NCBI GenBank assembly: GCA_964463925.1 | Contig: CAYXDV010000002.1 | Location: 19 to 64,018 of the forward strand | Reading direction: 5' to 3' | Source: an uncultured Gammaproteobacteria bacterium | GTDB taxonomy: Bacteria > Patescibacteriota > Microgenomatia > UBA12405 | Length of the DNA: 64,000 nt | In this document: positions 1-64,000 of the stretch, one piece after another | How the letters are laid out: each line of letters starts with the position of its first letter | Numbering within the stretch: position 1 is the stretch's first letter | Made by a program: the position numbers and the translations under genes | Notes under the pieces: model-generated | The model's database searches: none | What the model was told of the DNA's origin: nothing | The model's input: only the letters and a program-made list of their open reading frames with translations

Positions 1-29
1 ACTCTTAATCTTCCCCTTTGCAATCCATT

Positions 30-257
30 TTATTTCCCTTTTTTAACTAACGCTACCCTAACAACATAATCATCTCCCCCTTTCTCAAAAATCACGTCTC
101 CACTTCTGGCCAAGCTCCACAATGCAAAGTCCAGATTATCTACCCGACCTCTAGTCTTACCTTCCAAATTTTCATATGAAATTGAACCAGTCTTTTTCCG
201 TCTAATTATAGATAATATTTTTTCTCTATCCTTTCTTATGCTTTCTTGAGTACTCAT
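30..257 (-). CDS. hypothetical small protein (75 aa)
   Basis: Intact ORF in the six-frame track. Basic, no recognisable motif. Confidence 0.3.
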   Translation of the reverse strand: MSTQESIRKDREKILSIIRRKKTGSISYENLEGKTRGRVDNLDFALWSLARSGDVIFEKGGDDYVVRVALVKKGK

Positions 258-428
258 TTATAAAAAACCATTAACAAACCAATCTAAGTCTGTGGTAAAT
301 ATATTTCTAGAACATTATCTAGCCATCTGTTTTTTGTATTTTAGATCAACTTGCTTGTAAATTTATCAAATCAAGACTTTTTTATAACCATATCTTGACA
401 TAACAAAGTTTTTATACTTATATTTTGT

Positions 429-986
429 ATGTCACCAATGGATTCTAAAAGCCAAGCACCACAACTTCCACGTACGGAAGCACAGAACATACTCGAACAA
501 AAGAGTTTCTTTTATCGAGGTCTTTTAAAATCTTTGGTAGACAGTAAACTCAACTTAGACCCCCAAATAAAAGATGTGTTAGAAAACAAACAGTTTGACC
601 TCGAAGATCCAAATTGCACTAATAATCTTCTAACGGAACTTATCGAAAGTGGAACCGGCAGAAATATATCTCAAATAGATCCTATTTCTGGTAAACCAAC
701 AGTCCGCAAAGAAAGCATCTACTTTCTTCTGGCTGGGTTTGAAGCTAGTCATAACAGCTCCCAGCAGTATCGTACTCTATATTTGGAACTCGCGCGTGCC
801 CTGTTTGGAAAAATAAGCCAGTTTCGCGAAATGCATAGTAATCTAGGGCGATTTGAAAAGCTTCTATTCAGAAAAAACCTAAAAGGCAAGCTCGGCATTG
901 ACATCGATGATAATAATTTGTGGGCTTTGACAGAAATTATTCACCAAGCCGTACAAAGGATGCAGTCCAATCCCCAACAAGCTTAA
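429..986 (+). CDS. hypothetical protein (185 aa)
   Basis: Intact ORF in an AT-rich context with no overlapping alternative. No motif recognised. Confidence 0.4.
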   Translation: MSPMDSKSQAPQLPRTEAQNILEQKSFFYRGLLKSLVDSKLNLDPQIKDVLENKQFDLEDPNCTNNLLTELIESGTGRNISQIDPISGKPTVRKESIYFLLAGFEASHNSSQQYRTLYLELARALFGKISQFREMHSNLGRFEKLLFRKNLKGKLGIDIDDNNLWALTEIIHQAVQRMQSNPQQA

Positions 987-1031
987 CTCCACTTCACTAG
1001 ATTTCTTATTTTTTAGCTCTACAATTGGCCT

Positions 1032-1742
1032 ATGAACACTACGAGTACCCAACCTTTCCATCCCATCCAGCTATCGATTTTACGAGAGCTACTGTTCTTA
1101 CCTTCAGCTCGATTCTCAGATCTAAACATTACTGATCTTAGTAGCGACCATTTTAATTTTCATATCAAACGCTTAATTGACTTGGGCTACGTTTTAAAAG
1201 TTGACTCAGGCTACACTTTATCTATCACTGGCAAAGAATTTGCCAATCGCCTTGACACCGACAAAATTCAAATAGAAAAACAAGCCAAACTATCAGTCAA
1301 GCCAATTTGCGTCAAAAACGACAACGGACAAATCCTGTATCTTATGCAGCAACGTTTAAAGCAACCCTTTTATGGCCTTTGGGGATTTCCAGGAGGAAAA
1401 ATTCGTTGGGGTGAAACCATTTATCAGTCAGCTCAAAGAGAACTGTTAGAAGAAACCGGACTAACCGGAGAATTTATCTTTCGAGGTATTCAGCACAAGC
1501 TCGATGTCACCAGCGACACCAAGCAACTGCTAGAAGATAAATTTTTCTATGTTTTCCGAATAGAAAACCCAGCAGGAGAACTCTTGGTCAACACCGAAGG
1601 CCACAAAAACCAATGGCTTTCTCTGGATGACATTAAAAAATTGGATATTTTTCAGGGAGTGTTGGAGCTAATCGATCTAGTAGGCCAGCCGAACATTCAA
1701 TTTATAGAACACGAGTACATCTACGAATCCACAAGATATTAA
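1032..1742 (+). CDS. winged-helix (N-terminal) + Nudix hydrolase domain protein
   Basis: Perfect Nudix box GGKIRWGETIYQSAQRELLEETGL (Gx5Ex7REUxEExGU). The N-terminal ~70 aa look like an ArsR/MarR-type winged HTH (LSILRELLF...HIKRLIDLGYV). Confidence 0.8.
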   Translation: MNTTSTQPFHPIQLSILRELLFLPSARFSDLNITDLSSDHFNFHIKRLIDLGYVLKVDSGYTLSITGKEFANRLDTDKIQIEKQAKLSVKPICVKNDNGQILYLMQQRLKQPFYGLWGFPGGKIRWGETIYQSAQRELLEETGLTGEFIFRGIQHKLDVTSDTKQLLEDKFFYVFRIENPAGELLVNTEGHKNQWLSLDDIKKLDIFQGVLELIDLVGQPNIQFIEHEYIYESTRY

Positions 1743-2170
1743 CTAATCACTATAAATAGTGTACCCTTCCACCAATGGTCACTTTAAGTGCTATGGTCTT
1801 TTTCACGACTGCTGTATGGCTAGTAGCAAAAGCATCTTCTGTAGCTGGCCTAACTTGATTGTGCAAACCAGCTTGTCTAGTCGCCACAGAAGGATCTGGC
1901 GTTTTACTACCTCTAAAGCCACAGAAACACTCGGGTTGTAAAACACTTTTATCTAATTCCATTTTTACTACAAAAGGCATAAACTTAGTATAGCATTTTT
2001 ATCTTTTCTCGATCTAGTCATACAACTTCTCAGATCCCAATCCCATTGTCTAATATCGCTATCAGCTTCTCTGGCTATATATATCCCAAAAAGGTACAAT
2101 TAAGCCCGATTTCCAGATATTTTTTACCCATACCATACAAAATCCGCTCCATAAACTAGTTTGTAATTTC

Positions 2171-2347
2171 CTACATTTCTTTAACAATCTCAGCAATCAT
2201 GGCTTGGTAAACCTTTATCTGCGTCTCTAAATATTCATCACCATACCTGCTTCCTCCTCTAGTAGCCGCCCAATCCTTTGTCATTTGAGCTAGTTTTTCC
2301 TTATACTTTTTCAAATCAGCAGCTAATTTTTTCTTTTTAGAATCCAT
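2171..2347 (-). CDS. possible small Lys-rich helical protein (58 aa), below the ORF-track cutoff
   Basis: My own translation of the reverse strand: MDSKKKKLAADLKKYKEKLAQMTKDWAATRGGSRYGDEYLETQIKVYQAMIAEIVKEM. Lies in the 660-nt gap between the convergent Nudix genes. Confidence 0.2.
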   Translation of the reverse strand: MDSKKKKLAADLKKYKEKLAQMTKDWAATRGGSRYGDEYLETQIKVYQAMIAEIVKEM

Positions 2348-2401
2348 CGCTCGATTCTAAATCACTTTTTTACAAAATCTACCGAAATCACCTTCGGTAA
2401 A

Positions 2402-3130
2402 TTAGTAAATTACGTTTCTTAGTTTTTCTTCCCAATAAAAAGGCAAATAATTTTTCCTCCAGACCCGTTCAATTACTTTTTGCTGAGTAATACTGCCAGC
2501 CTTATTCTTTTTTTGCCATTTTAAATAGTCCTCAAAACTGGCCCAGAAAAAATCACCATATTCGCTTTTTTCCCTTAGTTTTCCACTAAATTTCTCAGCT
2601 ACACAAACATGATATATAGTATCCTCCAAAAGATAATCATAATTGTCATATCTACACGACCGAAATGCTCCGACAAACTTAAATTTTGCTTTCAATCCTG
2701 TTTCTTCAAATAGTTTCCTGCTTGCGGCTTGACTAAAATTTTCACCAGACATCACTTTTCCAGACGGAGTATTGATATCCCCCAACAGCGGATGCCTCAG
2801 TCTTTTTTGTAACAAAATCTGGCTCTTAGAATCAACCACAAACAACAACACAGAAATGCGAAAATAGTCACATCTTTCCCTGCCTTCTGAATCATATTTC
2901 TGAATCTCAATTCTACCTTCAACACTCAGTCTATATAAATTGTCACTTTTTTCCACTAACCCTTTTTTACACAAATTTTGCAAATGATAATTAAACAAGT
3001 CGTCCTCTACCCCCATTCCTTCTTCAATCTCTGAATATTTAATCCCCTTTTCAGTCTTCATCAACTTTACTAAAATCTTGATCGCAATTGGGTTTAGCAT
3101 CTTATTTCTCCCATCTTTTAGTAAAGGCAT
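2402..3130 (-). CDS. winged-helix + Nudix hydrolase domain protein (paralog of 1032..1742)
   Basis: Nudix box SGKVMSGENFSQAASRKLFEETGL (REU degraded to RKL). Same N-terminal wHTH-like architecture. Its 3' end overlaps ruvC by 29 nt. Confidence 0.75.
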   Translation of the reverse strand: MPLLKDGRNKMLNPIAIKILVKLMKTEKGIKYSEIEEGMGVEDDLFNYHLQNLCKKGLVEKSDNLYRLSVEGRIEIQKYDSEGRERCDYFRISVLLFVVDSKSQILLQKRLRHPLLGDINTPSGKVMSGENFSQAASRKLFEETGLKAKFKFVGAFRSCRYDNYDYLLEDTIYHVCVAEKFSGKLREKSEYGDFFWASFEDYLKWQKKNKAGSITQQKVIERVWRKNYLPFYWEEKLRNVIY

Positions 3131-3578
3131 GGGTCAAAGCAATAGCTACCGCATCGCTGGCATGGCTGGGAGTAATTGTTTCTTTCAAATTCAGTATGCT
3201 CCTAACCATTTTTTCCACCTGCTCTTTTTCTGCTCTGCCATAACCTACCAAAGACATTTTTACCTGTAGTGGAGTATATTCAAAAAATTCTAATTTTTTT
3301 TTAGCTGTCAACAGTTTTACAACTCCAATTATTTGTGCCACCTCCATCACTGATTTGTTATTTTTAAACAAGAAAAGTTTTTCTACCGAAACTTGTTTTA
3401 TTTCTAGTTTATCTATAATTTCCGCTAGGTCATCATATATTTTTTCAGCTCGCTTTTCTGAACTCTGACTACTACTCGTCACCACGCAACCACAGTCAAT
3501 TAATTTCCAATTTCCATTATTTAAATTTACTACCCCCCAACCACAATTAGCCAAACCTGGATCAATACCCAAAATCAT
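3102..3578 (-). CDS. ruvC: Holliday junction resolvase RuvC
   Basis: N-terminus MILGIDPGLANCGWGVV, the classic RuvC start with catalytic Asp. Length about 158 aa. I chose the internal Met (3578) rather than the track start at 3593, because bacterial RuvC begins M-x-ILGIDPG. Confidence 0.9.
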   Translation of the reverse strand: MILGIDPGLANCGWGVVNLNNGNWKLIDCGCVVTSSSQSSEKRAEKIYDDLAEIIDKLEIKQVSVEKLFLFKNNKSVMEVAQIIGVVKLLTAKKKLEFFEYTPLQVKMSLVGYGRAEKEQVEKMVRSILNLKETITPSHASDAVAIALTHAFTKRWEK

Positions 3579-3697
3579 AACTGACAATAACACGCAAGCC
3601 TATTGGTGTAAACTAAAAACCATGGCAGCAGGATGTTAGTCGCCTGTTAAAAGTCCACGGAATAAGATTCATAGTCGCTGATAAATCAAATGGTAGT

Positions 3698-4072
3698 TTG
3701 CATAAGCTAAAACAGTACCCTTGTCTAATTGTATGCAACCATCCTCATGTAATCGAGCCAGGAATACTTTTAGCTTCTCTTCCAAAACTAAAAAATCTAC
3801 ACTTAATTATCCGCAATATTTTTTATAATCATCTTCCTCAACTTCACCATCAATTATTACCCGTAAACATCAACCATTTAGACCAATCAGTCCCCAATCG
3901 CCAAGAGCAACAAAAACTAAACCAGCAAAGTATTTTTCGGGCTAGTTTGCTACTTGAATCAGGCGCCAAAATAATAATTTTCCCAGGGGTAGGATTTGAT
4001 GATAAGTCTTGGAAACCCGGCCTGGGCCACATGCTACTACACACTAAAAATTTATCTGCAATTCATTTTTAA
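3698..4072 (+). CDS. doubtful ORF (124 aa) in the ruvC / hydrolase intergenic region
   Basis: ORF present but low complexity (His/Leu/Pro/Asn-rich). A 64-aa antisense ORF overlaps it. Neither is convincing. Confidence 0.15.
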   Translation: MHKLKQYPCLIVCNHPHVIEPGILLASLPKLKNLHLIIRNIFYNHLPQLHHQLLPVNINHLDQSVPNRQEQQKLNQQSIFRASLLLESGAKIIIFPGVGFDDKSWKPGLGHMLLHTKNLSAIHF

Positions 4073-4110
4073 TTACTATCAAAGCCTATGTCTGTAAGCT
4101 CAGTATTATT

Positions 4111-6717
4111 TTGACTTCCAAGAACCAAAAAGATAAACTGATAATCATGTCCAAATTTGTCTTGAGGGCGGTTTTTGTATTTATCTTATCTGTGGGGTTT
4201 GTAACCCAACACCCAAAGGCAACATATGCCATCTTATCTTTGGATATAGACTCTAATTGTAAAAATGTTTCTCCCTATATTTATGGATTTAGTAGTAATG
4301 GATATAAGCAATTACTTTCCAAAGACGACTTTACAACCCAATATAACTCACACGGACAACTAACCGAATTAAAACCAAATATAATACGTTTTCCTGGTGG
4401 CTGTCCTGGTGATAGCTATAATTACCATACCTCCAAAATGGAATACCAATCGCTATTAAACGGAGGTCCGGCAACCAAAGAATTTTTGTCAATCGATGAA
4501 ATGCTCTCGGCCGCAGGCGATGCTGGTAGCCAAATAATTTATCAAGTCAATATTGATGCCACCAAGACTCGCAATCCCTGTGGTGATATTTCTGCCTATC
4601 CAAATTTGGGGTCGTATGAAGCTAATTTAAACCAACTGATCACAGATGCCAAAGATATTGTCTCAACCTATGGTACTAGAATTTATCTGTATGAACTTGG
4701 AAACGAACAATGGGGCAATATGCAAGGGCCCCAGTATGCCCAAATTGCTCTTCAATTTGCCAAAGCCATGAAGAGTGTAAATCCAAATATCAACATAGGG
4801 CTGATTGGTTATCCAGCTTGGGGATTAAACCAGTCCCAAGAAATTGCCTGGGATAATGCAATTCTAGCTATAAAAGATACTTCTTGTGGACAAACCAACT
4901 GTTTTACTCATGTTACCGATCATCCTTATGCAGACACCCCAAGCGTCAGCAACGGAGGTTTGTTGGTCACTGAGATTCAAAAATACAAGATTGCTTTCCA
5001 AAAAAGGATAGCTGATTTCTATCCTCTAAAACTAGCTATAACCGAATGGAACATCAACAACTGCTGGTCAACCACTACCCCACCCTTTCGGGCACAAGAA
5101 CAATTGATGTATTCCATCAAAAGTTTATTAACTATGGCGGAAGCTGGGGTAGATATTGCCACTTATCACGACATGGGACGTGGCAACAACAGTTGTGCTG
5201 TTTTTCAATCAACAGATGGAAACGCAACCATCAATACCAAATCGCTTTACCTTTTTGGCCAAATTCAGCCAAGATTTTTCAAAACAATTAGATCTGGCAA
5301 CAACAATATCGCCAGTTATGGTATCGAAGGAAAAGATGGAAAACTGTACATCTTCTTACTAAACGAATCTAACATTAGTGAAACTATCCCTAATTTATCA
5401 ATTTCTGATGGCCTTCAAATAGTTGGCAATAGCTTTTCGGATCAAAACCCAATTTTTTCCAATTTAGGAAACCAATCTTCACTAAATCTGCCACCATATT
5501 CAATCACCAGAGTCACCCTTACACAAAACCCAAGCTCCTGCATCCCAACTCCAACCCTAATCCCAACTACTCCACCAACTAAGTGTGCCTCTTCATCTGT
5601 CTCTTCTACTTCTCTAGATATGAGAAGTATTGGCAATACAGTGACTGTTACAGCCATAATTGATAATCCAATAAATAGTTATGGAAAATTCGCCATATAC
5701 AACTTAGATAATTTATATTCTGCTAACAATCCAAAACCAGCTCTATTGCCAAGTAACGGTGCCTTGAAATCTTCTGCAAACGGAATTGACCCATCTTATC
5801 AGGATTCTCCCGCCGTAATCAATCTCTCCCCTACACAAAAAGAATTCATCTGGACAATCAAAGCCGGAGATTTAGACACCGTAGATCAGGCAACTAATAA
5901 AAAAATTAACAATATACAACTCAATATTTATGCTGGTAATTCAGTAGTTCAAGATATGCAAAATTGTATCCAAAAACTGAATTTATCAAGACCAAGTATT
6001 ACATCTCAAGGTGAACCGTGTACAGATGGAGCTGTATGTAGTTGGAGTACTCCTGACTCAGGAGTAAGAATATGTAAAAATGGATTCATAGACCGCAGTT
6101 GGAGCATGTATCCTAACCACAATTGCAATCTCCAAAAAAGAGTTGTCAGGACCATTGATGGTCTAGAAAAAGATGTCAGTTATATGTATGGACCACCCCT
6201 AAACAAACCTGCAATAGTTCCAGAAAATATTACTTGTAATAGTATTGCTTGGCATCGGCCAGACAATGCTAATAATAGTCCAGTGAGCTATGTTTTAATG
6301 ATCAATGATAAAAGCAGCAATATAAACTATCTACCGGATCACTCAAACCCTAACTACGATCCAAAAGATCAGTGGCTACAAATAACCAGCTCACCCCAAG
6401 ATACAATCATAACCAAGAACGTAACACTCACCCCAGATGTTAATTATGACATTAGCATCCAGCCTTCTTATTTAGGAGAACCATATGAAAAATGGAGTCG
6501 GCATTTTATTAACTCTTATACTTTCACTGCCAATTGCGGACAAGCAGGAGAGATCTTTAGAGTTGATAGCGATAAACAAATTAATATTCTAAGCAATGAC
6601 CTGAACTCTGATGGTCTAATTACTTTAGATGACTTCCTGGTTTGGAAGCAAAGTTATTTAAAAACACAAACAACAATAAATGGATTTTTGTCGTGGAAAA
6701 GCGCCTACAAACAGTAG
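4111..6717 (+). CDS. secreted multidomain putative glycoside hydrolase (GH clan-A-like catalytic domain + Cys-rich/Fn3-like modules + C-terminal single-loop dockerin-like module)
   Basis: Signal peptide. LGNEQWG (NE(P)-type acid/base) and LAITEWN (Glu nucleophile) resemble GH51/GH39/GH5 clan-A enzymes. A Thr/Pro linker follows. Contains the module CTDGAVCSWS...VRICKNGFIDRSWSMY, shared with 40839..44060. C-terminus DLNSDGLITLDDFLVWKQSY...FLSWKSAY. Confidence 0.8.
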   Translation: MTSKNQKDKLIIMSKFVLRAVFVFILSVGFVTQHPKATYAILSLDIDSNCKNVSPYIYGFSSNGYKQLLSKDDFTTQYNSHGQLTELKPNIIRFPGGCPGDSYNYHTSKMEYQSLLNGGPATKEFLSIDEMLSAAGDAGSQIIYQVNIDATKTRNPCGDISAYPNLGSYEANLNQLITDAKDIVSTYGTRIYLYELGNEQWGNMQGPQYAQIALQFAKAMKSVNPNINIGLIGYPAWGLNQSQEIAWDNAILAIKDTSCGQTNCFTHVTDHPYADTPSVSNGGLLVTEIQKYKIAFQKRIADFYPLKLAITEWNINNCWSTTTPPFRAQEQLMYSIKSLLTMAEAGVDIATYHDMGRGNNSCAVFQSTDGNATINTKSLYLFGQIQPRFFKTIRSGNNNIASYGIEGKDGKLYIFLLNESNISETIPNLSISDGLQIVGNSFSDQNPIFSNLGNQSSLNLPPYSITRVTLTQNPSSCIPTPTLIPTTPPTKCASSSVSSTSLDMRSIGNTVTVTAIIDNPINSYGKFAIYNLDNLYSANNPKPALLPSNGALKSSANGIDPSYQDSPAVINLSPTQKEFIWTIKAGDLDTVDQATNKKINNIQLNIYAGNSVVQDMQNCIQKLNLSRPSITSQGEPCTDGAVCSWSTPDSGVRICKNGFIDRSWSMYPNHNCNLQKRVVRTIDGLEKDVSYMYGPPLNKPAIVPENITCNSIAWHRPDNANNSPVSYVLMINDKSSNINYLPDHSNPNYDPKDQWLQITSSPQDTIITKNVTLTPDVNYDISIQPSYLGEPYEKWSRHFINSYTFTANCGQAGEIFRVDSDKQINILSNDLNSDGLITLDDFLVWKQSYLKTQTTINGFLSWKSAYKQ

Positions 6718-8260
6718 TATAAGAACTATTATCTTTTTTATAATTAGTTTTTTATCCTTCCATTCACCTTTTCAAGTGCTGGCCCTAGACATAAACATTC
6801 AAACTACCTGCAAATCTGTATCTCCTCACCTATTTGGGCTAAATACCAATGGTTATAGTCTATTTAACTCGGCTTCTGATTTTCTTGCTGCTTATAACCC
6901 CAATAATTTATTGTCTTCCTTAAAACCAAAAGTTCTTCGCTTTCCCGGGGGTTGTCCAGGCGATAGCTATAATTATCACAATCATCAATTTGAATATCAA
7001 AGTAAGTGGGGAGGTCCGGGTGGCAACGAATCTTTTATGTCCATAGACGAAATGCTCTCCGCAGCACACCAAACCAATTCCCAGGTCATTTACCAAATTA
7101 ATATAGATGCCACCAAAACGGCCAATCCTTGTGGTGATATTTCTGCTTATCCCAATCTTGGCTCTTATTCTTCCAATCTCAACCAGTTATTAGACGATGC
7201 CAAAAACATTGTGGCTACTTATGGCACTCAAATTTATCTTTACCAGCTAGGCAACGAACAGTGGGGCAATATGCAAGGGCCCCAGTATGCCCAAATTGCT
7301 CTTCAATTTGCCAAAGCCATGAAAAACGTTAATCCAGACATTCAAATTGCTCTAGTTTCTTATCCCACCTGGGGAATCGGACAACCCGCAGAGAATAACT
7401 GGTCTGCTTCACTTTTACAAATAAAAGACGAAACTTGCAACGGCACTCGCTGTTTTAGCTACCTCACTGACCATCCCTATGCTGACAAACCCAGTTCTAG
7501 TAACGGTTCTCTTCTTGGCACTACTATTGCCCAATATCAGGCTTCCTTTGCCAAGAGAATTCAAGATTTCTCGCCCCTTAAATTAGCTATTACCGAGTGG
7601 AATGTTGGTGGTTGCTGGAATACTTTTTCTGCCCCTTTTCAAGCCCAAGAACAAGTAATGTATGTCCTAAAAACTCTACAAACCATGGCTCAAACTGGGG
7701 TAGATATCTCTACTTATCATGATCTAACTAGCGGCAATAGTTGTAGTATTTTCAAATCAGAGGGTCAGTTAAGTTTAGTTAGTCAAACTATGCGCTTATT
7801 TTCAGAGCTAGAACCACGGTTTTTTCTTGAGATTACTACTAACAACCCGCAAGTTACTGGTTTTGGACTTCAAGGCTCAGACCAAAAAACCTACCTTTTT
7901 CTTCTCAATCAATCTAGTGGCAATCAATCCATTACTTCTCTTAATTTCCAATCGGGCATTCAAATTAAGGCTACTAGTTATGCCGACCAAAACCCTCAAA
8001 TCTCTAATTTAGATAGCAACAATGCTCTAAATCTACCTGCTTTTTCTATCACTAGAATTAGTCTAAGCAACCATGACTATTCCTGTGGCGATCCCAGCCA
8101 AACGACAGATATTCCTAAACAACAATTTCCCACTGGCGATATTAATCAAGACCACAATGTCAATTTACAAGATTTTTTAGTTTGGAAAATCGCCTACACT
8201 AATTCCAGTAGTAGCCTGCTAGAATTTTTAGTCTGGAAAAGTGCCTATAACACCTTTTGA
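6680..8260 (+). CDS. secreted putative glycoside hydrolase, tandem paralog of 4111..6717 (GH clan-A-like + C-terminal dockerin-like module)
   Basis: Same LGNEQWGNMQGPQYAQIALQFAKAMK and ITEWN motifs. A 62-nt stretch (7262..7323) is identical to 4711..4772. C-terminus DINQDHNVNLQDFLVWKIAY...FLVWKSAY. The track start overlaps the upstream gene by 38 nt. The true start may be a non-ATG codon further downstream. Confidence 0.75.
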   Translation: MDFCRGKAPTNSSIRTIIFFIISFLSFHSPFQVLALDINIQTTCKSVSPHLFGLNTNGYSLFNSASDFLAAYNPNNLLSSLKPKVLRFPGGCPGDSYNYHNHQFEYQSKWGGPGGNESFMSIDEMLSAAHQTNSQVIYQINIDATKTANPCGDISAYPNLGSYSSNLNQLLDDAKNIVATYGTQIYLYQLGNEQWGNMQGPQYAQIALQFAKAMKNVNPDIQIALVSYPTWGIGQPAENNWSASLLQIKDETCNGTRCFSYLTDHPYADKPSSSNGSLLGTTIAQYQASFAKRIQDFSPLKLAITEWNVGGCWNTFSAPFQAQEQVMYVLKTLQTMAQTGVDISTYHDLTSGNSCSIFKSEGQLSLVSQTMRLFSELEPRFFLEITTNNPQVTGFGLQGSDQKTYLFLLNQSSGNQSITSLNFQSGIQIKATSYADQNPQISNLDSNNALNLPAFSITRISLSNHDYSCGDPSQTTDIPKQQFPTGDINQDHNVNLQDFLVWKIAYTNSSSSLLEFLVWKSAYNTF

Positions 8261-8952
8261 TTTCTCGGCCATACGGCCACTGCTGGCCTCATATCCCAAC
8301 CACCTTCAGCCATTAAATTTCCTTCTTCAACCCGAAACCCACGCCTGCTCCAAAACCAGCGTTTTACAAAATCCTCGTATTTAATTTTGTAAAAACCCAT
8401 GTTCTTAAAATCTTTGTTCCCTGAATTTATACTACCTCTAAAACTGCTATCTGCAATTACTAACTCCCTTTCCACACTATATCCAATTATAGTAATAATA
8501 TGCTCATCAGTATCATTTTGGTCTAGCTCCCAAGACCCAACCACCATAACTCCTCCTTGATCAACTAACCATTTCAAATACTCATGGTTCCTGTATTGCT
8601 CATAAGGAGATAACATGAGAGTTTTGTGATCTAAATCAAACTTATCTAACATTTCAGTTAGGCCGTCCATCAACATCCCATCTTCGTCTAATAATTTTAA
8701 TCTTTCACCCATAGACAAAACTTTATAGAGAGGAACTCGTCTACCAAACAAATTATTGATTAAAAAACAGGCAGTTCTGGGACCACACAAATTTGGCCTT
8801 TTTGACATTCTTTTTGACTGGCAGGGACCATCAACTATGTCAAAAGCAGTTTTTAAATGCCCATTTCTCAAATCTTTGGCACTCAAAAAGACTATCTCAT
8901 CTGGCCATATTTCTTCTTGTTTAACCGGCCAGGCCCGAATTTCTGTTTTCAT
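8245..8952 (-). CDS. papain-like cysteine peptidase, C39-like domain protein
   Basis: CGPRTACFLIN resembles the C39 catalytic-Cys motif (CGxxC). A downstream His-containing segment (DEHIITIIGY) is present. Assignment rests on motifs only. Confidence 0.5.
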   Translation of the reverse strand: MKTEIRAWPVKQEEIWPDEIVFLSAKDLRNGHLKTAFDIVDGPCQSKRMSKRPNLCGPRTACFLINNLFGRRVPLYKVLSMGERLKLLDEDGMLMDGLTEMLDKFDLDHKTLMLSPYEQYRNHEYLKWLVDQGGVMVVGSWELDQNDTDEHIITIIGYSVERELVIADSSFRGSINSGNKDFKNMGFYKIKYEDFVKRWFWSRRGFRVEEGNLMAEGGWDMRPAVAVWPRNQKVL

Positions 8953-9781
8953 TTCTGCAAACCATTTTTATAAATTCTGGTAAATTTTTCCATTGCCTTT
9001 TGGCTCTGGCTGGGTCCAAAGCTGCAGAAAACAACCATTCCATCCCTAGTCTTCTAACCCATTTGGGAGCTCGAATCACTTTACCTGTATAGTAGTCAAA
9101 ACTTCTACCGACTCCCACAACTACTCCAGTAGGTAATAAAGCAAAACTTTCTTCTATCCACAGTTCCTGCTTTTTCATACCCAAGGCCACAAAAAAGATC
9201 GCTTTTTTTAATTTACCATTTTTTTGCAAGTTTTTTAAAAAATCGTCTGTTGCATACCCTCCAACTATTAGTTCGGGATATTTTTTAAGAAACTGATCAG
9301 CTACTTTCTCGGGCTCCCAACCACCCCAAAAAAATACTGGTATTTCGTTTTCACTTGCAATTTTTACCAAACTATCCACCAAATCTACACCAGTTATCAA
9401 TCTGTTCCTGTGTTTGCCTGCTATAAAAAACATCCCTAGTCTACTAATTTTTTCAGACAAACTTTTTACTTTACCAACGACGTCAGCAGCCCACAGCAAG
9501 CCAACCCCATCCACCACATTGTAAGTCGTCTTTTCTTTTAAAATCTGAAAAAATCTAGAATCTCTTCTCGACTCAACCACAAATTCTGGATTTACAGTGG
9601 CCACCCAAACTTTTTTATCTGCTCTCAAGTCATCAACCAACCGAATTAGAAACTGATCTTTTGTCCCAGTCCAGAGTCTAATTCCAAATATTTCCACCAC
9701 CAATTGTAACAAACCTACCTTATGGCCCGCTCGTATACACTTAGATTTTCGTAAATAATCCCGGCCCCACGGATCGTACAC
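8921..9781 (-). CDS. WecG/TagA/CpsF-family glycosyltransferase (GT26)
   Basis: VWVATVNPEFVVE, VVDGVGLLWA and the C-terminal YYTG...RAP...EW segments are typical of TagA / N-acetylmannosaminyltransferases. Confidence 0.7.
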   Translation of the reverse strand: MYDPWGRDYLRKSKCIRAGHKVGLLQLVVEIFGIRLWTGTKDQFLIRLVDDLRADKKVWVATVNPEFVVESRRDSRFFQILKEKTTYNVVDGVGLLWAADVVGKVKSLSEKISRLGMFFIAGKHRNRLITGVDLVDSLVKIASENEIPVFFWGGWEPEKVADQFLKKYPELIVGGYATDDFLKNLQKNGKLKKAIFFVALGMKKQELWIEESFALLPTGVVVGVGRSFDYYTGKVIRAPKWVRRLGMEWLFSAALDPARAKRQWKNLPEFIKMVCRNENRNSGLAG

Positions 9782-10716
9782 TCCATTGGATCATTTACTA
9801 AATGGACTGCAATATTCAATACTGAACTTAAATATTTAGCCATATTCTTTGTTTGTGCCAAACCACCTGCCAAAATCAAACCCCTGTCCATAATATCAGC
9901 AACCAGCTCTGGTGGAGTTTGGGCCAAAACCGAACCAGCCAGGCCGACAATATGATTCAGGCTATCTTTTAGGGCTTCATATAGCTCATCACTGCCAATA
10001 TTCACACTTTTTGGCAAACCATATACCACATCTCGCCCCATCACTTCTATTTTTTCTGGATGTTTTGGACGGACAGCTTCAAAATGTTGTTCTCTTAAGG
10101 TCCTTGCTCCTCCATATCCAATAAGTAAATTGTGTTGTTTTCGAAAGAACTCTACCAAACGTTCATCCATATCCCCACCACCAAATCGAATCGATTTGGC
10201 CGCTACCACCCCACCCAAGGCCAGAACAGCTGACTCTGAGATGCCCTCACCCAAATTCATCACCATATTTCCAAAGCTTTCAGCAATTGATATTTTTGCC
10301 CCCAAGGCAGTTGCCAGTGGGCCATCTACTAACAAAACTTTCACAGCCCCCGCAGCTTTAACTGCATCAGTTAATGCTTTTTGCTCCACTTGATTGGTTC
10401 CGTATGGCATTGGAAGCAAAACTTGGGAACCAAATAGCCAAGACATTTTTGCCACTTTTTTCAAAATGTGAGCCACAAAAATCCTCGTCGCCTCAAAATC
10501 CCTTACTACGCCTTGACGCACTGGCCTTACTACTTCCATATACTCTGGTTGTTTACCCTCCATTTCCAAGGCATCCTCGCCAATTGCCAATAGCTTATGG
10601 TCTTCGCTTCCCCAAACCAAAACCGTGGGTTCAGTCAAAATCAATCCAACACCAACTTCCCATACCCTGGTAGTTCTACTTCCAAGATCAATTGCAAATT
10701 TTTTTAAAACAGCCAT
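9715..10716 (-). CDS. mreB: MreB/Mbl-family actin-like ATPase
   Basis: N-terminal IDLGSRTTRVWE...ILTEPTVLVW matches the MreB phosphate-1/connect motifs (IDLGTANT...VLNEPSVVA). LVDGPLATALGAKI matches phosphate-2 and NLGEGISESAV matches the adenosine motif. Confidence 0.7.
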   Translation of the reverse strand: MAVLKKFAIDLGSRTTRVWEVGVGLILTEPTVLVWGSEDHKLLAIGEDALEMEGKQPEYMEVVRPVRQGVVRDFEATRIFVAHILKKVAKMSWLFGSQVLLPMPYGTNQVEQKALTDAVKAAGAVKVLLVDGPLATALGAKISIAESFGNMVMNLGEGISESAVLALGGVVAAKSIRFGGGDMDERLVEFFRKQHNLLIGYGGARTLREQHFEAVRPKHPEKIEVMGRDVVYGLPKSVNIGSDELYEALKDSLNHIVGLAGSVLAQTPPELVADIMDRGLILAGGLAQTKNMAKYLSSVLNIAVHLVNDPMECTIRGAGIIYENLSVYERAIR

Positions 10717-10751
10717 GCTACATTCTAACAGAGCAATTGTTATAATTAACC

Positions 10752-11957
10752 ATGTCCAAACTGCCCTTGGAGAAGATCTTTATTCCCACAGTCACTACTA
10801 GTGTGGTCGTAGCCACCGTTCTAGTAACTCTATATATACAGGGTTATCGTTTAAACCTTAACCGACAAGATCCAAACTCAAAACTCCTAAAAACCACCGG
10901 TATTCTTGCTGTCACCTCCCTACCCAAATCCGCAGCTGTCTATTTGGACAACAAATTAGTAGCCAGCACTGACAACAGCTTAACCCTAGACCCAAAAAAT
11001 TATCAACTCAAAATTGTCAAAGATGGTTATTTACCTTGGCAAAAAAATTATCAAATTAAACCAGAAGTAGTATTTACTACCAGCGCTAATTTGTTCAAAT
11101 CAGTTCCCAATCTTGAACCGATCACTCTATCCGGTGCTATTAACCCAAAATTGAGTTCAGACGGCAAGATAATTATCTTTGCTGTTAATTCAGCTGCCGC
11201 TAGTAAAGATAATGGTTTGTATTTATACGAAACCAACAGTAATTTAAATTTGATCAAAACCAATCCAAGGCAGATTGCTCCCAATTTTCCTCCGCTTGAT
11301 TGGGCCAAGGCTGTTTTTGAAATCTCGCCAAACAATCGTCAAGCACTTGCTTATTTCGGTACTGCCACCTATTCTTTTGATTTAATTGATAATTTAACCA
11401 GTAAATCTCTAACATTGCTTGATTCCAAGGAAATCCTCAATCTAAAAAAAGCTTGGCAAGATCAAAATGATTCCCTACTTGCTAATGAACTAAATAAACT
11501 ACCTTCAAATTTACAACCCTTTGTAGCTAGTTCTAGCGCCAATTCTTTGATATTTAACACTAGTAAAGACAAACTAATTTACCAGGCAAGCCAGGAGACC
11601 ACCTTGGGTTTCCAAATCAAGCCAACCATGCCTGCTCGAAGTACTCAAATAGAAACCAGACAAATAAAAACAGGTCAATATTATATCTATGATCTAATTG
11701 ACGATACAAATTATTTCCTGGCAGATGGTAAAAATATCCTTCGCCCACAATGGATACCCGACACAGACAATTTAATTTTTATTAAAGATAATCAAATCTA
11801 CGTTCAAGACTATGATTCAACCAACTCCCAGGTTATTTTTGCCGGGAGCTTTGACCAACATATATTGTCCAGCACTTCCGATGGAAAAAAATTAATCCTA
11901 CTAACCTCCCCTTATCCTGGAGCCAGCCAAAACCTTTACACCATAACAGTCCGCTAA
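10752..11957 (+). CDS. membrane-anchored PEGA-domain / beta-propeller (TolB-like) protein
   Basis: N-terminal TM helix. PEGA-like segment VTSLPKSAAVYLDNKLVAST...LKIVKDGYLPW. The C-terminal half has repeated beta-strand-rich segments reminiscent of TolB/WD40-like propellers. Confidence 0.5.
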   Translation: MSKLPLEKIFIPTVTTSVVVATVLVTLYIQGYRLNLNRQDPNSKLLKTTGILAVTSLPKSAAVYLDNKLVASTDNSLTLDPKNYQLKIVKDGYLPWQKNYQIKPEVVFTTSANLFKSVPNLEPITLSGAINPKLSSDGKIIIFAVNSAAASKDNGLYLYETNSNLNLIKTNPRQIAPNFPPLDWAKAVFEISPNNRQALAYFGTATYSFDLIDNLTSKSLTLLDSKEILNLKKAWQDQNDSLLANELNKLPSNLQPFVASSSANSLIFNTSKDKLIYQASQETTLGFQIKPTMPARSTQIETRQIKTGQYYIYDLIDDTNYFLADGKNILRPQWIPDTDNLIFIKDNQIYVQDYDSTNSQVIFAGSFDQHILSSTSDGKKLILLTSPYPGASQNLYTITVR

Positions 11958-11966
11958 TCTAATTTC

Positions 11967-12413
11967 TTATTTACAAACAGTCTGCAGAATTTCTTTGATC
12001 CTAAAAACCACAAATTCAACATTTTGAGAACTGGAAGAATTGGCAATCACACTTCTAACCATTTCCTGTGCTTGTGCAGCATTAATACAACTTGTACTTA
12101 CCCCCAAAACAGCTTGATTTGATCCAGCTAGTTGCATGGCTAATCTGGAATCAGAAACAGTCCGTCTGGCCACAAAACCACTAGATGCCCGTCGCAAATT
12201 AGCCAAATGCATAGCTTTAACGCTATTTACCTTAGCCATAATCTCTAGCCTATCTTGAGCTGCGGTAACTTCTTCCCCTGCAGTATAAAACTTCAAAGGC
12301 AACATAACTGCCAAACTCAAAACTAACCCCATAATTAGTGTTCTTGTATTTGCAGCATTCTCAGATAGTTTTCTCATATAAATCAGACTAGAGAAAATCA
12401 AACTTACTGTCAA
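11967..12413 (-). CDS. hypothetical membrane-associated protein (148 aa)
   Basis: Intact ORF with an N-terminal hydrophobic segment. It overlaps the upstream methyltransferase gene by 4 nt, which suggests an operon. Confidence 0.4.
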   Translation of the reverse strand: MTVSLIFSSLIYMRKLSENAANTRTLIMGLVLSLAVMLPLKFYTAGEEVTAAQDRLEIMAKVNSVKAMHLANLRRASSGFVARRTVSDSRLAMQLAGSNQAVLGVSTSCINAAQAQEMVRSVIANSSSSQNVEFVVFRIKEILQTVCK

Positions 12414-12916
12414 GCACCAATCAAATATAGATTCATTTTACCAACTGTTTTTTTTACCTTGGCCTCAGTTATTGCATAATCGTTTGTCACTAGTCTAATT
12501 TTCACTCCAGCAGATATTATCTTTTTGTAAAGTCGGTTCATAAATTCTGGAAACTGATATAAATAGACAATTTGTGCTTTTGAAAAATCAGCCTGCCACA
12601 TGCTTTTCCACTTAATTTTAATAAATTGCGACAATCCCGCTTTATCAATCTTTCTTCTGCTAATCCACACCAACCACGGGTTTATTTCATAACCAATCCC
12701 ATATACACCTCTTTGAGCAAATTCAATCAACACTCTTCCATCTCCAGAACCTAAATCGATAACCGTCTCACCTTCCTTAACTTTTGCTAATTTTATGGCC
12801 CTGTGTACTGCTTCTAGTCTAGAAGGAAAATACACTGCCCCTGGCTGCAAAAACTGACAATAAACCAACCACCCCAAAACCATAAAATCCAAAATAAGCA
12901 ATCCTACCAATATCAT
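12410..12916 (-). CDS. class I SAM-dependent methyltransferase with N-terminal TM helix
   Basis: Motif I VIDLGSGDGRVLIEF (GxGxG) followed by acidic motif II (GYEINP). 168 aa. Confidence 0.7.
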   Translation of the reverse strand: MILVGLLILDFMVLGWLVYCQFLQPGAVYFPSRLEAVHRAIKLAKVKEGETVIDLGSGDGRVLIEFAQRGVYGIGYEINPWLVWISRRKIDKAGLSQFIKIKWKSMWQADFSKAQIVYLYQFPEFMNRLYKKIISAGVKIRLVTNDYAITEAKVKKTVGKMNLYLIGA

Positions 12917-12954
12917 CCTGATCTAAGTATAGCAACTTGATTATTTCTAAACTG

Positions 12955-13028
12955 TCGGAGATACAGGATTCGAACCTGCAACCTCAGCGTCCCGAACGCT
13001 GCGCGCTAGCCAATTGCGCCAATCCCCG
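12955..13028 (-). tRNA. tRNA-Pro (anticodon CGG)
   Basis: Reverse-strand cloverleaf folded by hand. Acceptor CGGGGAT/ATCTCCG has one G-U pair. D-arm GCGCAATTGGCTAGCGC. Anticodon stem CAGCG/CGCTG with loop TTCGGGA. T-arm GCAGGTTCGAATCCTGT. CCA is not encoded. Confidence 0.8.
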
Positions 13029-13307
13029 TGATTAAATGTATTTTAGCAACCAACTTCTTGTATTTAAACTCAGGTTTTATTTCTGCTACAATTTGCAAGC
13101 TTTCTAAATGTATTTGCTCTTTTAATAAAAAATTACAAGTCTACTAGGCTTGCCTATTTTTGATCTATTTAGGTAAACTATTAGCAGTTGACTTTATTTT
13201 CTGATAACAGATAGTTAAACAACGATTATTTGTTAATATCCAGCAAAAATTTAAATAAAGTTATCTAGGTAATTTTTGACTTCTATTAAGAGTCTTCACA
13301 AATATAA

Positions 13308-13382
13308 GTCCAGGTAGTTCAACGGATAGAACGGCTGCCTCCTAAGCGGCAAATCCGGGTTCAATTCCCGGCCCGGACACCA
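13308..13382 (+). tRNA. tRNA-Arg (anticodon CCT), CCA encoded
   Basis: D-arm GTTCAACGGATAGAAC. Anticodon stem GCTGC/GCGGC with loop CTCCTAA. T-arm CCGGGTTCAATTCCCGG. Acceptor GTCCAGG/CCCGGAC has one A-C mismatch at 5-68. Terminal ACCA. Confidence 0.7.
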
Positions 13383-13969
13383 TCTATTTTTTGCTTTCTC
13401 TGTCTTCTATCTATTTAGTTTTACAAGAGTAATCTTCACACCAGAAAAAACAGTATCATTTGACAGATTTTGATATCATCAAGTACGGAATATTGTAAAT
13501 TACCGTATAACTTGAACTTAAATTACATTTTTTACCGCTTCAATAACCGTACAATACCGCAAATTAATTACCGTATAAATGGGTCATAATAATACTATCA
13601 ATTATATACTTTAAATATCATTTTAACCGAAAATACAACTTCACTATCAAACCAACTCAATACGTTTTTTTCTACAAAAAACAACTAACGCAGAGAGAAA
13701 AAAGCTAAAAGTTGCAATTTCATATTAAAAAATGTCTACTATGCATTTTTTAATAGCCAACAATAATCACACCTAACTCTTTATGTCTTTTTATTGTTAT
13801 TAAAAACAGATTTCTGTCATGTGCTAAAAATTATTCTTATAGGAATGTTCTTTTACTTTTACTTATTTTTACCTTCCTTTCAAGATTTTTTGCAAAAAAA
13901 CTTCTTTATCACTACAAACTACTTAGTGCTAAAATTTGTCAATACACGTATAAGTCAATACTATTGAGT

Positions 13970-15205
13970 TCATTTATTCGAAGTTAGTAGCAAAGAGCTG
14001 ATTTTCCCTGGTTCTAAAAACTGTTTAGCATAGTCAATCACCATTTCTAGGCTAATTTGACGATAATTATTGAGTTCTAATTCCAAATCTACTAACCTAC
14101 TTTCCAGTAATACTTTTTGTCCTATAAACTCAGACCAAAAAGTTACTTTATCCATCTGCATGCCAATATTTCCCAGCAAGAATTCTTTTGCTTGCACCAC
14201 CAACTCCTCATTAATCCATTTATTAAAGTCGGTAATTTCACTAATCGTTCTCTTCATTATCTCAGTTGCTTTGCTTTTGCTTACCCCCGCCTGAATCCCA
14301 CCAAAACCAAATTCAGAGATATTCTCACTAATTGATTGAACATAATAAGCAGCCCCCAACTCTTCTCTAAGAAGATAGGTCAAACGGGCCGAAAAATTTC
14401 CAGCAAGCAAAATATCAACCAAACGACTGGTCCAATACTTGGGGTCGCTTTTGGCAACTGCCATCCAACCAAGGCAAAAATGGGCTTGGTCTACTTCTTT
14501 TTTAACTATTTTAGAAAAGTTATTTGCTTTGATTACTAAATTACCCAAACTATCTCCAGTTGTTTTCCAAACTTCCCACGGAAACCTAATATCATTTTTA
14601 AATTTATCAAATTTTTTTCTATCACCCGCAACAACTATCACTGTCCTTTTTGAATCAAGCATTTTTTTTCTAAAATCGTGCATTTTTTTGCTATCTATGC
14701 TCATCAAATCATTTTCATTGCCCAATATATTCCAGCAGCCTGTTTTACCTGAGTCGATAAACATTTCAGCAAAATCAGAGGATAAGCGCATCATTGGATT
14801 ATCTTGATACATGGCAATCTCCTCAAGTACCACCCCCCTTTCTTTTTCCAGTTCAATTTGTTCAAACAATGGATTGATAATTATTTCGGCCAACAATTTA
14901 CTAGCCCAGGCTAATTGTTCCGGTAGACATTTAATATAATAAGATGTAGATTCTAAGCCAGTAGCAGCATTGTACGATACTCCTTTACTATCCAGCTCTT
15001 TAAATAGATCTTTGGCTTTTGGTATGTTCTTTGTACCCTTAAAGGCCATGTGTTCCATAAAATGGGACATACCAAATTCTTCTTTCTCTTCGTATTTTGA
15101 ACCTATTTGTACAAACACTTCCACAATAGCACTATATAGTCCAGGAGTATCAACCCATACTATTCTTGCTCCGTTATCTAAAGTAGTTAATTCAAATCGG
15201 CTCAT
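13970..15205 (-). CDS. M16-family zinc metallopeptidase (pitrilysin/insulinase-like)
   Basis: Inverted zinc-binding motif HFMEHMAFKGT (HxxEH) near the N-terminus. 411 aa, typical for an M16 peptidase. Confidence 0.85.
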   Translation of the reverse strand: MSRFELTTLDNGARIVWVDTPGLYSAIVEVFVQIGSKYEEKEEFGMSHFMEHMAFKGTKNIPKAKDLFKELDSKGVSYNAATGLESTSYYIKCLPEQLAWASKLLAEIIINPLFEQIELEKERGVVLEEIAMYQDNPMMRLSSDFAEMFIDSGKTGCWNILGNENDLMSIDSKKMHDFRKKMLDSKRTVIVVAGDRKKFDKFKNDIRFPWEVWKTTGDSLGNLVIKANNFSKIVKKEVDQAHFCLGWMAVAKSDPKYWTSRLVDILLAGNFSARLTYLLREELGAAYYVQSISENISEFGFGGIQAGVSKSKATEIMKRTISEITDFNKWINEELVVQAKEFLLGNIGMQMDKVTFWSEFIGQKVLLESRLVDLELELNNYRQISLEMVIDYAKQFLEPGKISSLLLTSNK

Positions 15206-15224
15206 TTGAATCCATTATAACCTA

Positions 15225-17717
15225 TTACACTACCAGATTTATCATTTTCCCCGGCACATACACAGCTCTTTTCACTTCCCTACCAGCCAAATACTTAAAA
15301 ACAGCCTCAGCTTCCATGGCTTTCCTCTTTATTTCTTCTTCTTGATCAACTTCTTCAACTGCTAACTTTATTTCACCCCTAATCTTTCCATTGATACAAA
15401 CTGGTACAACCAATATATCATTAACTATCTTACTAGCATCAGCTAATGGCCAAGGACTTTGGTGTACACTATCAGTTGATAAATTCAGTTTCACCCACAG
15501 TTCCTCTGCCAAATATGGCGCATACACTGCCAACATGGCCAGAATCTTACCCAGATCTTGTCGATTTACTATCATTTCTTCCTTCTGTAAGTTATTTACC
15601 AACTCCATTAATTTGGCCACCGGAGTATTAAATTTAAATTGAGCCAGATCTCGACTTATATCCTCAATTGTTTTATTAATCCAACTAGCTTCCTTAGCTC
15701 CTGTTTCTCCACCCTTGCTTAGTTTTTGCTCCATCATTTTTTCCATTTTATTCAAAAATCTGGCTACCCCCACCAAAGTTTTCTCATTCCAAGCCATAGT
15801 TGCTTCAAAAGGTCCCATAAACATCATATAAGTCCTAAGTACATCCACCCCATATTTTTGGGAATAATCTTCTGGCACAATTACATTCCCCCTGCTTTTG
15901 CTCATTCTAGAACCATCAGGTCCCAAAATCACCCCGTGAGATACACGTTTATCATATGGTTCTGGTACCGAAACTACCCCCATGTCGTACAAAAAGTTCA
16001 TAATAAACCGAGAATACAAAAGGTGTAAAGTATTGTGTTCATCACCACCTATATATACATCTACCGGTAGCCAGTATTTTTGTTTATCTAAATTCTCCAC
16101 AAAAACTGATTCTCTATCACTTTCAAGTTGGCCACAAAAGTTTTTCCACACCTGAGGCATCAAATATCCCACAAAATACCAGTCGCTACCTCCCCAATTA
16201 GGCATCGTATCCGTTTCCCTTTGTCCGATTATCACTCCAGTCTCATCTTTCACTTCTACAAATTCCTTAATTTTGGCTAAGGGACTTTCTCCCGTTTCGG
16301 TTGGTTCATAAGCTTCCACTTCGGGCAATTTAACAGGTAAATCTTTTTCTTCTACCGGACCCCAATCCTCAGATCCTTCCTTCTTCCACATCGGGATTGG
16401 TTCACCCCAATAATGTTGCCGGGAAAATATCCAATCACGCAAATGGTAAGTAGTCTCCCTTTGGCCAATATTATTTTCTTCTAACCAGGTGATAATTTTT
16501 TCTTTAGCCCTACTGGTCGTCAGTCCATCTATAAGTTCAGAATTAATAGCTACACCCTCCTCTTCCATAGGCTGCAACTCGTTCAATTGTTGCTCAGTCT
16601 TCCCAGCATCTTTTACTACCATCTTTACCTCCAATCTATATTTTTTTGCAAATTCCCAGTCTCGTTTGTCATGACCAGGTACCAGCATAATCGCCCCGGT
16701 TCCAAAACCAGCCAATACATAATCAGCAATCCATATAGGAACCTTTTCCTGATTAATTGGATTAATTGCCCACAAACCACTAAATACTCCGCTTTTGTCT
16801 TTGTTTAAATCAGTCCGCTCTAAATCGGACTTATTTTTTATTTCTTCTACATATTTCCTAATCTCTGGTTTATCCAACAACCCAGCCACCAATTCATGTT
16901 CCGGAGCTACCACCAGGGCGCTAACTCCATAAATTGTATCTGGTCTGGTTGTAAATACCTCTAACTTCTTTCCCTGTCTATTCTGTTCCAATTCAAATCT
17001 AATTTTTGCCCCTTCTTTTTTCCCAATCCAGTTTATTTGACTGGCTTTTACTTTGTCAATAAAATTAGTTTTCTCCAAACCAGACAATAGCTTTTCGGCA
17101 TATTCGGTAATCTTAAAAACCCATTGTCCCATTTCTCTTCTTTCTGTCTTGGCCCCACATCTCTCACATTTTCCATCTACCACTTCTTCATTGGCTAAAC
17201 CAATTTTGCAACTGGGACACCAATTTATGTTCATTTTCTGTTTTTGGGCCAAACCTTTTTTCCAAAGTTGTATAAATATCCACTGTGTCCATTTGTAATA
17301 ATTTGCATCCGTGGTGTTTAACTCCCTTTGCCAATCAAAACTCATAGCCAAATCCTGCATTTGCTCTTTAAACTTGGCACAATTTTTCTCAGTTACTGCT
17401 TGGGGTCTTTGCTTAGTCTTTATGGCGTGGTTTTCGGTAGGCAAACCAAAAGCATCCCAACCCATTGGACACAAAACATTATATCCCTGCATTCGGTAAA
17501 ATCTGGCATAAACATCAGCAGCTGTAAAAGAAAACGCGTGACCAATATGCAGTCCAGTTCCTGATGGATAGGGAAACTCCACTAAAATATATTTTTTACC
17601 CTTACTCTTAAAACCTTTCGCCTTCTCAAATTCCTCCTCGCCATCATAAGCTTTATACAAATCCGGTCTTTTCTTCCATTCCTTTTTCCACTTTTCTTCT
17701 AGCTCCTTAAAATTCAT
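15225..17717 (-). CDS. leuS: leucyl-tRNA synthetase
   Basis: Class I aaRS. HIGH motif (PYPSGTGLHIGHAFSF), GWDAFGLPTEN and KMSKS (RMSKSRGN). 830 aa, matching bacterial LeuRS. Confidence 0.9.
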   Translation of the reverse strand: MNFKELEEKWKKEWKKRPDLYKAYDGEEEFEKAKGFKSKGKKYILVEFPYPSGTGLHIGHAFSFTAADVYARFYRMQGYNVLCPMGWDAFGLPTENHAIKTKQRPQAVTEKNCAKFKEQMQDLAMSFDWQRELNTTDANYYKWTQWIFIQLWKKGLAQKQKMNINWCPSCKIGLANEEVVDGKCERCGAKTERREMGQWVFKITEYAEKLLSGLEKTNFIDKVKASQINWIGKKEGAKIRFELEQNRQGKKLEVFTTRPDTIYGVSALVVAPEHELVAGLLDKPEIRKYVEEIKNKSDLERTDLNKDKSGVFSGLWAINPINQEKVPIWIADYVLAGFGTGAIMLVPGHDKRDWEFAKKYRLEVKMVVKDAGKTEQQLNELQPMEEEGVAINSELIDGLTTSRAKEKIITWLEENNIGQRETTYHLRDWIFSRQHYWGEPIPMWKKEGSEDWGPVEEKDLPVKLPEVEAYEPTETGESPLAKIKEFVEVKDETGVIIGQRETDTMPNWGGSDWYFVGYLMPQVWKNFCGQLESDRESVFVENLDKQKYWLPVDVYIGGDEHNTLHLLYSRFIMNFLYDMGVVSVPEPYDKRVSHGVILGPDGSRMSKSRGNVIVPEDYSQKYGVDVLRTYMMFMGPFEATMAWNEKTLVGVARFLNKMEKMMEQKLSKGGETGAKEASWINKTIEDISRDLAQFKFNTPVAKLMELVNNLQKEEMIVNRQDLGKILAMLAVYAPYLAEELWVKLNLSTDSVHQSPWPLADASKIVNDILVVPVCINGKIRGEIKLAVEEVDQEEEIKRKAMEAEAVFKYLAGREVKRAVYVPGKMINLVV

Positions 17718-17765
17718 GAAGAATTATACTATACAGACTAGCTAGAAGGCCTAAGCAGAGAATAT

Positions 17766-18104
17766 CTAACGAGAATTTCTCTCCACCTCTCCTCTACACA
17801 TAAGCCTCTCCACTGCTTGCATCTCTTTCCCGGTTTTTGGCATACAATCTCTGAAAACTATCCCTCCATGGTATCCACCACTCTTCATCATTTCCTCAAC
17901 TAGACCGTCTCTCTTCCTCCGAAATAAAGCAACAGCACCTGTTGGGTCACCAGCTTGTAGTAATTCCAACTGCAATTGTCACTTTCTATAGTCCATCTCA
18001 GAAGGAGGCAAAGCTCCAGAAACTCCAGCCACCCAAAGATTCCCCCTAGTAGTAGCTTCACTCAATTTGAGTGCCATATTTACAAGTTCGTTTGCACCTG
18101 CCAT
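17766..18104 (-). pseudogene. two in-frame small ORFs (41 aa + 69 aa) separated by a single TGA, in a GC-elevated patch
   Basis: My translation of the reverse strand gives MAGANELVNMALKLSEATTRGNLWVAGVSGALPPSEMDYRK, then TGA, then QLQLELLQAGDPTGAVALFRRKRDGLVEEMMKSGGYHGGIVFRDCMP... continuing in frame. Local GC is about 45-52 % against about 35 % background. Confidence 0.25.
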
Positions 18105-18131
18105 ACGCAATTATATCTTATAATCTAAAAA

Positions 18132-18398
18132 TCAAGCTATCTCCATTTTAGCCTGAAATCCACCGTCTACCACCTGGCCACTATTAGCATACGAGCCAGG
18201 ACAACCCGATCCACCCACATGTCTTGGCTGAGCTTTCCGTCTCTTTCCAACTTTCTCATTTGTCCCTCGTCCTTCATAATATGACCATGATCTCCCACCA
18301 ACATTTAGTCCACCACCATCTCTTAAAACCACATACTTGCCCCTATTTTTCCACAGCCCTCTAGTATCAGGTCTTTTTTGCTCCACCAAATTCGTCAT
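18132..18398 (-). CDS. Gly/Arg-rich small ORF (88 aa) coupled to the comEC stop, in a GC-elevated patch
   Basis: ATGA overlap with the comEC stop. Sequence ...YVVLRDGGGLNVGGRSW...RHVGGSGCPGSYANSG. No family recognised. It may be a gene fragment. Confidence 0.3.
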   Translation of the reverse strand: MTNLVEQKRPDTRGLWKNRGKYVVLRDGGGLNVGGRSWSYYEGRGTNEKVGKRRKAQPRHVGGSGCPGSYANSGQVVDGGFQAKMEIA

Positions 18399-19252
18399 CG
18401 AATTTCTTTTTTAATTTTATAACCAGCTATTCCAATTAAAATTATATACCAAACTACCACCAACCATTTTTGCGGCATAAAATTTATTTGAGCCACAGGC
18501 CACTTGGAAAAACTATCACTTAAATATATCAAGCAATCAACCAAGCATCCTGCTAAGTAGAATAGTTTTTGCCCAAGACAAGGAAAAATTATATATCCAA
18601 CAGTTCCCAAAAATCCCCCAGCCGTTATTAACTCTACCAAAGGCATCACTATCGGTCCTACAACCAAACCAATTAGGCTTACCTTACCAAAAGCCAGTCC
18701 CAACATCGGCCACAGCCACAGACTAACCCACCAATTTTTTCTGAATTGATCTATCAACCACAATCGACTCCGTGGTGCACTAGCCATACCCACAAAGGCC
18801 ACTATACTTAACCAAAAAGACAAAGATAAAAACATATCTCTGTCAGCCAAAAATACCATTAGACACACCAAAACCAAAGCTCTACTCCATACAAATTGTC
18901 TACCAATAATTTCTGCCCCATAGCGGATACATAACAATAGAATTGCTCTGACAATGGGTGGGTTAAAGCCAGATATCCAAGCATACCACCAACCCAGTAT
19001 TAAACCCACAACAATTGACTTTTTCCTACCAATCAACCAAGCAAACACTTCTATCGCTCCACCAACTAACCAAAATACATTTGCCCCACTTGCCACCATA
19101 ATATGTGCCAATCCAATTATTTTTGTTTGCTCGTAGTCCTGCCAACTCAAACCATTTTTAAATCCCCAAACGATTCCTTGAATATACCCAGCTTCTTCAC
19201 TTGGCAACAGTAGTTGTGGTATTGATAAAATTAGATCTCTGCCCCAATCCAT
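18395..19252 (-). CDS. comEC: ComEC/Rec2-family DNA-uptake channel protein (core competence domain only)
   Basis: Polytopic membrane protein. IIGLAHIMVASGANVFWLVGG matches the ComEC signature (tGtaHLlAISGlhv). 285 aa, with no metallo-beta-lactamase domain. Confidence 0.65.
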   Translation of the reverse strand: MDWGRDLILSIPQLLLPSEEAGYIQGIVWGFKNGLSWQDYEQTKIIGLAHIMVASGANVFWLVGGAIEVFAWLIGRKKSIVVGLILGWWYAWISGFNPPIVRAILLLCIRYGAEIIGRQFVWSRALVLVCLMVFLADRDMFLSLSFWLSIVAFVGMASAPRSRLWLIDQFRKNWWVSLWLWPMLGLAFGKVSLIGLVVGPIVMPLVELITAGGFLGTVGYIIFPCLGQKLFYLAGCLVDCLIYLSDSFSKWPVAQINFMPQKWLVVVWYIILIGIAGYKIKKEIR

Positions 19253-19301
19253 ACTTAATTTTACCCCTAGTACTTTCTTCCAAATTGTTTCACACTAAAG
19301 G

Positions 19302-19934
19302 GTGCCGGATATTTTACGCAAAATTCCTTGGCTCGATGGACTTCTGATTTTAGGTATTCTCTTGGTTAGTGCCGGCATAGGCTCAACTTTTAGATCGAAG
19401 CCAGCTTTTCCTTATTCTTCAGTAAAAGGGTCATCTACTACAACCGCTTCAAAACCAACTCAGAATCCACCAGTTCTGGTTCCAATTCAAGTCGACATTG
19501 CCGGTGCTGTACTCAAACCAGGGGTCTATAGTCTATCTTCCGGTAGTCGTATCCAAAATGTTTTAATCCTAGCCGGTGGCTTGTCGGCCAATGCCAATCG
19601 GCTTTGGGTAGCCCAAAATTTAAATCAAGCTCAAATCCTTGTTGACCAACAAAAAATTTACATCCCCAGTCAAAACGAAAGTCCCTCTTCCTACTCAAAT
19701 AAAACTAGTACCAATAACCAAGTTGGCACCTCCAGCTCTTCTACCAAGCCAAGTCTAAATCACAGTAGTCTAGAAGAGTTAGTCGCCGTCAATGGTATTG
19801 GCCCGGCCACCGCCAAAGCCATTATTGACTATCGTAATCAAAATGGAGACTTCAAAAGTCTAGAGGATCTAATGAAAATTCCCAACATTGGTGCCAAAAC
19901 CTTTGCCAAACTCGCCCCCCAGCTAAGTTTGTAA
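19302..19934 (+). CDS. comEA: competence protein ComEA (SLBB domain + tandem helix-hairpin-helix DNA-binding domain)
   Basis: N-terminal TM. SLBB-like segment VDIAGAVLKPGVYSLSSGSRIQNVLILAGG. C-terminal LEELVAVNGIGPATAKAIIDYRNQNGDFKSLEDLMKIPNIGAKTFAKL (HhH x2). Confidence 0.85.
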   Translation: MPDILRKIPWLDGLLILGILLVSAGIGSTFRSKPAFPYSSVKGSSTTTASKPTQNPPVLVPIQVDIAGAVLKPGVYSLSSGSRIQNVLILAGGLSANANRLWVAQNLNQAQILVDQQKIYIPSQNESPSSYSNKTSTNNQVGTSSSSTKPSLNHSSLEELVAVNGIGPATAKAIIDYRNQNGDFKSLEDLMKIPNIGAKTFAKLAPQLSL

Positions 19935-19955
19935 ACCATGGTTTATACTTAATTT

Positions 19956-20588
19956 ATGCCTGCCGCATTACTCCTTTGTCTGCCTGCCTTTTTGGCCTTT
20001 ATTTACAACTTCTTCCTTTCCAGTCTCGATTTTACTCCTCAACTGATTGCCATACTTTCAATTGCCCTAACCATTTACTCTCTAAAAACCAAAAACCTTT
20101 ATTTACCACTATTGGTGGCAATCATCTGCCTGCTTGTCTTTACTACCAGTGGGCTTACTTCGCCTTTTTTTATTCTCATTGATTTTCTTCTGTTTAGTAC
20201 TGCTTTTCTTTATCATCCTTTGCAAACCTTTACCCTAGCCAGTCTTCTGGTTTTTTTACTCGCCAACAGCATAGACGGCACTCTACGTTCCTGGGTCAAT
20301 TTAGGCGGACTCCTTCTAATTGTCCCCTTAGCCTGGCTGACAGCCAAATTCCAACAAAATTACACCAATAATCTACACGAGCTAGCCCAAGATCAAACCG
20401 ATATTGGCCTTTGGTTGCACCTAGAATTCAAACGGCGCTTACTAAAAAACTTGGAAATTCTAGAGTCACTTCTTAGTAAACCAGACTTATCCGAACGGAC
20501 CAAAAAAGATCTAGATACTGTCCTCCAACATGAAAAATATTTTCTTCACAGTAGTAAAAAATTATCTCAGGAACTAAGCCAAAAGTAA
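19956..20588 (+). CDS. hypothetical polytopic membrane protein with C-terminal cytoplasmic helical tail
   Basis: 4-5 predicted TM helices followed by a charged coiled-coil-like C-terminus. Confidence 0.5.
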   Translation: MPAALLLCLPAFLAFIYNFFLSSLDFTPQLIAILSIALTIYSLKTKNLYLPLLVAIICLLVFTTSGLTSPFFILIDFLLFSTAFLYHPLQTFTLASLLVFLLANSIDGTLRSWVNLGGLLLIVPLAWLTAKFQQNYTNNLHELAQDQTDIGLWLHLEFKRRLLKNLEILESLLSKPDLSERTKKDLDTVLQHEKYFLHSSKKLSQELSQK

Positions 20589-20594
20589 AACAAC

Positions 20595-21314
20595 TTGCTA
20601 CACTTATTCATGCTTCTGTGGCTAAATATTTTTTTTCATTTTCTCTATCCCCTTTTTGCCCAAAATTATTCTTCTTCCAATTTCAAAATCGATTTTGGCA
20701 ATATTAATCTAACTAGCGGCAGCAAAACCTCACCGAGTTTTAATCTAACCGATACCGTAGGCCAAAACGCTCCGGGACAATTTAACAGCTCCACTACCCT
20801 CATCAAATCTGGTTTTCAATATATTTATGATAACTTTAAATTTTTCAAGTTTTCCATTTCTAATCTAAATATCGCTTTTGGTTCTTTGGTTCCCGGTACA
20901 CCAAGCACAGCCACCAACACTCTGACTATTACCACTCCCTATGGTCAAGGATACAATATTTTAGCTCTGGAAACTAATGCTCTAAGTAACCAGGTAGGCA
21001 ACACTATTCCCGACACTAAGTGTGACTCTAATACTTGCTCCGAATCAACTTCCGGAGCTTGGACTAGTAATTCCATTTATGGTTTTGGTCTAAATGCCTC
21101 CGGAGCCGGTTCTAGTGGAATTTTTAGCGCTAGTAGTCAATACCGCCAATTTGCCAATCAAAATTTAGGAGAATCTCCACAAATAATTGCTACTGAAAAT
21201 TCTTCGGTAACTAATCGTCAAACTACCATCACTTACAAAATCAACATCCCAGCTACCCAAGCCTCTGGTGACTACCAAAACAAGGTTATCTTTATTGCCA
21301 TACCCAAATACTAA
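20595..21314 (+). CDS. secreted beta-rich surface protein (WxL-like paralog family member A)
   Basis: Signal peptide. Motif GNTIPDTKCDSNTCSESTSGAWTSNSIYGFG and C-terminal GDYQNKVIFIAIPKY are shared with 22229..23740. Confidence 0.6.
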   Translation: MLHLFMLLWLNIFFHFLYPLFAQNYSSSNFKIDFGNINLTSGSKTSPSFNLTDTVGQNAPGQFNSSTTLIKSGFQYIYDNFKFFKFSISNLNIAFGSLVPGTPSTATNTLTITTPYGQGYNILALETNALSNQVGNTIPDTKCDSNTCSESTSGAWTSNSIYGFGLNASGAGSSGIFSASSQYRQFANQNLGESPQIIATENSSVTNRQTTITYKINIPATQASGDYQNKVIFIAIPKY

Positions 21315-21317
21315 CCT

Positions 21318-22178
21318 ATGCCCTTCTCCCTTTCCCTCTCTCCACCCAAAACTCAACTCAATCTTAATCCCGGTCAGCCAGCTAGTAAAGCTTATGACCT
21401 AATCAACGATAGCGATTCTCCTCAAACTCTAGAACTTCAAGTTTTACCTTGGAAGCCAACTGGTTACGATGGTGATTTCCAATTCTCCAAACAAAATTCG
21501 CCTTTTAGTTTCCATATAAATAATGCCGATATGCAGGGAAAAAATACCTTTACGTTGGCCCCAGGACAAAAACAGCAAATAGTGTTGGGGCTTAGCACTC
21601 CCACTTCCGCAATGACAGGAGACTATTATTTCACTGTTTTTTTTAATCAGGTTAATCCCTTAAATCCAGAAATCAACTCAAGTCAAAGTTCTGGCCAAAT
21701 CGGTTCCAACTTATTAATCCACCTTGGCAGTTCCGAAGCCAAAACCTTAGCAGTTGATAAGTTGGATCTGCCAAAATTAGTTGATTCTGTTTTCTCGCCA
21801 TTAACTATCGCCGGCTTAGTTCAAAATCCAACCAATAGTTTTTTTAATTTTACCGGTTATTTAGAATTAAAGTACCAAAATAAGATCACCAGTCAAATCG
21901 TACTTGCCGGAGACACTATTTTAGCCAACCACGCTCGCTTCTTACGTTGTGTTGACAATCCAGAATCCAACAACCCACAAATAATTCCTTGTCAAATTAA
22001 AAAGCCATTACCTCCAGGAATTTATACGCTTACTCTCCATTCGACTGATGATATACAGCTTACTGGAACTACTAGTCACACTTTTTTTGTTTTTCCAATA
22101 TATCTCTCAATCATCTTTGCTCTGGCTATTCTTACCTCAACTTTAGTTTATCTCTTTTTTAGAAAACACAAAAAATAG
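21318..22178 (+). CDS. surface protein with C-terminal TM anchor (DUF916/CscA-like architecture)
   Basis: N-terminal LSLSPPKTQLNLNPGQ (compare LTAIPPRLELEGKPGE in 23742..24683). Beta-rich body. C-terminal TM helix plus short basic tail (FRKHKK). Confidence 0.55.
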   Translation: MPFSLSLSPPKTQLNLNPGQPASKAYDLINDSDSPQTLELQVLPWKPTGYDGDFQFSKQNSPFSFHINNADMQGKNTFTLAPGQKQQIVLGLSTPTSAMTGDYYFTVFFNQVNPLNPEINSSQSSGQIGSNLLIHLGSSEAKTLAVDKLDLPKLVDSVFSPLTIAGLVQNPTNSFFNFTGYLELKYQNKITSQIVLAGDTILANHARFLRCVDNPESNNPQIIPCQIKKPLPPGIYTLTLHSTDDIQLTGTTSHTFFVFPIYLSIIFALAILTSTLVYLFFRKHKK

Positions 22179-22228
22179 CTCCCGCTTGACTATCTTGATT
22201 TTTTAGACCATATTTATCTATATATAGA

Positions 22229-23740
22229 ATGAAAATTATAAAATTAACCACTGCCCTATTCGTAGTCTTTTTGTTTTACGCCTGGTTACACGTAGTCCAG
22301 CCAAATGCAGCCAACTTTACCAACATCAAAGATACTATGTCTTCCTCACAGTTATCTTATTTTGCTCGTATGGGTGCAGGTGTCTCTGGCGGTCAAAACG
22401 TGGCCACCATTTATACTTCCGGCTTCCCCAGCAATACAACTTCGAATTTGTTTGTAGGAGATACTATTGCTATCGGCCATACTGGACCTAGTACTGCACT
22501 AACACCTTATGTTGTCAGTGGCATTGGAAATACTGCTACTTTTAGCGTATCTTCCGCTCTAAATGTGGTCAATGCTGGAACATCTGTAGCCATCATCGCC
22601 ACTAGGTCAGCTACCCATACTCTAACTTTTGTACCTGTTAACGCCATTAGTAACGGAGCTTTCGAATTTCTAATCAAGGCCACCAGTCGCTCTGGCGAAA
22701 ACCGAGCCGACGGTATACCCGATCAACAAGGTTTTGATTTTGGTATGGCTGTTGGTTCTACTACTATTGGTCCAGGCACCTCCCTGGCAGCTGCTGATGT
22801 TGCATGTCCAACCGGTCTGGGTACAACAACGGTCACCCTCGGTCCTGGCACCACTGCTGTTGTAGGTGGCAATACCTATTTTTCCATTAAATGTGGCTAT
22901 TCAGGCACCAACTTGAATACTGGTACAACTTACACCATGGTTATCGGCCGTGCCCTGTCTACTGGTAGTCAACTGACTAACCCTGCTCCAGGCTTAAGTC
23001 ACACTGAAGGCTCAACTGAAACAGCTGGCACTCCCACTGATATTTATAGTTACTACATTCGCCATTTAAATTCTGCTGGCACAGTCATTGACTCTACTCA
23101 AGGTAAGTTAGCTGTAATTGAGGCTGTTCGTGTCACTGCCACCGTTGATCCAATTATTTCCTTCTTTATCGACAATGTTGGTAGCGGTTCTACGGCTACA
23201 AGTGGCACTGCAATTGCTGTTGGTGAAACTCGCTGTGGTGCTCCTATGGGCTCTGGTCAATCTAGTGTCAACGGCACTTCAGCCACTTTTGGTAGCTTAA
23301 GTATTAATGCTTTTAGTACCATTGCCCAACGCTTGTCCGTAGTTACTAACGCAGCCAATGGCTACACTCTAACCGCCTACGAAGATAAATACATGACCAA
23401 CGGAGTAGGTCAAACAATACCCGATACTTCATGCGACTCCAGTTGTACTTCCAGCACTCCAACCGAGTGGAATACAGCCACTAATTATGGTCTTGGCTAT
23501 TCTCTGGAAGCTCTAAATGGCACCACTACCCAATCTTTTAATTACAACGATTCTGGTAACACTTTCCGTTCGAAACGTTTCGGGTTTGGCTCAGGCAACG
23601 CCGCTACCCTGCTCTCTAGAACTAGCGTTCCGGCCAACACTGAACGTACTTATGTCTGCTATCGTATCGCTATTGGTACAGCTCAACCTGCAGGTGATTA
23701 CGAAGGAAGAGTTATTTATACTGCCACCGCTACTTTCTAA
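22229..23740 (+). CDS. secreted Gly/Thr-rich surface protein (WxL-like paralog family member B)
   Basis: Signal peptide. GQTIPDTSCDSSCTSSTPTEWNTATNYGLGYS and C-terminal GDYEGRVIYTATATF parallel the motifs of 20595..21314. Confidence 0.6.
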   Translation: MKIIKLTTALFVVFLFYAWLHVVQPNAANFTNIKDTMSSSQLSYFARMGAGVSGGQNVATIYTSGFPSNTTSNLFVGDTIAIGHTGPSTALTPYVVSGIGNTATFSVSSALNVVNAGTSVAIIATRSATHTLTFVPVNAISNGAFEFLIKATSRSGENRADGIPDQQGFDFGMAVGSTTIGPGTSLAAADVACPTGLGTTTVTLGPGTTAVVGGNTYFSIKCGYSGTNLNTGTTYTMVIGRALSTGSQLTNPAPGLSHTEGSTETAGTPTDIYSYYIRHLNSAGTVIDSTQGKLAVIEAVRVTATVDPIISFFIDNVGSGSTATSGTAIAVGETRCGAPMGSGQSSVNGTSATFGSLSINAFSTIAQRLSVVTNAANGYTLTAYEDKYMTNGVGQTIPDTSCDSSCTSSTPTEWNTATNYGLGYSLEALNGTTTQSFNYNDSGNTFRSKRFGFGSGNAATLLSRTSVPANTERTYVCYRIAIGTAQPAGDYEGRVIYTATATF

Positions 23741-23741
23741 T

Positions 23742-24683
23742 ATGTCAAAATCTGCCCAAAAACTAAATTTCATTTTTCTTCTTGCTACTATTTTTTATTT
23801 GTTTACCAAATCAGCAATAGCCCAAGATGCCACTGCCAATGGTTTTGGTCTAACTGCTATCCCGCCCAGACTTGAATTAGAAGGAAAACCAGGAGAAGTA
23901 ATCACTAAAGTCTTAAAAATTCGCAATGAAACCAATCAAGAAAAAGTCTTATCTTCAAGCATTAAGGATTTTGTTGTCCTAGACGAAAAAGGGACACCTG
24001 TTCGTATTGAAAACCTTCCAGACGGTTCTAACAAATGGGCTCTGTCCCCTTGGCTGCAAATAAGTCAAACTAATTTCAAATTAAAACCAGGAGAAACCAA
24101 AGCTTATACTGTTACCGCCATCATCCCAGATGATGCCACTGCTGGTGCTCATTATGCTGTTGTTCTACACTCAATCAGCAACGAAACAATTTTAGGTGCC
24201 AGTGGAAATGCTATTCAGCCAGAAGTTGGAACTTTAATTTATTTGCGCATACCTGGAGAAATCAAAGAAGAGGCTACTGCCCTAATTGATGTCCCTAAAT
24301 TTTCTGAATTTGGTCCAATAAACCTAAAAACAACAGTTTTAAATAAATCTGACATCCATCTAGCTCCACAAGGTCAAATAGAAATTACTGATCTTTTGGG
24401 TCGCAAATTCGCCCTACCTTTTGAAGCAGGAAATATCTTTCCACAAACCAGCCGAAACTTTAATACTCTACTCAACAAAAAATGGCTTTTTGGTCGCTTT
24501 AGAGCTGAGCTAGTAGCTACCTATGGTAGTCAAGGCCAACTCTTGAACCCTGTGGTTTTCTTCTGGGTATTGCCAATCCGTTTAATCTTAGCCTTAATAA
24601 CTATTTTCTGCTTACTTATAGGTATTATTCTAATCTTCCAAACTCCAAGTGGCCAGAAAAATAAATCTGCCAATCGTCCTTAG
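23742..24683 (+). CDS. surface protein with signal peptide and C-terminal TM anchor (DUF916/CscA-like)
   Basis: Start reassigned to MSKSAQKL (the ATG immediately after the upstream stop). LTAIPPRLELEGKPGE motif. C-terminal TM helix plus basic tail. Confidence 0.6.
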   Translation: MSKSAQKLNFIFLLATIFYLFTKSAIAQDATANGFGLTAIPPRLELEGKPGEVITKVLKIRNETNQEKVLSSSIKDFVVLDEKGTPVRIENLPDGSNKWALSPWLQISQTNFKLKPGETKAYTVTAIIPDDATAGAHYAVVLHSISNETILGASGNAIQPEVGTLIYLRIPGEIKEEATALIDVPKFSEFGPINLKTTVLNKSDIHLAPQGQIEITDLLGRKFALPFEAGNIFPQTSRNFNTLLNKKWLFGRFRAELVATYGSQGQLLNPVVFFWVLPIRLILALITIFCLLIGIILIFQTPSGQKNKSANRP

Positions 24684-25458
24684 CTACTTAGCCGCCGTTC
24701 CACTTACTGCTCGAATTGGCTATAGTCAGCCTTTTACTCTTTTTGGTTATACTAGCAGTAATTCTTACGTTCAGCTTCAAGCACCGTCGACCTCAGCTCA
24801 AACTATATCCGATAGCACTGGCTATTTTGAGTTTAGCCAAATTATCCTTCCAACTCAAGCGAAAGAATTGTGCTTTACTAGCAAAGACTCTGCAAATCGT
24901 AGCAATCCTCCAATTTGCATTGTTACTCCAAATTTTTCAAAAAATTACCAAAAGGTAGGGCCAATATTACTTGCACCAACTCTGAGTTTGTCAAATTCCA
25001 ATCCAAAACCGGGAGAAACTCTTATTGCTTCAGGCCAAACTATCCCCAACCGTCCCCTTACAATAAATCTCTATGCCCAAAATCCCACTGCCCCCAATTT
25101 TCCCAAATCAGCTATGGCAGCCTCAAATACCCAAATTTTACAGATTCCTATTCAAGCTGATACTCAGGGAAATTTTAGCCTCAACTTACCCACCACCAAA
25201 GCCACAGCATACAAAGTAATTGCTCAGACGATTTTTGAAACCAACAATCTATCTCCGCCTTCTTTCCCACTCTATTTTTCTCTACCAACCCTTCTGATTT
25301 TCTTGTTACAAATTCTACCAATTTTCGTCTTGTTTCTACCACTTTTGTGTCTGTTTTTCTTTCTCCTTTTTATTCAACACCAAACTAAACCACATTTTTA
25401 TCCCGCACTGTATCCTAAACAATTAATTCCCTACTCCAATTTATGTCCAAAATCCTAA
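24649..25458 (+). CDS. Ig-like surface protein with C-terminal TM anchor
   Basis: Beta-rich body with a very hydrophobic C-terminus (LLIFLLQILPIFVLFLPLLCLFFFLLF). The track start overlaps the upstream gene by 35 nt, so the true start is uncertain. Confidence 0.45.
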   Translation: MARKINLPIVLSYLAAVPLTARIGYSQPFTLFGYTSSNSYVQLQAPSTSAQTISDSTGYFEFSQIILPTQAKELCFTSKDSANRSNPPICIVTPNFSKNYQKVGPILLAPTLSLSNSNPKPGETLIASGQTIPNRPLTINLYAQNPTAPNFPKSAMAASNTQILQIPIQADTQGNFSLNLPTTKATAYKVIAQTIFETNNLSPPSFPLYFSLPTLLIFLLQILPIFVLFLPLLCLFFFLLFIQHQTKPHFYPALYPKQLIPYSNLCPKS

Positions 25459-25859
25459 AGCTATTTATTCTACTAGTTCTCTTACTCTCCTTGTTTTTTA
25501 GCAGCTATTACCTGGCCAAAATCACTGTTCTTAGCAGTAGGGCTTCCAACTATGTTACTGTTCTCAACCCAGACAATTCTTATGTCTTTGCCTCTCCTGT
25601 TGCTGCCAAAGCTGACAACGATCAACGTATTCGAATTACTGTATTTTTACTAAACAACCAGGGACTGCCAGTTGTTGGAGCCACAGTCAAACTAACCACT
25701 TCCCGTCAAACTGTAAATATTAGTCAGGTCTCCCCACAAACTGACGAAACGGGTAAGGCTTATTTCGATTTAAACAGCAATCTGGCTGGGCCAGCTACTA
25801 TCCTAGCTAGTATAGAATCCCAAACCCTACCCCAAAAAATCACCGTCAGTTTCTACTAA
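25443..25859 (+). CDS. membrane-anchored bacterial Ig-like (Big-1/invasin-like) domain protein
   Basis: N-terminal TM. IRITVFLLNNQGLPVVGATVKL...TDETGKAYFDLNS...ATILASI matches the Big_1 domain pattern. Confidence 0.5.
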   Translation: MSKILKLFILLVLLLSLFFSSYYLAKITVLSSRASNYVTVLNPDNSYVFASPVAAKADNDQRIRITVFLLNNQGLPVVGATVKLTTSRQTVNISQVSPQTDETGKAYFDLNSNLAGPATILASIESQTLPQKITVSFY

Positions 25860-26479
25860 GCCAGCCTTTTCTCCACTACTCCCCAATCAATTATCTGCCG
25901 AACGGCTGCCAAGTATTCAGCTCTCCTGTTTTGATACTTTAAATAATAAGCATGTTCCCACACATCAATTCCCAAAAGTGGCTTCTTACCTTGCATAACT
26001 GGATTATCTTGGTTAGCCGTAGTCACAATCTCTAGTAAACCATTGCCACCAATCACTAGCCAAACCCATCCGCTGCCAAATCTACTCAAACCAGCTTTAG
26101 TCATTTCTTCCCAAAAAGTAGCCAAACTCCCAAATCTTTCTTCCAACTTCTTCTGCAAACTTTCACTTGGTTTATTATCCACCTCTGGTGATTTTAACTG
26201 CTCCCACCATAACCTGTGATTGAAATCACCCCCAGCATTGTTAACTACTCCGCTTCTTATCATCTCAGGGAGTAAAGAATAACTAAGTAGCATTTGCTCT
26301 GTTGTCATTTCAACAAATTTTTGTCCTGCAATCTCTAGATTTGGATTTGCTTCTAATATTTTATTTAGATTATTTACATAAGCCTGATGATGAGCACTCC
26401 AATGTATCTCCATTGTTTTTGCATCAATTACTGGCTCCAAACTCTCAAAACTATAATTTAATGGTCTCAACGTGATCAT
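25856..26479 (-). CDS. sodA: Fe/Mn superoxide dismutase
   Basis: HWSAHHQAYVNNLN and DVWEHAYYLKYQNRRAEY are canonical Fe/Mn-SOD metal-ligand segments. 207 aa. Confidence 0.95.
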   Translation of the reverse strand: MITLRPLNYSFESLEPVIDAKTMEIHWSAHHQAYVNNLNKILEANPNLEIAGQKFVEMTTEQMLLSYSLLPEMIRSGVVNNAGGDFNHRLWWEQLKSPEVDNKPSESLQKKLEERFGSLATFWEEMTKAGLSRFGSGWVWLVIGGNGLLEIVTTANQDNPVMQGKKPLLGIDVWEHAYYLKYQNRRAEYLAAVRQIIDWGVVEKRLA

Positions 26480-26486
26480 ATATTTA

Positions 26487-26921
26487 TTATTTAAATGTTA
26501 ATATAACTTCGCCAGGTAATGGAACGCCGTTGACGCTAGCAGTCAATGCAAACTGTCCAGAGACACTTGAAGTTGCTTCAAAACTAGCCATACCATCAGT
26601 ATCCGTCTTTGCTTCCCTGCCTTCCAAGCTTGGCAAGCCACTTACTGTCACCACTTTAGCGGCCACCCCTCTACTTTCTGCATCGCGGACAAAAACCAAG
26701 AATTTGGCAACATCTTTACCATCAGCTACAGCCGTTAATTTAGATCCCAAAACATAAGACTCAGACAAAGAAATACTCCCCGCAGGCGCTGCCTTGGTCA
26801 ATAAAACCACCCCTCTAGCAACCAAGTTGCTACCCAGCAATAACAAAAAAGCTAAGCCCAAAAACAAAACAGTCAAATTTCTTAAATCTTTATGTTCTCT
26901 CAACCACATCCATAGATTCAT
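26487..26921 (-). CDS. membrane-anchored Ig-like (Big-1-like) domain protein, paralogous architecture to 25443..25859
   Basis: N-terminal TM. VAAKVVTVSGLPSLEGREAKTDTDGMASFEATSSVSGQFALTASV follows the same Big_1-type pattern. Confidence 0.5.
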   Translation of the reverse strand: MNLWMWLREHKDLRNLTVLFLGLAFLLLLGSNLVARGVVLLTKAAPAGSISLSESYVLGSKLTAVADGKDVAKFLVFVRDAESRGVAAKVVTVSGLPSLEGREAKTDTDGMASFEATSSVSGQFALTASVNGVPLPGEVILTFK

Positions 26922-27629
26922 TATATTTATTATATAGTATATATTGAATTAATATTACTGATATCTACGCGTGCAAATATTACAAGACTAAATTAGCAAA
27001 AAAATGAGTTATCTGCTATCAAACGGTCTGCAAAAAGATTCCGAATAGTATTGAAGAAAACATACACTAAAAGATTAGAATCAAACACAGAGAAACACCC
27101 ATATAAATACTAAATTTTCCTAGTATTCTTTCTATTCGCAAACCAGTGATACTCTTTCGGGGTAGAAAAATACATTTTTTAAAAGACAATATCTAGCTAA
27201 AATACTAGTATCAAACATGATCAGCCCGCAATTTTACTTTTCCGCATTTCTCCGAAACATATTTTTTTGCCTGTGATCATTTTTACAGTATATATATCAG
27301 TTCTATATATATCGATAGTATATAGTTCCCTGTTTTTAGTACTAGTGAAAATTAACCGCAACTAATTTTCGGCAAAAATTATATATTTTGATCATTTCAT
27401 TAAATATATCAAACAAAGACAAACCTTCTCTAGTTAGTCCTTGACACAGCTATTATAGTAGTTCATCATGATAATTAATTACAAATTTATCGTTGATAAA
27501 CATGTATAAAAAAGCACTATTTGAATCTGAGAAATTATCACCGCAAAATTTAATCCCCTGGCTTATTTTGTTGTCAGCCTACTTCTTTATTTGGCGCTAA
27601 AAAAAACTTTTAGTTTTTATTAACATCTA

Positions 27630-28049
27630 ATGCTTGCTGCCTTTTCTCTCTGGTTAAAAAATAAACCGTATACCACCCATACACAGAGAAATTACCTAGT
27701 AGATATCCGTAAATTTTTAACTTGGACCCAATCTCAACCAAGCTCAAAATTTAACCAAAAACTCCTAATTAGCTATTTATCCCTTATCTCTCAGGAAAAA
27801 AGCTATTCAAGACAGTTGGCATCTATAAAGCTCTTTTGCCAGTTTGCCAAAGACCAGAACTTGACTGCTTCTGATATATTTGCCTCTAGCCTTAAAGCTA
27901 TTACTCATCTCGGTAATTCAGAAATTATCAATCAGCAAAACCTACTTGCGGAATATGCTCATTGGTTAAAACTCCAAAAAGTCTCCAAGTCCACTCTTCG
28001 AAACTATCTTAGCGACCTTAATGATTATCTAAACTGGCTCCATGCTTAA
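27630..28049 (+). CDS. stand-alone tyrosine-recombinase N-terminal SAM-like (core-binding) domain repeats, no catalytic domain
   Basis: Two repeats resembling XerD/phage-integrase N-terminal domains (AFSLWLKNK...TQRNYLVDIRKFLTW and LLAEYAHWLKLQKVSKSTLRNYLSDLNDYLNWL). The stop overlaps the ATG of the giant gene (ATGCTTAA), +1 frame. Confidence 0.45.
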   Translation: MLAAFSLWLKNKPYTTHTQRNYLVDIRKFLTWTQSQPSSKFNQKLLISYLSLISQEKSYSRQLASIKLFCQFAKDQNLTASDIFASSLKAITHLGNSEIINQQNLLAEYAHWLKLQKVSKSTLRNYLSDLNDYLNWLHA

Positions 28050-31000
28050 CCTAGGTCAAATTTCCAGTCATCAAAAGCAAGAAGCCTATTTAAACAAACT
28101 AAAATCCAGCGGCACCAGTCAATCCACCTTAGCCAGAAAACAAGCCAGCCTAAACACCTTTAATCGCTTTGCTGCCATAAAATTTCCTAAATCTACTACA
28201 TCAAAAATAGTATCTACCACCTCAAAGTCAATTAAATTAGCACCAAGCTTTAATCCACTGAAAATTTTAATACCCGTAACTCTTTTCCTTCTAATAGGAG
28301 CCCTAACCTATGGATTTTTTCGTCAAACTATTCAGCAGGCAGTTCAAAGCTTTGCTTACCCGAATACCCCAACACGTCCAACCAGGCGTTTATCTTTCCA
28401 GGGTCGCCTAACAGATACCACTGGTACCCCTATTACCAGTCCTAGTAACGTTAAATTCGGTTTGTGGAACGCTGGCACTGGAGGTACTGAACTATATAAC
28501 ACTGGAACAGGTGGAACAGTAGTACCAGATCAAAATGGTATTTTTTCAGTCTTAATAGGTGATCAAGTTGGCACTGAAATACCAGCCAACATCTTTACTG
28601 AAAACCAAAACATCTACTTAGAAATTACCATGAACCCCAGCTCATCAGCAGAGACCATGACTCCCCGCCAACAGATAGCTAGTGTTGGTTATGCCTTAAA
28701 TTCCGAAACTTTGCAAGGTTACCCCCCACTTGGAGTAGGACAGTCAAATGTTGTATTGGTTTTAGATAATACTGGTGTTTTGAATCTTGGCTATACCTCC
28801 CCAACATTCAAATCTACTGCTGGTACTTTTGGCCTTGAAGGCCAAGCTATGACTCTAAAAGCCACAGATACCAGCAATGGCAGCCTCAATCTAAACCCAG
28901 ACGGTACTGGAAATGTAAACATGATTTTCGAAGGAACTTCTGCTGTTGGGGCTACTGGGTTCCTGAGTTTGACAAATGCCAATTTAAGCGGTGGCGCTTT
29001 GATCTATTCTAATATCAACAATACTAATCGTGGCTACGATTTCATCAATTTTCAAAACTATAATCCAGCCACCACTACTCTAGCCAGTCGTTTTCGAGTT
29101 GATGCCTACGGCAATGCTTCTATTGGTGGCACCATGTCTGCTGTTAATATTGCAGTTTCGGGCAATTCAAATATTGGTGGCACTCTTAATTTAACCAACA
29201 CCCCTCAGGGTGTCGGAACGACCGTTCTCTATCTAAGCAACACTGGCGTAGTTACCCAGGGCACATTACCAGCAACTTCTAGTGGAATTGCTTCTGGCTA
29301 CAATGGGCTCAGTATTGGCGGCACCGCAATTGGACTAGGAGGCACTCTAAATCAGAACACCAATATTGGCACTAGCAACTTTTATCTTCGTTTTACCGGA
29401 CAGACTAACCAAGAAGCTTTATATATAAATAATGCAGGTGACCTAGGTGTTGGCACTACTAATGCCTATGCTAATGCCCAGTTAAGCCTAGAAGGTGGCT
29501 ACCTCGGCTTAGAAAATGGTGATTTTGGCGGCAGCAGAGGTATTCGTTTCCGCAACAGTGCTGATACAGGAACCGCATCTATTTCTGGCGGCGGAATATA
29601 TCAAGCAAGCAATGATGTTCTTTATCTTCAAGATGGAGCAACAAACATAACCATCCTTCGCAATAGTATTGGTGGTGAAAAACTTAGGATTACTAACTCA
29701 GGCATTGGTATCACAGGTGGAGGAATCATTTATCCAAGTAGCGATTCTACTAATGGTTTATCTATTGCCAATTCGTCTGGTACCAAATTCGTCGGTTTTG
29801 ATACCACTAATCAAAGGGTCGGCATTGGTACCACAATTCCAAACGACACTTTTTCCGTAAACAATCAATTCACAATTAATAGTTCTGGGGTTGCCAAAGC
29901 AGCCAATGGTTCTACCACCACTCCGTCATACAGTTATCTAAACGATACTTCTAGTGGTCTTTATCTAAACACAACCAGTGATATTCGAGTTTCCATCGGC
30001 ACCACTTCAGTAGCTCAATTTACACCACTCGGAATGACTATTGGTAAAAGCCTGGGTTATGACACTGGTGCCACCCTGCGTCTTAGTAACAGTTCATCTG
30101 GTGGCAGGAATAGTCTCGTTTTATTAAATGCAAACACTGGGGTTGGTAGTAGTAGCTCTGCCTTAACTTGGAAAAATGCATCGAATACAACTCTTTGGGA
30201 AATGGCCAATGATAATGGTGCCAACGGAGGACAGAATTTTTATCTCTACGACGGCCTCGCCGGACAATATCGTTGGCACGTAAATTCTTCAGGCAATATG
30301 GGCATTGGTACTGTAAATCAAACAGGTAAACTCTCAGTAGTTGGCTCCCAGGGAGACACTCGCTCAGTATCAATTGATAATCGTGAAATAAAATTCCGAG
30401 GAGATGGTGTGGCCCATATGTCAATCTTTGGCCCAGACACTAGTAAATCTTACTTAACAATCCAGAATACTAGCAGTAGCTCAGCCGTTGGAACAACAGG
30501 CGCTGATCTATTAACAGTACTGTCTTCTGGCTCAGTTGGTATTGGCACAACTTCTCCAAGAGGTATCCTGCAGGTTGGCCAAGATATCGGTGGTACTGGA
30601 CCAATTTTAACTTTCTTATCAGCAGGAACAACAGGTAAATTTGGTGTTGGGACCACCAACCCAGTCGATACGTTAGAAGTTGTCGGCAATGCCGTAGCCA
30701 ATACCTTTGTCGACCGCCAAAATATTAGTTATTTACTTGACCCAGCTCAAACCAGCAACACAGCCTCTTCTCTATCTCTTACATCTACAGGATCCGTTCG
30801 CTTCAACTCTACTTACAACACTGGCTGGAAATCTATCGATACTGGAAACGATACTCTAATTAAGCTTGAAGCTCAAAGCAATAGTGCCACTAATCGTGGC
30901 TTGATTCTTGGTATTGCCACTACTGGCGCCGGCGGAACCATGACTCCAGGCTTGTGGGATTCACAGTCTTTATATCTAAAAAACAATGGTTACATTGGCA

Positions 31001-34000
31001 TCGGTACCACTAATCCAAGTTATCGTTTGGAGGTTGCTGGTTCAGTCCGAATTGGTGGAACTTTATTTGATACCACAAGTCAAGCAGGTACGGCAGGCCA
31101 AGTTTTAATGAGTACTGGAACCGGTGTCAGCTGGGGTTCGGGTTCCACTCCTACCAATGGTTTGCAATACATCGGCAACAGTATTGGTCTTGGTGGAACT
31201 CTGGTCCAAAACACAACCATTGGAACTAGTAGTTTCTACTTAAATTTTTTGGGTCTTGGTAACACCCAATCACTTTATTTGGCATCCAGCGGTTATATTG
31301 GTATAGGTACCACCACTGCCAACGCCAAACTTAGCTTGGGCAACAATGTTGCTACTGGATTTTTAGATACATATGGCGAATATCAAATTTTATTATTTGA
31401 TGCCGGTGGAGCCGGCGGTTCTTATGGATTGGGTGTTAAAGGAAGCACTTTAGTAATGAATAGTGGTGCCGGAGCTTATAGTTTCGACCGTGCCGGTAAT
31501 GCCACAACTCTGTATATGGACACCTCCGGTAATGTCGGTATTGGCACCACTAGCCCTTCTGGTAGATTAGATGTTGTTAATGGGACAACTAATTATTTAG
31601 GAACTAATCAATTTGCAGATGGAATAGCTGAATTGGGCTCTAGGGGAACAGGAAACAGATATTCATATATCGATTTTCATGGAGATGATACCTATACAGA
31701 TTTTGGCTTAAGAATAATTCGTAACAATACTGGGGCCAATGCCGACTCTCAAATAAGTCACCGAGGCACAGGACAGCTTGCCATTCGCACCGAAGAAGCT
31801 GGAAGTAATATCGGACTGTGGACAGCAGCTGGAGAAAGAGTGCGTATTACTGACACTGGCAATGTTGGTATTGGCACCACGGTCCCAAGAAATGGTTTAG
31901 AATTAGCCAAATTAGACAGTAATTATATTACATCGCTTAGGATTGGAGGAATAACTGGGGGTAATACAGGGGTCGGTCTCAGTACAGAAACCTCTAGACA
32001 CCAAATTCTCTTTTCTAGCTGGAGAGATACTCAAACCGATACCGTAGGAGCCAAAATCGCTGCCATAAACTTAAATAACTGGTCGGCTGGAAATGCTGCT
32101 GTACAAAAAACTGACTTAGCTTTTTTTACTCTTGGAACAACCCCAACCAGCACAGACAATACAACTGAAAAAATGAGATTAACTAGTAACGGCTATTTAG
32201 GAGTAGGTACCACCAATCCTTATGCTGGCCTAGATGTCAAAGGTGGAGCTTTTTTTGATGGTAATCTGTTTAACTATAATACGAATGGTGTCAATGGAAT
32301 TTCTGACGAAGCTAGTTTGGTACCCAATACCGGTTTTGAGATAGTCGATCCCAATAATTCAAACTTAGCTATTGGTTGGACTGCTCTTATGGTCGGTAGC
32401 TCTGGATTACAAACCGTAACTCGAGAAACCGGCAGTACTATGGTCACCCAAGGTAATGCTGCTGTAAAAATTACTCGAGGTGGAACTTCGGGTCAAGGTT
32501 ACATTCTACTTTCCTCTTGTATTCCTATCAGCCAAAATCGCAATTACATTCTCTCTTGGATCGATATTGGCACCACCAGTGATAATAACGGTATGTACGG
32601 AGCCTATGAGGGTTATACCACTCTATCTGATTGTGCCAGTCGTAATATAGGTGCCGGAACTTCTGGCAATAGTGTTCAAACATATTATGGAGCAACTGCC
32701 GAAGGAACACTGACCAAAAACACCTTCAAACCTCATTACACCACACCGTTTAATGCTGGCACAGGATATAAATGGGCTCGTTTTGGTTTCCGCAGCAACA
32801 CTTTTGCTGTTAGTGGTGGCACTGCTTATTTTGATGCCTTCAAAGCCTGGACTGATGATAATTATTCATCCAACACCCAAGGTGGAGTCGACCTTGCAGA
32901 AAATTATCCCGTCAATCCAGATCAAAACATTGAACCTGGAGATCTTGTCGCCCTATCCCCAACTCTTTCCACAGAAGCTGGAATCAATGTTTTAGAAAAG
33001 TCAACTACCCCCAATCAATCCACTTTATTTGGAGTAGTTTCTACTAAACCAGGGTTGGTTTTGGATGATTCTATACCTTACACTCGTGCTGCCATTGCCC
33101 TAGCTGGTCGGGTTCCAATCAAAATTAGTCCCAACTCAGCACCAATTTTAGCTGGAGATTATATTACTAGTAGTTCTTACGCTGGTTTTGGACAAAAATC
33201 ACTTTCAGCCGGAAAAGTCATTGGCCAAGCATTGGAATCCTGGACTCCAGAATCAGGTAAATCAACCATCACTATCCTTATCAATAACACCTACTACACT
33301 CCACAAATATTCCTCACAAACTCCGGACACATCCAAACAAATTTTGTAACAGATTCCAAAGCTTTAGCCAGCTTGGGACTTGAAAGTAGTCAGGATGCCA
33401 TAGTTCATGCTAACTATGATCTTGTTGACCAACTTGGAAATACTTTGAATCGTACTGAACAGTTTAGTAATATTTTGAGTGCAAAAATTATGACTGGATT
33501 ATTGGAAGCCAACAATATTGTAACAAACATTACCACAAGTAAAACTACTATTACAAAAGACCTCTATACTGAGACCATCTCTCCTCTGGGCAACAACACT
33601 CAAATTAAAATAAATTCAGACTTAAATGTTGCCGGCAATTTACTTGCCACCGATATTGCTACTACAAAATTGATTGCTTCTGAAGCCAGTATTAGTGGCA
33701 CCCTTTATGCTGACAGGATTGTTTCCAAAGAAGGCAACTTCAATGATTTGTTAACAAGCAGAGTTGTCGCCCTTAGAACTGAATTGCAAACATTCATCAG
33801 TAGCAACACAGCTCCTGCAATGCCACCCTCTACCATCGCTAGTCAAATACCTCTTTGGTCCTTTGATGTAGGCACAAGTGCCACTGAAATCAAAGGTGAT
33901 TTAAAACTATCTGACAATTTAATAGTTGCTGCCAAACTACAAGTACAGGGACAAGCCCAATTAGCATCTGCCCTAGTTGCTCATGATCTCACAATCGACC

Positions 34001-34542
34001 AGATCCAAATATCACAAAACTATATCAAATCATCTACAAACAGCCTTGCCATCCAACCACAAAAGACAGGCATAGTGACCATTCTTGGCGATCTGTTGAC
34101 TCTTGCAGACAATGGATCTGTCACTATTAATGGTGATTTAACAGTATCAGGCACCATTGCTAGTAGTGGTGTTTTAACTAGCAACTTAATAGCAACAGAT
34201 GCCAGCATTAGCGGAACGCTAACCTCTGGCAAATTGAATATTGCTACTGATAGTGCCACTCTGATTATCGCTCAGGATAATAACCTCAACCAAACAGCCG
34301 GCTCTTCTGCTCAAATTATCAGTAATGCCAGTGCAGGCCTGGCAACTCTACCGGCAGGCAGTACTGAACTCATTGTTCAATCAAATCAGCTGCATTCCAA
34401 TTCTATGGTCTATTTAACTCCAAATTCTTCCACCCAAAATCAAGTTGTCTATGTCAAGTCTAAAGATGACAAAAGCTTTACGATCGGTATCGATACCCCG
34501 CTACCCACTTCCATTCCTATCAACTGGTGGATAATTAATTAG
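28042..34542 (+). CDS. giant membrane-anchored surface protein (2166 aa) with tail-fibre-like GIGTTxP repeats
   Basis: Uninterrupted 6.5-kb ORF. The N-terminal ~40 aa carry a third SAM-like repeat (AYLNKLKSSGTSQSTLARKQASLNTFNRF), followed by a TM helix (ILIPVTLFLLIGALTYGFF). At least eight copies of (V/I)GIGTT(S/N/T/V/I)P...L(D/E/Q/S)V, as in phage tail-fibre proteins. Gly/Thr/Asn-rich, beta-rich. Confidence 0.9.
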   Translation: MLNLGQISSHQKQEAYLNKLKSSGTSQSTLARKQASLNTFNRFAAIKFPKSTTSKIVSTTSKSIKLAPSFNPLKILIPVTLFLLIGALTYGFFRQTIQQAVQSFAYPNTPTRPTRRLSFQGRLTDTTGTPITSPSNVKFGLWNAGTGGTELYNTGTGGTVVPDQNGIFSVLIGDQVGTEIPANIFTENQNIYLEITMNPSSSAETMTPRQQIASVGYALNSETLQGYPPLGVGQSNVVLVLDNTGVLNLGYTSPTFKSTAGTFGLEGQAMTLKATDTSNGSLNLNPDGTGNVNMIFEGTSAVGATGFLSLTNANLSGGALIYSNINNTNRGYDFINFQNYNPATTTLASRFRVDAYGNASIGGTMSAVNIAVSGNSNIGGTLNLTNTPQGVGTTVLYLSNTGVVTQGTLPATSSGIASGYNGLSIGGTAIGLGGTLNQNTNIGTSNFYLRFTGQTNQEALYINNAGDLGVGTTNAYANAQLSLEGGYLGLENGDFGGSRGIRFRNSADTGTASISGGGIYQASNDVLYLQDGATNITILRNSIGGEKLRITNSGIGITGGGIIYPSSDSTNGLSIANSSGTKFVGFDTTNQRVGIGTTIPNDTFSVNNQFTINSSGVAKAANGSTTTPSYSYLNDTSSGLYLNTTSDIRVSIGTTSVAQFTPLGMTIGKSLGYDTGATLRLSNSSSGGRNSLVLLNANTGVGSSSSALTWKNASNTTLWEMANDNGANGGQNFYLYDGLAGQYRWHVNSSGNMGIGTVNQTGKLSVVGSQGDTRSVSIDNREIKFRGDGVAHMSIFGPDTSKSYLTIQNTSSSSAVGTTGADLLTVLSSGSVGIGTTSPRGILQVGQDIGGTGPILTFLSAGTTGKFGVGTTNPVDTLEVVGNAVANTFVDRQNISYLLDPAQTSNTASSLSLTSTGSVRFNSTYNTGWKSIDTGNDTLIKLEAQSNSATNRGLILGIATTGAGGTMTPGLWDSQSLYLKNNGYIGIGTTNPSYRLEVAGSVRIGGTLFDTTSQAGTAGQVLMSTGTGVSWGSGSTPTNGLQYIGNSIGLGGTLVQNTTIGTSSFYLNFLGLGNTQSLYLASSGYIGIGTTTANAKLSLGNNVATGFLDTYGEYQILLFDAGGAGGSYGLGVKGSTLVMNSGAGAYSFDRAGNATTLYMDTSGNVGIGTTSPSGRLDVVNGTTNYLGTNQFADGIAELGSRGTGNRYSYIDFHGDDTYTDFGLRIIRNNTGANADSQISHRGTGQLAIRTEEAGSNIGLWTAAGERVRITDTGNVGIGTTVPRNGLELAKLDSNYITSLRIGGITGGNTGVGLSTETSRHQILFSSWRDTQTDTVGAKIAAINLNNWSAGNAAVQKTDLAFFTLGTTPTSTDNTTEKMRLTSNGYLGVGTTNPYAGLDVKGGAFFDGNLFNYNTNGVNGISDEASLVPNTGFEIVDPNNSNLAIGWTALMVGSSGLQTVTRETGSTMVTQGNAAVKITRGGTSGQGYILLSSCIPISQNRNYILSWIDIGTTSDNNGMYGAYEGYTTLSDCASRNIGAGTSGNSVQTYYGATAEGTLTKNTFKPHYTTPFNAGTGYKWARFGFRSNTFAVSGGTAYFDAFKAWTDDNYSSNTQGGVDLAENYPVNPDQNIEPGDLVALSPTLSTEAGINVLEKSTTPNQSTLFGVVSTKPGLVLDDSIPYTRAAIALAGRVPIKISPNSAPILAGDYITSSSYAGFGQKSLSAGKVIGQALESWTPESGKSTITILINNTYYTPQIFLTNSGHIQTNFVTDSKALASLGLESSQDAIVHANYDLVDQLGNTLNRTEQFSNILSAKIMTGLLEANNIVTNITTSKTTITKDLYTETISPLGNNTQIKINSDLNVAGNLLATDIATTKLIASEASISGTLYADRIVSKEGNFNDLLTSRVVALRTELQTFISSNTAPAMPPSTIASQIPLWSFDVGTSATEIKGDLKLSDNLIVAAKLQVQGQAQLASALVAHDLTIDQIQISQNYIKSSTNSLAIQPQKTGIVTILGDLLTLADNGSVTINGDLTVSGTIASSGVLTSNLIATDASISGTLTSGKLNIATDSATLIIAQDNNLNQTAGSSAQIISNASAGLATLPAGSTELIVQSNQLHSNSMVYLTPNSSTQNQVVYVKSKDDKSFTIGIDTPLPTSIPINWWIIN

Positions 34543-36352
34543 CTGTATACTTTTCTTTCCATTCTAAAAAATCATCTATTTTAAGCAGATTTATTACGTA
34601 CAATTGTTTCCAGTATGTAAAATCATTCAGATCTACAGCCATGTCTTTATTTAAATCAGCATCTGAATAATAAAATTTAGATACTCCCGGACTAGTATCA
34701 ACAATAGGCTCAACAAAAACCCCATCAAGTCTATATTCAGTTGACTTTTCCAAATAAAACTCTATTCGTAATTTCACTGTCAATGGGTTGACTTTAGTAT
34801 CTTGAGTTATCTCTTTATATTCTGGAGAGCTAAAAAAGGTGGTCTCAGAAGAATCTAGTACATTGCCTTTATCTCCAAACTGCCACATTTTTATCGTCAG
34901 CTGACCATTACTCAAACTACTTACTATGCCCCCAAATTTCAAAATAGTATATTTTCCAGGTATGATTTCTACATCTTGATAAATACTTTGTCTAGGCCTA
35001 CATTCACCGCCACAGTTTGTTGCCAAAAAACATCTTGCATCATAAGATTCCTCTGGCTTTCTTAAAACTAAATAGTTAGTTGTGCTGCCAACCGGTTGCA
35101 TTCGATCCCAGCCAGAAAAATCACATCTATCAAAATCACCATTAGTTAATAGGTTTTTTTTAAAAACAAGCTCGTAAATATATATACCAGTGTAGCCGCC
35201 CATTTCCTCCCAATTTGGATCTCTAGAAACATGCATATAATATTTTCCAGTCTTGTCATCCTGAAATATAGATGCATATTGTAAATCACAAGCCGGAGTT
35301 TCCCCTTTCTTATCCATTCTTTTTGAAGAGTATAAAATTGGATTTCCAGCAGGCAGCTGTTCCAAATTCCTCAACCATATATCAGAACTTCTAACAACTC
35401 CATAATCCCAATTCTGGTCCTTCATACACAACAAACTAGTATCCATCGATTCAGTAATCAAATAATATTCATCACCTTCTTTCCAGCTTCTAGCAAAACC
35501 AAAACCTTTGTTCTCGCCCTGCCAAAGCTCCCTCCATATTCTGGAATCTCTCTTGGATAATACAGAATCATCACCTGTTTCATAATCCACAAAATTTTTT
35601 GTTCTAGCTGTCCCACGAAAACCAGCAAGCCCATCAAAACCATGAAAACTAATGTAATAATAGCCATCTATTTTGTCATAAATATCAAAGGTACCTTCGT
35701 CAGCAACCTTACCAATTCCTCCAGATTCTTGAACACACACATCAGCATTTGAATTACATATTTTCCTCCACAATTCACCACCAACAATTACCGGAGCAGT
35801 TTTAAGTTCAAAATCACCATAAGGGTCAATATTATTTCTAGTTGCCAAACACCCGTTCCAATGCCCGTCAGATCCTAAGCATTGAAACAAATATAGCCAT
35901 TGGTTTTTGTCCCTGTCAAAGTACATACTTCCATCAGTACCGCTGCACTCCCAAGGACTTCCAGCCACAGCCTTTGGGACAATCACTTGGGGCCAGGACC
36001 AAGTTTTACCCTGGTCATATGATCTCCTTATTGTAGAACCAGATGCACCTTGACCATTGGTAATGTCCAAACATTTCTTCGAGGTTTTATTTTCCCAATC
36101 ATATTCTCTAGCCACCATATACCACACCCCATTCTTAACAAAAATCTGAGTTCCTGCTTGATATCCATATATATTTATAAATTTATCAACATTTTCTTGC
36201 CATTGACTAGAATCTTTGATTAGTAATGAATTATTTAGTTTCCATTCGGCTTTCCCTTCCCAATAATCTTTCAAAATCGGTTCACTGGCTATTGCGCAGT
36301 TTGCCACAGACATACCCCACAACATAAAAAAACATAATATATATTTTTTCAT
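34535..36352 (-). CDS. secreted BNR/Asp-box repeat (sialidase-superfamily beta-propeller) protein with C-terminal dockerin-like module
   Basis: Signal peptide. Asp-box SYDQGKTWS (SxDxGxTW). C-terminal DLNKDMAVDLNDFTYWKQLY...DDFLEWKEKY. Confidence 0.7.
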   Translation of the reverse strand: MKKYILCFFMLWGMSVANCAIASEPILKDYWEGKAEWKLNNSLLIKDSSQWQENVDKFINIYGYQAGTQIFVKNGVWYMVAREYDWENKTSKKCLDITNGQGASGSTIRRSYDQGKTWSWPQVIVPKAVAGSPWECSGTDGSMYFDRDKNQWLYLFQCLGSDGHWNGCLATRNNIDPYGDFELKTAPVIVGGELWRKICNSNADVCVQESGGIGKVADEGTFDIYDKIDGYYYISFHGFDGLAGFRGTARTKNFVDYETGDDSVLSKRDSRIWRELWQGENKGFGFARSWKEGDEYYLITESMDTSLLCMKDQNWDYGVVRSSDIWLRNLEQLPAGNPILYSSKRMDKKGETPACDLQYASIFQDDKTGKYYMHVSRDPNWEEMGGYTGIYIYELVFKKNLLTNGDFDRCDFSGWDRMQPVGSTTNYLVLRKPEESYDARCFLATNCGGECRPRQSIYQDVEIIPGKYTILKFGGIVSSLSNGQLTIKMWQFGDKGNVLDSSETTFFSSPEYKEITQDTKVNPLTVKLRIEFYLEKSTEYRLDGVFVEPIVDTSPGVSKFYYSDADLNKDMAVDLNDFTYWKQLYVINLLKIDDFLEWKEKYTAN

Positions 36353-36366
36353 TATTTCAAAATCAA

Positions 36367-38307
36367 CTAATTGACCCCAGGTGCCACCGTCACTATCGGA
36401 CTCAGACTAGGAGCAAGAGTTGGCGTGACCAAGTCATTTAGTTCTTTATTCCAAGTATTCAATTCTTTATTAGCCTTTTCATAATCAGAACTATCTACTG
36501 GAACTAGTTTTACAGCCTGCTGCATATAGCCAACAGCCTGCTGTAGCTTTCCAATTCTAGCCAGCGATTCTTTTCCCATTGCTTGTGATTGCAAATATGC
36601 CGTATGGGCCAGGTTATACCAGGCATTTGGTAAGTCTGGCTTAATCTTTACTGCTTCTTCAAAAATTTTAGCTGCTGTTTCCAAATCCCCTGCACCAAAA
36701 AACATTCCGCCCAATTCTATTCTAGTTAGTGGATTGGCCGGATCTACGTGTGCCATTTGTTGATAAGCCTGAATTGCCCAATCATATGCCCCATCCACCG
36801 TACCTACCATATTTTTATAAAACAAACCCAAAGTAGCCCACATATTTGGGTTAGCAGGCTCCAAGGCTACAGAGGCCTTTGCTTCATCAATTGCCTGGCC
36901 AAGTAAAACTGACAAATTTTGCTTATCACCATCTTTTACTGTTTTATCTTTACTGTTGGTAATATTTTGCATAATAGCCTGAGCTAGTGCAAAATTAGTT
37001 TGGGCGTAGGATCTTCTAATTTCCGCTAGTTGCGGACAGGAAAGGACAGCCTTTTGTTGCCAATTATATGCTCCATTCGGATCATTTTTCGACACCGCCT
37101 CCAAACCTAAACGCCAATAATATTCAGCCAGTGTTGGTTTTGCTAACCACCAAATACCCCCTCCTGTAGTCAACAGCACCACAACAAAAATTAACCATCC
37201 AGAAATATTTCTTCCCTTATTGCCAATTGTAAGCAATAGACCATGTTGATTTAATCTGTTGCTACTATAACCCAAAATCAAAAAACCAACCAAAAGTTGC
37301 GTCAACCAAAACCAAGGACCAGCCCAGCCCAACATTGCCACCAATATTAAAAGCCAGCCAAAATTGCTATGTTTGCGATAAGAGATTAACCACCAAAAAC
37401 CAAGTAACAATGCCAAAAAACCCAATAACCCAGCTTCTACTATCCAACTTAACCAGCCAAAGACTGAAGTAGAATATACCCGCATCCAATCAATGCCACT
37501 ATTTGTACTGGTCAAACGATATTTCCAAAAACCTTCAATAAAGTTGCCGGCGCCCAAACCCAAAAAAGGGTTTTGGCCGATTGTTTGCAATCCAATATTC
37601 CAGGAATTTTTTACATCGAGCCAACTAAAAGAAGATTTACTCAAACGATAGCCACCAGAAACCAGTCCCAGAATCAAAAAAACAAGTATAACTCCAGATT
37701 TAACATAACTATTCCCACCTTTGTAAGCAGTCCACCAACGCTGTAATCCCACTACTGTCAACAATAATAAAAATAATACTTCTGCATGTAAGGAACCAAA
37801 AAAGGAAAAAGTGGTCGACAAATTCAGCCATGGCAAGTTTTTACTAGGCAAAATTAAAGGCCAAATATTCTCAGGTAAAACAAAAATTATTAAACTAAGA
37901 ATCGAGAAAAAAACACCAAGCCACAGCCAAATCCCAATCATTTTCTTTAACCAACCAACACCCGATTGCATGCCCAAAAACCACCAAATACCCAGTGCCA
38001 ACAAGCTACCAATTCCCCAAGGATAATACATGCTTTTTGCCACAACTCCAGCTGGCTTACCAACCAACGACAATCCAGCGATTATCAGCATTAACAACCA
38101 CCAACTCAAAAACGGATGCCAAACCAATTTTGCATCTTTTTGCTTGATTATTAAAAGCGACCAAAATAGTAATCCCAAAAAACCGGAAAAAAGAAAAAAT
38201 GCTTGTTTTCCAAAGCCAAAACTATCAACTAAAAATGGATTAAAAACCCATAAAAGTAAAGCTAAACACAGCCACAAATATATCTTCCAAATTTTATCTA
38301 ATCTCAT
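36367..38307 (-). CDS. O-antigen ligase-like polytopic membrane protein with C-terminal TPR repeats
   Basis: About 12 TM helices in the N-terminal 400 aa. The C-terminal ~230 aa carry TPR-like helical repeats (WATLGLFYKNM, AWYNLAHTAYLQSQAMG). Confidence 0.55.
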   Translation of the reverse strand: MRLDKIWKIYLWLCLALLLWVFNPFLVDSFGFGKQAFFLFSGFLGLLFWSLLIIKQKDAKLVWHPFLSWWLLMLIIAGLSLVGKPAGVVAKSMYYPWGIGSLLALGIWWFLGMQSGVGWLKKMIGIWLWLGVFFSILSLIIFVLPENIWPLILPSKNLPWLNLSTTFSFFGSLHAEVLFLLLLTVVGLQRWWTAYKGGNSYVKSGVILVFLILGLVSGGYRLSKSSFSWLDVKNSWNIGLQTIGQNPFLGLGAGNFIEGFWKYRLTSTNSGIDWMRVYSTSVFGWLSWIVEAGLLGFLALLLGFWWLISYRKHSNFGWLLILVAMLGWAGPWFWLTQLLVGFLILGYSSNRLNQHGLLLTIGNKGRNISGWLIFVVVLLTTGGGIWWLAKPTLAEYYWRLGLEAVSKNDPNGAYNWQQKAVLSCPQLAEIRRSYAQTNFALAQAIMQNITNSKDKTVKDGDKQNLSVLLGQAIDEAKASVALEPANPNMWATLGLFYKNMVGTVDGAYDWAIQAYQQMAHVDPANPLTRIELGGMFFGAGDLETAAKIFEEAVKIKPDLPNAWYNLAHTAYLQSQAMGKESLARIGKLQQAVGYMQQAVKLVPVDSSDYEKANKELNTWNKELNDLVTPTLAPSLSPIVTVAPGVN

Positions 38308-38352
38308 TACTAAACGATAACATAATTTCCAGCTGCTTTCTTCACTCAGAAA

Positions 38353-39462
38353 CTATAGTTTTGGCAGAACCGCCATTGGATCCATTCTCTTATTGTCTTT
38401 AAAAACTTCAAAATGTAAATGGGTACCAGTCGAACGTCCAGTTGAACCCATAGTTCCAATTTGTTGGTGTTGATGTACCACATCTCCAGCTTTCACCAAA
38501 AGTGAATTGTTCAACATGTGCCCATACAAGGTTTTATAGCCATTCCCGTGGTCAATAACTACATAGTTACCATATCCACCACCATTCCAGCCAGCCTTTA
38601 CTACAGTTCCACCTTGTGCAGCCCAAATAGGTGGGTTTGATCTATTGGCCAAATCTACCCCAGTATGAAACCAACCATATCTCTGAGTAATAATCCCATA
38701 GCTCGCCCATATAAAGTTGCCTTCTCCTTTTATTCCAGGTACTGGTGGAACTTCAGTTGCTATATTCTTAGGACGATCAGTCACCACGCTATTTGGTTTT
38801 ATACCATCAGGAACAAATAAGTCTTGCCCAGGATTCAAAGCGAAAGTTTCATCATTTGCAAAAGTATTGAATGGATAATCCACGATCGATTGTGGATCAA
38901 CTTGAAAATCTTTTGCAATCGAATAAATTGTTTCACCACGATTCACTGCATGTCTTACTCCAGATGCTGGCAAAATCCTAATTATCTGTCTTGGTTTAAT
39001 GCTATCAACTGTTTTTAAATTATTTTCCCATAAAATAGTATCGATACTTACTCCAAAGGTTTTTGCAATACTAGCCACAGTATCAGTTTCGGTTACTCGA
39101 TATTCCACTATTTCACCTTTGTTTCCTTCAGATACCTGAGTGTCAGCCACATAACTAGTATCATTTGCCAAAACAAACTGTGGATCATAAGTTCTTCTCT
39201 GGCCTCCTTTATTTAAAATCAAATTTTCAACCGAAGACGAAAAGATAATAACCAAAATCGTAAAGGTTGCCATACCTCCATGCAAAAACCATCCAGAAAA
39301 TCTACCCTGCTGACGATACATCAAACTGGTAATAATTTTTTTTATGAATGTACTCCAGCCAAGCAGCTGAGTTAATATTTCTGACCAAAAAATCATTTGC
39401 TCTTGCCAAAACAAGCCCCAATATTCCCACTCTCTACTTAACCAATTTAAAATTCTTTGCAT
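38353..39462 (-). CDS. LysM-domain M23-family peptidoglycan metalloendopeptidase
   Basis: Two LysM repeats (DTVASIAKTFGVSIDTILWENNL and ETIYSIAKDFQVDPQSIVDYP). M23 catalytic core HTGVDLA...GYGNYVVIDHGNGYKTLYGHM...GSTGRSTGTHLHFEV. Confidence 0.9.
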   Translation of the reverse strand: MQRILNWLSREWEYWGLFWQEQMIFWSEILTQLLGWSTFIKKIITSLMYRQQGRFSGWFLHGGMATFTILVIIFSSSVENLILNKGGQRRTYDPQFVLANDTSYVADTQVSEGNKGEIVEYRVTETDTVASIAKTFGVSIDTILWENNLKTVDSIKPRQIIRILPASGVRHAVNRGETIYSIAKDFQVDPQSIVDYPFNTFANDETFALNPGQDLFVPDGIKPNSVVTDRPKNIATEVPPVPGIKGEGNFIWASYGIITQRYGWFHTGVDLANRSNPPIWAAQGGTVVKAGWNGGGYGNYVVIDHGNGYKTLYGHMLNNSLLVKAGDVVHQHQQIGTMGSTGRSTGTHLHFEVFKDNKRMDPMAVLPKL

Positions 39463-40755
39463 CTATTTTTTGCCAAATTTGGCTAGGAACTCAGTGTTGT
39501 TTTTAGTCTTTTTCATTTGCTCAAGTATCATTTCTGTAATCTGTAATTTATCCATCAGTGCATCCATTGCCCTCCTCATTTGAGCAATTTTGTTATACAC
39601 TTCTGGAGCCATTAACAAGTCATCTCTCCTGGTTCCAGATGCCAAAACATTTACTGCAGGGTAAATCTTTCTTATTTCTGCCAATTCTCTTTCCAGCCTA
39701 ATTTCCATATTTCCGGTACCCTTAAATTCTTCAAAAATCAGCTCATCCATTTTTGAACCAGTATCTACCAATGCTGTTCCGATAATCGTCAATGATCCAC
39801 CATTTTCAATCTTTCTAGCAGCTCCAAAAAAACGTTTACTTGGATACAAAGCCGCAGGATCAAAACCGCCAGACAAGGTTCTTCCAGAAGTTGGCATCGC
39901 CAAATTATATGCTCTTGCCAATCTAGTGATCGAATCAAAAATTATAAAAACATCCTCACCCATTTCTACCAATCTTTTTGCTCTTTCCAAAGCAATCTCG
40001 GCAGCTTTAGTTTGTTCTTCTGGTTTTTGATCAAAAGAACTAGCAATCACCTCTCCTTTAATAAATCTTTGCATATCAGTTACCTCTTCTGGACGCTCAC
40101 CAACCAACACTGCCATCAAATGCACTTTTGGGTGATTTATGGCCACTCCAGCAGCTATCTCCTTTAAGAGGGTGGTTTTTCCAGCCTTTGGGGGAGACAC
40201 CACCATACCTCTCTGTCCAAATCCAATCGGAGCAAATAAATCTAAAACTCTTGTTGATAAAATCAAGGGGTCGGTCTCCAAAACAACCTGTTTTTGGGCA
40301 TAAATAGGAGTTAACTCTGAAAAGTTTGGTCTTCTCTTTGCCAAGGCAGGGTCAAATCCATTTATCGTTTCTATTTTTAACAACGCAGGATGTTTTTCGT
40401 TTTCGCGTCTAGAACGCATTAAGCCAACCACCATATCTCCAGGTCTAACCCCCCATTGACGAATTATCTGCGAAGCAATATAAGCATCCCCTGTTGCTGG
40501 AATAAATTTAGGTCTTAAAAATCCACCACCATCATTCATCACATCCACAACTCCAGAAATCCTGATTAACATTTCGGGTGTAGGTGCTTTTAAAACAGGG
40601 ACTGTTTGTCCCACAATAGGCGCCGGCACAACCGCAGGTTGAGCTGGTAATGCTATTGGTTTTACAGACACAGCAGGCTGTGGCGTAAACGAAACTTTAT
40701 TTTTTACAGATTCTAACTCTACTTCTGTTATAGGAGGTTTTTTGCGCGTTGGCAT
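39463..40755 (-). CDS. rho: transcription termination factor Rho (with divergent Pro/Val-rich N-terminal region)
   Basis: Walker A GFGQRGMVVSPPKAGKTTLL. Rho Q/R-loop region ...FIIFDSITRLARAYN.... 430 aa. Confidence 0.9.
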   Translation of the reverse strand: MPTRKKPPITEVELESVKNKVSFTPQPAVSVKPIALPAQPAVVPAPIVGQTVPVLKAPTPEMLIRISGVVDVMNDGGGFLRPKFIPATGDAYIASQIIRQWGVRPGDMVVGLMRSRRENEKHPALLKIETINGFDPALAKRRPNFSELTPIYAQKQVVLETDPLILSTRVLDLFAPIGFGQRGMVVSPPKAGKTTLLKEIAAGVAINHPKVHLMAVLVGERPEEVTDMQRFIKGEVIASSFDQKPEEQTKAAEIALERAKRLVEMGEDVFIIFDSITRLARAYNLAMPTSGRTLSGGFDPAALYPSKRFFGAARKIENGGSLTIIGTALVDTGSKMDELIFEEFKGTGNMEIRLERELAEIRKIYPAVNVLASGTRRDDLLMAPEVYNKIAQMRRAMDALMDKLQITEMILEQMKKTKNNTEFLAKFGKK

Positions 40756-40838
40756 GGGGAATACAAAGGGAAAAATCAGTTAACTATTGATTTTAATAAC
40801 TAACTTCGTCAAAGTCAAGATAAGGCAATTTTAATCGA

Positions 40839-43800
40839 TTATGGAGGAGCAATTGTCGAGCTAATCGTTTCAGGTGCCAAATAAGCTGTCTTCCAAACTA
40901 AAAAGTCGCCAAATGTCATTTGTCCTAAGTTATATCTATCTTTCCAAATCATAAAATCGCTAATATCGACTTTAGCATCATTATTGTAATCACCCAAAAG
41001 TGTACTACTACAACTGACACCATCTGTAGCACAGCTATTTGCACCGGAACCAGTGACCGTTCTACATGAATTGTTTACACAAGTCCTGTGGCAACACCTC
41101 CAATCAGTACCCAAGCCCCCATCGTTTTTACAGCCAGGTCCAGCACAAGCGCAGGCCACCGGAGTACCAGGGCAAGAATAAGTTGAATCACCAGCTCTAC
41201 TCAAATGTAGCTTTTGTACACAGCTTTCCATATTCTCAATTGGCCAACCACCTGCATAAGTATTAAATTGTAGGTCATTTACTACTTTGCCAGTTGCAGC
41301 ATCTGTCCCGCCTATGTCTCCGGCTTTTACTATCCAACTAAAAGTTTTTCTAGCTGTCGAAATTGTACTTACAGTCGCATTGTTTTGATAAGAAGGTTGT
41401 CCAGCAGTGGCTCCAATATGAACATTATCTCCAACCAATATCGCTGGACGTGCATTTCCGTTACTATCAGTATTTCCTATGTTATACATAGCCAAGGTGT
41501 TCCAATTACCAGTAGGATTATCAATAGTTGCTGTAACAGTTACGGTGTTCCCAACACTGGACATGTCTAAACTGCCAGAAGAAATACCAGAGCTAACACA
41601 ACGAACAGCTTCTGCCGTACACATTACCTGCGGACCAAATCTGTAAATCGAATGTCTAGGCCATTTTTCAAAAGGTTCAGCGACATAATAAGGCCAAACC
41701 CCAATATCATAAGATACCCCAGGAGTAAGATTTAGAGTAGTAGATCCCACTCCAGTTTTTTGATCACTAATCACAATCCATCTATCTTTGGGGTCATAGT
41801 TAGGATCAGTAGTAGTTGGTGTGTAATTTACATTTGTACTTCTATCATTAACCATAACCACATAGGCCAAAGGTGAAGTTCCAGCGTTGGCCGGTCTATT
41901 CCATGTCAAGATTTTACTGGAACAAGAATATCCATTGCCAACAGAAACAGTTGGGGCATTTAGATTTGGACCATACATATAACTAACGTCTTGCTCTACT
42001 CCACCAACATTCTTCACTACCCTCTTTTGTCCATTACAAGTATGTCCGGAATACATAGACCAATTACGATCTATATAACCATCCTTACAAATTCTAACTG
42101 CATTGTCAGCATCACTCCAGTCACACACAGCACCAACAGAACAGGGTTGAGATGTGGTAACTCTACTTAAATGTAATCTCTGTACACAGCTTTCCATATT
42201 CTCAATTGGCCAACCACCTGCATAAGTATTAAATTGTAGGTCATTTACTACTTTGCCAGTTGCAGCATCGATTCCAGAAATATCACCAGCTCTTACTGCC
42301 CAGGTAAAGGTCTTGTTAGGTCCAGAAGTACTTACCGCCGCATTGTCTTGATAAGATGGTTGTCCAGCAGTGGCTCCAATATGAACATTACCTCCTGTTA
42401 TTATTGCTGGTTTGGCATTGCCACCAGCATCAGTGTTCCCGATGTTATACATAGCTAACGAATTCCAATTACCAGTAGCATTGGCCATAGTAGCTATAAC
42501 TGTCACCGTATTTCCCAGGTTCGACATATCCAAACTGCCAGAAGAAATACTAGAGCTGACACAACGAACAGGAATTCTTGTTGGTGATGGACTGGTTGGT
42601 GAAGTACACATGATTTGTGGACCAATTATGCCAACTCCATGTCTAGACCATTGAGCATAATCTTCAGCTTTGTAATAAGGTTGTACTGCAATATCAATAG
42701 AATCATCTGCCACAAGACTTAGTGATTTACTAAGATTAATAGCTGATTGCTGATCATTAACCACAATCCATTGATCATTTGGATCTTTACCGGTTCCGGT
42801 ACCAGGCAAATAGGAATCATTCAACTTGTGATCATTAACCATAATCACATAGTTAATTAAATTAGAACCAGCATTAGTTGGTCTATTCCAGGTTAAAGTT
42901 GTATTACTACAACTGTATGTAATTGATGTAGGAGCTAGAAGAGCAGTAGAAGGTATGTTTGTTGGTGATGGATTGGTTCTACTCAAATGTAACTTTTGTA
43001 CACAGCTTTCCATATTCTCAATTGGCCAACCACCAGCATAAGTATGAAACTGTAAATCATTTACTACTTTGCCAGTTGCAGCATCAATTCCAGAAATATC
43101 ACCGGCTTTTACTGCCCAGGTAAAGGTCTTTCTAGTTGCCGAGACTGTATTTACAATCGCATTATCTTGATAAGAAGCAGTTGTACCACTATTGCCAATT
43201 TTTACATTACCTACAGCTGGCAACAAGGCATCTTTAGGATTGTTTGCACTATAGAGATTCTCTAGATTATACATAGCCAGTGAATTCCAATTACCAGTAG
43301 GATTATCAATAGTTGCCGTAACGGTTACGGTGTTGCCAACATTGGACATATCCAAACTGCCAGAAGAAATACTAGAGCTGACACAACGAACAGGAATCTT
43401 TGTCGGTGGTGGATTAGTTGGTGCAGCACACATGACTTGTGGACCAATTCGGTAAATCGAATGTCTAGACCATTTTCCATATGGCTCATTAAGATAATAA
43501 GGCCAAACCCCAATATCATAAGATACCCCAGGTGTAAGGTTTAAGGCCGCATATCCCAACGCAACCTGATGGTCAGTCACCACAATCCACTTGTCTTTAG
43601 GATCATAATTGGAAGCTGTAGAAGTGGGCACATAATCAGCATTTATACTCCTGTCATTAACCATTACCACATAAGCCATTGGAGCACCTAAAGAAGCATT
43701 GCTAGGCCTCACCCAAGTTAACCCTCCGCTAGAACAGCTATAACCACTATTATCTCCATATGCAGTTGGGGCATTTAAATTTGGACCATACATATAACTA

Positions 43801-44060
43801 ACATCAACACCAGAAGCATCAATCACTCTCTTTTGTCCATTACAAGTATGTCCGGAATACATAGACCAATTACGATCTATATAACCATCCTTACAAATTC
43901 TAACTGCATTGTCAGCATCACTCCAGTCACACACAGCACCAACAGAACAATCCTGGGCAGGTATTAGACTCGTGACTGCCTCCACTTTACCAACCACCCC
44001 AAATATCATAATAAACCCAAAAATTAGTACACCAAAAAGATCCATACTTAAACATAACAA
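40839..44060 (-). CDS. secreted 1073-aa repeat protein (three ~270-aa tandem modules + Cys-rich knot + C-terminal dockerin-like module)
   Basis: Signal/TM. The module VRCVSSSISSGSLDMSNVGNTVTVTATIDNPTGNW...IENMESCVQKLHLSR occurs three times. The shared CSVGAVCDWSDADNAVRICKDGYIDRNWSMY module occurs twice. C-terminus CKNDGGLGTDWRCCHRTCVNNSC...DYNNDAKVDISDFMIWKDRY...FLVWKTAY. Confidence 0.85.
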   Translation of the reverse strand: MLCLSMDLFGVLIFGFIMIFGVVGKVEAVTSLIPAQDCSVGAVCDWSDADNAVRICKDGYIDRNWSMYSGHTCNGQKRVIDASGVDVSYMYGPNLNAPTAYGDNSGYSCSSGGLTWVRPSNASLGAPMAYVVMVNDRSINADYVPTSTASNYDPKDKWIVVTDHQVALGYAALNLTPGVSYDIGVWPYYLNEPYGKWSRHSIYRIGPQVMCAAPTNPPPTKIPVRCVSSSISSGSLDMSNVGNTVTVTATIDNPTGNWNSLAMYNLENLYSANNPKDALLPAVGNVKIGNSGTTASYQDNAIVNTVSATRKTFTWAVKAGDISGIDAATGKVVNDLQFHTYAGGWPIENMESCVQKLHLSRTNPSPTNIPSTALLAPTSITYSCSNTTLTWNRPTNAGSNLINYVIMVNDHKLNDSYLPGTGTGKDPNDQWIVVNDQQSAINLSKSLSLVADDSIDIAVQPYYKAEDYAQWSRHGVGIIGPQIMCTSPTSPSPTRIPVRCVSSSISSGSLDMSNLGNTVTVIATMANATGNWNSLAMYNIGNTDAGGNAKPAIITGGNVHIGATAGQPSYQDNAAVSTSGPNKTFTWAVRAGDISGIDAATGKVVNDLQFNTYAGGWPIENMESCVQRLHLSRVTTSQPCSVGAVCDWSDADNAVRICKDGYIDRNWSMYSGHTCNGQKRVVKNVGGVEQDVSYMYGPNLNAPTVSVGNGYSCSSKILTWNRPANAGTSPLAYVVMVNDRSTNVNYTPTTTDPNYDPKDRWIVISDQKTGVGSTTLNLTPGVSYDIGVWPYYVAEPFEKWPRHSIYRFGPQVMCTAEAVRCVSSGISSGSLDMSSVGNTVTVTATIDNPTGNWNTLAMYNIGNTDSNGNARPAILVGDNVHIGATAGQPSYQNNATVSTISTARKTFSWIVKAGDIGGTDAATGKVVNDLQFNTYAGGWPIENMESCVQKLHLSRAGDSTYSCPGTPVACACAGPGCKNDGGLGTDWRCCHRTCVNNSCRTVTGSGANSCATDGVSCSSTLLGDYNNDAKVDISDFMIWKDRYNLGQMTFGDFLVWKTAYLAPETISSTIAPP

Positions 44061-44081
44061 TTATCTATTTCAAATGCAATA

Positions 44082-46481
44082 TTATTCCTCAATAATCCAG
44101 TTTTTAATCTTTGCAGCTAATGCGTTTTCTCCAAAATCAGCTAGTCCAGCTGCACCCCACATCTGAAAACAAGAAGACTGTGGGTCACAAGGAAAATTTA
44201 GAATAGTAAACCAAAAAACTTTCTCAGCACCTGATTTCAATTGATCATCTATCCACCAATCAAAATTATTAACAACGTTTCCAACTGAATTTCCTCCAGC
44301 TGGGATATTGGCAGATCTCTTAAAATATTGATCTATGTTTGTCTCAGTTACCCAAACAGGTATTTCCCCCCACCCCAAACTCTGTAAATATCTATGTGTC
44401 CTTGCCACCTCTTCTCCAGGCGGAATTATCGAATATGTATGTATATTCATCACATCAAAAGGTATTCCAACATTCCTCTTCTTTATTTCAGAAAGCATAG
44501 AGTTACCAATCAAGGCCGGTTCCCCAGGTTCTGCTATCTGCCAAGCACCAAAAGCATTTACTACTACTTTTGCTTCAGGATCTATTTTTTTTATTTCTCT
44601 ATAAGTCGCAATCAGCAAATCTGCATAACTTTGTTCTTTTGTCTTTCCTGGTTCAGGCACAAAAAAAGCGCTATCCACGTCTGCTTCATTCCAAATCTCC
44701 CAATTTTTTACTTTATTTTTATATCTAGTAACTACAGCATCCACATATCCAAGCCAGTCAGTTAAATTTTGAGCTGGATATTTTTCCCTTTCTGCAGGAA
44801 TAGAAACTGAACTTGGAGCTGAGCTAGCCCAAGCTGGAGATGTACCCAATATCACTGATAAGTTATCTTCAGTTTGATATAGATTCATCACATAATCAGA
44901 CGCAGCCCAATTCCATTGTCCCTTGTTTGTTTCTAACGCACGCCATGGAAGATCTTCTCTGGCCAATTTCAACCCCATACCTTTAAAAACCCCATATTGT
45001 TTCTCTACATTTTGTAATGCATCTTGGGGTGTTTTACCTCCTGCTCCTGTAGCCCAAACATAATAATTAAACAAATAATTACCCATCCCAAACTGACTTT
45101 TCCTTAATCCTCCTTTGGCCACATAAACATCCTTCCACTTTAGGAAATCACTTATTGCTAATTGATTTAGTACATATTTTTGCTTCCAATAAACAAAGTC
45201 ATTCAAGTCAATAAAGTTATCATGATTCACATCAGCAGGAGAATACACAGTCCCACACTTACTACCTTCTCCGTCACATTTATTATCACCACTGCCAGCA
45301 ACCGTACTGCAGGCATTATTCACGCATTCCCGATGACAACACCTAAAATCAGTGTTTGACCCTGCCTCGTTCTTGCAGGCACCACCTATACAAGAACAAA
45401 CACCAAAGGATCCTGTACATGCAAAGCTGGTATCTATCAAATGCATACCTTGCAGTTGCCAGTATCCCCAATTATCGCTTGCCGATAGTTCATAAGGAGC
45501 CCCAAAGCCAGCATAAATGTCGCTTATCCCGTAAATCTTTCCTTCTCTGTCACTCAATAGCCCAACATTGTGGGCAAAATCTGGAAAGTTATTTTCAGCC
45601 TCAATCATTCTTATTTCACTCCAGTTAACTCCATCTTGAGATGTTCTATACCCCAAAGCACTATTAGATGTATGCGAATTTTGTATTTGCATCATCACAA
45701 ATTGTTTATTCACCTCATCATATTTTATATCGGGTGAATGACCACGTACGTTGCTCAAATTCGTTTCTTTGGAAATAAAGTTTATTCCATCATCTGACGT
45801 AGCCATAAAAAGACCAGGGATCGATCGATATGCAGTATCATCCATATACCACATATAAGCTTTATTATCCCTCCAAACAACCGATTGTTGTCCGGCTCCA
45901 TACGGCGCATCCAATGTTGTTATATTTTTTGCTTTCACTATTTTCTTTGGAAATTGTGGGTTGTTTTGCCAAGTATTGTCTTCCGCTAAGGTTAAGTATG
46001 GGCCTTCTATATCTTGAGATCTGGCTACCGAAATATAGCTCGAAAACAAACTTGTGGCCAAATCAATTTCCAAGGCATTCGAATAATACAAATAGTAATA
46101 GCCATCTTTATAAGTCAAACTTGGATCACAAGCTGCCAGATTTTCATATTTACCAACTGAATTTTTTGTTTGTCGTGAAAATAAAACCACTTTTGGCTGG
46201 CTCCAAGTTTTTAGATCAGTACTTTTTACCAATCTAACAACATCCCATCCATCAGCCTCATCTATATTAATAGGTCTGCTGCAAAAAAAAGCATAGTAGG
46301 ATCCATTATCTTTTATCAAAGATGGAGCATAGGCGTAATTGTAACCACCCTTTTGGGGTAATGCTATTGGATTAGAAAAGTCAATTCTGTAGTCCTCGGC
46401 TTTTACCCAAGCTGGTTTTACACCAAAGATAAAGGCTATCAACCCTGCTATTGCCAATAATAAAGTTTTTTTAAATATCAT
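44082..46481 (-). CDS. secreted two-catalytic-domain protein: N-terminal GH43-like beta-propeller, internal Cys-rich knot + dockerin-like module, C-terminal GH5/GH39-like (clan GH-A) domain
   Basis: Signal peptide. ACDPSLTYKDGYYYLYYS, a GH43-type DPS...GxYYLYY motif. CKNEAGSNTDFRCCHRECVNNAC...DVNHDNFIDLNDFVYWKQKY...FLKWKDVY. NWEIWNEAD, a clan-A acid/base EIWNE motif, and VWVTETN, a nucleophile-like motif. Confidence 0.75.
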   Translation of the reverse strand: MIFKKTLLLAIAGLIAFIFGVKPAWVKAEDYRIDFSNPIALPQKGGYNYAYAPSLIKDNGSYYAFFCSRPINIDEADGWDVVRLVKSTDLKTWSQPKVVLFSRQTKNSVGKYENLAACDPSLTYKDGYYYLYYSNALEIDLATSLFSSYISVARSQDIEGPYLTLAEDNTWQNNPQFPKKIVKAKNITTLDAPYGAGQQSVVWRDNKAYMWYMDDTAYRSIPGLFMATSDDGINFISKETNLSNVRGHSPDIKYDEVNKQFVMMQIQNSHTSNSALGYRTSQDGVNWSEIRMIEAENNFPDFAHNVGLLSDREGKIYGISDIYAGFGAPYELSASDNWGYWQLQGMHLIDTSFACTGSFGVCSCIGGACKNEAGSNTDFRCCHRECVNNACSTVAGSGDNKCDGEGSKCGTVYSPADVNHDNFIDLNDFVYWKQKYVLNQLAISDFLKWKDVYVAKGGLRKSQFGMGNYLFNYYVWATGAGGKTPQDALQNVEKQYGVFKGMGLKLAREDLPWRALETNKGQWNWAASDYVMNLYQTEDNLSVILGTSPAWASSAPSSVSIPAEREKYPAQNLTDWLGYVDAVVTRYKNKVKNWEIWNEADVDSAFFVPEPGKTKEQSYADLLIATYREIKKIDPEAKVVVNAFGAWQIAEPGEPALIGNSMLSEIKKRNVGIPFDVMNIHTYSIIPPGEEVARTHRYLQSLGWGEIPVWVTETNIDQYFKRSANIPAGGNSVGNVVNNFDWWIDDQLKSGAEKVFWFTILNFPCDPQSSCFQMWGAAGLADFGENALAAKIKNWIIEE

Positions 46482-47649
46482 AGCTACCCTTCCAATCTAA
46501 AAATTTTGAAAGATTAGATGTTCCAGAGATATATCCTTGTTTCCAGAATAAGAAATCATTTAAATCAACTTTTCCATCTTTGTTCAAATCGGCATTATAA
46601 GAATCACATCCAAAAGTAACTGGATAATCAGTTTTCAATTCACCGCTCTTATACATTTCCTGCAAATGTAAACTTACATTTTTTACCCTAGACATAAATT
46701 CAGGATTTCTAATCATTGGCACTTCACCCAGATTAGCCGTAATTTCACCTGTCCCAGGCCATTCATAAAAATACCACCACATCAAACCAAAATTATCACT
46801 GTATTCTCTGGTAATGTTTATCTGTTCCATTAGTTGGTCTTCGCTGGGCCAGTAGATATTGTCTCTATTGCAATTAACAGTACCGCTAAGCAAACCACAA
46901 TTCCACATGCCCATACCTTGAATTATTCTATACAGATTCTTTGGCCTAGACATTTGGTTGGGAACATCTGCCACTCTATTCATTAATAGTTGAAGTAAGT
47001 TTCTAAGTTCACCTAGATTACGCATATAAGCAGGCGAGCCATCCTGCTTTTTTACAGTAGAATCATTTGGATTCCAATAAGGAAACCAGACTAAACCGGT
47101 CATGTCTGCATAATTGGTGTATAGCAAAGCTCTATCATCACCTGTGTTTACCATGTGTACCATTGTCGGATGAGCTGAGTCTATTTGTCTAATAAAATCA
47201 ATAATCGGCTTAAAATTCTTACGAACCACACCATCCATCGGCACGTTTATTTCTGGTTCATCAAAATACATATATCCATACAAACCTTCATTATTTTTTA
47301 TTCCATTCAACCAAGTTCTGAGTTGGTCTTGCATATTTACACTGCTGGCAAAATCTCCTCCTCCAACAAATCCAGTCATATTCAAAATAACTTTTACCCT
47401 TGCTGCCTTGGCTGCATTTAAGGCCTCCAGCGTAGACGACAAACTCCCATACCTACCCATTAAAATATTTGCCCCAGCATCATCTCTAATCTTTGTAGCA
47501 TAATCAGCCGTACCCCCAAAATTATGCCACACGGCAACTGGATATTCTTTTGTGCAAGTATCTTGCGATGCCAAAATTTTTATTGGATTAAACAGCTCCA
47601 AGATTAACAGTCCAAAAACAAACCAACAGTAAATGCTGAATTTAAACAT
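46471..47649 (-). CDS. secreted hydrolase-like protein with C-terminal dockerin-like module (paralog of 47642..48781)
   Basis: Signal peptide. YMYFDEPE segment, possibly a TIM-barrel glycosidase acid/base. C-terminus DLNKDGKVDLNDFLFWKQGY...FLDWKGSY. Confidence 0.7.
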   Translation of the reverse strand: MFKFSIYCWFVFGLLILELFNPIKILASQDTCTKEYPVAVWHNFGGTADYATKIRDDAGANILMGRYGSLSSTLEALNAAKAARVKVILNMTGFVGGGDFASSVNMQDQLRTWLNGIKNNEGLYGYMYFDEPEINVPMDGVVRKNFKPIIDFIRQIDSAHPTMVHMVNTGDDRALLYTNYADMTGLVWFPYWNPNDSTVKKQDGSPAYMRNLGELRNLLQLLMNRVADVPNQMSRPKNLYRIIQGMGMWNCGLLSGTVNCNRDNIYWPSEDQLMEQINITREYSDNFGLMWWYFYEWPGTGEITANLGEVPMIRNPEFMSRVKNVSLHLQEMYKSGELKTDYPVTFGCDSYNADLNKDGKVDLNDFLFWKQGYISGTSNLSKFLDWKGSYDI

Positions 47650-48781
47650 AACTTGCCCTCCAACTCAAAAAAGTATTTATATTAGTCTTGCCACCCACAT
47701 ATTCATTCTTCCAGAATAAAAAATCATTTAAATCAACTTTTCCGTCTTTGTTTAAATCGGCACCAATAGCAGACAATCCACCACCACAGCCAACTCTAAC
47801 TGGGTAATTTGTATTGATCTCTCCATCTTTATACATTTTCTGAACTTCTTGGTTCACGTATTTAACATCATTCATAAGACGAGGACTATTAACCATCCCT
47901 ATTTCCCAAGCACTAGTATCTGTTATCGAAGTTGGCCAACTGTACATATACCACCAAACTGCTCCAAATTTATTTGTAATCTTTTTCATAGTATCTATTT
48001 GCCTTCTCACTTCATCATAACTTAAAAAATAAGGATCTTCTCCTTCACGATTACCATAATAGGGTCTCATACCATCAGCCTGAGCGATAAAATAGTAATT
48101 TTTACTAAGAGCTGGATTCGCTTGTTCACTTCTTTGAACCATTCTTGTCCAAGCATTAACAACATCCTCATATTTCCAGGCATATCTATTGGAGTCAGAA
48201 TAATCCTTTGGGTTCATAACTCCATAAGACACTGCCCCTGTCATATCAGCATATCCAAAAAAGGGAGTAGAATTGTCAGGATCTACACCCATATTCATAG
48301 CCCCTCCCCCCGAGGTATGTGCTAATACAGGATGTTCAGGATCTTCTTCTCTAATCAAATCTAACATTATTCTAAAATTATCCTTCAACCAATACATGCC
48401 ATTGCTCTGAACTCTCAACTCTGGTTCGTCCGCATACACATAGCCATACAGCCCAGGATGGTTTTTAATCTGCCTAATTTTCTGCCGCAAACTATTTTGT
48501 AAATTTATATCTGTCGAAAAATCCTTCATTGTGGCATATGTCTCCATAAACACCAACAATTGCACCCCATTAATTTGAGCCGCATCTAAACTGCTTTTTA
48601 ATGAATCATAACCAATATCAGTCATTACCACATTTATCCCGGTTCTGCCATAAACTTGACTAGCATATTCACCGGCTCCTCCAAAGTTGTTCCAACCAAA
48701 AATAGGAAACTCTAAATGGCAACTATCCACAGCCAACACTCCTCTAATTGATAAAAGTATCCAAGACAAGAACCAAAGCAT
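47642..48781 (-). CDS. secreted hydrolase-like protein with C-terminal dockerin-like module (paralog of 46471..47649)
   Basis: Signal peptide. YVYADEPE. C-terminus DLNKDGKVDLNDFLFWKNEY...FLSWRASY. It overlaps its paralog by 8 nt, which suggests an operon. Confidence 0.7.
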   Translation of the reverse strand: MLWFLSWILLSIRGVLAVDSCHLEFPIFGWNNFGGAGEYASQVYGRTGINVVMTDIGYDSLKSSLDAAQINGVQLLVFMETYATMKDFSTDINLQNSLRQKIRQIKNHPGLYGYVYADEPELRVQSNGMYWLKDNFRIMLDLIREEDPEHPVLAHTSGGGAMNMGVDPDNSTPFFGYADMTGAVSYGVMNPKDYSDSNRYAWKYEDVVNAWTRMVQRSEQANPALSKNYYFIAQADGMRPYYGNREGEDPYFLSYDEVRRQIDTMKKITNKFGAVWWYMYSWPTSITDTSAWEIGMVNSPRLMNDVKYVNQEVQKMYKDGEINTNYPVRVGCGGGLSAIGADLNKDGKVDLNDFLFWKNEYVGGKTNINTFLSWRASYV

Positions 48782-48783
48782 AC

Positions 48784-48860
48784 TTCAGCTTAAAATAAAA
48801 ACACCCTGCAGTAAAGCGTAGTAGGCCTGCCCACCCCACTACGCTTTACCCCAGGGTGTC
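48784..48860 (-). terminator. strong GC-rich hairpin followed by a T-run on the minus strand (intrinsic terminator-like), immediately 5' of the 47642..48781 start codon
   Basis: ACACCCTG-CA-GTAAAGCGTAGT...ACTACGCTTTAC-CC-CAGGGTGT inverted repeat (20 bp of stem) with loop AGGCCTGCCCACCCC. On the minus strand it is followed by TTTTTATTTT. Confidence 0.45.
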
Positions 48861-48968
48861 ATTTCAACTCTTGACACAACCCAAAGGTTTTTCTAGTCTG
48901 TATACAGAAACATCTCAATTCGTATTCCACCTGCTTTGAGAATATCGGTTTAGATGTTTCGTCCAAAC

Positions 48969-48998
48969 AGTCCGCTACGGCGGACTTTTTGTTTTTAT
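48969..48998 (+). terminator. rho-independent terminator (plus-strand orientation)
   Basis: GTCCGC-TACG-GCGGAC hairpin followed by TTTTTGTTTTTAT. No protein gene lies upstream on this strand. Confidence 0.5.
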
Positions 48999-49183
48999 CA
49001 AAGAACTAATTTTCCCCTAAGCTGAGCCATTTGCCCTATTTGCAGTTTAGCCCATTCTCTTAACTGCTGCATTTCCTGACTTGCCACTTCTTTCTTTTTT
49101 CTTTTCAAATCAAATTTCGATACCAACCATTTTCGCAGCATGAATAAATCATAACATCTGTTTTTTTCTTGTCTATATCCCAT
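48998..49183 (-). CDS. possible small basic protein (61 aa)
   Basis: Intact ORF, Lys/Arg-rich (MGYRQEKNRCYDLFMLRKWLVSKFDLKRKKKEVASQEMQQLREWAKLQ...). No motif. Confidence 0.25.
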   Translation of the reverse strand: MGYRQEKNRCYDLFMLRKWLVSKFDLKRKKKEVASQEMQQLREWAKLQIGQMAQLRGKLVL

Positions 49184-49460
49184 ATTAATTATCTTTCTTT
49201 ATAACCATAATCCTGTATTTTTTTTTATAAAAAAAAAGAACTCAAAAATAGTCAATTAAAAGATTACCAACATCATGTGGAAAACACTGTTAATTCTATT
49301 TTTGTCTCTTTCAAGTCATTAAAAACTCTACTTTTTTTCTAAAAAGAATAATTTAAGCTTAATTTGTCACAAAACAATTACAGAAAAAGTTCTGGCTACT
49401 TCTGTGGAAAAAATCTCAAAAAAACTATTCTGTAAAAAAATAATTACTCATTTTTTGAAT

Positions 49461-49516
49461 CGTTTTTTTGTAAGTTTGCGATTTACAAAAAAATAATATA
49501 TTGTATGTGTACAATG
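49461..49516. promoter_or_regulatory. two palindromic operator-like sites in the promoter / start-codon region of the TrmB-like regulator gene
   Basis: TTTTTTTGTAA-N9-TTACAAAAAAA (49462..49494) and ATTGTA-TGTG-TACAAT (49500..49515). The second overlaps the ATG at 49505. Confidence 0.4.
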
Positions 49517-50011
49517 TTAACTAAAATTCTTGTCCAATTGGGTCTTACAGCCAAAGAAGCAGAAGTTTATTCCCTTTTACTTGAATATGGACCCCAAACC
49601 ATCCAACAGCTAAGTAAAACTTCCAGACTCGGTCGAACCCACCTATATCAAATTACTAAGCAGTTAATTACCCGGGGCTTTATTCAATCTGATAAGTCTA
49701 AAATTTTGCGGTTTTCGATTACAAATCCAATCAGTTTATCTAATTTTCTAAACGAACAGGAAAAGAATCTTTTAAAAACCAAGCAGCTTCTAAACTCACT
49801 TTTACCTGATTTAACTAAAAGTTATAATTTGTACAAGAATAATATAGAAGTATCCTATTTAGACACAGTTTCTATACCACCCCAAACTAAAACAAAAACA
49901 CTCACCTACCCAAAGTCAGGTATTGTTATCTATGATGATATTGTTCTTTTGGGACATTTAAAAATCCAGAGTAAAGATATCGCTAATCGGCTCAGACAAG
50001 AATTATCTTAA
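49505..50011 (+). CDS. TrmB-family winged-HTH transcriptional regulator
   Basis: N-terminus ILVQLGLTAKEAEVYSLLLEYGPQTIQQLSKTSRLGRTHLYQITKQLITRGFI matches the TrmB N-terminal wHTH pattern. Confidence 0.7.
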   Translation: MCTMLTKILVQLGLTAKEAEVYSLLLEYGPQTIQQLSKTSRLGRTHLYQITKQLITRGFIQSDKSKILRFSITNPISLSNFLNEQEKNLLKTKQLLNSLLPDLTKSYNLYKNNIEVSYLDTVSIPPQTKTKTLTYPKSGIVIYDDIVLLGHLKIQSKDIANRLRQELS

Positions 50012-51301
50012 CTGATCAACTCGATCTATTTTTGCCATTATCTTTCCCAAGGCTTTTGCTTCTTTCTCTCTTTTTTCTACATTCCTTGGAAGTTTCACTT
50101 TTCCTAAAAGTGAAACTTCGCCAACAAACACTGTTTGCCTTTCCTCAGTAAAAGTTTTCAAAGGCTTGTTTTTATACGAGCTATAGATAGCGGCAATTAT
50201 GGCTAAATCGGCCGATGGGTCATTTATTCTAATGCCTCCAGTCACCTGTAAAAAAACATCGTATTTATACAAAGGTATGTTTAGAATTTTTTGTGATACT
50301 GCAAGCATCAATTGACCTCTATCGTATGCCACCCCAGAAAAAACTCTTTTCGGTTGTGGTGCAAAACTCTCCACTACCAAAGCCTGAATTTCTACTAACA
50401 TTGGTCTAGTTCCATCCATTACGATAGTCATTGCCGAACCAGACAATGATTCGCTAGATTCCGCAAAAATCAAATCTTCACTTCTTACCTCTTCCAAACC
50501 TATAGCTTTCATTCTAAAAACACCGACCTCATCCGTAGGTCCAAAACGGTTCTTGTAACATCTCAATATTCTAAAGTCACTAGTTTTATCTCCTTCCAGA
50601 TATAAAACTACATCTACCATGTGCTCCAACATTTTTGGGCCAGCAATATCACCTTCTTTGGTAACGTGACCTACAATTACCATTGGCAGCTTTTTCCTTT
50701 TTGCTATTTCAATAAGGCGTAAACAACACTCTTTAATCTGTCCAGGACTTCCTGCCCCACCATTAGCTTCAGGAGTCGACAAAACCTGAATCGAATCAAC
50801 GACTATCAAATTGAATACTTTTTGTGTTCTTTCCAAAAATTCAACAATTTGATCAACATCAGTCGCTTCCAAAACTTCTACCGACTCTTTTTTCAAACCT
50901 AATCTGGAAACCCTTATTCCAATCTGGTCAGCAGACTCTTCACCGCCAACATATAATCCTCCAGTTTTGGCAATCAACTGCGTTAATAAAGTACTCTTTC
51001 CTATACCTGGCTCTCCAGCAAACAATACCACTCCACCTCTTACTAGCCCGCCACCCAACACCCTCTCTACTTCCTGCAATCCTACTTTTTGTCTATCTTC
51101 TGCTTTGTTTTGATTGGATATATTCACCAAACTTATACTTTCTAAACTTCCATTTCTAATTTTACTTTTAACCGAAGTTTTCTTCTCAAAAGATTTTAGG
51201 GTGTTCCACTCACCACACTTTAAACAAGTGCCACTCCATTTAGTAAATTCGTTTCCACATGCAGAACAAACAAAAATTTCAACTTTCGACTCTTTCGACA
51301 T
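50003..51301 (-). CDS. radA: DNA repair protein RadA/Sms
   Basis: C4 zinc finger CSACGNEFTKWSGTCLKCGEWNTL. Walker A GEPGIGKSTLL. KNRFGPTDEVGVF (KNRFG motif). Lon-protease-like C-terminal domain. Confidence 0.92.
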   Translation of the reverse strand: MSKESKVEIFVCSACGNEFTKWSGTCLKCGEWNTLKSFEKKTSVKSKIRNGSLESISLVNISNQNKAEDRQKVGLQEVERVLGGGLVRGGVVLFAGEPGIGKSTLLTQLIAKTGGLYVGGEESADQIGIRVSRLGLKKESVEVLEATDVDQIVEFLERTQKVFNLIVVDSIQVLSTPEANGGAGSPGQIKECCLRLIEIAKRKKLPMVIVGHVTKEGDIAGPKMLEHMVDVVLYLEGDKTSDFRILRCYKNRFGPTDEVGVFRMKAIGLEEVRSEDLIFAESSESLSGSAMTIVMDGTRPMLVEIQALVVESFAPQPKRVFSGVAYDRGQLMLAVSQKILNIPLYKYDVFLQVTGGIRINDPSADLAIIAAIYSSYKNKPLKTFTEERQTVFVGEVSLLGKVKLPRNVEKREKEAKALGKIMAKIDRVDQLR

Positions 51302-51316
51302 ATACTATGATACCTT

Positions 51317-52618
51317 ATGGTCAAAATAAAACATTTATCTTTGGTGTTTATTTTGTTATTAGGCCTATTACTTCGTTTTTATCTAGCTACCCAATCCTTT
51401 CATGTAGATTTACTTATCCAAGCTGGTTGGGGAGAATATGTCGGAAGCATAGGAGCAATTAATCTCTACGAACACACAGAATGGATTTTTTCCTGGCCAA
51501 ATCATCCACCGCTAATTAATCTGTTTTACGGCCTTTCCTACCAAATCTATATAAAACTTTTTTACTTTCTACCTCGTACCGCCCTTTATCTACACAACCA
51601 TCCTTTATTACCACCCACACTAGTCGATCAATATACATCTTTTGCTTCTTCCTTTACTACCGACCTAAGTCCCAGTCAGCCTTTTCCTTTCGGCTTTCTT
51701 CTTTGCCTAAAATTATGGCCTATCCTGGCTGACCTTTTGCTCTGTCTTGTTATTTATTTTTTTGCCCAAAAATTCTCCCGTCATGGGTTTTTCTTTGCCA
51801 TTTTATATCTCTTTTCTCCTTTTGTTTTCTATCTATCTTCTGCTTGGGGACAAACTGATCAGCTTGGTTTTCTACCAGTACTACTAAGTGCCCTTAGTTT
51901 GAACTCCGTACCCATTTTATCGCTTCCTTTACTTTGGCTTGGAATTTCTCTAAAACCCACGGCTCTACTTTTACTCCCATCCTTTGGGCTACTCTACTCA
52001 AAATACAAAATTCCGCAAAAGTACGTATTTATTGGTGTTCTATTTTGTTTTATTTTTACTTACCTATACACCCACCCATTTACCAACCAACCTGTTTGGC
52101 CGTATCTGATTCACGAGATCATTCCTAAGGTTTTTAATCGAGGTGAAGGTCGGCTCACTACCAACTCTTACAATTTCTGGCATATCGCCACCCTTGGCCA
52201 ACCAGTTTCCGACTCAATTGTCTATTTTCTTCTACCTAGCAAATATTTCAGCTATTTTTTTGTTATTTTTATTCATCTATTTGCCTGGTTAAAAACCAGA
52301 CACTCCAAAAATATTTTCTCAATCCTAACTTTCCTTTTCATTACTTCAGGTGGTATTTGGATATTTTCTAGCAACATGTTAGATCGGTATTTTTTCCCAG
52401 CGCTGATTTTTGGCTTATTTATTTCTATCCGTAAACCAAAGCTATTATTTTTTTGGTCGCCCCTGTCTCTGATCTTTCTACTTAATCTGACCCGCGGTTA
52501 CTGGTATCCAGGGCCACTAATCCATATTAAGGACCTGTTTGAGAAACAGCCACAGCTAGAAGTCATTCCAGCAATCCTCAACACTGTTTTGTATACAATC
52601 ATAGCCACATTAGCCTAA
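51317..52618 (+). CDS. polytopic membrane protein, GT-C-fold glycosyltransferase-like (ArnT/PMT-type)
   Basis: More than 10 hydrophobic helices with Trp/Tyr/Pro-rich loops. Assignment by architecture only. Confidence 0.4.
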   Translation: MVKIKHLSLVFILLLGLLLRFYLATQSFHVDLLIQAGWGEYVGSIGAINLYEHTEWIFSWPNHPPLINLFYGLSYQIYIKLFYFLPRTALYLHNHPLLPPTLVDQYTSFASSFTTDLSPSQPFPFGFLLCLKLWPILADLLLCLVIYFFAQKFSRHGFFFAILYLFSPFVFYLSSAWGQTDQLGFLPVLLSALSLNSVPILSLPLLWLGISLKPTALLLLPSFGLLYSKYKIPQKYVFIGVLFCFIFTYLYTHPFTNQPVWPYLIHEIIPKVFNRGEGRLTTNSYNFWHIATLGQPVSDSIVYFLLPSKYFSYFFVIFIHLFAWLKTRHSKNIFSILTFLFITSGGIWIFSSNMLDRYFFPALIFGLFISIRKPKLLFFWSPLSLIFLLNLTRGYWYPGPLIHIKDLFEKQPQLEVIPAILNTVLYTIIATLA

Positions 52619-52664
52619 CAAAAACAGTTCTCTCAAAGTTTCACCAGTTCTTGTCGCAATCAAG

Positions 52665-53762
52665 TTATTTATATAATACCTTCTTGCCGGTATTTACCAA
52701 TCCTAGAGATATTTTTCTCTTTGGCACATCAATAGACTCAATGTAAACTTGAACTTTTTCTCCATCGTGTAGCTCCACTCCCCCGTTTAGTTTAGATATG
52801 TGAACCAAACCTTCAACGGCAGTTTCCAATCTTACAAGAGCTCCATAAGCAGCCAAACGAATGACTACACCTTCGCATTCTTTATCCTTTGGATATTTTT
52901 CTTCGATACTTTCCCATGGATCATTTTTCAATCTCTTAACAGAAAATTGCAATCTACCTTCATCTTTATTAATTAATTTAACTTGAATTTTGTCCTTTGC
53001 CTTATACATGGTTTGAACATTATCAACTTTTTCCCAGGAAATCTCACTTATGTGAACCAAACCCTCTAGCTCAAATTTACGATCTGATACTTCTGGATAA
53101 ATCTTTACAAATATCCCAAATGGTTCCACACGAACAATCTCCGCTTCTAAAATACTTCCTATTTCTATCTTATCAATAGCGCTAAATTCTTCACCAACTT
53201 TTTCTGGTTCAGAAACCAATCTTTCAGAAAAAACCAATCTGTTTTTTGCTTGATCTACTTCCAACACTTTCACCTTAATTTTCTTACCTAGCATCTTTTC
53301 CGGATCATTGTCATATTTGCTTCCAATCTGAGATCCAGGTATGAATCCAAAAAAGCCAAATGGGGCCATAACCACTGTGCCGCCTCGATTCAACTCACGT
53401 CCAGTCACTGTAAGTTCACCTCCTGACTTCAATTTTTCTTCAAAATACTGCCAACCAAACCCCATAGCAGCTCCTCGAATTGAAACCAAAATCTGACCGC
53501 GATCGTTTTCAGGATGTTTAACCAAAACTTCTATCTCATCACCAAGCTTCAAATCGCCTATAAAATCACGAACATATTCTAGCTCTTTTCCCATCACAAC
53601 AGCATCAGTCTTACCGCCAATATCTATAAATACACCTTTATTTTTAATTGCCGTTATTTTTCCCTTAACTGTCTGACCACTTTGTAGACCAACTGCTCCA
53701 ACCTCAGCACTAGCCAATAACTCTTCCATGCTCAAAATACTCTTTTTACTAGTTTTTACCAT
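52665..53762 (-). CDS. rpsA: 30S ribosomal protein S1 (four S1 domains)
   Basis: Repeated S1-domain motifs (GxxVxGxVxxIxxxGxFVxL). Start placed at MVKTSKKS (53762), since the track's upstream extension runs into the rRNA terminator hairpin. Confidence 0.8.
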   Translation of the reverse strand: MVKTSKKSILSMEELLASAEVGAVGLQSGQTVKGKITAIKNKGVFIDIGGKTDAVVMGKELEYVRDFIGDLKLGDEIEVLVKHPENDRGQILVSIRGAAMGFGWQYFEEKLKSGGELTVTGRELNRGGTVVMAPFGFFGFIPGSQIGSKYDNDPEKMLGKKIKVKVLEVDQAKNRLVFSERLVSEPEKVGEEFSAIDKIEIGSILEAEIVRVEPFGIFVKIYPEVSDRKFELEGLVHISEISWEKVDNVQTMYKAKDKIQVKLINKDEGRLQFSVKRLKNDPWESIEEKYPKDKECEGVVIRLAAYGALVRLETAVEGLVHISKLNGGVELHDGEKVQVYIESIDVPKRKISLGLVNTGKKVLYK

Positions 53763-53821
53763 AAAAAAATCCCCATTTACTCGGGGATTTGAAAATAAAT
53801 GAATAATAAAAACTGCACTTA

Positions 53822-53943
53822 GTTCTGGCCGCGACCTATCTTCGGCACCCCGTTGCCGGGGCACTATTGTCAGCGCTATCGTGTTTCACGACTCTGTTCG
53901 GAATGGGAAGAGGTGGTACCACAGATGCTCTGGCGACCAGAAC
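53822..53943 (-). rRNA. rrf: 5S ribosomal RNA
   Basis: The reverse strand reads GTTCTGGTCGCCAGAGC...CCCATTCCGAACAGAGTCGTGAAACACGATAGCGC...GGTCGCGGCCAGAAC. This is the 5S helix I/III/IV/V pattern, about 122 nt. Confidence 0.85.
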
Positions 53944-56370
53944 AAAATGCAGTGTATTTGTTTGACCAATTATTAAAAATTTAACAACTTGAGTAAGCTG
54001 CTTGAAATGAAACTAAAAAATAGTGATTCGATCTTGCCATCGCTTAGCTAAAACTCTTACGAGCCTTCCACCTGCAACGTATCAACCAGTAGTCTCCTGG
54101 CGATCTAATGATGGTTCCTTATCTTAGGGTCAGTTTCCTGCTTGAGATGCTTTCAGCAGTTATCTAATAGAAACGTGGCTACCCAGCATTGCACTTGAAA
54201 GCACAACTGGCACACCAGGGGTTTCCTCATCTAGGTCCTCTCGTACTGTAGATGAATCCCTTCAAGAACCAAACGATTATAGAGGATAGAGACCGAGCTG
54301 TCTCACGACGCTCTGAACCCAACTAACGCAGCGCTTTAATGGGCGAACAGACCAACCCTTGGCCCCTTCTTCAGGGCCAGGATGCGCCAAGTCGACATCG
54401 AGGTGCCGAACCCTGTCGTCAATGTGAACTATCGGACAGGACTAGCCTGTTATCCCCAGAGTAGCTTTTATCCAGTAAGCCCGTGCCCAAACCAATTGGG
54501 TCACGAGGATCACTAAAACCGTCTTTCGACCCTGCTTCCAAACTCAAAATTGGTTGGAAGTCCGCCTTACGGCGGATTCGACCTGTTTGTCTCACAGTCA
54601 AGCCAGCTTATGCTTTTGTACATACAGTCCGATTTCCTGCCGGACCAAGCTGACCTTTGTATACCCGCGTTACCTTTTAGCAGGTGCCTGCCCCAGGCAA
54701 ACTAGCAACCATACACTGTCTCCCCGTTTTTTCGGGGGTAAGACTCGCATGCAATCAAGGGAGGTGTTCCATTGTCGCCCGAAGGCTCCCTCCTACACTC
54801 GACAATAAAGGCATACTCATCAATGTAAAGATCCAGTAAAGCTTCATGGGGTCTTTTTGTCCTTCTATAATTAAACGGCATCTTCACCGCTCTTTCAATT
54901 TCGCTGGATGGATGATTAAGACAGTTACACGGTCGTTAACTCTTTCATACGCGTCGGAACTTACCCGACAAAGGACTTCGCTACCTTAGAACAGTTAGAG
55001 TTACTGCTGACGTTCACGAGGGCTTGTAAACAAGGCTCAACCTTGCGGTATCACCCGGCTTTTTAACCTTCTCGCACCGGTCAGAGTCCAGCCCCTATAC
55101 TTCCCCTTACGGGTTTGCAGAGACCTGTGTTTTTGGTAAACAGTCGCCGTGTATTCTTTTGTTGTAGCCTCGATAAATCGAGGCAGGGCATCTCGTAGAC
55201 TTACGCCCAGCTAATTTGCCAAGTTCCTTAACCATCCTTCTTCCAATCACCTTGGTCTACTCGACCAACCCACCAGTGTCGGTTTACGGTACGATTACAT
55301 TTTTATCTAGTTACTACATTTTTTTCAGACGCATGGATCGCAATACTCCCAAGCTTACGCCTAGTTGTATTCATAGCTCGCTTTAAAACGGTAAACCGGA
55401 TTTTCCTAATTTACCTAGCTAAACTTCTTTAAAAGTCGAATTCAGATCGACTCTATTGCTACCACACCCCGTCCTGCTATAACTTAAAACGATAAAAACG
55501 TAGGACCGGAATATTTACCGGTTATCCATCCACTTATCTACCATTACAGTAGCTTCATGTTAGGATCGCCTTACCCGCAGTCGATAAACGTAGCTGCGGA
55601 AACCTTGGGTATTCGGTGGCCTGGATTCTCACCAGGCTTACGCTACTCATGTCTGCATTCTCACTTCTAGCCACTCCACCAGCCCTTACGGACCAACTTC
55701 ATCGCAACTAGAACGCTCTCCTACCAGATGTCCGCCAAAGGCGGACAAATCTCCAATTTCGGCACTATGCTTGAGCCTCGTTACATTTTCGGCGCGCAAT
55801 ACCTAAGTAGACCTGTGAGCTATTACGCTTTCTTTAAAGGATGGCTGCTTCTAAGCCAACCTCCAGGCTGTCTAAGGTATCACACTTCCTTTCCCACTGA
55901 GCATAGATTTAGAGGCCTTAATTGAGAGTCCGGGATCTTCCCCTTTTGTCTAACCAGCTTAGCCCGGCTAGACTGACTGCCACGCTTAGATGTATGGTAT
56001 TCAGAGTTTGGTTAAACACCAGTCCTTGCGAACTAAATGCTCATCCAGTAGCTTTACCCCCACACATAAACACGTGACGCTATACCTAAATATATTTCGG
56101 AGAGAGCCAGCTATCTCCGGTTTCGATTGGCATATTACCCCTAACCACAGATCATCCGATACCTTTACAGCGGTAATCAGTACGGGCCTCACCCCGATTT
56201 TCGTCGGGGGTCACCCTGCCCATGGTTAGCTCAACCGGTTTCGGGTTAACTGCAACCGTCTATTCGCCTTATTCAGACTCGCTTTCGCTACGCCTACTCC
56301 GCCTTAGGCGGATTAAACTTGACGGCAACAATCACTCGCAGACTCATTCTTCAATAGGCACGACATCACC

Positions 56371-56510
56371 CATGTCCAACACTCGAAATCTAGACATTCA
56401 AAACAAAATAAATTTTTTCGAGAACGTCCCCGCAGCGTAGCGAGGAAGTCCGGCGAGAAAAAATTACGTTTTGTTTTGAAATAAGTTTAGGTTTCCAGTG
56501 TCAGACACAG
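56371..56510 (-). repeat. 23S rRNA intervening sequence at the helix-25 position (hairpin with conserved 17-19-bp base stem)
   Basis: rRNA-sense TGTGTCTGACACTGGAAAC...about 100 nt AT-rich with a GC-rich core...GTTTCGAGTGTTGGACATG. It sits between the conserved GAAACC...ACAAGC and CCTATTGAAGAATGAGTC flanks that correspond to E. coli helix 25. Confidence 0.55.
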
Positions 56511-56905
56511 GCTTTGTCTGTTTGTTAGCATATGGTTTCAGATCTATTTCACTCCGGTAACTACCGGTGTTTTTCACCTTTCCCTCGCGGTACTAGTTCA
56601 CTATCGGTCCGCCAAAGTATTTAGCCTTGGAGATTGGTCTCCCCAGATTCCTACGGGATTTCACGTGCTCCGCAGTACTCAGGTACCAAACCATACTTTT
56701 ACTAGTTTTCGGATACGGGACGTTCGCCCTTTTTAGTCGACTGTTCCAAGTCGTTCTCCTGACTTTCAAAGTAATTATGTCTGGCCCTACAACCCCTATC
56801 TTGCGATAGGTTTAGGCTCTTCCGTTTTCGCTCACCGCTACTGACGGAATCTTTTTAATTTCTTTTCCTCCGGGTACTTAGATGTTTCAGTTCCCCGACT
56901 TACCC

Positions 56906-57049
56906 AGCTGTCCAACACTCGAAACTTGTTATACCTATTTAAATTTACGAAATAACTAATTTTTCGCACGCAATCATGCACGGCGCGTGAGTACAAAAAA
57001 TTATGTTATGAGTAAAAATTTAAATACAAGTTTCCAGTGTCAGACAGCT
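56906..57049 (-). repeat. 23S rRNA intervening sequence at the helix-9 position, homologous termini to the helix-25 element
   Basis: rRNA-sense AGCTGTCTGACACTGGAAAC...about 105 nt AT-rich...GTTTCGAGTGTTGGACAGCT. It sits between CCGAATGAGGAAAC...ATGGAAGC and GGGTAAGTCGGGGAACTGAAACATC. Confidence 0.55.
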
Positions 57050-57324
57050 TCCATAGTATTTCTACTACAGGAGTTTCCTCATTCGGACATTGTGGGATCA
57101 CAGCTTGTAGACAGCTCCCCCACACATTTCGCCGTCTTCCGCGTCCTTCATCGGCTTTGGCAACCAAGGCATCCACCATATGCTTTATTTCAATATTTTC
57201 CAGCTTATTTCAAGCAACTTAATTAAGTTGTCAATTTTCTTATATTAGTCAAACAAATTGTTAAAGTACAAATTATATTCAAAAAACCTAGTTTTCGACC
57301 AGGCTTTAGAGAATATAACCAGTG

Positions 57325-57397
57325 TGGACCTAAGGGGACTCGAACCCCTGACCCCCTCATTGCAAATGAGGTGCTCTACCAACTGAGCCATAGGCCC
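57325..57397 (-). tRNA. tRNA-Ala (anticodon TGC), immediately upstream of 23S
   Basis: Reverse strand GGGCCTATGGCTCAGTTGGTAGAGCACCTCATTTGCAATGAGGGGGTCAGGGGTTCGAGTCCCCTTAGGTCCA. The G3-U70 pair typical of tRNA-Ala is present. Confidence 0.85.
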
Positions 57398-57403
57398 TCG
57401 CAC

Positions 57404-57440
57404 CCCATTATTATACCTAAAAGAGCTATATAAATAAAAA
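57404..57440 (-). promoter_or_regulatory. candidate promoter of the tRNA-Ala/23S/5S transcript (perfect -10 TATAAT)
   Basis: The minus strand reads ...TTTATT(-35-like)...N17...TATAAT, then 12 nt to the tRNA 5' end. The -35 is weak and AT-rich. Confidence 0.35.
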
Positions 57441-57462
57441 AGCCGAAGCTTTTTGCTTCGGC
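57436..57462 (-). terminator. rho-independent terminator of the GH18-like gene (minus strand)
   Basis: GCCGAAGC-AAAAA-GCTTCGGC hairpin followed by TTTTTT on the minus strand. Confidence 0.55.
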
Positions 57463-57568
57463 CATAAGACATTTGTTTTTAGATCAACAATAGTTTATGT
57501 GTATACATGCCGAAGTTTTATAGGTGAGGCCATTTTAGCCCAGAAAACACCCCAAGTCAACGAGGTAG

Positions 57569-58612
57569 TTATTCCAATAATCTGGCTAATTTATCTCCGA
57601 ACTTACCTTCATACCCCAATGCCCACCAAGCCACACCTCCATAACCATATTTTTCTACCCGACCTATCTTTGCCATCAAGCTTCGTTCGTTTTCAAAATA
57701 GATTTGCCTAATTTGCGATCCCAATTTATAAACTAACCAAGGAGTATCTGTAACCTCATCGTAATTTACTTTGATTTTCCAGTTGTTTTTTAAAAAGTCT
57801 TCCATTCTACCCAGGCTGGCCAACATCCTCACACTTCGGGGATGGAGTATTGAACCAAAATCAGTGGTTTTAGTTCTCCATTCATACCCATACAAAGGCA
57901 GGGCTACCACCAAACGTCCTTTATCTACTGGCAACTGATTTACTCTTTCAAATATATTTTCCAAATCTACCCCAGCCTTGCCAGCCAATGGAGCCACTGG
58001 TCCAGCTAATCCAGAATCATAAAAATCATAGGCCATAAAGACTACCCTATCTGTTTTTTCAAATAATTTTTTTAGTTTGCCGGCATCACCTTTGTATAAG
58101 GTGTTTCCAAAAACATCAACCGACAACTCCCCGCCTATCCGCGATCTTAAAACTGATAAAAAGCTAAAATAACTCTCATCGAGTATGGCTGTGGGGCTCT
58201 TTTGATATTCAAAATCAATATTAAACATATCTGCTCCAATTTTCTTCTCCAGTTCACTAGCCTGTCTAAAAAATACTTCCCAATAATCTTTATTAGTTAA
58301 AAACTTATCTAAATCCTTGTCTTTTAACATACTAAAAACCACACCAACTTTCCCACCTTTATTCCTAACTATCTCACTTTGTTTTTTAAAGGATTCTGAA
58401 AAAATTCTACGACTAGCAAAGTCCCACTGTAAGTTGCCATCGCCTTTTACTGGCACCGAAAAAAAGAAAAGTTTGTCCACCAAATCTACTCTAGGATTAT
58501 CAGCTAATCTCCAGTTAGGCAAAAATCCCCACTGTTCTGTCTTGGCAAATATTTCTCCACATGCAGTCGTCAAAAACAAAAATACAAAAAACAATGTTAC
58601 TTTCCAACTCAT
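57569..58612 (-). CDS. secreted glycoside hydrolase family 18-like protein (chitinase/peptidoglycan-hydrolase-like TIM barrel)
   Basis: Signal peptide. GADMFNIDFEY resembles the GH18 DxxDxDxE catalytic motif. The C-terminal YGYEW...GGVAWWALGYE resembles the GH18 end. It lies between tRNA-Ile and tRNA-Ala. Confidence 0.65.
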   Translation of the reverse strand: MSWKVTLFFVFLFLTTACGEIFAKTEQWGFLPNWRLADNPRVDLVDKLFFFSVPVKGDGNLQWDFASRRIFSESFKKQSEIVRNKGGKVGVVFSMLKDKDLDKFLTNKDYWEVFFRQASELEKKIGADMFNIDFEYQKSPTAILDESYFSFLSVLRSRIGGELSVDVFGNTLYKGDAGKLKKLFEKTDRVVFMAYDFYDSGLAGPVAPLAGKAGVDLENIFERVNQLPVDKGRLVVALPLYGYEWRTKTTDFGSILHPRSVRMLASLGRMEDFLKNNWKIKVNYDEVTDTPWLVYKLGSQIRQIYFENERSLMAKIGRVEKYGYGGVAWWALGYEGKFGDKLARLLE

Positions 58613-58650
58613 TTATTCATCCTACGTAGTTTTCCTTTGATAGTCAATTG

Positions 58651-58724
58651 TGCGCGAGCATGGACTCGAACCATGGACCTCAGTCTTATCAGGACTGCGC
58701 TCTAACCAACTGAGCTACACGCGC
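58651..58724 (-). tRNA. tRNA-Ile (anticodon GAT)
   Basis: Reverse strand GCGCGTGTAGCTCAGTTGGTTAGAGCGCAGTCCTGATAAGACTGAGGTCCATGGTTCGAGTCCATGCTCGCGCA. There is one U-U mismatch at 6-67. CCA is not encoded. Confidence 0.75.
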
Positions 58725-58773
58725 AATTACTGCTATTCTACCAGCCAAACCTCCCAAACTCTAGACAGCTGAA

Positions 58774-60366
58774 TTAATACTTCTGTGCTTGCCGTTCACT
58801 AAGGGTCAATTTCAACAAATTCAAATCCTGAGCGTTAACAGTACAATTAAAGTCCATATCATAACTTCCCAAATTACTACTACCAAGATTCTTTATCAAT
58901 TCAGCATAGTCCAATCCATTAACCACATCATCACTGTTTGTATCACCTGGCGATAGTGGGTACTTTGAAAAATCAAAAGTTGCTCCAGGAATAATTCTCA
59001 GTTTTCCTTGAAGAGCATTGTAGTACTGACTCTGACCATCTTCACCAAATTTAGTAGTAACTTCCAAGGGACCTCTGACCAAAATAGAAGCGTTATCAAG
59101 TGGGTTTGGCAACCCCTCAGTACTTACAGAAGCTGTATAAACTGCATTAAACAAATCGCATTTATTTTCTGCGTTATTCCAAACACGACAATAATTTCCA
59201 GATTTAATAATTGGTACTTTTTTGTATTCTTTCTCAACTCCAGCTCCTTTAATAATTACATCAACCGTCTGCGGCTTCGCACAGATAGTGGTGGCATAAT
59301 CCATCAAACCAGAAAAACTAAGTTTAAACTGCATATTCCCAGCTGATCCCCCAGTAACTGGTATCGCAACATCTGGAGATATCGACAAAGTAGTATTTTG
59401 CAAACTTGCAGTTGCAGATGCATCAAAAGATGTACCTTTCCAAGCAGTAAATTCGTAATTACCAACAGACATAACTGTAGTATTTTGACTTGAGTCAGTG
59501 TTGGTAAGCTTAATGGTGGCAAGTTCAACATCACCACTAGGTAAAGAAGAGTTGGGAGAAGTTGAGTCTACTCGACGCAAACCATAAATTGAAACAGATC
59601 TATCACTATTCTTTGTAAAACTAGGACTAAATAGCGCAGAATTTACGCTAGAATTACCCATTGAGGATGCAAAAATCCAACCTCCAGCGGCAGGCAGATT
59701 CAAATCTAAAGCATAAGAATCAAATCTCGCATCTTGAGGCACTTTTGCAAAAAGCTTAAAAGATACTTCACTACCTACCTGGGAAACAGGTCCCGCAAAA
59801 AGTCCAAACGTAAAATCCTTAGCACTAGCTGGAGGGGTTGTATTTTTTTTTTGATCGACAAATGTAACTCCGACTAAATTAGTGGAAATTGGCGAAGCCA
59901 CATTAAACTGCGTCAGCATCGTCTCTGTTCCGAAATTTAAATTAGAAGGCAACTGAAGTGGCTTCACTACAACATCAGCAACATGAACTACTCCAGTAGG
60001 AAAATCAGGTGGATCTTTTACTAAATTCAGTCTAGCCACGCCATCGCCAATAGTATTTCTAACTTGTGTTTGAAAAGCAGCAGTTTTTGTAATGCTAACG
60101 ATCCGCAATTTAGATGGATCAAAAGTAAACCTGATGTCCGCACTGTTCATTGGAACATTCAAACTATCTACCATCAATTGCAGAGAAATTTGCTGTCCTA
60201 CTTGTCCCTCGATCTCACCCAATTTATTTCCTGAAGAATCAACAAAATAAACAGAAGCACTACTAGCATCAGCCGACCTTCGCAAATCAGCATTTTTACC
60301 AAGCAACAAGACTGCAGCCGCCAAACCCAAAGCCAACAAACATACAACAACTATCTTTTTGCCCAT
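58774..60366 (-). CDS. membrane/signal-anchored cohesin-domain protein with C-terminal canonical tandem dockerin (scaffoldin/adaptor-like)
   Basis: N-terminal hydrophobic anchor. The cohesin-like segment VGQQISLQLMVDSLNVPMNSADIRFTFDPSKLRIVSI parallels type-I cohesin GDTVRIPV...CDFVYSYDPNVLEI. C-terminus GDTNSDDVVNGLDYAELIKNL...DMDFNCTVNAQDLNLLKLTL, two dockerin Ca-loop/helix repeats. Confidence 0.6.
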   Translation of the reverse strand: MGKKIVVVCLLALGLAAAVLLLGKNADLRRSADASSASVYFVDSSGNKLGEIEGQVGQQISLQLMVDSLNVPMNSADIRFTFDPSKLRIVSITKTAAFQTQVRNTIGDGVARLNLVKDPPDFPTGVVHVADVVVKPLQLPSNLNFGTETMLTQFNVASPISTNLVGVTFVDQKKNTTPPASAKDFTFGLFAGPVSQVGSEVSFKLFAKVPQDARFDSYALDLNLPAAGGWIFASSMGNSSVNSALFSPSFTKNSDRSVSIYGLRRVDSTSPNSSLPSGDVELATIKLTNTDSSQNTTVMSVGNYEFTAWKGTSFDASATASLQNTTLSISPDVAIPVTGGSAGNMQFKLSFSGLMDYATTICAKPQTVDVIIKGAGVEKEYKKVPIIKSGNYCRVWNNAENKCDLFNAVYTASVSTEGLPNPLDNASILVRGPLEVTTKFGEDGQSQYYNALQGKLRIIPGATFDFSKYPLSPGDTNSDDVVNGLDYAELIKNLGSSNLGSYDMDFNCTVNAQDLNLLKLTLSERQAQKY

Positions 60367-60369
60367 ATT

Positions 60370-61674
60370 TTATTGATGAACAATGGTGTTTGCCCACAAT
60401 TGGTAATCAGCTAAAGTAACTTTTCCATCACAATTAAAATCTCCTTGCCAATGGTCAGATTGCTGACTCCTGGCAACTCCAGCAGAGCCGTTTGTTTGAA
60501 AATATTCTCCGGCCCACATTGTGTAGTCAGTGTTATTTATCAGATTATCGCATGCATTCAAACTAACCGAATAAGCATTACCTGCAGATCTTGGTGGCTG
60601 CTCTGAAGTACAAATTCTACAAACTCCCACTCCAGTAATTGGGACAACAGTACTAACAGGTGCGGTTGGTATCGGGGAAGCAGGGGGCGTTGTCGGTTCT
60701 GAACCAGCAGGAGGTACACACTTCCAAACCTTACAATTCAAATCGCCTTTTGTAGAAATAGTCTTCATTACTGAAGTCCATCCGGCGGGACATTGTTCTC
60801 TACACAAAGCAAGTTTTGAACCTGGGTCAGTCGAGTCAGAACAACCAAACTGAAGAGTACTGCATGCAGGAACGGTATAGGTCGACCCAAAACACGAACT
60901 CACCGATTTATTTAAGCAATAATTATCATCACCCACTTCAGAGCCACTACATGACCCAGATGGTTTAGTGCAATTAGTTGGGGGATTGGTCGGAGGCACA
61001 GATGTCGCCGAAGGAATTGTTGGTTCCGGGGCCACTGATCCAACTGGATCAACACCTTTTATATTGATAGTGGTTTTACCAGAGGCACTAGTGCTAATTG
61101 GTTCAGCCACAGAACTACCCACATATCCCACATTACCACTAGACAGGGATAAATCTGTGCTAGTGTTAGCCCCACTTTTAATCCTAAAATAATACCCAAC
61201 CACATATACTTCCCCTGGATTTTCTACTCCTCCTGATGCCGTCGAGACGCCTGTAAAATCAATGGTTCCCGAAGAAGAGGTATTTTTTACCACCGAAGTA
61301 GTATCCGGATCAAAGAACAAAGTATTGGTTGCTGTTACCCCACCAATAAGGTTAGTTCCTGGTCTTAGGGCATATCCTATCGCCGAAGCACTTTGTGGCA
61401 AAACTTCTAGTTTAGAAGCATCGTATTGCATCCTAAATTCCACAGCAGTTACTTTCTTGGCCGTTTCTCCGGCTCCTGGAAGAGGAGGACTAATTTTTAC
61501 ATATACCAAAAAGGTATCCCCTACTGATCTGGTAACCGATTCAGGAAAAAACAGCAACCTGTTCTCTCCACTATAAGCACTTTTCTGTAAATTCTGATTT
61601 TTGTTTAATAGAACAAATCCAGCTAGTAATCCAGACAGCAACAATGCCAAAGAAACCACTTTTACTAATTTCAT
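60370..61674 (-). CDS. anchored cohesin-domain protein with Thr/Pro/Cys-rich region and C-terminal single dockerin-like repeat
   Basis: N-terminal TM/signal. The cohesin-like VGDTFLVYVKISPPLPGAGETAKKVTAVEFRMQYDASKLEVL. Pro/Thr linkers and many Cys. C-terminus GDFNCDGKVTLADYQLWANTIV. Confidence 0.55.
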   Translation of the reverse strand: MKLVKVVSLALLLSGLLAGFVLLNKNQNLQKSAYSGENRLLFFPESVTRSVGDTFLVYVKISPPLPGAGETAKKVTAVEFRMQYDASKLEVLPQSASAIGYALRPGTNLIGGVTATNTLFFDPDTTSVVKNTSSSGTIDFTGVSTASGGVENPGEVYVVGYYFRIKSGANTSTDLSLSSGNVGYVGSSVAEPISTSASGKTTINIKGVDPVGSVAPEPTIPSATSVPPTNPPTNCTKPSGSCSGSEVGDDNYCLNKSVSSCFGSTYTVPACSTLQFGCSDSTDPGSKLALCREQCPAGWTSVMKTISTKGDLNCKVWKCVPPAGSEPTTPPASPIPTAPVSTVVPITGVGVCRICTSEQPPRSAGNAYSVSLNACDNLINNTDYTMWAGEYFQTNGSAGVARSQQSDHWQGDFNCDGKVTLADYQLWANTIVHQ

Positions 61675-61694
61675 TATCTAAGATAACCATATTC

Positions 61695-62588
61695 TCAACC
61701 CTCCGTCAACAAGGAAACTATGGCCTTTGCTACATTTATGCCAGTACTTTTTTCAAATCCCTGAAACTGACATTGCCGGTTTACTTCCAGCACATAGCTC
61801 CTGCCATTTTCATCTTTCATAATATCTACGCCACAATAATCCAAACCTACTACTTTGGCTACTTTTTCAGCAATTTGTCTATCTTCTTCACTCAAATCAT
61901 ATTTTTCCACTGCCCCGCCCAAACTAAAATTACTTCTAAATTCGCTCCCCACTGCCATCCTCTTCATTGCTCCTAAAACCTTACCCCCAATCACAATTAC
62001 GCGTATATCCCATTTTAGACTTAAATAATCTTGCCATATGTGCATTCCCAGTTTGATCTCATCCATCTTATCCAAGCGCATCAAAAGTTCCTGTTCATTG
62101 TTTAGCTTTCTGACACTCCTTCCTTGAAATCCACGATCATGCTTTACAATCACAGGGTAAGAAAATTGGTATTTTTTAACCTGCTCTTTTGTATAAAAGA
62201 TCCTGCTTGGTACTACTGGTATTTCGTTTACCACATATACTCCATGCTGAGCTATTTTTCCCATTCTTTCCCATTTGGTATAGCTATCTCCGTTACAGCA
62301 AAAAACTCCTTTTTCTCTTAAAACTCTAATCATGGCTGCTCGTCCAATTGGGTATTTGCCAGTTTTTGTTCCAGCCACCCTGAACCACAAACCAAAAGTA
62401 TTTTCTGCACTTACTTTTTCCCCTCCCACCAAAACTTCTGCTTGGTTATTATTCAGTTCCAATTGCATTTCCCGATAAGCAGCGTGTCGAGCTAGCACAC
62501 CCATTTTTTCCGCCTCCTCCAGTACCCTAGCCACCTCATACCCTCGACGTTTATTGTTCATTGTAAATAATAAGATTTTTTTATTCAT
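61695..62588 (-). CDS. RimK-family ATP-grasp ligase (alpha-L-glutamate ligase-like)
   Basis: ATP-grasp segments YPVIVKHDRGFQGRSVRKL, VIVIGGKVLGAMKR and YVLEVNRQCQFQGFEKSTGINVAKAIV match the RimK/LysX pattern. Confidence 0.8.
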   Translation of the reverse strand: MNKKILLFTMNNKRRGYEVARVLEEAEKMGVLARHAAYREMQLELNNNQAEVLVGGEKVSAENTFGLWFRVAGTKTGKYPIGRAAMIRVLREKGVFCCNGDSYTKWERMGKIAQHGVYVVNEIPVVPSRIFYTKEQVKKYQFSYPVIVKHDRGFQGRSVRKLNNEQELLMRLDKMDEIKLGMHIWQDYLSLKWDIRVIVIGGKVLGAMKRMAVGSEFRSNFSLGGAVEKYDLSEEDRQIAEKVAKVVGLDYCGVDIMKDENGRSYVLEVNRQCQFQGFEKSTGINVAKAIVSLLTEG

Positions 62589-62591
62589 ATA

Positions 62592-63518
62592 CTATATATA
62601 GTATAAATTTTTAAATAATTTAATTATTTCTCTAGGTACATCAATCCCTGTCGCCTGCATAAAACCTTTAAATTGAGGTCCTCTATTCACTTCCCAAAAC
62701 ATTGGCTTGTTCAGATTATCGTCTTCAAATACCAAATCTACCCCTGCAATTGCCAAACCGCAGGCACTAGCCGCCCTAACACACAAGGCTTTGGCTTCCT
62801 CACTTATCCAAGCTACTTCTACTTTTCCTCCCCTGGAAAAATTATTTCTAAATTCTCCCTCCACCTGCCTACTTCTTTTCATAGCTCCAAGTACTTTATT
62901 ACCCATTACAATTACTCGATAGTCTCCATCATTTTTTATATACTCTTGGGCCAAATACCTGCGCCCATCGTTAATCTCGCTAACTCTAAGCTCACGCACT
63001 AGTTTAGTCAATTCTTCTTGATTTTCCACTTTATACACACTCCCGCCTCGGTGACCGCCACTACCTTTTATGATCATCGGAAACCCCAAATAGGCAGCTG
63101 CTTCCCGATTTAAATACCACAAACTACCATATAGAGTTTTGGGTATCGGCAGCCCTGCCCGACTCAGGGCCAACATCTGGTAAGCTTTACAGGCATCTGT
63201 TGGTCTTGCTTGTTCGACTATTGGGTCAATTACAATCTTCTTTAGCCTTTTTGCCTCATCAACTATCCAAGATACTTCTTGCCAGTGTTTTTTAGCCGTA
63301 CGAATAAATATCAAATCAAAATCAGCAATGGTAAATTCCTTTTGATTTCTGGTTGATTTAGTTAACCCATCACGCAACATTACCTTAGCTTCTTGACTAT
63401 TAAAATAAATTCTATTGTAAGAAAAAAGCTGCAAAAAGACATCTTCTTTTTTAGCTGCTCTTTTTAGCTCCACCAAATGGTTACTGAGTTTTCCTCCATA
63501 AAATACAGCTATTTTCAT
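62592..63518 (-). CDS. RimK-family ATP-grasp ligase (second tandem paralog)
   Basis: FPMIIKGSGGHRGGSVYKV, VIVMGNKVLGAMKR and FWEVNRGPQFKGFMQATGIDVPREII. Confidence 0.8.
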   Translation of the reverse strand: MKIAVFYGGKLSNHLVELKRAAKKEDVFLQLFSYNRIYFNSQEAKVMLRDGLTKSTRNQKEFTIADFDLIFIRTAKKHWQEVSWIVDEAKRLKKIVIDPIVEQARPTDACKAYQMLALSRAGLPIPKTLYGSLWYLNREAAAYLGFPMIIKGSGGHRGGSVYKVENQEELTKLVRELRVSEINDGRRYLAQEYIKNDGDYRVIVMGNKVLGAMKRSRQVEGEFRNNFSRGGKVEVAWISEEAKALCVRAASACGLAIAGVDLVFEDDNLNKPMFWEVNRGPQFKGFMQATGIDVPREIIKLFKNLYYI

Positions 63519-63922
63519 ATTTTTTTTGTTTTACCAACTAATTTCTTTTTCTTCTTTGGTCCTTTAAGTTTAACCACAAAACCTCTTAGATCTCTTCTTC
63601 CAATCAAGAATTTAGTCTTTAATTTCCCTCTTGGAGCAACACCGACCTGTCCACGTACTAACTTACCAGCTAAATAAAAAGTTACTCCAACAACCGGTCT
63701 GTCAACGTCTCTTCCCAAGGATGACCTAAAATGCCTTGTATACAAAACTTTGTCTGGGTTTAACAATTTTAATTTCTCTGCCAAATCTCGATCAATTGAA
63801 CTACGATAAGCACCTGTATCAATTTTAGCTCTAACTGGAACTACCTCTTTTTTCTTCCTGCCTATTTTTACAAGTATTCTTTCGATTGGTTTTACTACCA
63901 CTACCTCTTTTTTTGGTTCCAC
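63515..63922 (-). CDS. retropepsin-like aspartic peptidase family protein (the RimK-associated 'ATP-dependent Zn protease' family), basic C-terminal tail
   Basis: AKIDTGAYRSSID carries a D-T-G-A active-site-like motif. This family is typically encoded next to rimK. The ORF stays open upstream to the window edge (GTG start assumed in the track), so the true 5' end is uncertain. Confidence 0.6.
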   Translation of the reverse strand: MEPKKEVVVVKPIERILVKIGRKKKEVVPVRAKIDTGAYRSSIDRDLAEKLKLLNPDKVLYTRHFRSSLGRDVDRPVVGVTFYLAGKLVRGQVGVAPRGKLKTKFLIGRRDLRGFVVKLKGPKKKKKLVGKTKKI

Positions 63923-64000
63923 ACTTTCTATTCTTTCTCCAAATAAATATCTGGCAACATTGTATGCATGTCCAACACTTTTTGGAACAATTCCTTCAAC

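Follow-up and report, generated by a model that had tools for sequence, protein, structure and literature searches.

We found that a 64-kb stretch of DNA (hereafter the window, meaning the whole stretch analysed) probably carries a conserved cassette encoding a membrane-anchored fibre that resembles the MAT fibres of Bdellovibrio, has a G2-type chaperone and a CBM-like tip, and holds the product of a small upstream gene, ORF1, docked on a split cytoplasmic domain. The two genes lie on the forward strand, as do all other features described here. ORF1 (27630..28049) encodes a basic (pI 9.7), soluble protein of 139 aa, and the giant gene (28042..34542) a type-II-anchored mosaic fibre of 2166 aa. 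As the first-pass annotation had claimed, the two ORFs overlap: the giant is in the +1 frame relative to ORF1 and shares 8 nt with it (ATGCTTAA). Because of a TAA at 28030-28032 in the giant's frame, the gene cannot start before the ATG at 28042, and in alignments the closest homologues have their Met at this position.

What is the cytoplasmic part made of? ORF1 matched Pfam Phage_int_SAM_1 (PF02899) above its curated cutoff (E 5.6e-11), and among NCBIfam models it matched the N-terminal regions of XerD/XerC only, over the first ~90 positions and with 34 bits against cutoffs >300. The family-domain profile in turn matched XerD (1a0p, residues 6-94, E 1.4e-4) and the integrase N-domains 2key and 3nrw. 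Thus, the SAM-like assignment first made for ORF1 and the N-terminus of the giant was correct. The repeat count was not: instead of two repeats in ORF1 and a third in the giant, ORF1 contains one complete recombinase-type SAM-like (core-binding-like) four-helix domain (27633..27887, aa 2-86; family HMM positions 2-94 of 96, 61.5 bits) and the first helical hairpin of a second one (27942..28043, aa 105-138; HMM positions 1-34, 35.6 bits), directly after which it stops. The giant supplies the second hairpin of this same domain (28051..28191, aa 4-50; HMM positions 41-87), followed by a basic Ser/Thr/Lys linker that reaches aa 74. When ORF1 and the giant were fused virtually, Pfam aligned aa 107-183 to profile positions 2-79 of 83, unbroken across the gene junction, and the SAM-like score rose from 43 to 64.7 bits (PF02899, E 9.4e-18). 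The split domain also aligns end-to-end with the intact domains of fused relatives, and its invariant residues lie on both sides of the break (L, Y and D on the ORF1 half, R on the giant half). As judged from sequence, the cytoplasmic end is a family-wide module of recombinase-type SAM-like four-helix domains. The homology to the N-terminal domain of tyrosine recombinases (XerD 1a0p; 2key, 3nrw; PF02899, PF13495, PF13102) spans the whole ~85-residue domain. In contrast to these enzymes, the domain is found here in one to several copies ahead of a membrane helix, and in the lineage of the window one copy is divided over two polypeptides. The recombinase catalytic domain (PF00589, R-H-R-Y) is absent from ORF1, the giant and the Pfam lists of the 120 homologues listed; for want of this C-terminal domain, the protein is not a recombinase.

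The giant contains a sole hydrophobic 19-mer (aa 75-93, Kyte-Doolittle 2.2), which forms a single transmembrane helix of the signal-anchor type (28264..28320) at a position conserved across all family members. The 74 residues ahead of it are strongly basic (12 K+R against 1 D+E, pI 10.9) and would be cytoplasmic; in relatives, the cytoplasmic stretch before the helix is up to ~450 residues long. An (L)AYP(T/S) motif conserved 10-15 residues past the helix could mark where processing detaches the fibre from its anchor. Beyond it lies a conserved beta-rich base domain (LSFQGRLTD...YALNSETLQG; 28339..28776, aa ~100-245), found in 114 of 119 family proteins and at 432 loci of GTDB species genomes. 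This domain is probably related to the N-terminal domain of the Bdellovibrio MAT fibres: the giant's segment matched NCBIfam NF053851 Bdello_MAT_N with E 2.2e-8 (34 bits), as did all 18 of 18 family members (best 2e-10), although every match is below the 60-bit curated cutoff and covers profile positions 14-75 of 162 only.

The base leads into a Gly/Thr/Ser/Asn-rich mosaic shaft (28777..32253, aa 246-1404) in a protein that is 12.6 % T, 12.3 % G, 10.6 % S and 8.6 % N overall. At least eight GIGTT-type motifs had been claimed, and we counted eight strict copies of [VIL]G[IV]GTT between aa 390 and 1390 (10-12 with looser variants), whereas 2000 composition-preserving shuffles yielded 0.011 on average and never more than 1. 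In phmmer searches, the shaft weakly matched Bd2133 (8ond) through the pattern ...R(I/L)..(S/T)GN(V/L)G(I/L)GT..P...L.V; in tblastn searches, it weakly matched cyanophage and pelagiphage genes for tail fibres or a 'chaperone of endosialidase' (24-29 % identity). Together with the MAT-N-like base and the intramolecular chaperone domain described below, these matches bear out the early reading of the giant as a membrane-anchored, phage-tail-fibre-like protein. Within the shaft, the identity to the closest relative falls to 18-26 % at aa ~1160-1390 (nt 31519-32211), in between segments of 85-96 % identity. This sequence pattern indicates mosaicism: relatives with ~90 % identity elsewhere have exchanged a 230-aa shaft cassette.

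The shaft is followed by the tip domain D (32254..32889, aa 1405-1616), a CBM4/22-like beta-sandwich that is rare at the sequence level and was modelled with moderate confidence (pLDDT 45-79), and by a Peptidase_G2-type intramolecular chaperone/autoproteolytic domain (32890..33447, aa 1617-1802) with the fold of the gp12 C-terminal autochaperone. A Peptidase_S74 chaperone (PF13884; SDxxxK) had been expected instead. No S74 match was obtained with the whole giant or its segments at E <= 5, and the phi29 gp12-type G2 domain occupies the position where close homologues have S74 (P0003, P0005, P0016 and P0051; E 1e-10 to 2e-17). The giant's own G2 copy gave no match to Pfam PF11962 at E <= 0.1; 12 of 21 aligned relatives did match (best 5.2e-7), and the G2 family profile matched gp12 with E 1.2e-5. 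The acidic pair D-x-x-E is present as D1617 and E1620, which do not vary among 21-23 copies from the family and are aligned to positions 1 and 4 (DFAE) of 3gqh, the cleaved fragment of gp12; the matching gp12 residues are said to have been found catalytic by Xiang et al. in 2009. By analogy, we predict autoproteolytic release between V1616 and D1617. The ~550 residues behind this site, far more than the 163 of the gp12 chaperone, end in a family-conserved domain and could be retained and functional rather than discarded. They include region F (33448..34308, aa 1803-2089), a repetitive, beta-helix-like segment common to the 14 closest family members by phmmer against the family proteins, with a weak bactofilin-type repeat match that is under the cutoff (E 1e-4). 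They also include the C-terminal domain G (34309..34539, aa 2090-2166), a family hallmark that is present in 98 of 119 family proteins, coincides at its end with the C-terminus in 54 of 90 full-length matches, and gives a weak full-length match to the tailspike C-terminal domain K1-lyase_C of Pfam (E 6e-4, 20.6 bits, cutoff 27).

We collected 138 homologues of 1300-3700 aa, most of them with PF02899 and variably with PF13884, LamG, Kelch, collagen, BNR or YadA modules. Across 119 family proteins, variable middles are set between conserved base and C-terminal domains. The family, with its 432 loci in GTDB species genomes, appears undescribed.

The division of the SAM-like domain over two genes is found in about 38 species-level genomes (~38 unique loci), where the upstream gene stops near HMM position ~35 and the fibre gene starts near ~40, with ORF1 identities of 37 % (median) down to 17 %. 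Both halves are under purifying selection (dN/dS about 0.04-0.3), with values of 0.04-0.22 for ORF1 orthologue pairs and 0.05-0.33 for the hairpin-2 part of the giant. Sister loci carry in-frame fused, complete domains, either one (n = 12) or two (n = 26). The two-gene split is an ancient and conserved gene fission, neither a sequencing error nor a frameshift.

Two further conserved elements lie upstream of ORF1. A promoter-like or operator-like motif, TTGACA-N8-ATAGTAG (27441..27461), has a single match in the window (0.01 expected) and was found at 27 of 87 loci examined, once per locus and at the equivalent position; a generic sigma-70 scan likewise selected 27441-27469. In a 16-locus alignment, the TTGACA and TAGTAG/ATA blocks are invariant, and a second block, ACTATCAAAATAtATCAT, lies farther upstream. 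Between the window and locus L085, identity is ~97 % over 27441-27550 and ~80 % in ORF1. About 40 nt downstream of the motif, an unannotated micro-ORF (27502..27600) encodes 32 aa (MYKKALFESEKLSPQNLIPWLILLSAYFFIWR), of which a short N-terminal part is basic and the C-terminal part is a single hydrophobic helix running to the stop codon. A family HMM located it at 33 loci, 0-65 nt upstream of the ORF1-like gene and mostly with 54-80 bits (consensus MYKKYNFEPKSLSP..L.E+L.PFLIIAATF[IV]WLWK*). Its exact sequence was not found in a 15-billion-protein collection, so it has never been called as a gene. Thus, with the conserved micro-ORF and promoter motif, part of the system escapes standard annotation.

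How would this cassette work? Its order is promoter-like motif, 32-aa membrane micro-protein, ORF1 and giant fibre. The giant would be inserted in the cytoplasmic membrane through its N-terminal signal-anchor helix, leaving the first 74 residues inside the cell. The remaining roughly 2070 residues would be exported to form a phage-tail-fibre-like mosaic fibre, presumably trimeric, as its trimer-dependent type of chaperone indirectly suggests, with a membrane-proximal base, a Gly/Thr-rich shaft bearing the GIGTT motifs and a CBM-like tip. The G2 chaperone may nucleate folding and then, like gp12, cleave itself off, so that the fibre would end distally in the carbohydrate-binding-like tip. The most reasonable role for such a fibre is attachment to a host or surface; it would most likely bind the cell to a glycan of a host cell or substrate, and its variable modules would be exchanged through recombination. 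On the inner side, ORF1 may dock non-covalently on the fibre tail, completing the four-helix bundle, and the two genes would thereby recreate what the sister clades encode as one chain; the ligand of the SAM-like module might be DNA or a protein partner. Of the two alternatives in the first-pass annotation, the one that survives is a surface fibre with a cytoplasmic module joined to it, the module turning out to be the hallmark of a large family.

Alternatively, ORF1 and the fibre tail may not interact, ORF1 being a free small DNA-binding or adaptor protein while the fibre hairpins associate with the micro-protein or with one another in the trimer, for instance in a six-helix bundle. We judge this clearly less probable than docking. 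In its favour, a three-chain fibre provides three identical hairpins, the conserved upstream motif is a possible binding site for free ORF1, and a mirror-tree test did not single out hairpins 1 and 2 as co-evolving (partial correlation 0.36 for hairpin-hairpin and domain1-hairpin pairs alike). From the ORF1-giant fusion as a single sequence, AF2 gave a poor model (pLDDT 55). The re-fused natural variant P0017/L084, which keeps the micro-ORF upstream, can be cited for non-interaction since it lacks hairpin 2 entirely; yet this loss, together with a degenerate hairpin 1, is as expected if the split domain were a dock only. Non-interaction is harder to reconcile with a break located at the inter-hairpin loop in every split locus, with the retention by both halves of residues invariant in intact domains, with two genes that have stayed adjacent and mostly overlapping over deep divergence, and with sister clades that have these elements in one chain.

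A more speculative reading, which we consider unlikely, makes the docked complex a contact-sensing device. The half-domain of the fibre would sequester ORF1, and tip binding, tension or proteolysis of the anchor would free it to bind DNA and switch expression on host attachment. Hypothetical targets include the cassette's own TTGACA...ATAGTAG / ACTATCAAAATAGATCA upstream blocks; in an equally hypothetical variant, SAM-like arrays would tether chromosomal or incoming DNA to the fibre base. Membrane-tethered regulators with extracellular carbohydrate-binding sensors exist, such as the RsgI anti-sigma factors of Clostridium thermocellum, and ToxR/CadC-type one-component systems offer a related design. 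The likeness is one of functional analogy only: a cytoplasmic N-terminal module that binds nucleic acid or a regulator, one membrane helix and a CBM-like extracellular end. In contrast to these regulators, to which it has no sequence relationship, the giant has neither a sigma factor nor an HTH, its extracellular part is a 2000-aa fibre, and signalling is hypothetical. If true, contact sensing would combine the DNA-binding domain of a recombinase with a phage-type fibre into a new form of signalling across the membrane.

It is very improbable that the two ORFs are one gene, translated into a 2300-aa protein through programmed +1 frameshifting on the ribosome or through stop-codon bypass. A single SAM-like domain is divided exactly at the junction, +1 is the commonest relation between the two frames (29 of 42 loci), and at locus L066 the downstream half lacks a canonical start codon. 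However, the giant is in the -1 frame at five loci and in the same frame past a stop at eight, and in some related genomes it lies 46-800 nt downstream of ORF1. The geometry differs even between close relatives with ~70 % ORF1 identity: an in-frame stop and a 15-nt gap in L021/L046, the +1 frame in L072. In the window, a shift would have just 14 nt of the giant's frame available (28033-28046), which hold no slippery sequence, and the junctions of L001, L003 and the window have no motif in common. Downstream genes start with ATG, TTG or CTG across the split loci, and SD-like AGAGGG / AAGGGGG motifs precede these starts in loci with gaps. The programmed-frameshift reading is thus largely refuted, and the 'programmed or decayed frameshift' first proposed gives way to two genes with their own starts, found in all three frames with spacers of up to about 800 nt and under selection.

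A prophage remnant, with an integrase fragment beside a phage tail-fibre gene, is hardly credible. Family members are named 'site-specific integrase' or 'tail fiber domain-containing protein' in databases, and there are PHROG and phage tblastn matches; against this, recombinase catalytic domains are missing from ORF1, the giant and the 120 homologues listed, the fibre has its own membrane anchor, and the GC content of the region (0.41-0.44, against 0.35-0.43 elsewhere) is not strongly distinct. The neighbours are cellular (superoxide dismutase, Big_1 proteins, a TPR membrane protein, a LysM-M23 peptidase and Rho), in an order conserved in other species. Finally, the chance is negligible that a gene which is normally fused was broken here by faulty sequencing or assembly or by a recent frameshift that made it a pseudogene. 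Metagenome assembly is prone to errors in giant repetitive genes, and many loci stop at contig ends, but L087, an independent Logan assembly, has identical DNA across the junction, the closest relative, whose ORF1 is 75 % identical, has a matching 8-nt overlap in two separate sequencing runs, and the split recurs at ORF1 identities as low as 17 % with dN/dS far under 1 on both sides.

The closest known parallel is provided by the MAT fibres of Bdellovibrio bacteriovorus (Bd2133, Bd2439, Bd3182). According to Caulton et al. 2024 (PMC10769870), MATs are surface-displayed, carry exchangeable tips, come in S74 and non-S74 types, and have a conserved ~130-aa beta-rich domain directly past the export signal. 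The family described here probably has a counterpart of this beta-rich domain right behind its export signal (with MAT-N similarity below the curated threshold), and it shares the shaft motif ...GN(V/L)G(I/L)GT..P...L.V of Bd2133, the occurrence of S74-terminated and non-S74 members, variable and swappable adhesive modules and tips, and an origin in a bacterium living on other cells, if episymbiosis is assumed for the organism of the window. Because the giant has no S74, it is NS74-like with a G2-type chaperone. Unlike MAT fibres, it belongs to a monoderm Patescibacterium with a tiny genome, is 2-3 times longer, and has ~360 further conserved residues after its chaperone. Where MATs have a cleavable signal peptide, the giant has a transmembrane anchor and a SAM-like module on the cytoplasmic side, the helix at aa 75-93 sitting behind a 74-residue basic half-domain segment. 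Phage fibres and spikes with C-terminal intramolecular chaperones (the phi29 gp12 pre-neck appendage, PDB 3gqh and 3suc; Peptidase_S74 of the endosialidase/T5 pb1 type) are virion proteins with ~130-160 aa past the cleavage site, whereas the giant is the product of a cellular gene with a membrane anchor and ~550 aa past its predicted site.

The family that this locus defines is large and consists of putative mosaic adhesins that are anchored in the membrane, resemble phage fibres and are probably related to the fibres with which Bdellovibrio recognises its prey. To our knowledge, almost nothing is known of how Microgenomates-type Patescibacteria recognise and attach to other cells. Work to date has centred on the type IV pili of Saccharibacteria. 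Swaps of tip and shaft cassettes between close relatives are the pattern expected for host-range determinants. Database names such as 'site-specific integrase/XerD' are misleading, and through them the mobile-element genes of these genomes are overcounted. The cytoplasmic recombinase-type domains represent a new use of the recombinase SAM-like fold, and their conserved fission is a natural split-domain pair that predicts binding of ORF1 to fibre residues 1-60. The split module may link surface attachment to DNA or gene regulation.

The fibre locus consists of the two ORFs described by the first-pass annotation, ORF1 (27630..28049, + strand, 139 aa) and, in the +1 frame, the giant fibre gene (28042..34542, + strand, 2166 aa), which have ATGCTTAA in common at their overlap. 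Because a TAA lies at 28030-28032 in the frame of the giant, ATG 28042 is its first possible start, and this ATG matches the Met position of the nearest homologues. The membrane anchor was recovered as one hydrophobic 19-mer (aa 75-93) following a strongly basic N-terminus (aa 1-74; 12 K+R vs 1 D+E). The giant indeed carries eight [VIL]G[IV]GTT motifs (0.011 expected from same-composition shuffles of the giant), or ten to twelve if looser variants are included. The window belongs to a genome of the Patescibacteria/Microgenomates type, and its best matches are Shapirobacteria MAGs.

ORF1 had been read as consisting of two SAM-like repeats. It does match Pfam Phage_int_SAM_1 (E 5.6e-11, over the curated threshold), but its tail covers just the first half of a domain: Pfam matches this tail to the first half of the SAM-like profile only, and residues 7-44 of the giant to the second half only. 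When ORF1 and the giant were joined in silico, Pfam aligned residues 107-183 to profile positions 2-79 of 83 in one stretch over the junction, the score rose from 43 to 64.7 bits, and the joined domain aligned end-to-end with the intact domains of relatives. Thus one hairpin of the second SAM-like domain is encoded by ORF1 and the other by the giant. The proposed kinship to integrase domains was borne out: when searched against the PDB, a profile of the family domain matches XerD and the N-terminal domains of integrases. Pfam and NCBIfam scans and the Pfam lists of the homologues yielded no recombinase catalytic domain anywhere in the family. The best PDB match of the profile is chain 14 of 9i5v, a 401-aa protein deposited as 'ribosome-associated translation inhibitor RaiA', whose first ~100 residues form a XerC/D-type SAM-like domain, either a fusion or an annotation oddity.

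What is the origin of the split? We built a family-specific HMM of the SAM-like domain and mapped it onto the three frames of 83 loci. At ~38 unique loci, the window included, the upstream gene encodes a complete domain plus HMM positions 1-35 and the fibre gene starts with HMM positions ~40-92; two complete SAM-like domains are in-frame with the fibre in 26 loci, and one in 12. A programmed or decayed frameshift, suggested earlier from the +1 overlap, is contradicted by several features of the split loci: (i) relative to ORF1, the fibre is read in the +1 frame at 29, in the -1 frame at 5 and in the same frame behind a stop codon at 8 (counts that include a few duplicate contigs); (ii) junctions range from overlaps of 4-23 nt to gaps from 1 to about 800 nt, with ATG, TTG or CTG fibre starts and SD-like motifs where a gap exists; and (iii) dN/dS for unsaturated pairs is 0.04-0.22 in ORF1 and 0.05-0.33 in the fibre hairpin, the median identity of ORF1-like proteins being 37 %. 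Sequencing error or a decaying gene is ruled out by the same comparative genomics: the junction DNA of the window recurs unchanged in an independent assembly, and two sequencing runs of the closest relative (ORF1 75 % identical) both show this 8-nt overlap. Conserved split loci, selection on both halves and a repeated junction thus speak against error, decay and a programmed frameshift; judged from these comparisons, the split is an old, selected gene fission within a four-helix domain. One locus, L066, lacks ATG, GTG, TTG or CTG at the expected fibre start (~1100-1130, reading ...AAVNLFDQ) and is the sole split locus that leaves room for recoding or an unusual start. L028 and L034, two contigs of one MAG (CAZSLG01), carry two family members, one of the fused type with a single complete SAM-like domain and the other of the split type; paralogues of both architectures can therefore coexist.

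What does the cytoplasmic module do? Our preferred reading, to which we give roughly even chances, is that ORF1 would complete the split domain and in this way dock on the fibre tail. In one natural re-fusion (P0017, locus L084), the ORF1-like part runs on into the membrane helix, with hairpin 2 lost and hairpin 1 degenerate, as expected, in this single case, if the split domain was a dock between two proteins. An AF2 model of ORF1 fused to giant residues 1-110, computed without an alignment, placed helices where expected, at a confidence too low for a fold search (pLDDT 55). In mirror-tree and partial-Mantel analyses, the cytoplasmic parts showed co-variation over and above that of the extracellular base domain (partial r 0.36, p 5e-4), but no hairpin-specific co-evolution; the effect of domain 1 equals that of hairpin 1, and the co-variation therefore lends no specific support to hairpin pairing. 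SAM-like folds are known to bind DNA. This role of the fold, the basic character of both ORF1 and the cytoplasmic part of the fibre, and conserved DNA blocks upstream of the cassette together permit, without supporting, a regulatory or DNA-tethering role of the module.

Directly upstream of ORF1 lies a micro-ORF (27502..27600, + strand) encoding 32 aa, MYKKALFESEKLSPQNLIPWLILLSAYFFIWR, with a hydrophobic C-terminal membrane helix. A homologous micro-ORF precedes the ORF1-like gene by 0-65 nt in 33 loci; the 32-aa sequence itself is absent from the protein collection and was never called as a gene. The micro-ORF start is without SD and lies in a conserved (G/T)ATAAAC ATG context. Further upstream, strongly conserved DNA (27352..27504, core 27441..27461, + strand) carries TTGACA-N(7-12)-ATAGTAG(ATA) ~40 nt before the micro-ORF. 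The window has a single TTGACA-N(7-12)-ATAGTAG motif (0.01 expected), and 27 loci likewise have one copy at the equivalent place; a second conserved block, ACTATCAAAATAtATCAT, is found another ~40 nt upstream, and a block reading TGTGAAA at about -145. Between the window and the closest relative, L085, this upstream DNA is ~97 % identical and ORF1 ~80 %. The conserved DNA may be a promoter plus operator.

In a homology search, 138 giant proteins (1300-3700 aa) matched the giant; they come from MAGs of Shapiro-, Collier-, Woese-, Pace-, Roizman- and Beckwithbacteria. Most of them have SAM-like Pfam domains, and many also have Peptidase_S74, LamG, Kelch, collagen, BNR, YadA-head or lectin modules. 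Databases name them 'hypothetical', 'site-specific integrase/XerD' or 'tail fiber domain-containing protein'. All family members have a membrane helix followed by a conserved base domain (LSFQGRLTD...YALNSETLQG), which was encoded at 432 loci when one genome was scanned for each GTDB species. A model of the N-domain of Bdellovibrio mosaic adhesive trimer (MAT) fibres matched the base domain of the giant (E 2.2e-8) and 18 of 18 members tested, all under the NCBIfam 60-bit cutoff; on this profile evidence, the base domain is probably related to the MAT N-terminal domain. The sole PDB sequence match of the whole giant is the MAT fibre Bd2133, a weak match through the GIGT motif. MAT fibres, displayed on the surface for prey recognition, have a conserved ~130-aa beta-rich domain directly after the export signal, S74 and non-S74 subfamilies, and swappable adhesive tips (PMC10769870). 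The giant family appears to follow the same logic of a domain after the export signal, S74 and non-S74 types, and swappable tips. The shaft also gave weak tblastn matches to cyanophage and pelagiphage tail-fibre genes.

Among other members, modules include Kelch, collagen, YadA-head, BNR, H-type lectin or LVIVD. Six proteins (P0070, P0082, P0087, P0101, P0104 and P0109) have precomputed matches to PF14890, an intein/Hint-type splicing domain, which may be a third kind of self-processing module in the family besides S74 and Peptidase_G2 (G2). Nearly all members have a conserved motif, (L)AYP(T/S) or LAYST, that follows the membrane helix at a distance of 10-15 residues (aa ~100-112 of the giant). 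It may serve for processing or wall attachment, in which case the anchoring model would be a different one.

When the giant was dissected against its relatives, the base domain was present in 114 of 119 family proteins and the last 77 residues in 98 of them, in most cases right at the C-terminus; these residues weakly match the tailspike domain K1-lyase_C over its full length. A 300-aa beta-helix-like region is common to the 14 closest relatives and a 180-aa domain starting GGV-DLAENY to 35, and the tip domain (aa 1405-1616) to no family relative. For this tip, a word-indexed homology search gave no matches and an exhaustive search only six weak relatives, of uninformative Pfam content; the 605-aa ORF next to the giant also has a CBM-like C-terminus, but on comparison the tip is not related to it. 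PDB sequence searches with aa 1400-1800 and 1780-2166 returned noise only, and the Peptidase_S74 domain envisaged for the C-terminus was not found in Pfam scans of the whole protein and its segments.

Comparison with L085 revealed mosaicism. The giant is 85-96 % identical to the L085 fibre over most of its length (tip 90 %), but a shaft cassette of ~230 aa (aa ~1160-1390; window 31519..32211) is unrelated between the two fibres, and just one of them has a 35-aa GIGTT unit (aa ~830-890). The recombination breakpoints fall at GIGTT-type motifs. The cytoplasmic 100 residues share just ~60 % identity with those of the closest relative and thus change more rapidly than the extracellular base does.

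The cassette sits in a conserved gene order, preceded by Big_1 proteins and superoxide dismutase and followed by a TPR membrane protein, a LysM-M23 peptidase and Rho, which speaks against a prophage. In the window, two Big_1/invasin-D3 Ig-like proteins of ~140 aa (25443..25859, + strand; 26487..26921, - strand) flank the superoxide dismutase gene, an arrangement syntenic with the fibre cassette in family loci L001, L003, L084 and L085. L003 and L084 carry a second giant, LamG-type protein just upstream. The 605-aa ORF (34535..36352, - strand; no Pfam match, N-terminal signal-like segment) and the giant gene are convergent, and their 3' ends overlap by 8 nt, so that no room is left for a terminator. 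Further genes are a 1073-aa ORF without Pfam match (40839..44060, - strand), a 799-aa GH10+GH43 protein (44082..46481) and a 347-aa ORF (57569..58612, - strand), which is flanked by tRNA-Ala and tRNA-Ile in the rRNA spacer (57324..58724). The 23S rRNA (54015..57199, - strand) measures 3185 nt against a 2925-position bacterial model, about 260 nt longer, and therefore holds an insertion or insertions. GC skew is -0.1 to -0.36 over the whole 64 kb and near zero (+0.04) at 30001-32000 inside the giant, probably because of its Gly-rich (GGN) coding strand.

We consider three conclusions highly probable: the giant is a mosaic adhesin of the MAT/tail-fibre type, anchored in the membrane and equipped with a G2-type chaperone; ORF1 and the fibre form a split over two genes that has been conserved; and the SAM-like module is no recombinase. 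A word-indexed homology search with ORF1 gave at least three matches. Literature searches on SAM-like/integrase domains of giant Patescibacteria proteins, on Patescibacteria S74 and on Microgenomates adhesins turned up no description of the family, its SAM-like cytoplasmic module or the split. The family is best placed with the phage-derived MAT-type adhesive fibres, a kind of system already known; its novelty lies in the cytoplasmic module and in an unusual organisation of three genes with a split domain.

Follow-up and report, generated by a model that had tools for sequence, protein, structure and literature searches.

The analysed stretch of DNA, 64 kb in length (hereafter, the window), contains exactly seven open reading frames (ORFs A–G) that share a module of about 40 amino acids; all seven carriers (7/7) are regarded as secreted by their N-terminal hydrophobic signal-like segments, judged by eye. 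Genes F (46471–47649) and G (47642–48781) are tandem paralogues on the minus strand, each encoding a secreted protein with an uncharacterised catalytic domain and the module; the catalytic part has no Pfam, NCBIfam, or PDB sequence match, and the orthologues are likewise tandem in a sister species. The module of ORF F (46474–46596, minus strand; residues 352–392 of 392, NADLNKDGKVDLNDFLFWKQGYISGTSNLSKFLDWKGSYDI) is found by the module HMM at E 8e-21, and that of ORF G (47645–47764, minus strand; residues 340–379 of 379) at E 2.4e-21. Gene E (44082–46481, minus strand) encodes a GH43-like domain (Pfam Glyco_hydro_43, 2.8e-9) and a GH10-like domain (Glyco_hydro_10, 1.6e-11); its module (45117–45239, minus strand; residues 415–455 of 799) is internal, lying between the two and preceded by a Cys-rich segment of about 55 residues. 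The same Cys-rich segment precedes the module (40875–40997, minus strand; residues 1022–1062 of 1073) in the product of gene D (40839–44060, minus strand), a secreted protein of 1073 residues with a threefold internal repeat, where an 11-residue tail follows the module; a shorter, 472-residue variant of gene D is present in public data (P0013). Gene C (34535–36352, minus strand) encodes a secreted protein of no recognised family that ends with the module (34538–34663, minus strand; residues 564–605 of 605), and its homologue from a named Shapirobacteria MAG retains the module and lacks a middle domain of about 160 residues. Finally, genes A (4111–6717) and B (6680–8260), both on the plus strand (4111–8260), encode paralogous N-terminal domains with weak GH51 or arabinofuranosidase-like similarity, and the module stands at the end of each protein (6592–6714, plus strand, residues 828–868 of 868; and 8132–8257, plus strand, residues 485–526 of 526, respectively).

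The first-pass annotation of this DNA had described at least seven ORFs with a common module, and all seven that it named are present with one copy each. Its statement that the module is internal in 44082–46481 holds; of the six ORFs that it listed as having a C-terminal module, five do, and in 40839–44060 the module is near-C-terminal, because of the tail. The annotation was attached to 46471–48781, which comprises two of the seven module genes, and taken literally, its motif (DLNxDGKVDLNDF...) describes just the two paralogues encoded there, the general consensus being looser: D-x-N-x-D-x-x-(V/I)-(D/N)-L-x-D-F-x-x-W-K-x-x-Y, nine residues, F-x-x-W-(K/R)-x-x-Y. The distance between the two F-x-x-W-K signatures is 17 residues in all seven window modules, 12 alignment columns are invariant, and there is no hydrophobic tail. 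As the annotation proposed, the first repeat has a complete calcium loop, D1, N3, D5, and D12 being invariant in the window, and the second repeat has the helix only, with nine residues from Y20 to the second F and no D-x-N-x-D pattern. When the window is translated in six frames and searched with an HMM built from the seven modules, all seven are recovered (E 2e-21 to 2e-19), and the sole further match at E < 0.01 is a weak one (E 1e-4) to the C-terminal dockerin-like tail of the 60370 protein; the degenerate codon pattern of the module occurs 7 times in the window vs. 0.00 expected (100 shuffles).

Across 185,579 species genomes scanned with a codon-level pattern, the module occurs in five Candidatus Shapirobacteria MAGs only, as would be expected of the lineage-specific feature that the annotation had suggested, and a word-indexed protein search with the module profile yields only a 52-residue fragment identical to the C-terminus of ORF D. 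From the occurrence of the module and of homologues we infer that the window probably belongs to Candidatus Shapirobacteria as well. The carriers in the MAGs are also diverse (DUF4434, BD-FAE-type esterase, beta-helix proteins), and the enzyme domains across all carriers include GH43- and GH10-like, weakly GH51-like, DUF4434, BD-FAE esterase, and beta-helix/Pel9A/GH141. Among 25 copies from the window, the five named MAGs, and metagenome contigs, D12, F13, W16, K17, Y20, F30, W33, and Y37 are invariant, and the loop has D1 in 22 copies, N3 in 23, D5 in 23, V/I8 in 24, D/N9 in 24, and D12 in 25; in one orthologue, G replaces D at loop position 1. All 25 aligned copies have the same module length, and one further copy has a two-residue insertion. 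For two orthologue pairs, pN in the module is 0.23–0.27 vs. pS of 0.72–0.77; pN well below pS, which is itself saturated, indicates purifying selection on the module.

Dockerin_1 domains are defined by two tandem repeats of about 22 residues, each made up of a calcium-binding loop of 12 residues and the helix after it; EF-hands (Pfam PF00036 and relatives) are helix-loop-helix units in which a helix precedes the loop and loop position 12 is Glu. The best matches of the module profile in PDB are type I dockerins (3ul4_B, E 2.5e-4), with the alignment confined to the loop and the first helix. The loop follows the 12-residue pattern of canonical type I dockerins (PF00404; C. thermocellum Doc918, 3ul4_B, and C. 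acetobutylicum CaDoc0917, 6kg9), with D1, N3, D5, a hydrophobic residue at position 8, D/N9, and D12, hence Asp or Asn at all of positions 1, 3, 5, 9, and 12, and is likewise followed by a helix. Structure prediction, which the annotation had proposed as a check, gives an AlphaFold model of the ORF F module with pLDDT 92, comprising the loop and then a helical hairpin (helices 13–25 and 30–39, with a four-residue turn between them); when overlaid on dockerins, the loop and the two helices of this model coincide with helices 1 and 3, so that the model combines a calcium loop with the two antiparallel helices of the cohesin-binding face. A Foldseek search of PDB with this model gives no match, the domain being too small. 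Membership in the EF-hand family is not supported, since the helix before the loop is absent, position 12 is Asp rather than Glu, and the modules score 13–16 bits with EF-hand_1, vs. the cut-off of 25.4.

The module has one calcium loop, not the two of a tandem-repeat dockerin. In a MAFFT alignment with 13 two-loop relatives, the modules are separated from these by a single clean gap of 11–12 columns that spans the last part of the linker and the beginning of calcium loop 2. This gap explains why Pfam Dockerin_1 misses the module: isolated modules score 14.2–18.7 bits, below the gathering threshold of 22.9, and the full carrier proteins give no match or 14.5 bits, whereas the two-loop relatives pass with 25–42 bits. 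A divergent but still present second loop was considered and rejected, as in both the alignment and the model the spacing is too short, the nine residues from Y20 to the second F being insufficient for a 12-residue loop. A C-terminal sorting signal was also rejected, because both ORF E and one Shapirobacteria protein have the module at an internal position, and no hydrophobic tail accompanies it. Judged by its profile matches and predicted structure, the module is a dockerin derivative without the second calcium loop.

Close relatives are uncharacterised two-loop dockerins from metagenomes with the signature DFxIWKxxYL (e.g., P0045, P0056, P0114, and P0069). The loop and helix signatures of both halves are identical to those of the module, and the alignment is end-to-end except for the one gap; the carriers of these dockerins include Cys-rich proteins, enzymes, and cohesin-bearing proteins, with cohesin and GH18 genes adjoining, similar to the arrangement in the window. 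They retain the second calcium loop, and the window module is their deletion derivative. Relative to the canonical type I dockerins, the module shares a C-terminal location in secreted glycoside hydrolases and the presence of cohesins in the same genome; it differs in length (40 residues vs. 60–70), in having one calcium loop, the linker helix and loop 2 being deleted, in the loss of the two-fold internal symmetry that underlies the dual binding mode, and in helices rich in aromatic residues (Phe, Trp, Tyr), where canonical dockerins have Leu/Ile with Ser-Thr and Lys-Arg pairs.

Two cohesin proteins are encoded on the minus strand at 60370–61674 and 58774–60366, about 10 kb from the module genes. 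Both start with an N-terminal hydrophobic segment, and their cohesins align with each other. In the 60370 protein, this segment is followed by the cohesin module (61060–61560, minus strand; residues 39–205), and the C-terminus is a divergent dockerin-like domain (60373–60558, minus strand) with a degenerate loop 1 and an intact loop 2 (GDFNCDGKVTLADYQLW), scoring 16.1 bits with Dockerin_1 over one repeat only. The cohesin module of the 58774 protein (59848–60258, minus strand; residues 37–173) scores 25.7 bits with Pfam Cohesin, above the cut-off, and weakly matches the R. flavefaciens ScaB cohesin in PDB (E 0.022); this protein ends with a canonical two-loop dockerin (58804–58950, minus strand; Dockerin_1 at 1e-8 for the protein, 41.5 bits for the module alone). 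In a sister species from one metagenome sample (SRR32910811), the cohesin gene pair and module-bearing enzymes are both present. Word-indexed searches retrieve only the 60370 protein itself and one 73%-identical homologue when started from that protein, and just one unrelated dockerin protein when started from the cohesin profile; no cohesin is seen in the 4.9–8 kb around the module genes of the five MAGs. NCBIfam gives nothing meaningful for any of nine proteins, and a PDB sequence search with ORFs F, B, and C and the 60370 protein gives no significant match, the weak GH51 match of ORF B being at E 0.12. Per seven tagged enzymes, the window has two cohesin modules.

We propose, with a probability of about 0.6, that the module is a minimised dockerin that arose by deletion and tethers secreted enzymes to the nearby cohesins. 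The ancestor was a dockerin of two repeats whose helices carried the signature D-F-x-(I/V)-W-K-x-x-Y-L, and an internal deletion of 11–12 residues took away the last part of the linker between the repeats together with the first 6–7 positions of the second calcium loop. What is left is one 12-residue calcium loop (ligands 1, 3, 5, and 12, plus D/N at 9), helix 1, a four-residue turn, and the helix of the second repeat, predicted to fold as a loop and then a hairpin of antiparallel helices with an aromatic core of F13, W16, and Y20 and F30, W33, and Y37. By homology, calcium at the single site may organise the module, and the two antiparallel helices may then present the surface that contacts the cohesin; since the two halves are no longer symmetric, a single binding orientation is probable. 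Cohesin binding would be expected from the homology and the co-occurrence, the likeliest partners being the cohesin modules of 60370–61674 and 58774–60366, whose N-terminal hydrophobic segments could anchor these proteins at the cell surface. The tag might thus hold secreted enzymes of hemicellulase, pectinase, and esterase types on the surface of the Candidatus Shapirobacteria cell, forming a very small cellulosome-like system. A point in favour of a docking tag is that the module persists through changes of domain architecture and on unrelated catalytic domains. All on one helical face, the conserved aromatic residues may serve folding alone, in which case they would be uninformative about a binding surface.

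Many dockerin-like modules outside cellulosomes have no known partner, and many candidate-phyla-radiation bacteria are epibionts. A dockerin-derived module might bind something other than a cohesin, e.g., part of the bacterium's own cell wall or S-layer, a host-cell surface, or a polysaccharide, or it might stabilise the enzymes through calcium. Folding alone can account for the conserved residues, the window has just two cohesin modules for its seven enzymes, and the surroundings of the MAG module genes lack visible cohesins; we nevertheless regard a non-cohesin partner as unlikely, given the cohesin pair 10 kb away and its conservation in the sister species, the cohesin genes that also adjoin the two-loop relatives, and a predicted fold that retains both helices of the cohesin-binding face in solved dockerins. 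As there are only two cohesins for seven enzymes, and the cohesin proteins carry dockerins of their own and of different types, the true partner may be encoded elsewhere in the genome.

Single-calcium-loop dockerins were already known, and the novelty implied by the first-pass annotation was overstated: Ruminococcus flavefaciens FD-1 has truncated group-2 dockerins of this kind, on record since 2010 (Rincon et al.; PMC2930009), and these (RfDoc2) are functional, with a solved crystal structure, and bind the cell-anchoring cohesin ScaE, two copies on one cohesin mimicking a whole dockerin (Duarte et al., 2025; PMC12270676). Several engineered half-dockerins with one calcium repeat also keep full cohesin affinity (PMC12270676); these are artificial terminal truncations with only one cohesin-contacting helix, whereas the module keeps both. 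RfDoc2 is equivalent to the C-terminal portion of a group-4 dockerin, its second helix is an extra "helix 4", and it has Gly-Arg at positions 10/11. The module resembles group 2 in its single calcium loop, its loop-helix-loop-helix layout of about 45 residues, and its mainly C-terminal position. However, its second helix is the canonical helix of the second repeat, as seen from the internal repeat and from the alignment with the two-loop relatives; its loss is an internal deletion and not a terminal truncation; positions 10–11 are L-x and not G-R; and its carriers are mainly enzymes, from a candidate-phyla-radiation lineage. No R. flavefaciens group-2 or group-4 chain is among the PDB profile matches of the module. 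On these sequence features, the window module is a product of independent origin. Binding of two modules side by side per cohesin, in the R. flavefaciens group-2 manner, would double the number of enzymes per cohesin and fit the 7:2 ratio, and the size and loop-helix-turn-helix layout are like those of RfDoc2 (PMC12270676). This arrangement is nonetheless improbable: RfDoc2 requires two copies, as it has one canonical contacting helix, whereas one module with both canonical helices should fill the cohesin surface, and the PDB profile search and the L-x at positions 10–11 point to no sequence relationship with group-2/group-4 dockerins.

The loss of half of the calcium sites and the scores below the Pfam threshold might also be read as decay to a non-functional dockerin remnant, as the 2010 paper had suggested might be the case for group 2 of R. 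flavefaciens (PMC2930009). This seems highly improbable for a module that has eight invariant positions and identical length in 25 copies, pN about one third of a saturated pS, and a history of retention on unrelated catalytic domains and in changing architectures; moreover, decay would not leave one exact deletion boundary in all copies. A generic linker or a foldless chance motif, the refuting outcome foreseen in the annotation, has short length alone in its favour and is a negligible prospect given HMM E-values of 1e-19 to 1e-21, the pattern count of 7 vs. 0, and the confident predicted fold.

Returning to the minimised cohesin-binding dockerin, a more specific version, which we hold tentatively and at somewhat below even odds, is that Candidatus Shapirobacteria, which are ultra-small members of the candidate phyla radiation, build a minimal surface enzyme complex in which the tag, 40 residues long and with a single calcium site, would be the smallest dockerin in nature to retain both cohesin-contacting helices, binding membrane-anchored cohesins 1:1 in a single orientation, its miniaturisation being independent of rumen group 2. 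Single-loop dockerins are not unprecedented; the internal-deletion type with both canonical helices is new. It represents a second, independent evolutionary shortening of the dockerin, with a calcium loop deleted internally and the helices retained, and complements the 2025 structures of truncated rumen dockerins. As Pfam gives no above-threshold match, dockerin-tagged enzymes, and any cellulosome-like organisation, are undercounted in this lineage. If the module binds cohesins, a natural template of 40 residues would be available for short docking tags and designer cellulosomes. If the proposed display is true, at least one candidate-phyla-radiation lineage would present plant-polysaccharide-degrading enzymes on its surface, which would bear on how these reduced bacteria feed.

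The module, a tag of about 40 amino acids with a single calcium loop, is found at the expected place in all seven predicted secreted ORFs to which the first-pass annotation assigned it: A (4111-6717, plus strand), B (6680-8260, plus), C (34535-36352, minus), D (40839-44060, minus), E (44082-46481, minus), F (46471-47649, minus), and G (47642-48781, minus). The family thus stands, although the interval under which it was filed (46471-48781) takes in no more than F and G, a tandem pair of paralogues. An HMM built from the seven copies recovers all of them from the six-frame translation of the window at E 2e-21 to 2e-19; the single further match at E < 0.01 is a weak one, to the dockerin-like tail of the 60370 protein (60370-61674, minus strand), one of two cohesin proteins of the window. 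The alignment of the seven copies has 12 invariant columns, the two F-x-x-W-K motifs are spaced by exactly 17 residues in 7/7 ORFs, and matches to a degenerate codon pattern of the module number 7 in the window versus 0 expected.

With the first aspartate taken as position 1, residues 1-12 follow the dockerin (EF-hand-type) calcium loop pattern (D1, N3, D5, V/I8, D/N9, and D12). The first helix, bearing F13, W16, K17, and Y20, comes directly after the loop; nine residues past the first motif there is a second F-x-x-W-(K/R)-x-x-Y, preceded by (L/I)-x-x, hence repeat positions 10-20 are duplicated and positions 1-9 are absent, as proposed earlier from the complete loop of repeat 1 and its loss in repeat 2. 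Among 25 copies from the window, five named metagenome-assembled genomes (MAGs), and metagenome contigs, D12, F13, W16, K17, Y20, F30, W33, and Y37 are invariant (25/25), and the loop ligands are retained in 22-25.

The codon pattern was scanned against one genome per species for 185,579 bacterial and archaeal species. It yields 10 matches, on 8 contigs from five genomes that all bear the label Candidatus Shapirobacteria, in line with the claimed lineage restriction; the modules are of equal length with the same invariant residues, except for one copy with a 2-residue insertion in the turn. The suggestion of diverse hydrolases is likewise borne out by varied carriers in the five MAGs: two DUF4434 glycosidase-like proteins, a BD-FAE-type esterase, two right-handed beta-helix proteins, a homologue of ORF C, and several proteins without a family. 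Carriers on metagenome contigs are a Pel9A/GH141-like beta-helix protein, an ORF B orthologue, and tandem F and G orthologues, and one contig has three neighbouring tagged genes in a row. In the window, E is GH43 plus GH10-like, A and B are weakly GH51-like, and four carriers are of unknown family. The MAG homologue of ORF C (37% identity in the catalytic domain) lacks a middle domain of ~160 aa and still ends in the module, which thus behaves as a portable unit. A C-terminal sorting signal is argued against by the internal position that the module has in ORF E and one protein of the MAGs.

Several carriers show further peculiarities. The third of three adjacent tagged genes on metagenome contig L016 (5153-6930) has a divergent module without W and K (DLNIIKSRY...DYLDLVKNY), followed by an out-of-frame fragment of a normal module; either a frameshift or decay of the copy could explain this. 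The end of the ORF A module coding sequence and the annotated start of ORF B overlap by 38 nt in different frames (6680-6717), and the real start of B may be further downstream. ORF D comprises three copies of a ~330-aa repeat, whose sub-modules are present in ORF A too, while a public 472-aa variant (P0013) has one copy and identical ends; this suggests strain-to-strain copy-number variation or repeat collapse in assembly. A Cys-rich segment of ~55 aa directly precedes the module in ORFs D and E (~40998-41180 and ~45240-45420; C..C.C.G..CKN..G..TD(F/W)RCCHR.CVNN.C.TV.GSG.N.C); different Cys-rich segments precede the dockerins of the 60370 protein and of metagenome proteins, e.g., P0114 and P0046.

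Features typical of candidate-phyla-radiation genomes mark the window: G+C content of 36-43%, many secreted proteins without a known family, and the rRNA/tRNA layout. The rRNA region (53823-58724, minus strand throughout) comprises tRNA-Ile, a GH18-family gene (57569-58612), tRNA-Ala, 23S, and 5S; tRNA-Ala lies directly beside the 23S gene and is separated from tRNA-Ile by the protein gene. The 23S match spans 3185 nt versus a 2925-position model, hence the gene probably contains ~260 nt of insertions. GC skew of the plus strand is negative across the window (1-64000; -0.04 to -0.35 in 4-kb windows, mean ~-0.24), independent of gene orientation; an account of one complete Microgenomates genome mentions an unusual difference in composition between its strands (PMC7143001). 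Adjoining ORF C is the gene for a 2166-aa protein (28042-34542) that opens with a hydrophobic segment, carries numerous short repeats of the G-I-G-T-T-x-P type, and resembles a fibrous surface protein.

Searched exhaustively with the profile, 1.84 billion representative proteins give 1,751 matches at E<=0.001. The majority of the 150 listed cover no more of the profile than positions 3-25, do so in at least two stretches of each protein, and are ordinary multi-repeat dockerins. Ten of these 150 match the full profile, nine in a single stretch and one (P0138) in two; four are the window's own proteins and six come from related organisms. The listed two-stretch matches include a two-loop dockerin family with the same helix signature, e.g., GDANGDSKIDLVDFGIWKTEYLPGTKNRADFNKDGSVNLVDFGIWKREYLN. 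MAFFT alignment of 13 such relatives with 17 single-loop modules shows one clean gap of 11-12 columns, at the linker end and loop 2 positions 1-7; the module is therefore an internal-deletion derivative of this two-loop type.

The structure prediction called for earlier gives a confident model: AlphaFold2 on the seven-sequence alignment (pLDDT 92) predicts a loop at the N-terminus and two helices (13-25 and 30-39) joined by a turn of four residues, and the two-helix hairpin superimposes on both cohesin-contacting helices of solved dockerins. Type I dockerins top a PDB profile search (3ul4_B, E 2.5e-4), with matches confined to the loop and helix 1. When the window is compared with a sister species (~74% protein identity), the module shows pN 0.23-0.27 and pS 0.72-0.77 (saturated); nonsynonymous change well below synonymous indicates purifying selection, while the module evolves faster than its enzymes (catalytic domains, pN 0.12-0.16).

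Candidate partners are encoded by two adjacent cohesin-module genes ten kilobases from gene G; no additional cohesin is seen in the window or the short MAG loci. The 58774 protein (58774-60366, minus strand) scores 25.7 bits with Pfam Cohesin, above the cut-off, and has a canonical two-loop dockerin at its C-terminus (Dockerin_1, E 1e-8); for the 60370 protein the score is 22.7 bits, just under the cut-off, with nearly the whole model covered. Each starts with a hydrophobic segment, possibly a signal peptide or a membrane anchor. The 60370 tail (60373-60558) has a long linker and an asymmetry opposite to that of the module, with a degenerate first loop and an intact second (GDFNCDGKVTLADYQLW). 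The cohesin pair, upstream RimK-like genes, and downstream GH18 gene are conserved in the sister species, whose cohesin contigs share their sample of origin with contigs that carry tagged enzymes; a two-loop relative gene is likewise neighboured by a cohesin gene as well as a GH18 gene. Upstream of the pair, the window (61695-63922) has two RimK-type ATP-grasp genes together with a small basic ORF; in the sister species (L010, 5964-9982) the pair is flanked by those ATP-grasp genes along with four T4SS-pilin genes and one 7TM transglutaminase-like gene.

The module likely functions as a cohesin-binding tag, as suggested by features shown or predicted: intact calcium-loop ligands, the superimposable hairpin, two-loop ancestry, purifying selection, and cohesin co-occurrence. 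With a probability of roughly 0.6, calcium would organise the module, its helical face would bind a cohesin (given the loss of two-fold symmetry, probably in a single orientation), and binding would tether the tagged enzymes to the cell surface. The main rival, of which we are doubtful, is that the dockerin-derived module has a partner other than a cohesin or serves for stabilisation alone, as the conserved aromatics on one helical face may merely be the core of a tiny domain. Binding of two modules per cohesin, as in rumen group-2 dockerins, is rather improbable, since one module already supplies both helices. A decaying dockerin remnant is very unlikely and contradicted by the data, as is, still more clearly, a chance motif.

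Single-loop dockerins as such are known: group-2 dockerins of R. flavefaciens FD-1 are defined by the first calcium repeat only, and it was asked whether they are non-functional or have a single binding mode (Rincon et al., 2010; PMC2930009). In the solved CohScaE-Doc2 complex (Duarte et al., 2025; PMC12270676), two Doc2 copies bind one cohesin, and the second Doc2 helix corresponds to the group-4-specific helix 4; the same study found that some engineered half-dockerins retain full affinity. The Shapirobacteria module has the same single-loop, helix-turn-helix architecture; however, it arose by internal deletion, retains the canonical second-repeat helix, and has its own sequence signature and lineage. 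In the literature library searched, no paper pairs Shapirobacteria with dockerins; what is new here is the Shapirobacteria variant, a real, conserved, lineage-specific single-calcium-loop dockerin derivative. With 25-42 bits, the two-loop relatives pass the Pfam Dockerin_1 threshold of 22.9 bits; at 14-19 bits, the single-loop modules fall short of it, and therefore such mini-dockerins escape standard models and would be overlooked by routine annotation.

Follow-up and report, generated by a model that had tools for sequence, protein, structure and literature searches.

A probable stand-alone 23S-5S rRNA operon with its own predicted promoter and leader hairpin at a split rRNA locus of a Shapirobacteria-like CPR bacterium

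How are 23S and 5S rRNA genes transcribed at a locus that has no 16S rRNA gene and in which a protein-coding gene separates the two spacer-type tRNAs? The question arises from the 64-kb stretch of DNA analysed here (referred to as the window). Rfam, ARAGORN and Pfam searches of the whole window gave the minus-strand order tRNA-Ile(GAT), a 347-aa GH18 gene, tRNA-Ala(TGC), 23S, 5S and a short S1 gene (Table 1). This confirms the gene order of an earlier note on this DNA, including a tRNA-Ile that stands alone and a GH18 gene placed between the two tRNAs.

Table 1. Features of the 23S-5S locus in order of transcription; coordinates refer to the window
Feature	Coordinates	Strand	Basis or remark
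Predicted extended -10 promoter of tRNA-Ile, TGGTAGAAT	58735..58743	-	sequence; 10 nt before mature 5' end
tRNA-Ile(GAT)	58650..58724	-	ARAGORN + Rfam, 69.4 bits; orphan spacer-type tRNA
Predicted GH18 promoter, TTGACT-17-TAGGAT	58619..58647	-	promoter scan, 9/12 match; -10 ends 6 nt before ATG
GH18-family glycoside hydrolase, 347 aa	57569..58612	-	PF00704
Predicted rRNA-operon promoter, TTGACT-17-TAAAAT	57532..57560	-	region's best promoter-like site, 10/12; starts 9 nt past GH18 stop
Inferred rRNA leader transcript, ~125 nt	57398..57525	-	alignment with L012 and L005
CTTCGGC, copy of hairpin 3' arm	57509..57515	-	possible antiterminator partner of GCCGAAG (57462-57456)
Terminator-like hairpin, GGCCGAAGC-AAAAA-GCTTCGGCT + U-run	57436..57463	-	scan (hairpin + T-run at 57463-57441)
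Leader boxA-like motif, GCTCTTTTAGG	57416..57426	-	after hairpin
TATAAT of the earlier note	57410..57415	-	sequence; 12 nt before tRNA-Ala
tRNA-Ala(TGC)	57324..57397	-	ARAGORN + Rfam; first gene of rRNA operon
Spacer boxA, TGTACTTTAACAATTTG	57254..57270	-	14/17 identical to E. coli rrnH leader boxA TGCTCTTTAACAATTTA (from L092)
Pre-23S processing helix, 5' strand	57202..57258	-	duplex with 3' flank
23S rRNA, 3185 nt	54015..57199	-	Rfam 2265 bits, model positions 1-2925 (full model)
Pre-23S processing helix, 3' strand	53956..54014	-	duplex with 5' flank
5S rRNA	53823..53941	-	Rfam 66.4 bits
S1-leader element: CATTTATTTTC, hairpin AAATCCCC-GAGTAAAT-GGGGATTT, U-run abutting ATG	53763..53801	-	scan (hairpin + T-run 53790-53767)
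Short ribosomal protein S1, 365 aa	52665..53762	-	PF00575 x4

Based on the analyses below, we consider it very probable that the locus is the 23S-5S operon of a split rRNA locus in a Shapirobacteria-like CPR bacterium, that it comprises several transcription units, and that the operon promoter lies upstream of the leader hairpin. The host assignment draws on the source names of homologs and on synteny, not on phylogeny. In the proposed model, an ancestral 16S-Ile-Ala-23S-5S operon would have become several separate transcription units, with the 16S gene located elsewhere. The first would be tRNA-Ile, transcribed from its own extended -10 promoter, and the second the gene of the GH18 cell-wall-type glycosidase, whose mRNA, started at TTGACT-17-TAGGAT, is probably leaderless. 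The third would begin at the near-consensus TTGACT-17-TAAAAT directly past the GH18 stop codon and would contain a leader with a hairpin, U-run and boxA-like motif, then tRNA-Ala, a second boxA near-identical to that of E. coli, 23S enclosed in a processing helix, and 5S; GH18 transcripts would end at the same hairpin inside this leader. The fourth would be rpsA, behind a conserved leader hairpin and U-run that would also form the end of the rRNA operon in this compact genome. The leader hairpins may be attenuators. We infer the roles of these motifs (promoter, terminator, antitermination site) from their sequences, positions and conservation.

The pattern TTGA[CT]N-16..18-TAnn[AC]T was found in 43/43 loci and in 0/43 shuffles, and it lay upstream of the hairpin in every one of the 39 loci that have the hairpin. 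About 45 further metagenome contigs with the order promoter, tRNA-Ala, 23S were retrieved with the rRNA promoter pattern. For the window's own clade, a three-way alignment of the window with L012 and L005 was used, in which the leader starts with the clade-conserved CCTCACCTATAAAACTTCGGC (57529-57509). We therefore place the conserved rRNA promoter, as predicted from this motif, at 57560-57532, with a predicted transcription start near 57525. The claim of the earlier note that the 23S-5S unit has its own promoter is thus borne out by a conserved motif, at a different site from the one it had proposed.

As this putative promoter lies upstream of the hairpin, the hairpin and its U-run would belong to the rRNA leader, and the proposal that they are the GH18 gene's own intrinsic terminator is not supported. 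The hairpin is kept whichever gene precedes it. It is present in 39/43 loci, 49-123 nt (median 100) past the -10 element; RNAalifold found eight pairs, three of them with compensatory changes, and it is the sole CCGAAG...CTTCGG hairpin in the window. Probably it also stops GH18 transcripts, and RNA polymerase starting at 57525 would have to read through it. One would not expect a strong look-alike of an intrinsic terminator so soon (about 62 nt) after an rRNA promoter.

According to the earlier note, the hairpin (57463-57441) is the GH18 terminator, and transcription of 23S-5S starts at TATAAT (57415-57410), with a leader of ~6 nt before tRNA-Ala. We regard this as rather unlikely. The TATAAT is perfect and follows a canonical hairpin and U-run, a promoter scan gives a weak TTTATA-16-AATAAT there (9/12), and the tandem promoters of E. 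coli rrn operons leave place for a second promoter. However, the site is not kept in the closest relatives (the aligned positions of L005 and L012 differ from it, the readings being GGTGGAT and GGTTTTT), and six genomes, with the hairpin ending 9-20 nt before tRNA-Ala, have no room for a promoter. Moreover, the -35 is poor, a start there would exclude the conserved boxA-like motif from the transcript, and a far better, universally conserved candidate promoter lies upstream of the hairpin. In the window species the TATAAT may be a genuine second promoter, though at best a lineage-specific, secondary one.

It also seems unlikely that an independent small-RNA gene is made up of the promoter, the ~90-130 nt behind it and the terminator hairpin, with tRNA-Ala-23S-5S expressed only by read-through or from an unrecognised promoter. 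The tightly conserved promoter-to-terminator distance and the conserved 5' segment (CCACTT..ATGCT for the main clade and CCTCACCTATAAAnCTTCGG for that of the window) would suit such a gene. On the other hand, RNAalifold revealed no conserved secondary structure in the leader besides the hairpin, and no aptamer-like fold; the leader matches no Rfam family; the segment is rich in A and little conserved in its middle; and in several genomes the essential rRNA genes have no other promoter. In practice, this explanation merges with the leader/attenuator model.

Within the segment, read as an rRNA leader, CTTCGGC is a possible antiterminator partner of the hairpin. Its duplex with GCCGAAG has an energy of -12.9 kcal/mol (z = -4.4 versus shuffles), and the heptamer is conserved in L012 and L005, without covariation there; such potential was seen in only 7/36 lineages. 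Between hairpin and tRNA-Ala, G[CT][AT]C[AT]TT occurs in 29 loci and in none of the shuffles.

Further downstream, the spacer boxA before 23S is conserved in relatives, and the pre-23S flanks form a duplex of ~58 bp (-54 kcal/mol). The 23S gene itself carries two related stem-loop expansions (56916-57045 and 56369-56511), located by comparison with L010, L008 and E. coli. The following ORF encodes four S1 domains; its best NCBIfam matches are S1 models, at scores below their equivalog cut-offs, and no Shine-Dalgarno sequence precedes it. S1 follows 5S in 21/22 loci, the remaining locus being truncated. The earlier note saw here a 5S terminator hairpin abutting the rpsA ATG. The site is correct, as the T-run abuts the ATG at 53762, but the hairpin corresponds by homology to a conserved one in the S1 leader: all 16 relatives compared have the motif, the hairpin and the U-run ahead of S1. 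The hairpin adjoins S1 even where 5S lies 500-1200 nt away with a promoter between, and in five relatives (L055, L056, L061, L062, L068) a putative S1 promoter lies upstream of the element. In the window genome it probably terminates the rRNA operon as well.

Upstream of the rRNA unit, TGnTAnnnT occurs within 45 nt of tRNA-Ile in 38/50 related loci and in 4/50 shuffles, which suggests that tRNA-Ile is a transcription unit with its own extended -10 promoter. The predicted -10 element of the GH18 gene ends so close to the ATG that a leaderless mRNA is implied, and is probable; relatives show TGnTAGAAT 6-7 nt before the ATG (TAnnnT in 21/63, 13 of these with the TG extension). The protein matches PF00704 (Glyco_hydro_18) with 79.9 bits (cut-off 29.6), carries a hydrophobic or lipobox-like N-terminal signal, and its N131-x-D133-x-E135 is invariant among 28 homologs. 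Its best solved-structure matches are YaaH, YdhD and a cortical-lytic enzyme (E = 4e-25 to 5e-19), and it is probably a cell-wall glycan hydrolase. With the Bacillus spore-cortex hydrolases YaaH/SleL and YdhD (PDB 4s3k, 4s3j, 3cz8) it shares the GH18 barrel and the catalytic D-x-E; it differs from them in the motif DxxNxDxE, in its N-terminal membrane or lipoprotein signal and in giving no Pfam LysM match.

The layout is common to 39 species-level genomes, mostly labelled Candidatus Shapirobacteria. Ile-GH18-Ala(-23S-5S) is carried by 40 sequences, in which Ile and Ala lie 1.25-7.4 kb apart and the additional genes vary. In eight related loci (5/40 of the full-layout sequences), tRNA-Ile is inverted with respect to GH18 and the rRNA genes. 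Since the GH18 gene holds the same position in the 39 genomes at only 32-61 % protein identity, it is not a recent insertion. The arrangement is a normal, lineage-wide and ancient layout, and no artefact.

The unlinked status of the 23S-5S unit has likewise held up. An Rfam search detected no SSU rRNA in the whole window. The earlier note was right that 16S is absent upstream, although its 6.6 kb counts from tRNA-Ala; beyond tRNA-Ile the window holds 5.3 kb. Nor does 16S lie just past the window edge: L003, an independent Logan contig 100 % identical to the window across the overlap, extends 5.9 kb further without rRNA and with seven genes on the opposite strand. None of 80 related loci has a 16S gene within ±10 kb, in a search at settings at which E. 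coli 23S detects 42/44 of the related-locus 23S genes. For the window, 'unlinked' rests on distance, any 16S lying >11 kb away on the upstream side (with opposite-strand genes between) or >53 kb away on the downstream side. That a 16S gene farther upstream is still co-transcribed through the protein genes, tRNA-Ile and GH18 is thus extremely improbable and already largely refuted: the five genes between 58774 and 63922 share the rRNA strand, but the opposite-strand genes of L003, the 80 loci, the inverted tRNA-Ile and the separate conserved predicted promoters of tRNA-Ile, GH18 and the rRNA unit speak against it. There is hardly any chance that the assembly joined unrelated contigs at conserved tRNA genes. 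L001, L002 and L003 do break inside tRNA-Ile or tRNA-Ala, genes that form repeat nodes in the graphs of metagenome assemblies, but L002 covers the 15 nt before tRNA-Ile, tRNA-Ile itself and GH18, L001 reaches from within tRNA-Ile to within tRNA-Ala, and L003 carries the upstream genes and ends within tRNA-Ile. Each of the three matches the window at 100 % identity (L001 and L002 across 58739..57353, so that there is no mis-join at 57400-57570), and the same order recurs in 39 other genomes, some of them with contigs of 0.2-1 Mb.

The leaders and spacers of E. coli rrn operons carry the antitermination signals boxB (a hairpin), boxA and boxC of the Nus-factor system, in boxB-boxA order. The spacer boxA of the window resembles them, as does the placing of its hairpin directly before the leader boxA-like motif; however, a U-run of 6-9 nt behind this hairpin gives it the look of a strong intrinsic terminator, no boxC was found, and the function is a prediction. 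Ribosomal genes are also controlled through their leaders, as in the L4-mediated attenuation of the E. coli S10 operon, and S1 is translationally autoregulated. Both the rRNA unit and rpsA share with leader attenuators the order of promoter, leader with terminator-like hairpin, and gene, whereas the window leader has no conserved aptamer-like fold and antiterminator potential is limited to the 7/36 lineages.

In Borrelia burgdorferi, too, the spacer tRNAs are separated and protein-coding sequence lies within the former spacer, but its 16S gene is a few kb away and its 23S-5S is tandemly duplicated, whereas for the window locus the 16S is >11 kb away or elsewhere. The available part of one survey cites this cluster as decoupled (PMC8172020). 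Separate 23S-5S operons are mentioned, in the accessible parts of the sources, for Helicobacter, Buchnera, Wolbachia, Rickettsiales and Deinococcus-Thermus (10.1101/705046, PMC8172020; H. pylori maturation, PMC6582327). They resemble the window in a 23S-5S unit with its own (here putative) promoter and a processing helix around 23S, but belong to other phyla, and the window keeps tRNA-Ala with 23S and has tRNA-Ile upstream behind at least one protein gene.

The closest parallel in kind comes from CPR/Patescibacteria, for which the available portions of two surveys report unlinked rRNA genes in most genomes (Brewer et al. 2020, bioRxiv 10.1101/705046; Lui et al. 2021, PMC8172020), the latter giving 27/34 circularised CPR genomes and noting that rRNA spacers can hold tRNAs and protein genes. 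In these portions, the loci are classed by distance and strand only, and the orphan tRNA-Ile, resident GH18, promoter, leader hairpin, boxA elements and S1 linkage are not described. Unlinked rRNA in CPR bacteria is already a published kind of gene layout, and the window shares with it a 16S gene set apart from 23S-5S as a conserved, clade-specific trait.

Rfam, ARAGORN and Pfam searches bore out the gene map drawn in the earlier note from the sequence alone, and both sites consisting of a hairpin and a T-run, the TATAAT box and the T-run abutting the S1 start codon were found as it had described them (see the table). The 23S and 5S genes are adjacent, with a gap of 73 nt, and no SSU rRNA was detected by Rfam in the 64-kb window. 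A mis-join at 57400-57570, which would have undone this picture, is excluded, because three independent contigs recovered by exact-protein look-ups are 100 % identical to the window: L001 (Logan; window 58704..57353), L002 (JGI; 58739..57445) and L003 (Logan; 64000..58679, continuing 5,941 nt past the window). A 16S gene located just past the window edge and co-transcribed with the unit is also excluded for at least 11 kb, since L003 carries no rRNA, including in the 5.9 kb past the edge, and its extra sequence contains seven genes on the opposite strand, of which six are T4SS-pilin-like.

Features of the rRNA locus and its immediate surroundings
Feature	Position	Strand	Basis or description
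Extended -10 of tRNA-Ile	58743-58735		TGGTAGAAT
tRNA-Ile(gat)	58650-58724	minus	Rfam, ARAGORN
GH18 promoter, predicted	58647-58612		TTGACT-17-TAGGAT-6 nt-ATG
GH18 ORF, 347 aa, between both tRNAs	57569-58612	minus	Pfam Glyco_hydro_18
rRNA promoter, predicted sigma-70-type	57560-57532		TTGACT-17-TAAAAT
Copy of the 3' arm of the leader hairpin	57515-57509		CTTCGGC
Leader hairpin	57463-57441		9 bp, 6 GC, T6
Leader boxA-like motif	57426-57416		GCTCTTTTAGG
TATAAT box	57415-57410		12 nt before tRNA-Ala
tRNA-Ala(tgc)	57324-57397	minus	Rfam, ARAGORN
Second small hairpin with U-run	~57280-57306	minus	AAAGCCTGGT-cgaaa-ACTAGGTTTTTT
Spacer boxA, predicted	57270-57254		TGTACTTTAACAATTTG
Processing helix of 23S flanks, predicted	57258-57202 with 54014-53956		~58 bp, -54 kcal/mol; RNase III-type stem
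23S, full-length	54015-57199	minus	Rfam
23S stem-loop expansions	56916-57045 and 56369-56511	minus
5S	53823-53941	minus	Rfam
S1-leader hairpin	53790-53767		9 bp, T7
S1 ORF after 5S	52665-53762	minus	four PF00575 S1 domains
433-aa ORF between S1 and RadA	51317-52618	plus	no Pfam or NCBIfam match

No 16S-like sequence was found in the 80 related loci searched, an absence which is meaningful, as a positive control with E. coli 23S and the same settings finds 42 of the 44 23S genes of these loci. When metagenome contigs were searched with the rRNA-type promoter, the 16S of the clade was not located; besides a few tRNA-Leu genes the search gave a single 16S, L164, which belongs to a GC-rich unrelated organism and has a canonical, multi-promoter leader.

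The 80 loci were obtained by a GH18-alignment scan of species-representative genomes, followed by scripted annotation. In 40 sequences (39 genomes and the window) GH18 has tRNA-Ile(gat) upstream and tRNA-Ala(tgc), in part with 23S-5S, downstream, and the GH18 proteins of the layout-sharing genomes are 32-61 % identical to that of the window. A recent insertion of GH18 is therefore not upheld by synteny: the layout, being conserved across related loci, is an old, fixed trait of the clade. Its dimensions vary, from 1,252 nt between tRNA-Ile and tRNA-Ala in the window, the most compact case, up to 7,380 nt elsewhere, and tRNA-Ile is inverted in eight loci. The 11 cases with tRNA-Ile only are all contigs stopping within 1.3 kb past GH18. 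Many GH18 homologs lie on contigs of 1.2-2.5 kb, which is to be expected because the flanking tRNA and rRNA repeats break assemblies; for the breaks at tRNA genes, conserved tRNA sequence common to community members is a simpler explanation than second copies of tRNA-Ile and tRNA-Ala.

GH18 homologs with a source name are labelled Candidatus Shapirobacteria or Patescibacteria, and the more distant ones (Roizman-, Levy- and Beckwithbacteria) show no rRNA linkage. In four Roizmanbacteria-like loci (L072, L074, L075, L076) homologs of 27-29 % identity, likewise not rRNA-linked, are placed between tRNA-Gly(ccc) and tRNA-Thr(cgt). Many loci, among them L012, L017, L019 and L025-L027, are MAG records (TPA_asm) titled 'uncultured Gammaproteobacteria' or 'Pseudomonadales'; on MAGs with a CPR-type locus these titles are evidently wrong.

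The neighbourhood in relatives comprises T4SS pilins, a 7TM-transglutaminase, three ATP-grasp genes and variable surface proteins, followed by tRNA-Ile, 1-7 genes including GH18, tRNA-Ala, 23S, 5S, S1, RadA and Rho. The upstream part in this genome (58774-63922 and L003 1-5941), which relatives have in common with it, encodes cohesin/dockerin-like surface proteins, the 7TM-transglutaminase, an ATP-grasp set of two RimK-type ligases and a third fused to a retropepsin-like domain, and, on the opposite strand, five or six T4SS-pilin-like genes in an array. Between 48000 and 64000 the strand asymmetry is very strong: almost every gene is on the minus strand, and 29 of 32 500-nt windows have a GC skew below -0.1 (range -0.02 to -0.50). 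A similar compositional strand disparity is reported for a Microgenomates genome, according to the title of Kadnikov 2020 (cited in PMC8172020). AT skew at the 433-aa ORF is unusual (-0.35).

Ten loci (L014, L018, L020, L021, L022, L030, L052, L060, L067, L071) contain a MITE-like GC-rich hairpin repeat (...CCTTCGC[C/T]AAGGCTACGG..GG[A/G]TAAA[C/T]C...), located intergenically around tRNA-Ile, tRNA-Ala and S1. In many cases a duplicated tRNA 3' end (GGTCCAC) comes after the repeat. Those parts of the window rRNA region that were inspected showed no copy. L005, one of the two closest relatives, has at ~9520-9550 a duplicate of the tRNA-Ile 5' half (GTGCCTGTAGCTCAGTTGGTTAGAGCG) with a hairpin behind it; this lies ~80 nt upstream of the intact tRNA-Ile and looks like a rearrangement scar.

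That the 23S-5S unit would have its own promoter, as the earlier note proposed, is supported by a near-consensus site, TTGA[CT]N-16..18-TAnn[AC]T, present in 43/43 loci versus 0/43 shuffles. Its position is different from the proposed one. The TATAAT box close to tRNA-Ala is not kept even in L005 and L012, which are the nearest relatives, while the conserved promoter is situated upstream of the leader hairpin in 39/39 loci with a detectable hairpin, its -10 ending 49-123 nt (median 100) before it. In the window it starts nine bases past the GH18 stop codon and, with a 10/12 match, is the best promoter-like site of the region. Used as a search pattern, it retrieved from metagenomes ~45 more units in which the promoter is followed by tRNA-Ala (at +166 to +336) and 23S.

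Further signals of classical rRNA operons were recognized within this unit. A boxA-like motif, G[CT][AT]C[AT]TT..., follows the hairpin in 29 loci versus none in shuffles. The predicted spacer boxA between tRNA-Ala and 23S shares 14/17 positions with the leader boxA of E. coli rrnH (L092), and its pattern matches in 30/43 relatives, a set that includes truncated ones. The flanks of 23S are predicted to form a long processing helix. The second small hairpin occurs directly after tRNA-Ala and upstream of the spacer boxA. The window 23S is ~215 nt longer than those of L010 and L008, and the extra length consists of two related stem-loop expansions, each starting with GTCTGACACTGGAAAC and finishing with GTTTCGAGTG, which map to E. 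coli positions ~130-166 and ~540-552 (helix-25 IVS hotspot); among other relatives 23S reaches ~4.4 kb (L067).

Based on the promoter position, we infer that the leader hairpin lies inside the rRNA leader. It is built like an intrinsic terminator, and 3/8 of its pairs have compensatory changes (RNAalifold); its assignment simply as the terminator of GH18 is not supported, given the promoter upstream of it in all 39 loci. In six genomes it ends only 9-20 nt before tRNA-Ala, which leaves no room for a later promoter, so that the rRNA genes of these genomes could be transcribed only through the hairpin. A generic terminator shape of the genome is ruled out, as CCGAAG...CTTCGG occurs only once in 64 kb. 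An Rfam E-value search of 57190-57600 for a riboswitch or other known RNA gave tRNA only, and RNAalifold of 20 leaders returned the terminator hairpin alone, with no conserved fold upstream of it. A leader mini-ORF (M-P-x-stop) after a GGAGG box, spotted by eye, was dismissed since it did not recur consistently from locus to locus when scanned for systematically, and since the box is missing in the window clade.

Our reading is that the leader hairpin probably both ends upstream GH18 transcripts and acts as a leader element of the rRNA operon. In the latter capacity it might be boxB-like, being 5' of boxA, or it might serve as a partial or regulated attenuator. In the window clade the conserved CTTCGGC could pair as an antiterminator; this pairing reaches -12.9 kcal/mol (z = -4.4) in the window, and across lineages z is below -2 in 7/36, with a mean of -0.7. 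We consider it rather unlikely that the leader hairpin is a regulated attenuator and the S1-leader hairpin another, the two being checkpoints through which the output of 23S-5S and S1 would be set without regard to the unlinked 16S. The candidate sensing element would then be the antiterminator copy of the 3' arm (window clade) or the conserved GGAGG box (main clade), and the signal sensed might be free 30S subunits, the NTP level or a ribosomal protein. To our knowledge, bacterial rRNA operons have no established attenuator of this sort.

The S1 gene follows 5S in 21/22 loci, the remaining contig being truncated. In every relative compared, the S1 ATG comes directly after an element made up of the sequence TTTATTT[G/A]GGGTAA[C/A]CAATCCC, a variable hairpin and a U-run (L010, L016, L020, L021, L029, L036, L040, L047, L055, L056, L060-L062, L067, L068 and L081; window 53763-53801). 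This conservation is argued from a per-sequence listing, as MAFFT/RNAalifold could not register the variable hairpins, and the S1 leader matches no Rfam family. The element is kept even where 5S is 500-1,200 nt off and other ORFs intervene; a TGnTAnAAT promoter is located just upstream of it in L055, L061, L062 and L068, and L056 also has a separate upstream terminator before the S1 promoter. The hairpin called a 5S terminator in the earlier note does end on the S1 ATG and has intrinsic-terminator anatomy, but its reading as such is not supported: because the element adjoins S1 even away from 5S, the window hairpin is homologous to the S1-leader hairpin of relatives. In this compact genome, where 5S and S1 are 60 nt apart (versus 110-1,230 nt elsewhere), the hairpin probably has a second role as terminator of the rRNA operon. 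The S1 ATG has no Shine-Dalgarno sequence. The best NCBIfam matches of the ORF are 30S S1 models, below equivalog cut-offs (e.g. 240 versus 524 bits), and such scores would fit a short, four-domain S1.

Upstream of the rRNA promoter, tRNA-Ile and GH18 have signals of their own. An extended -10 lies 10-25 nt upstream of tRNA-Ile in 38/50 loci versus 4/50 shuffles; a strict hairpin detector, applied there as a control for the canonical order of terminator before promoter, picked up too few hairpins to be informative. When the first gene behind tRNA-Ile is GH18, TGnTAGAAT stops 6-7 nt short of the GH18 ATG, and a leaderless mRNA is therefore implied. Such starts were noted in the window, L014, L019-L021, L024, L029, L031, L034, L047, L058, L067 and L068, operon-internal copies carrying a GGAG-type Shine-Dalgarno sequence instead, and leaderless initiation may be common in the clade.

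The GH18 protein matches PF00704 over profile positions 5-316 of 317 (79.9 bits versus a gathering score of 29.6). Where GH18 enzymes have the catalytic DxxDxDxE motif, it reads D-M-F-N131-I-D133-F-E135; the catalytic D-x-E is invariant, but the middle Asp is Asn in 28/28 homologs. Conservation within the family is good. The closest solved relatives are the Bacillus cortex-lytic enzymes YaaH, YdhD and cortical-lytic enzyme, which suggests a secreted or membrane-anchored hydrolase of cell-wall glycan. Conserved synteny is the simplest explanation of why the gene is linked to the rRNA locus.

The new element of these results is a conserved blueprint of split-operon organization in one large CPR clade, which includes the predicted driving promoter, the retained classical boxA and processing-helix signals, the former spacer turned into a variable gene slot with GH18 as its fixed resident, and tRNA-Ile, GH18 (leaderless) and S1 as separate units. 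It is of help for the annotation of CPR genomes, in which spurious ORFs and wrongly assigned terminators are frequent, and in designing primers for rRNA-operon amplicons, which will fail here. The one feature of the locus that may be new biology is the conserved placement of terminator-like hairpins behind the promoters of the rRNA and S1 genes.

Since most CPR lineages are already known to have 16S apart from 23S-5S, unlinkage alone adds little. Unlinked rRNA genes are defined by more than 1500 bp between 16S and 23S (Brewer et al.) or by more than 2000 bp with intervening opposite-strand genes (Lui et al.); here, 23S and 5S are adjacent, no 16S occurs within 1.5-2 kb of 23S, and the intervening genes preclude co-transcription. 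Patescibacteria are listed by Brewer et al. (10.1101/705046) among clades with exclusively unlinked rRNA genes, and among the circularised CPR genomes of Lui et al. (PMC8172020) 27/34 are unlinked, with tRNAs and protein genes noted in the spacers. The locus is a lineage-typical unlinked 23S-5S operon of this known kind.
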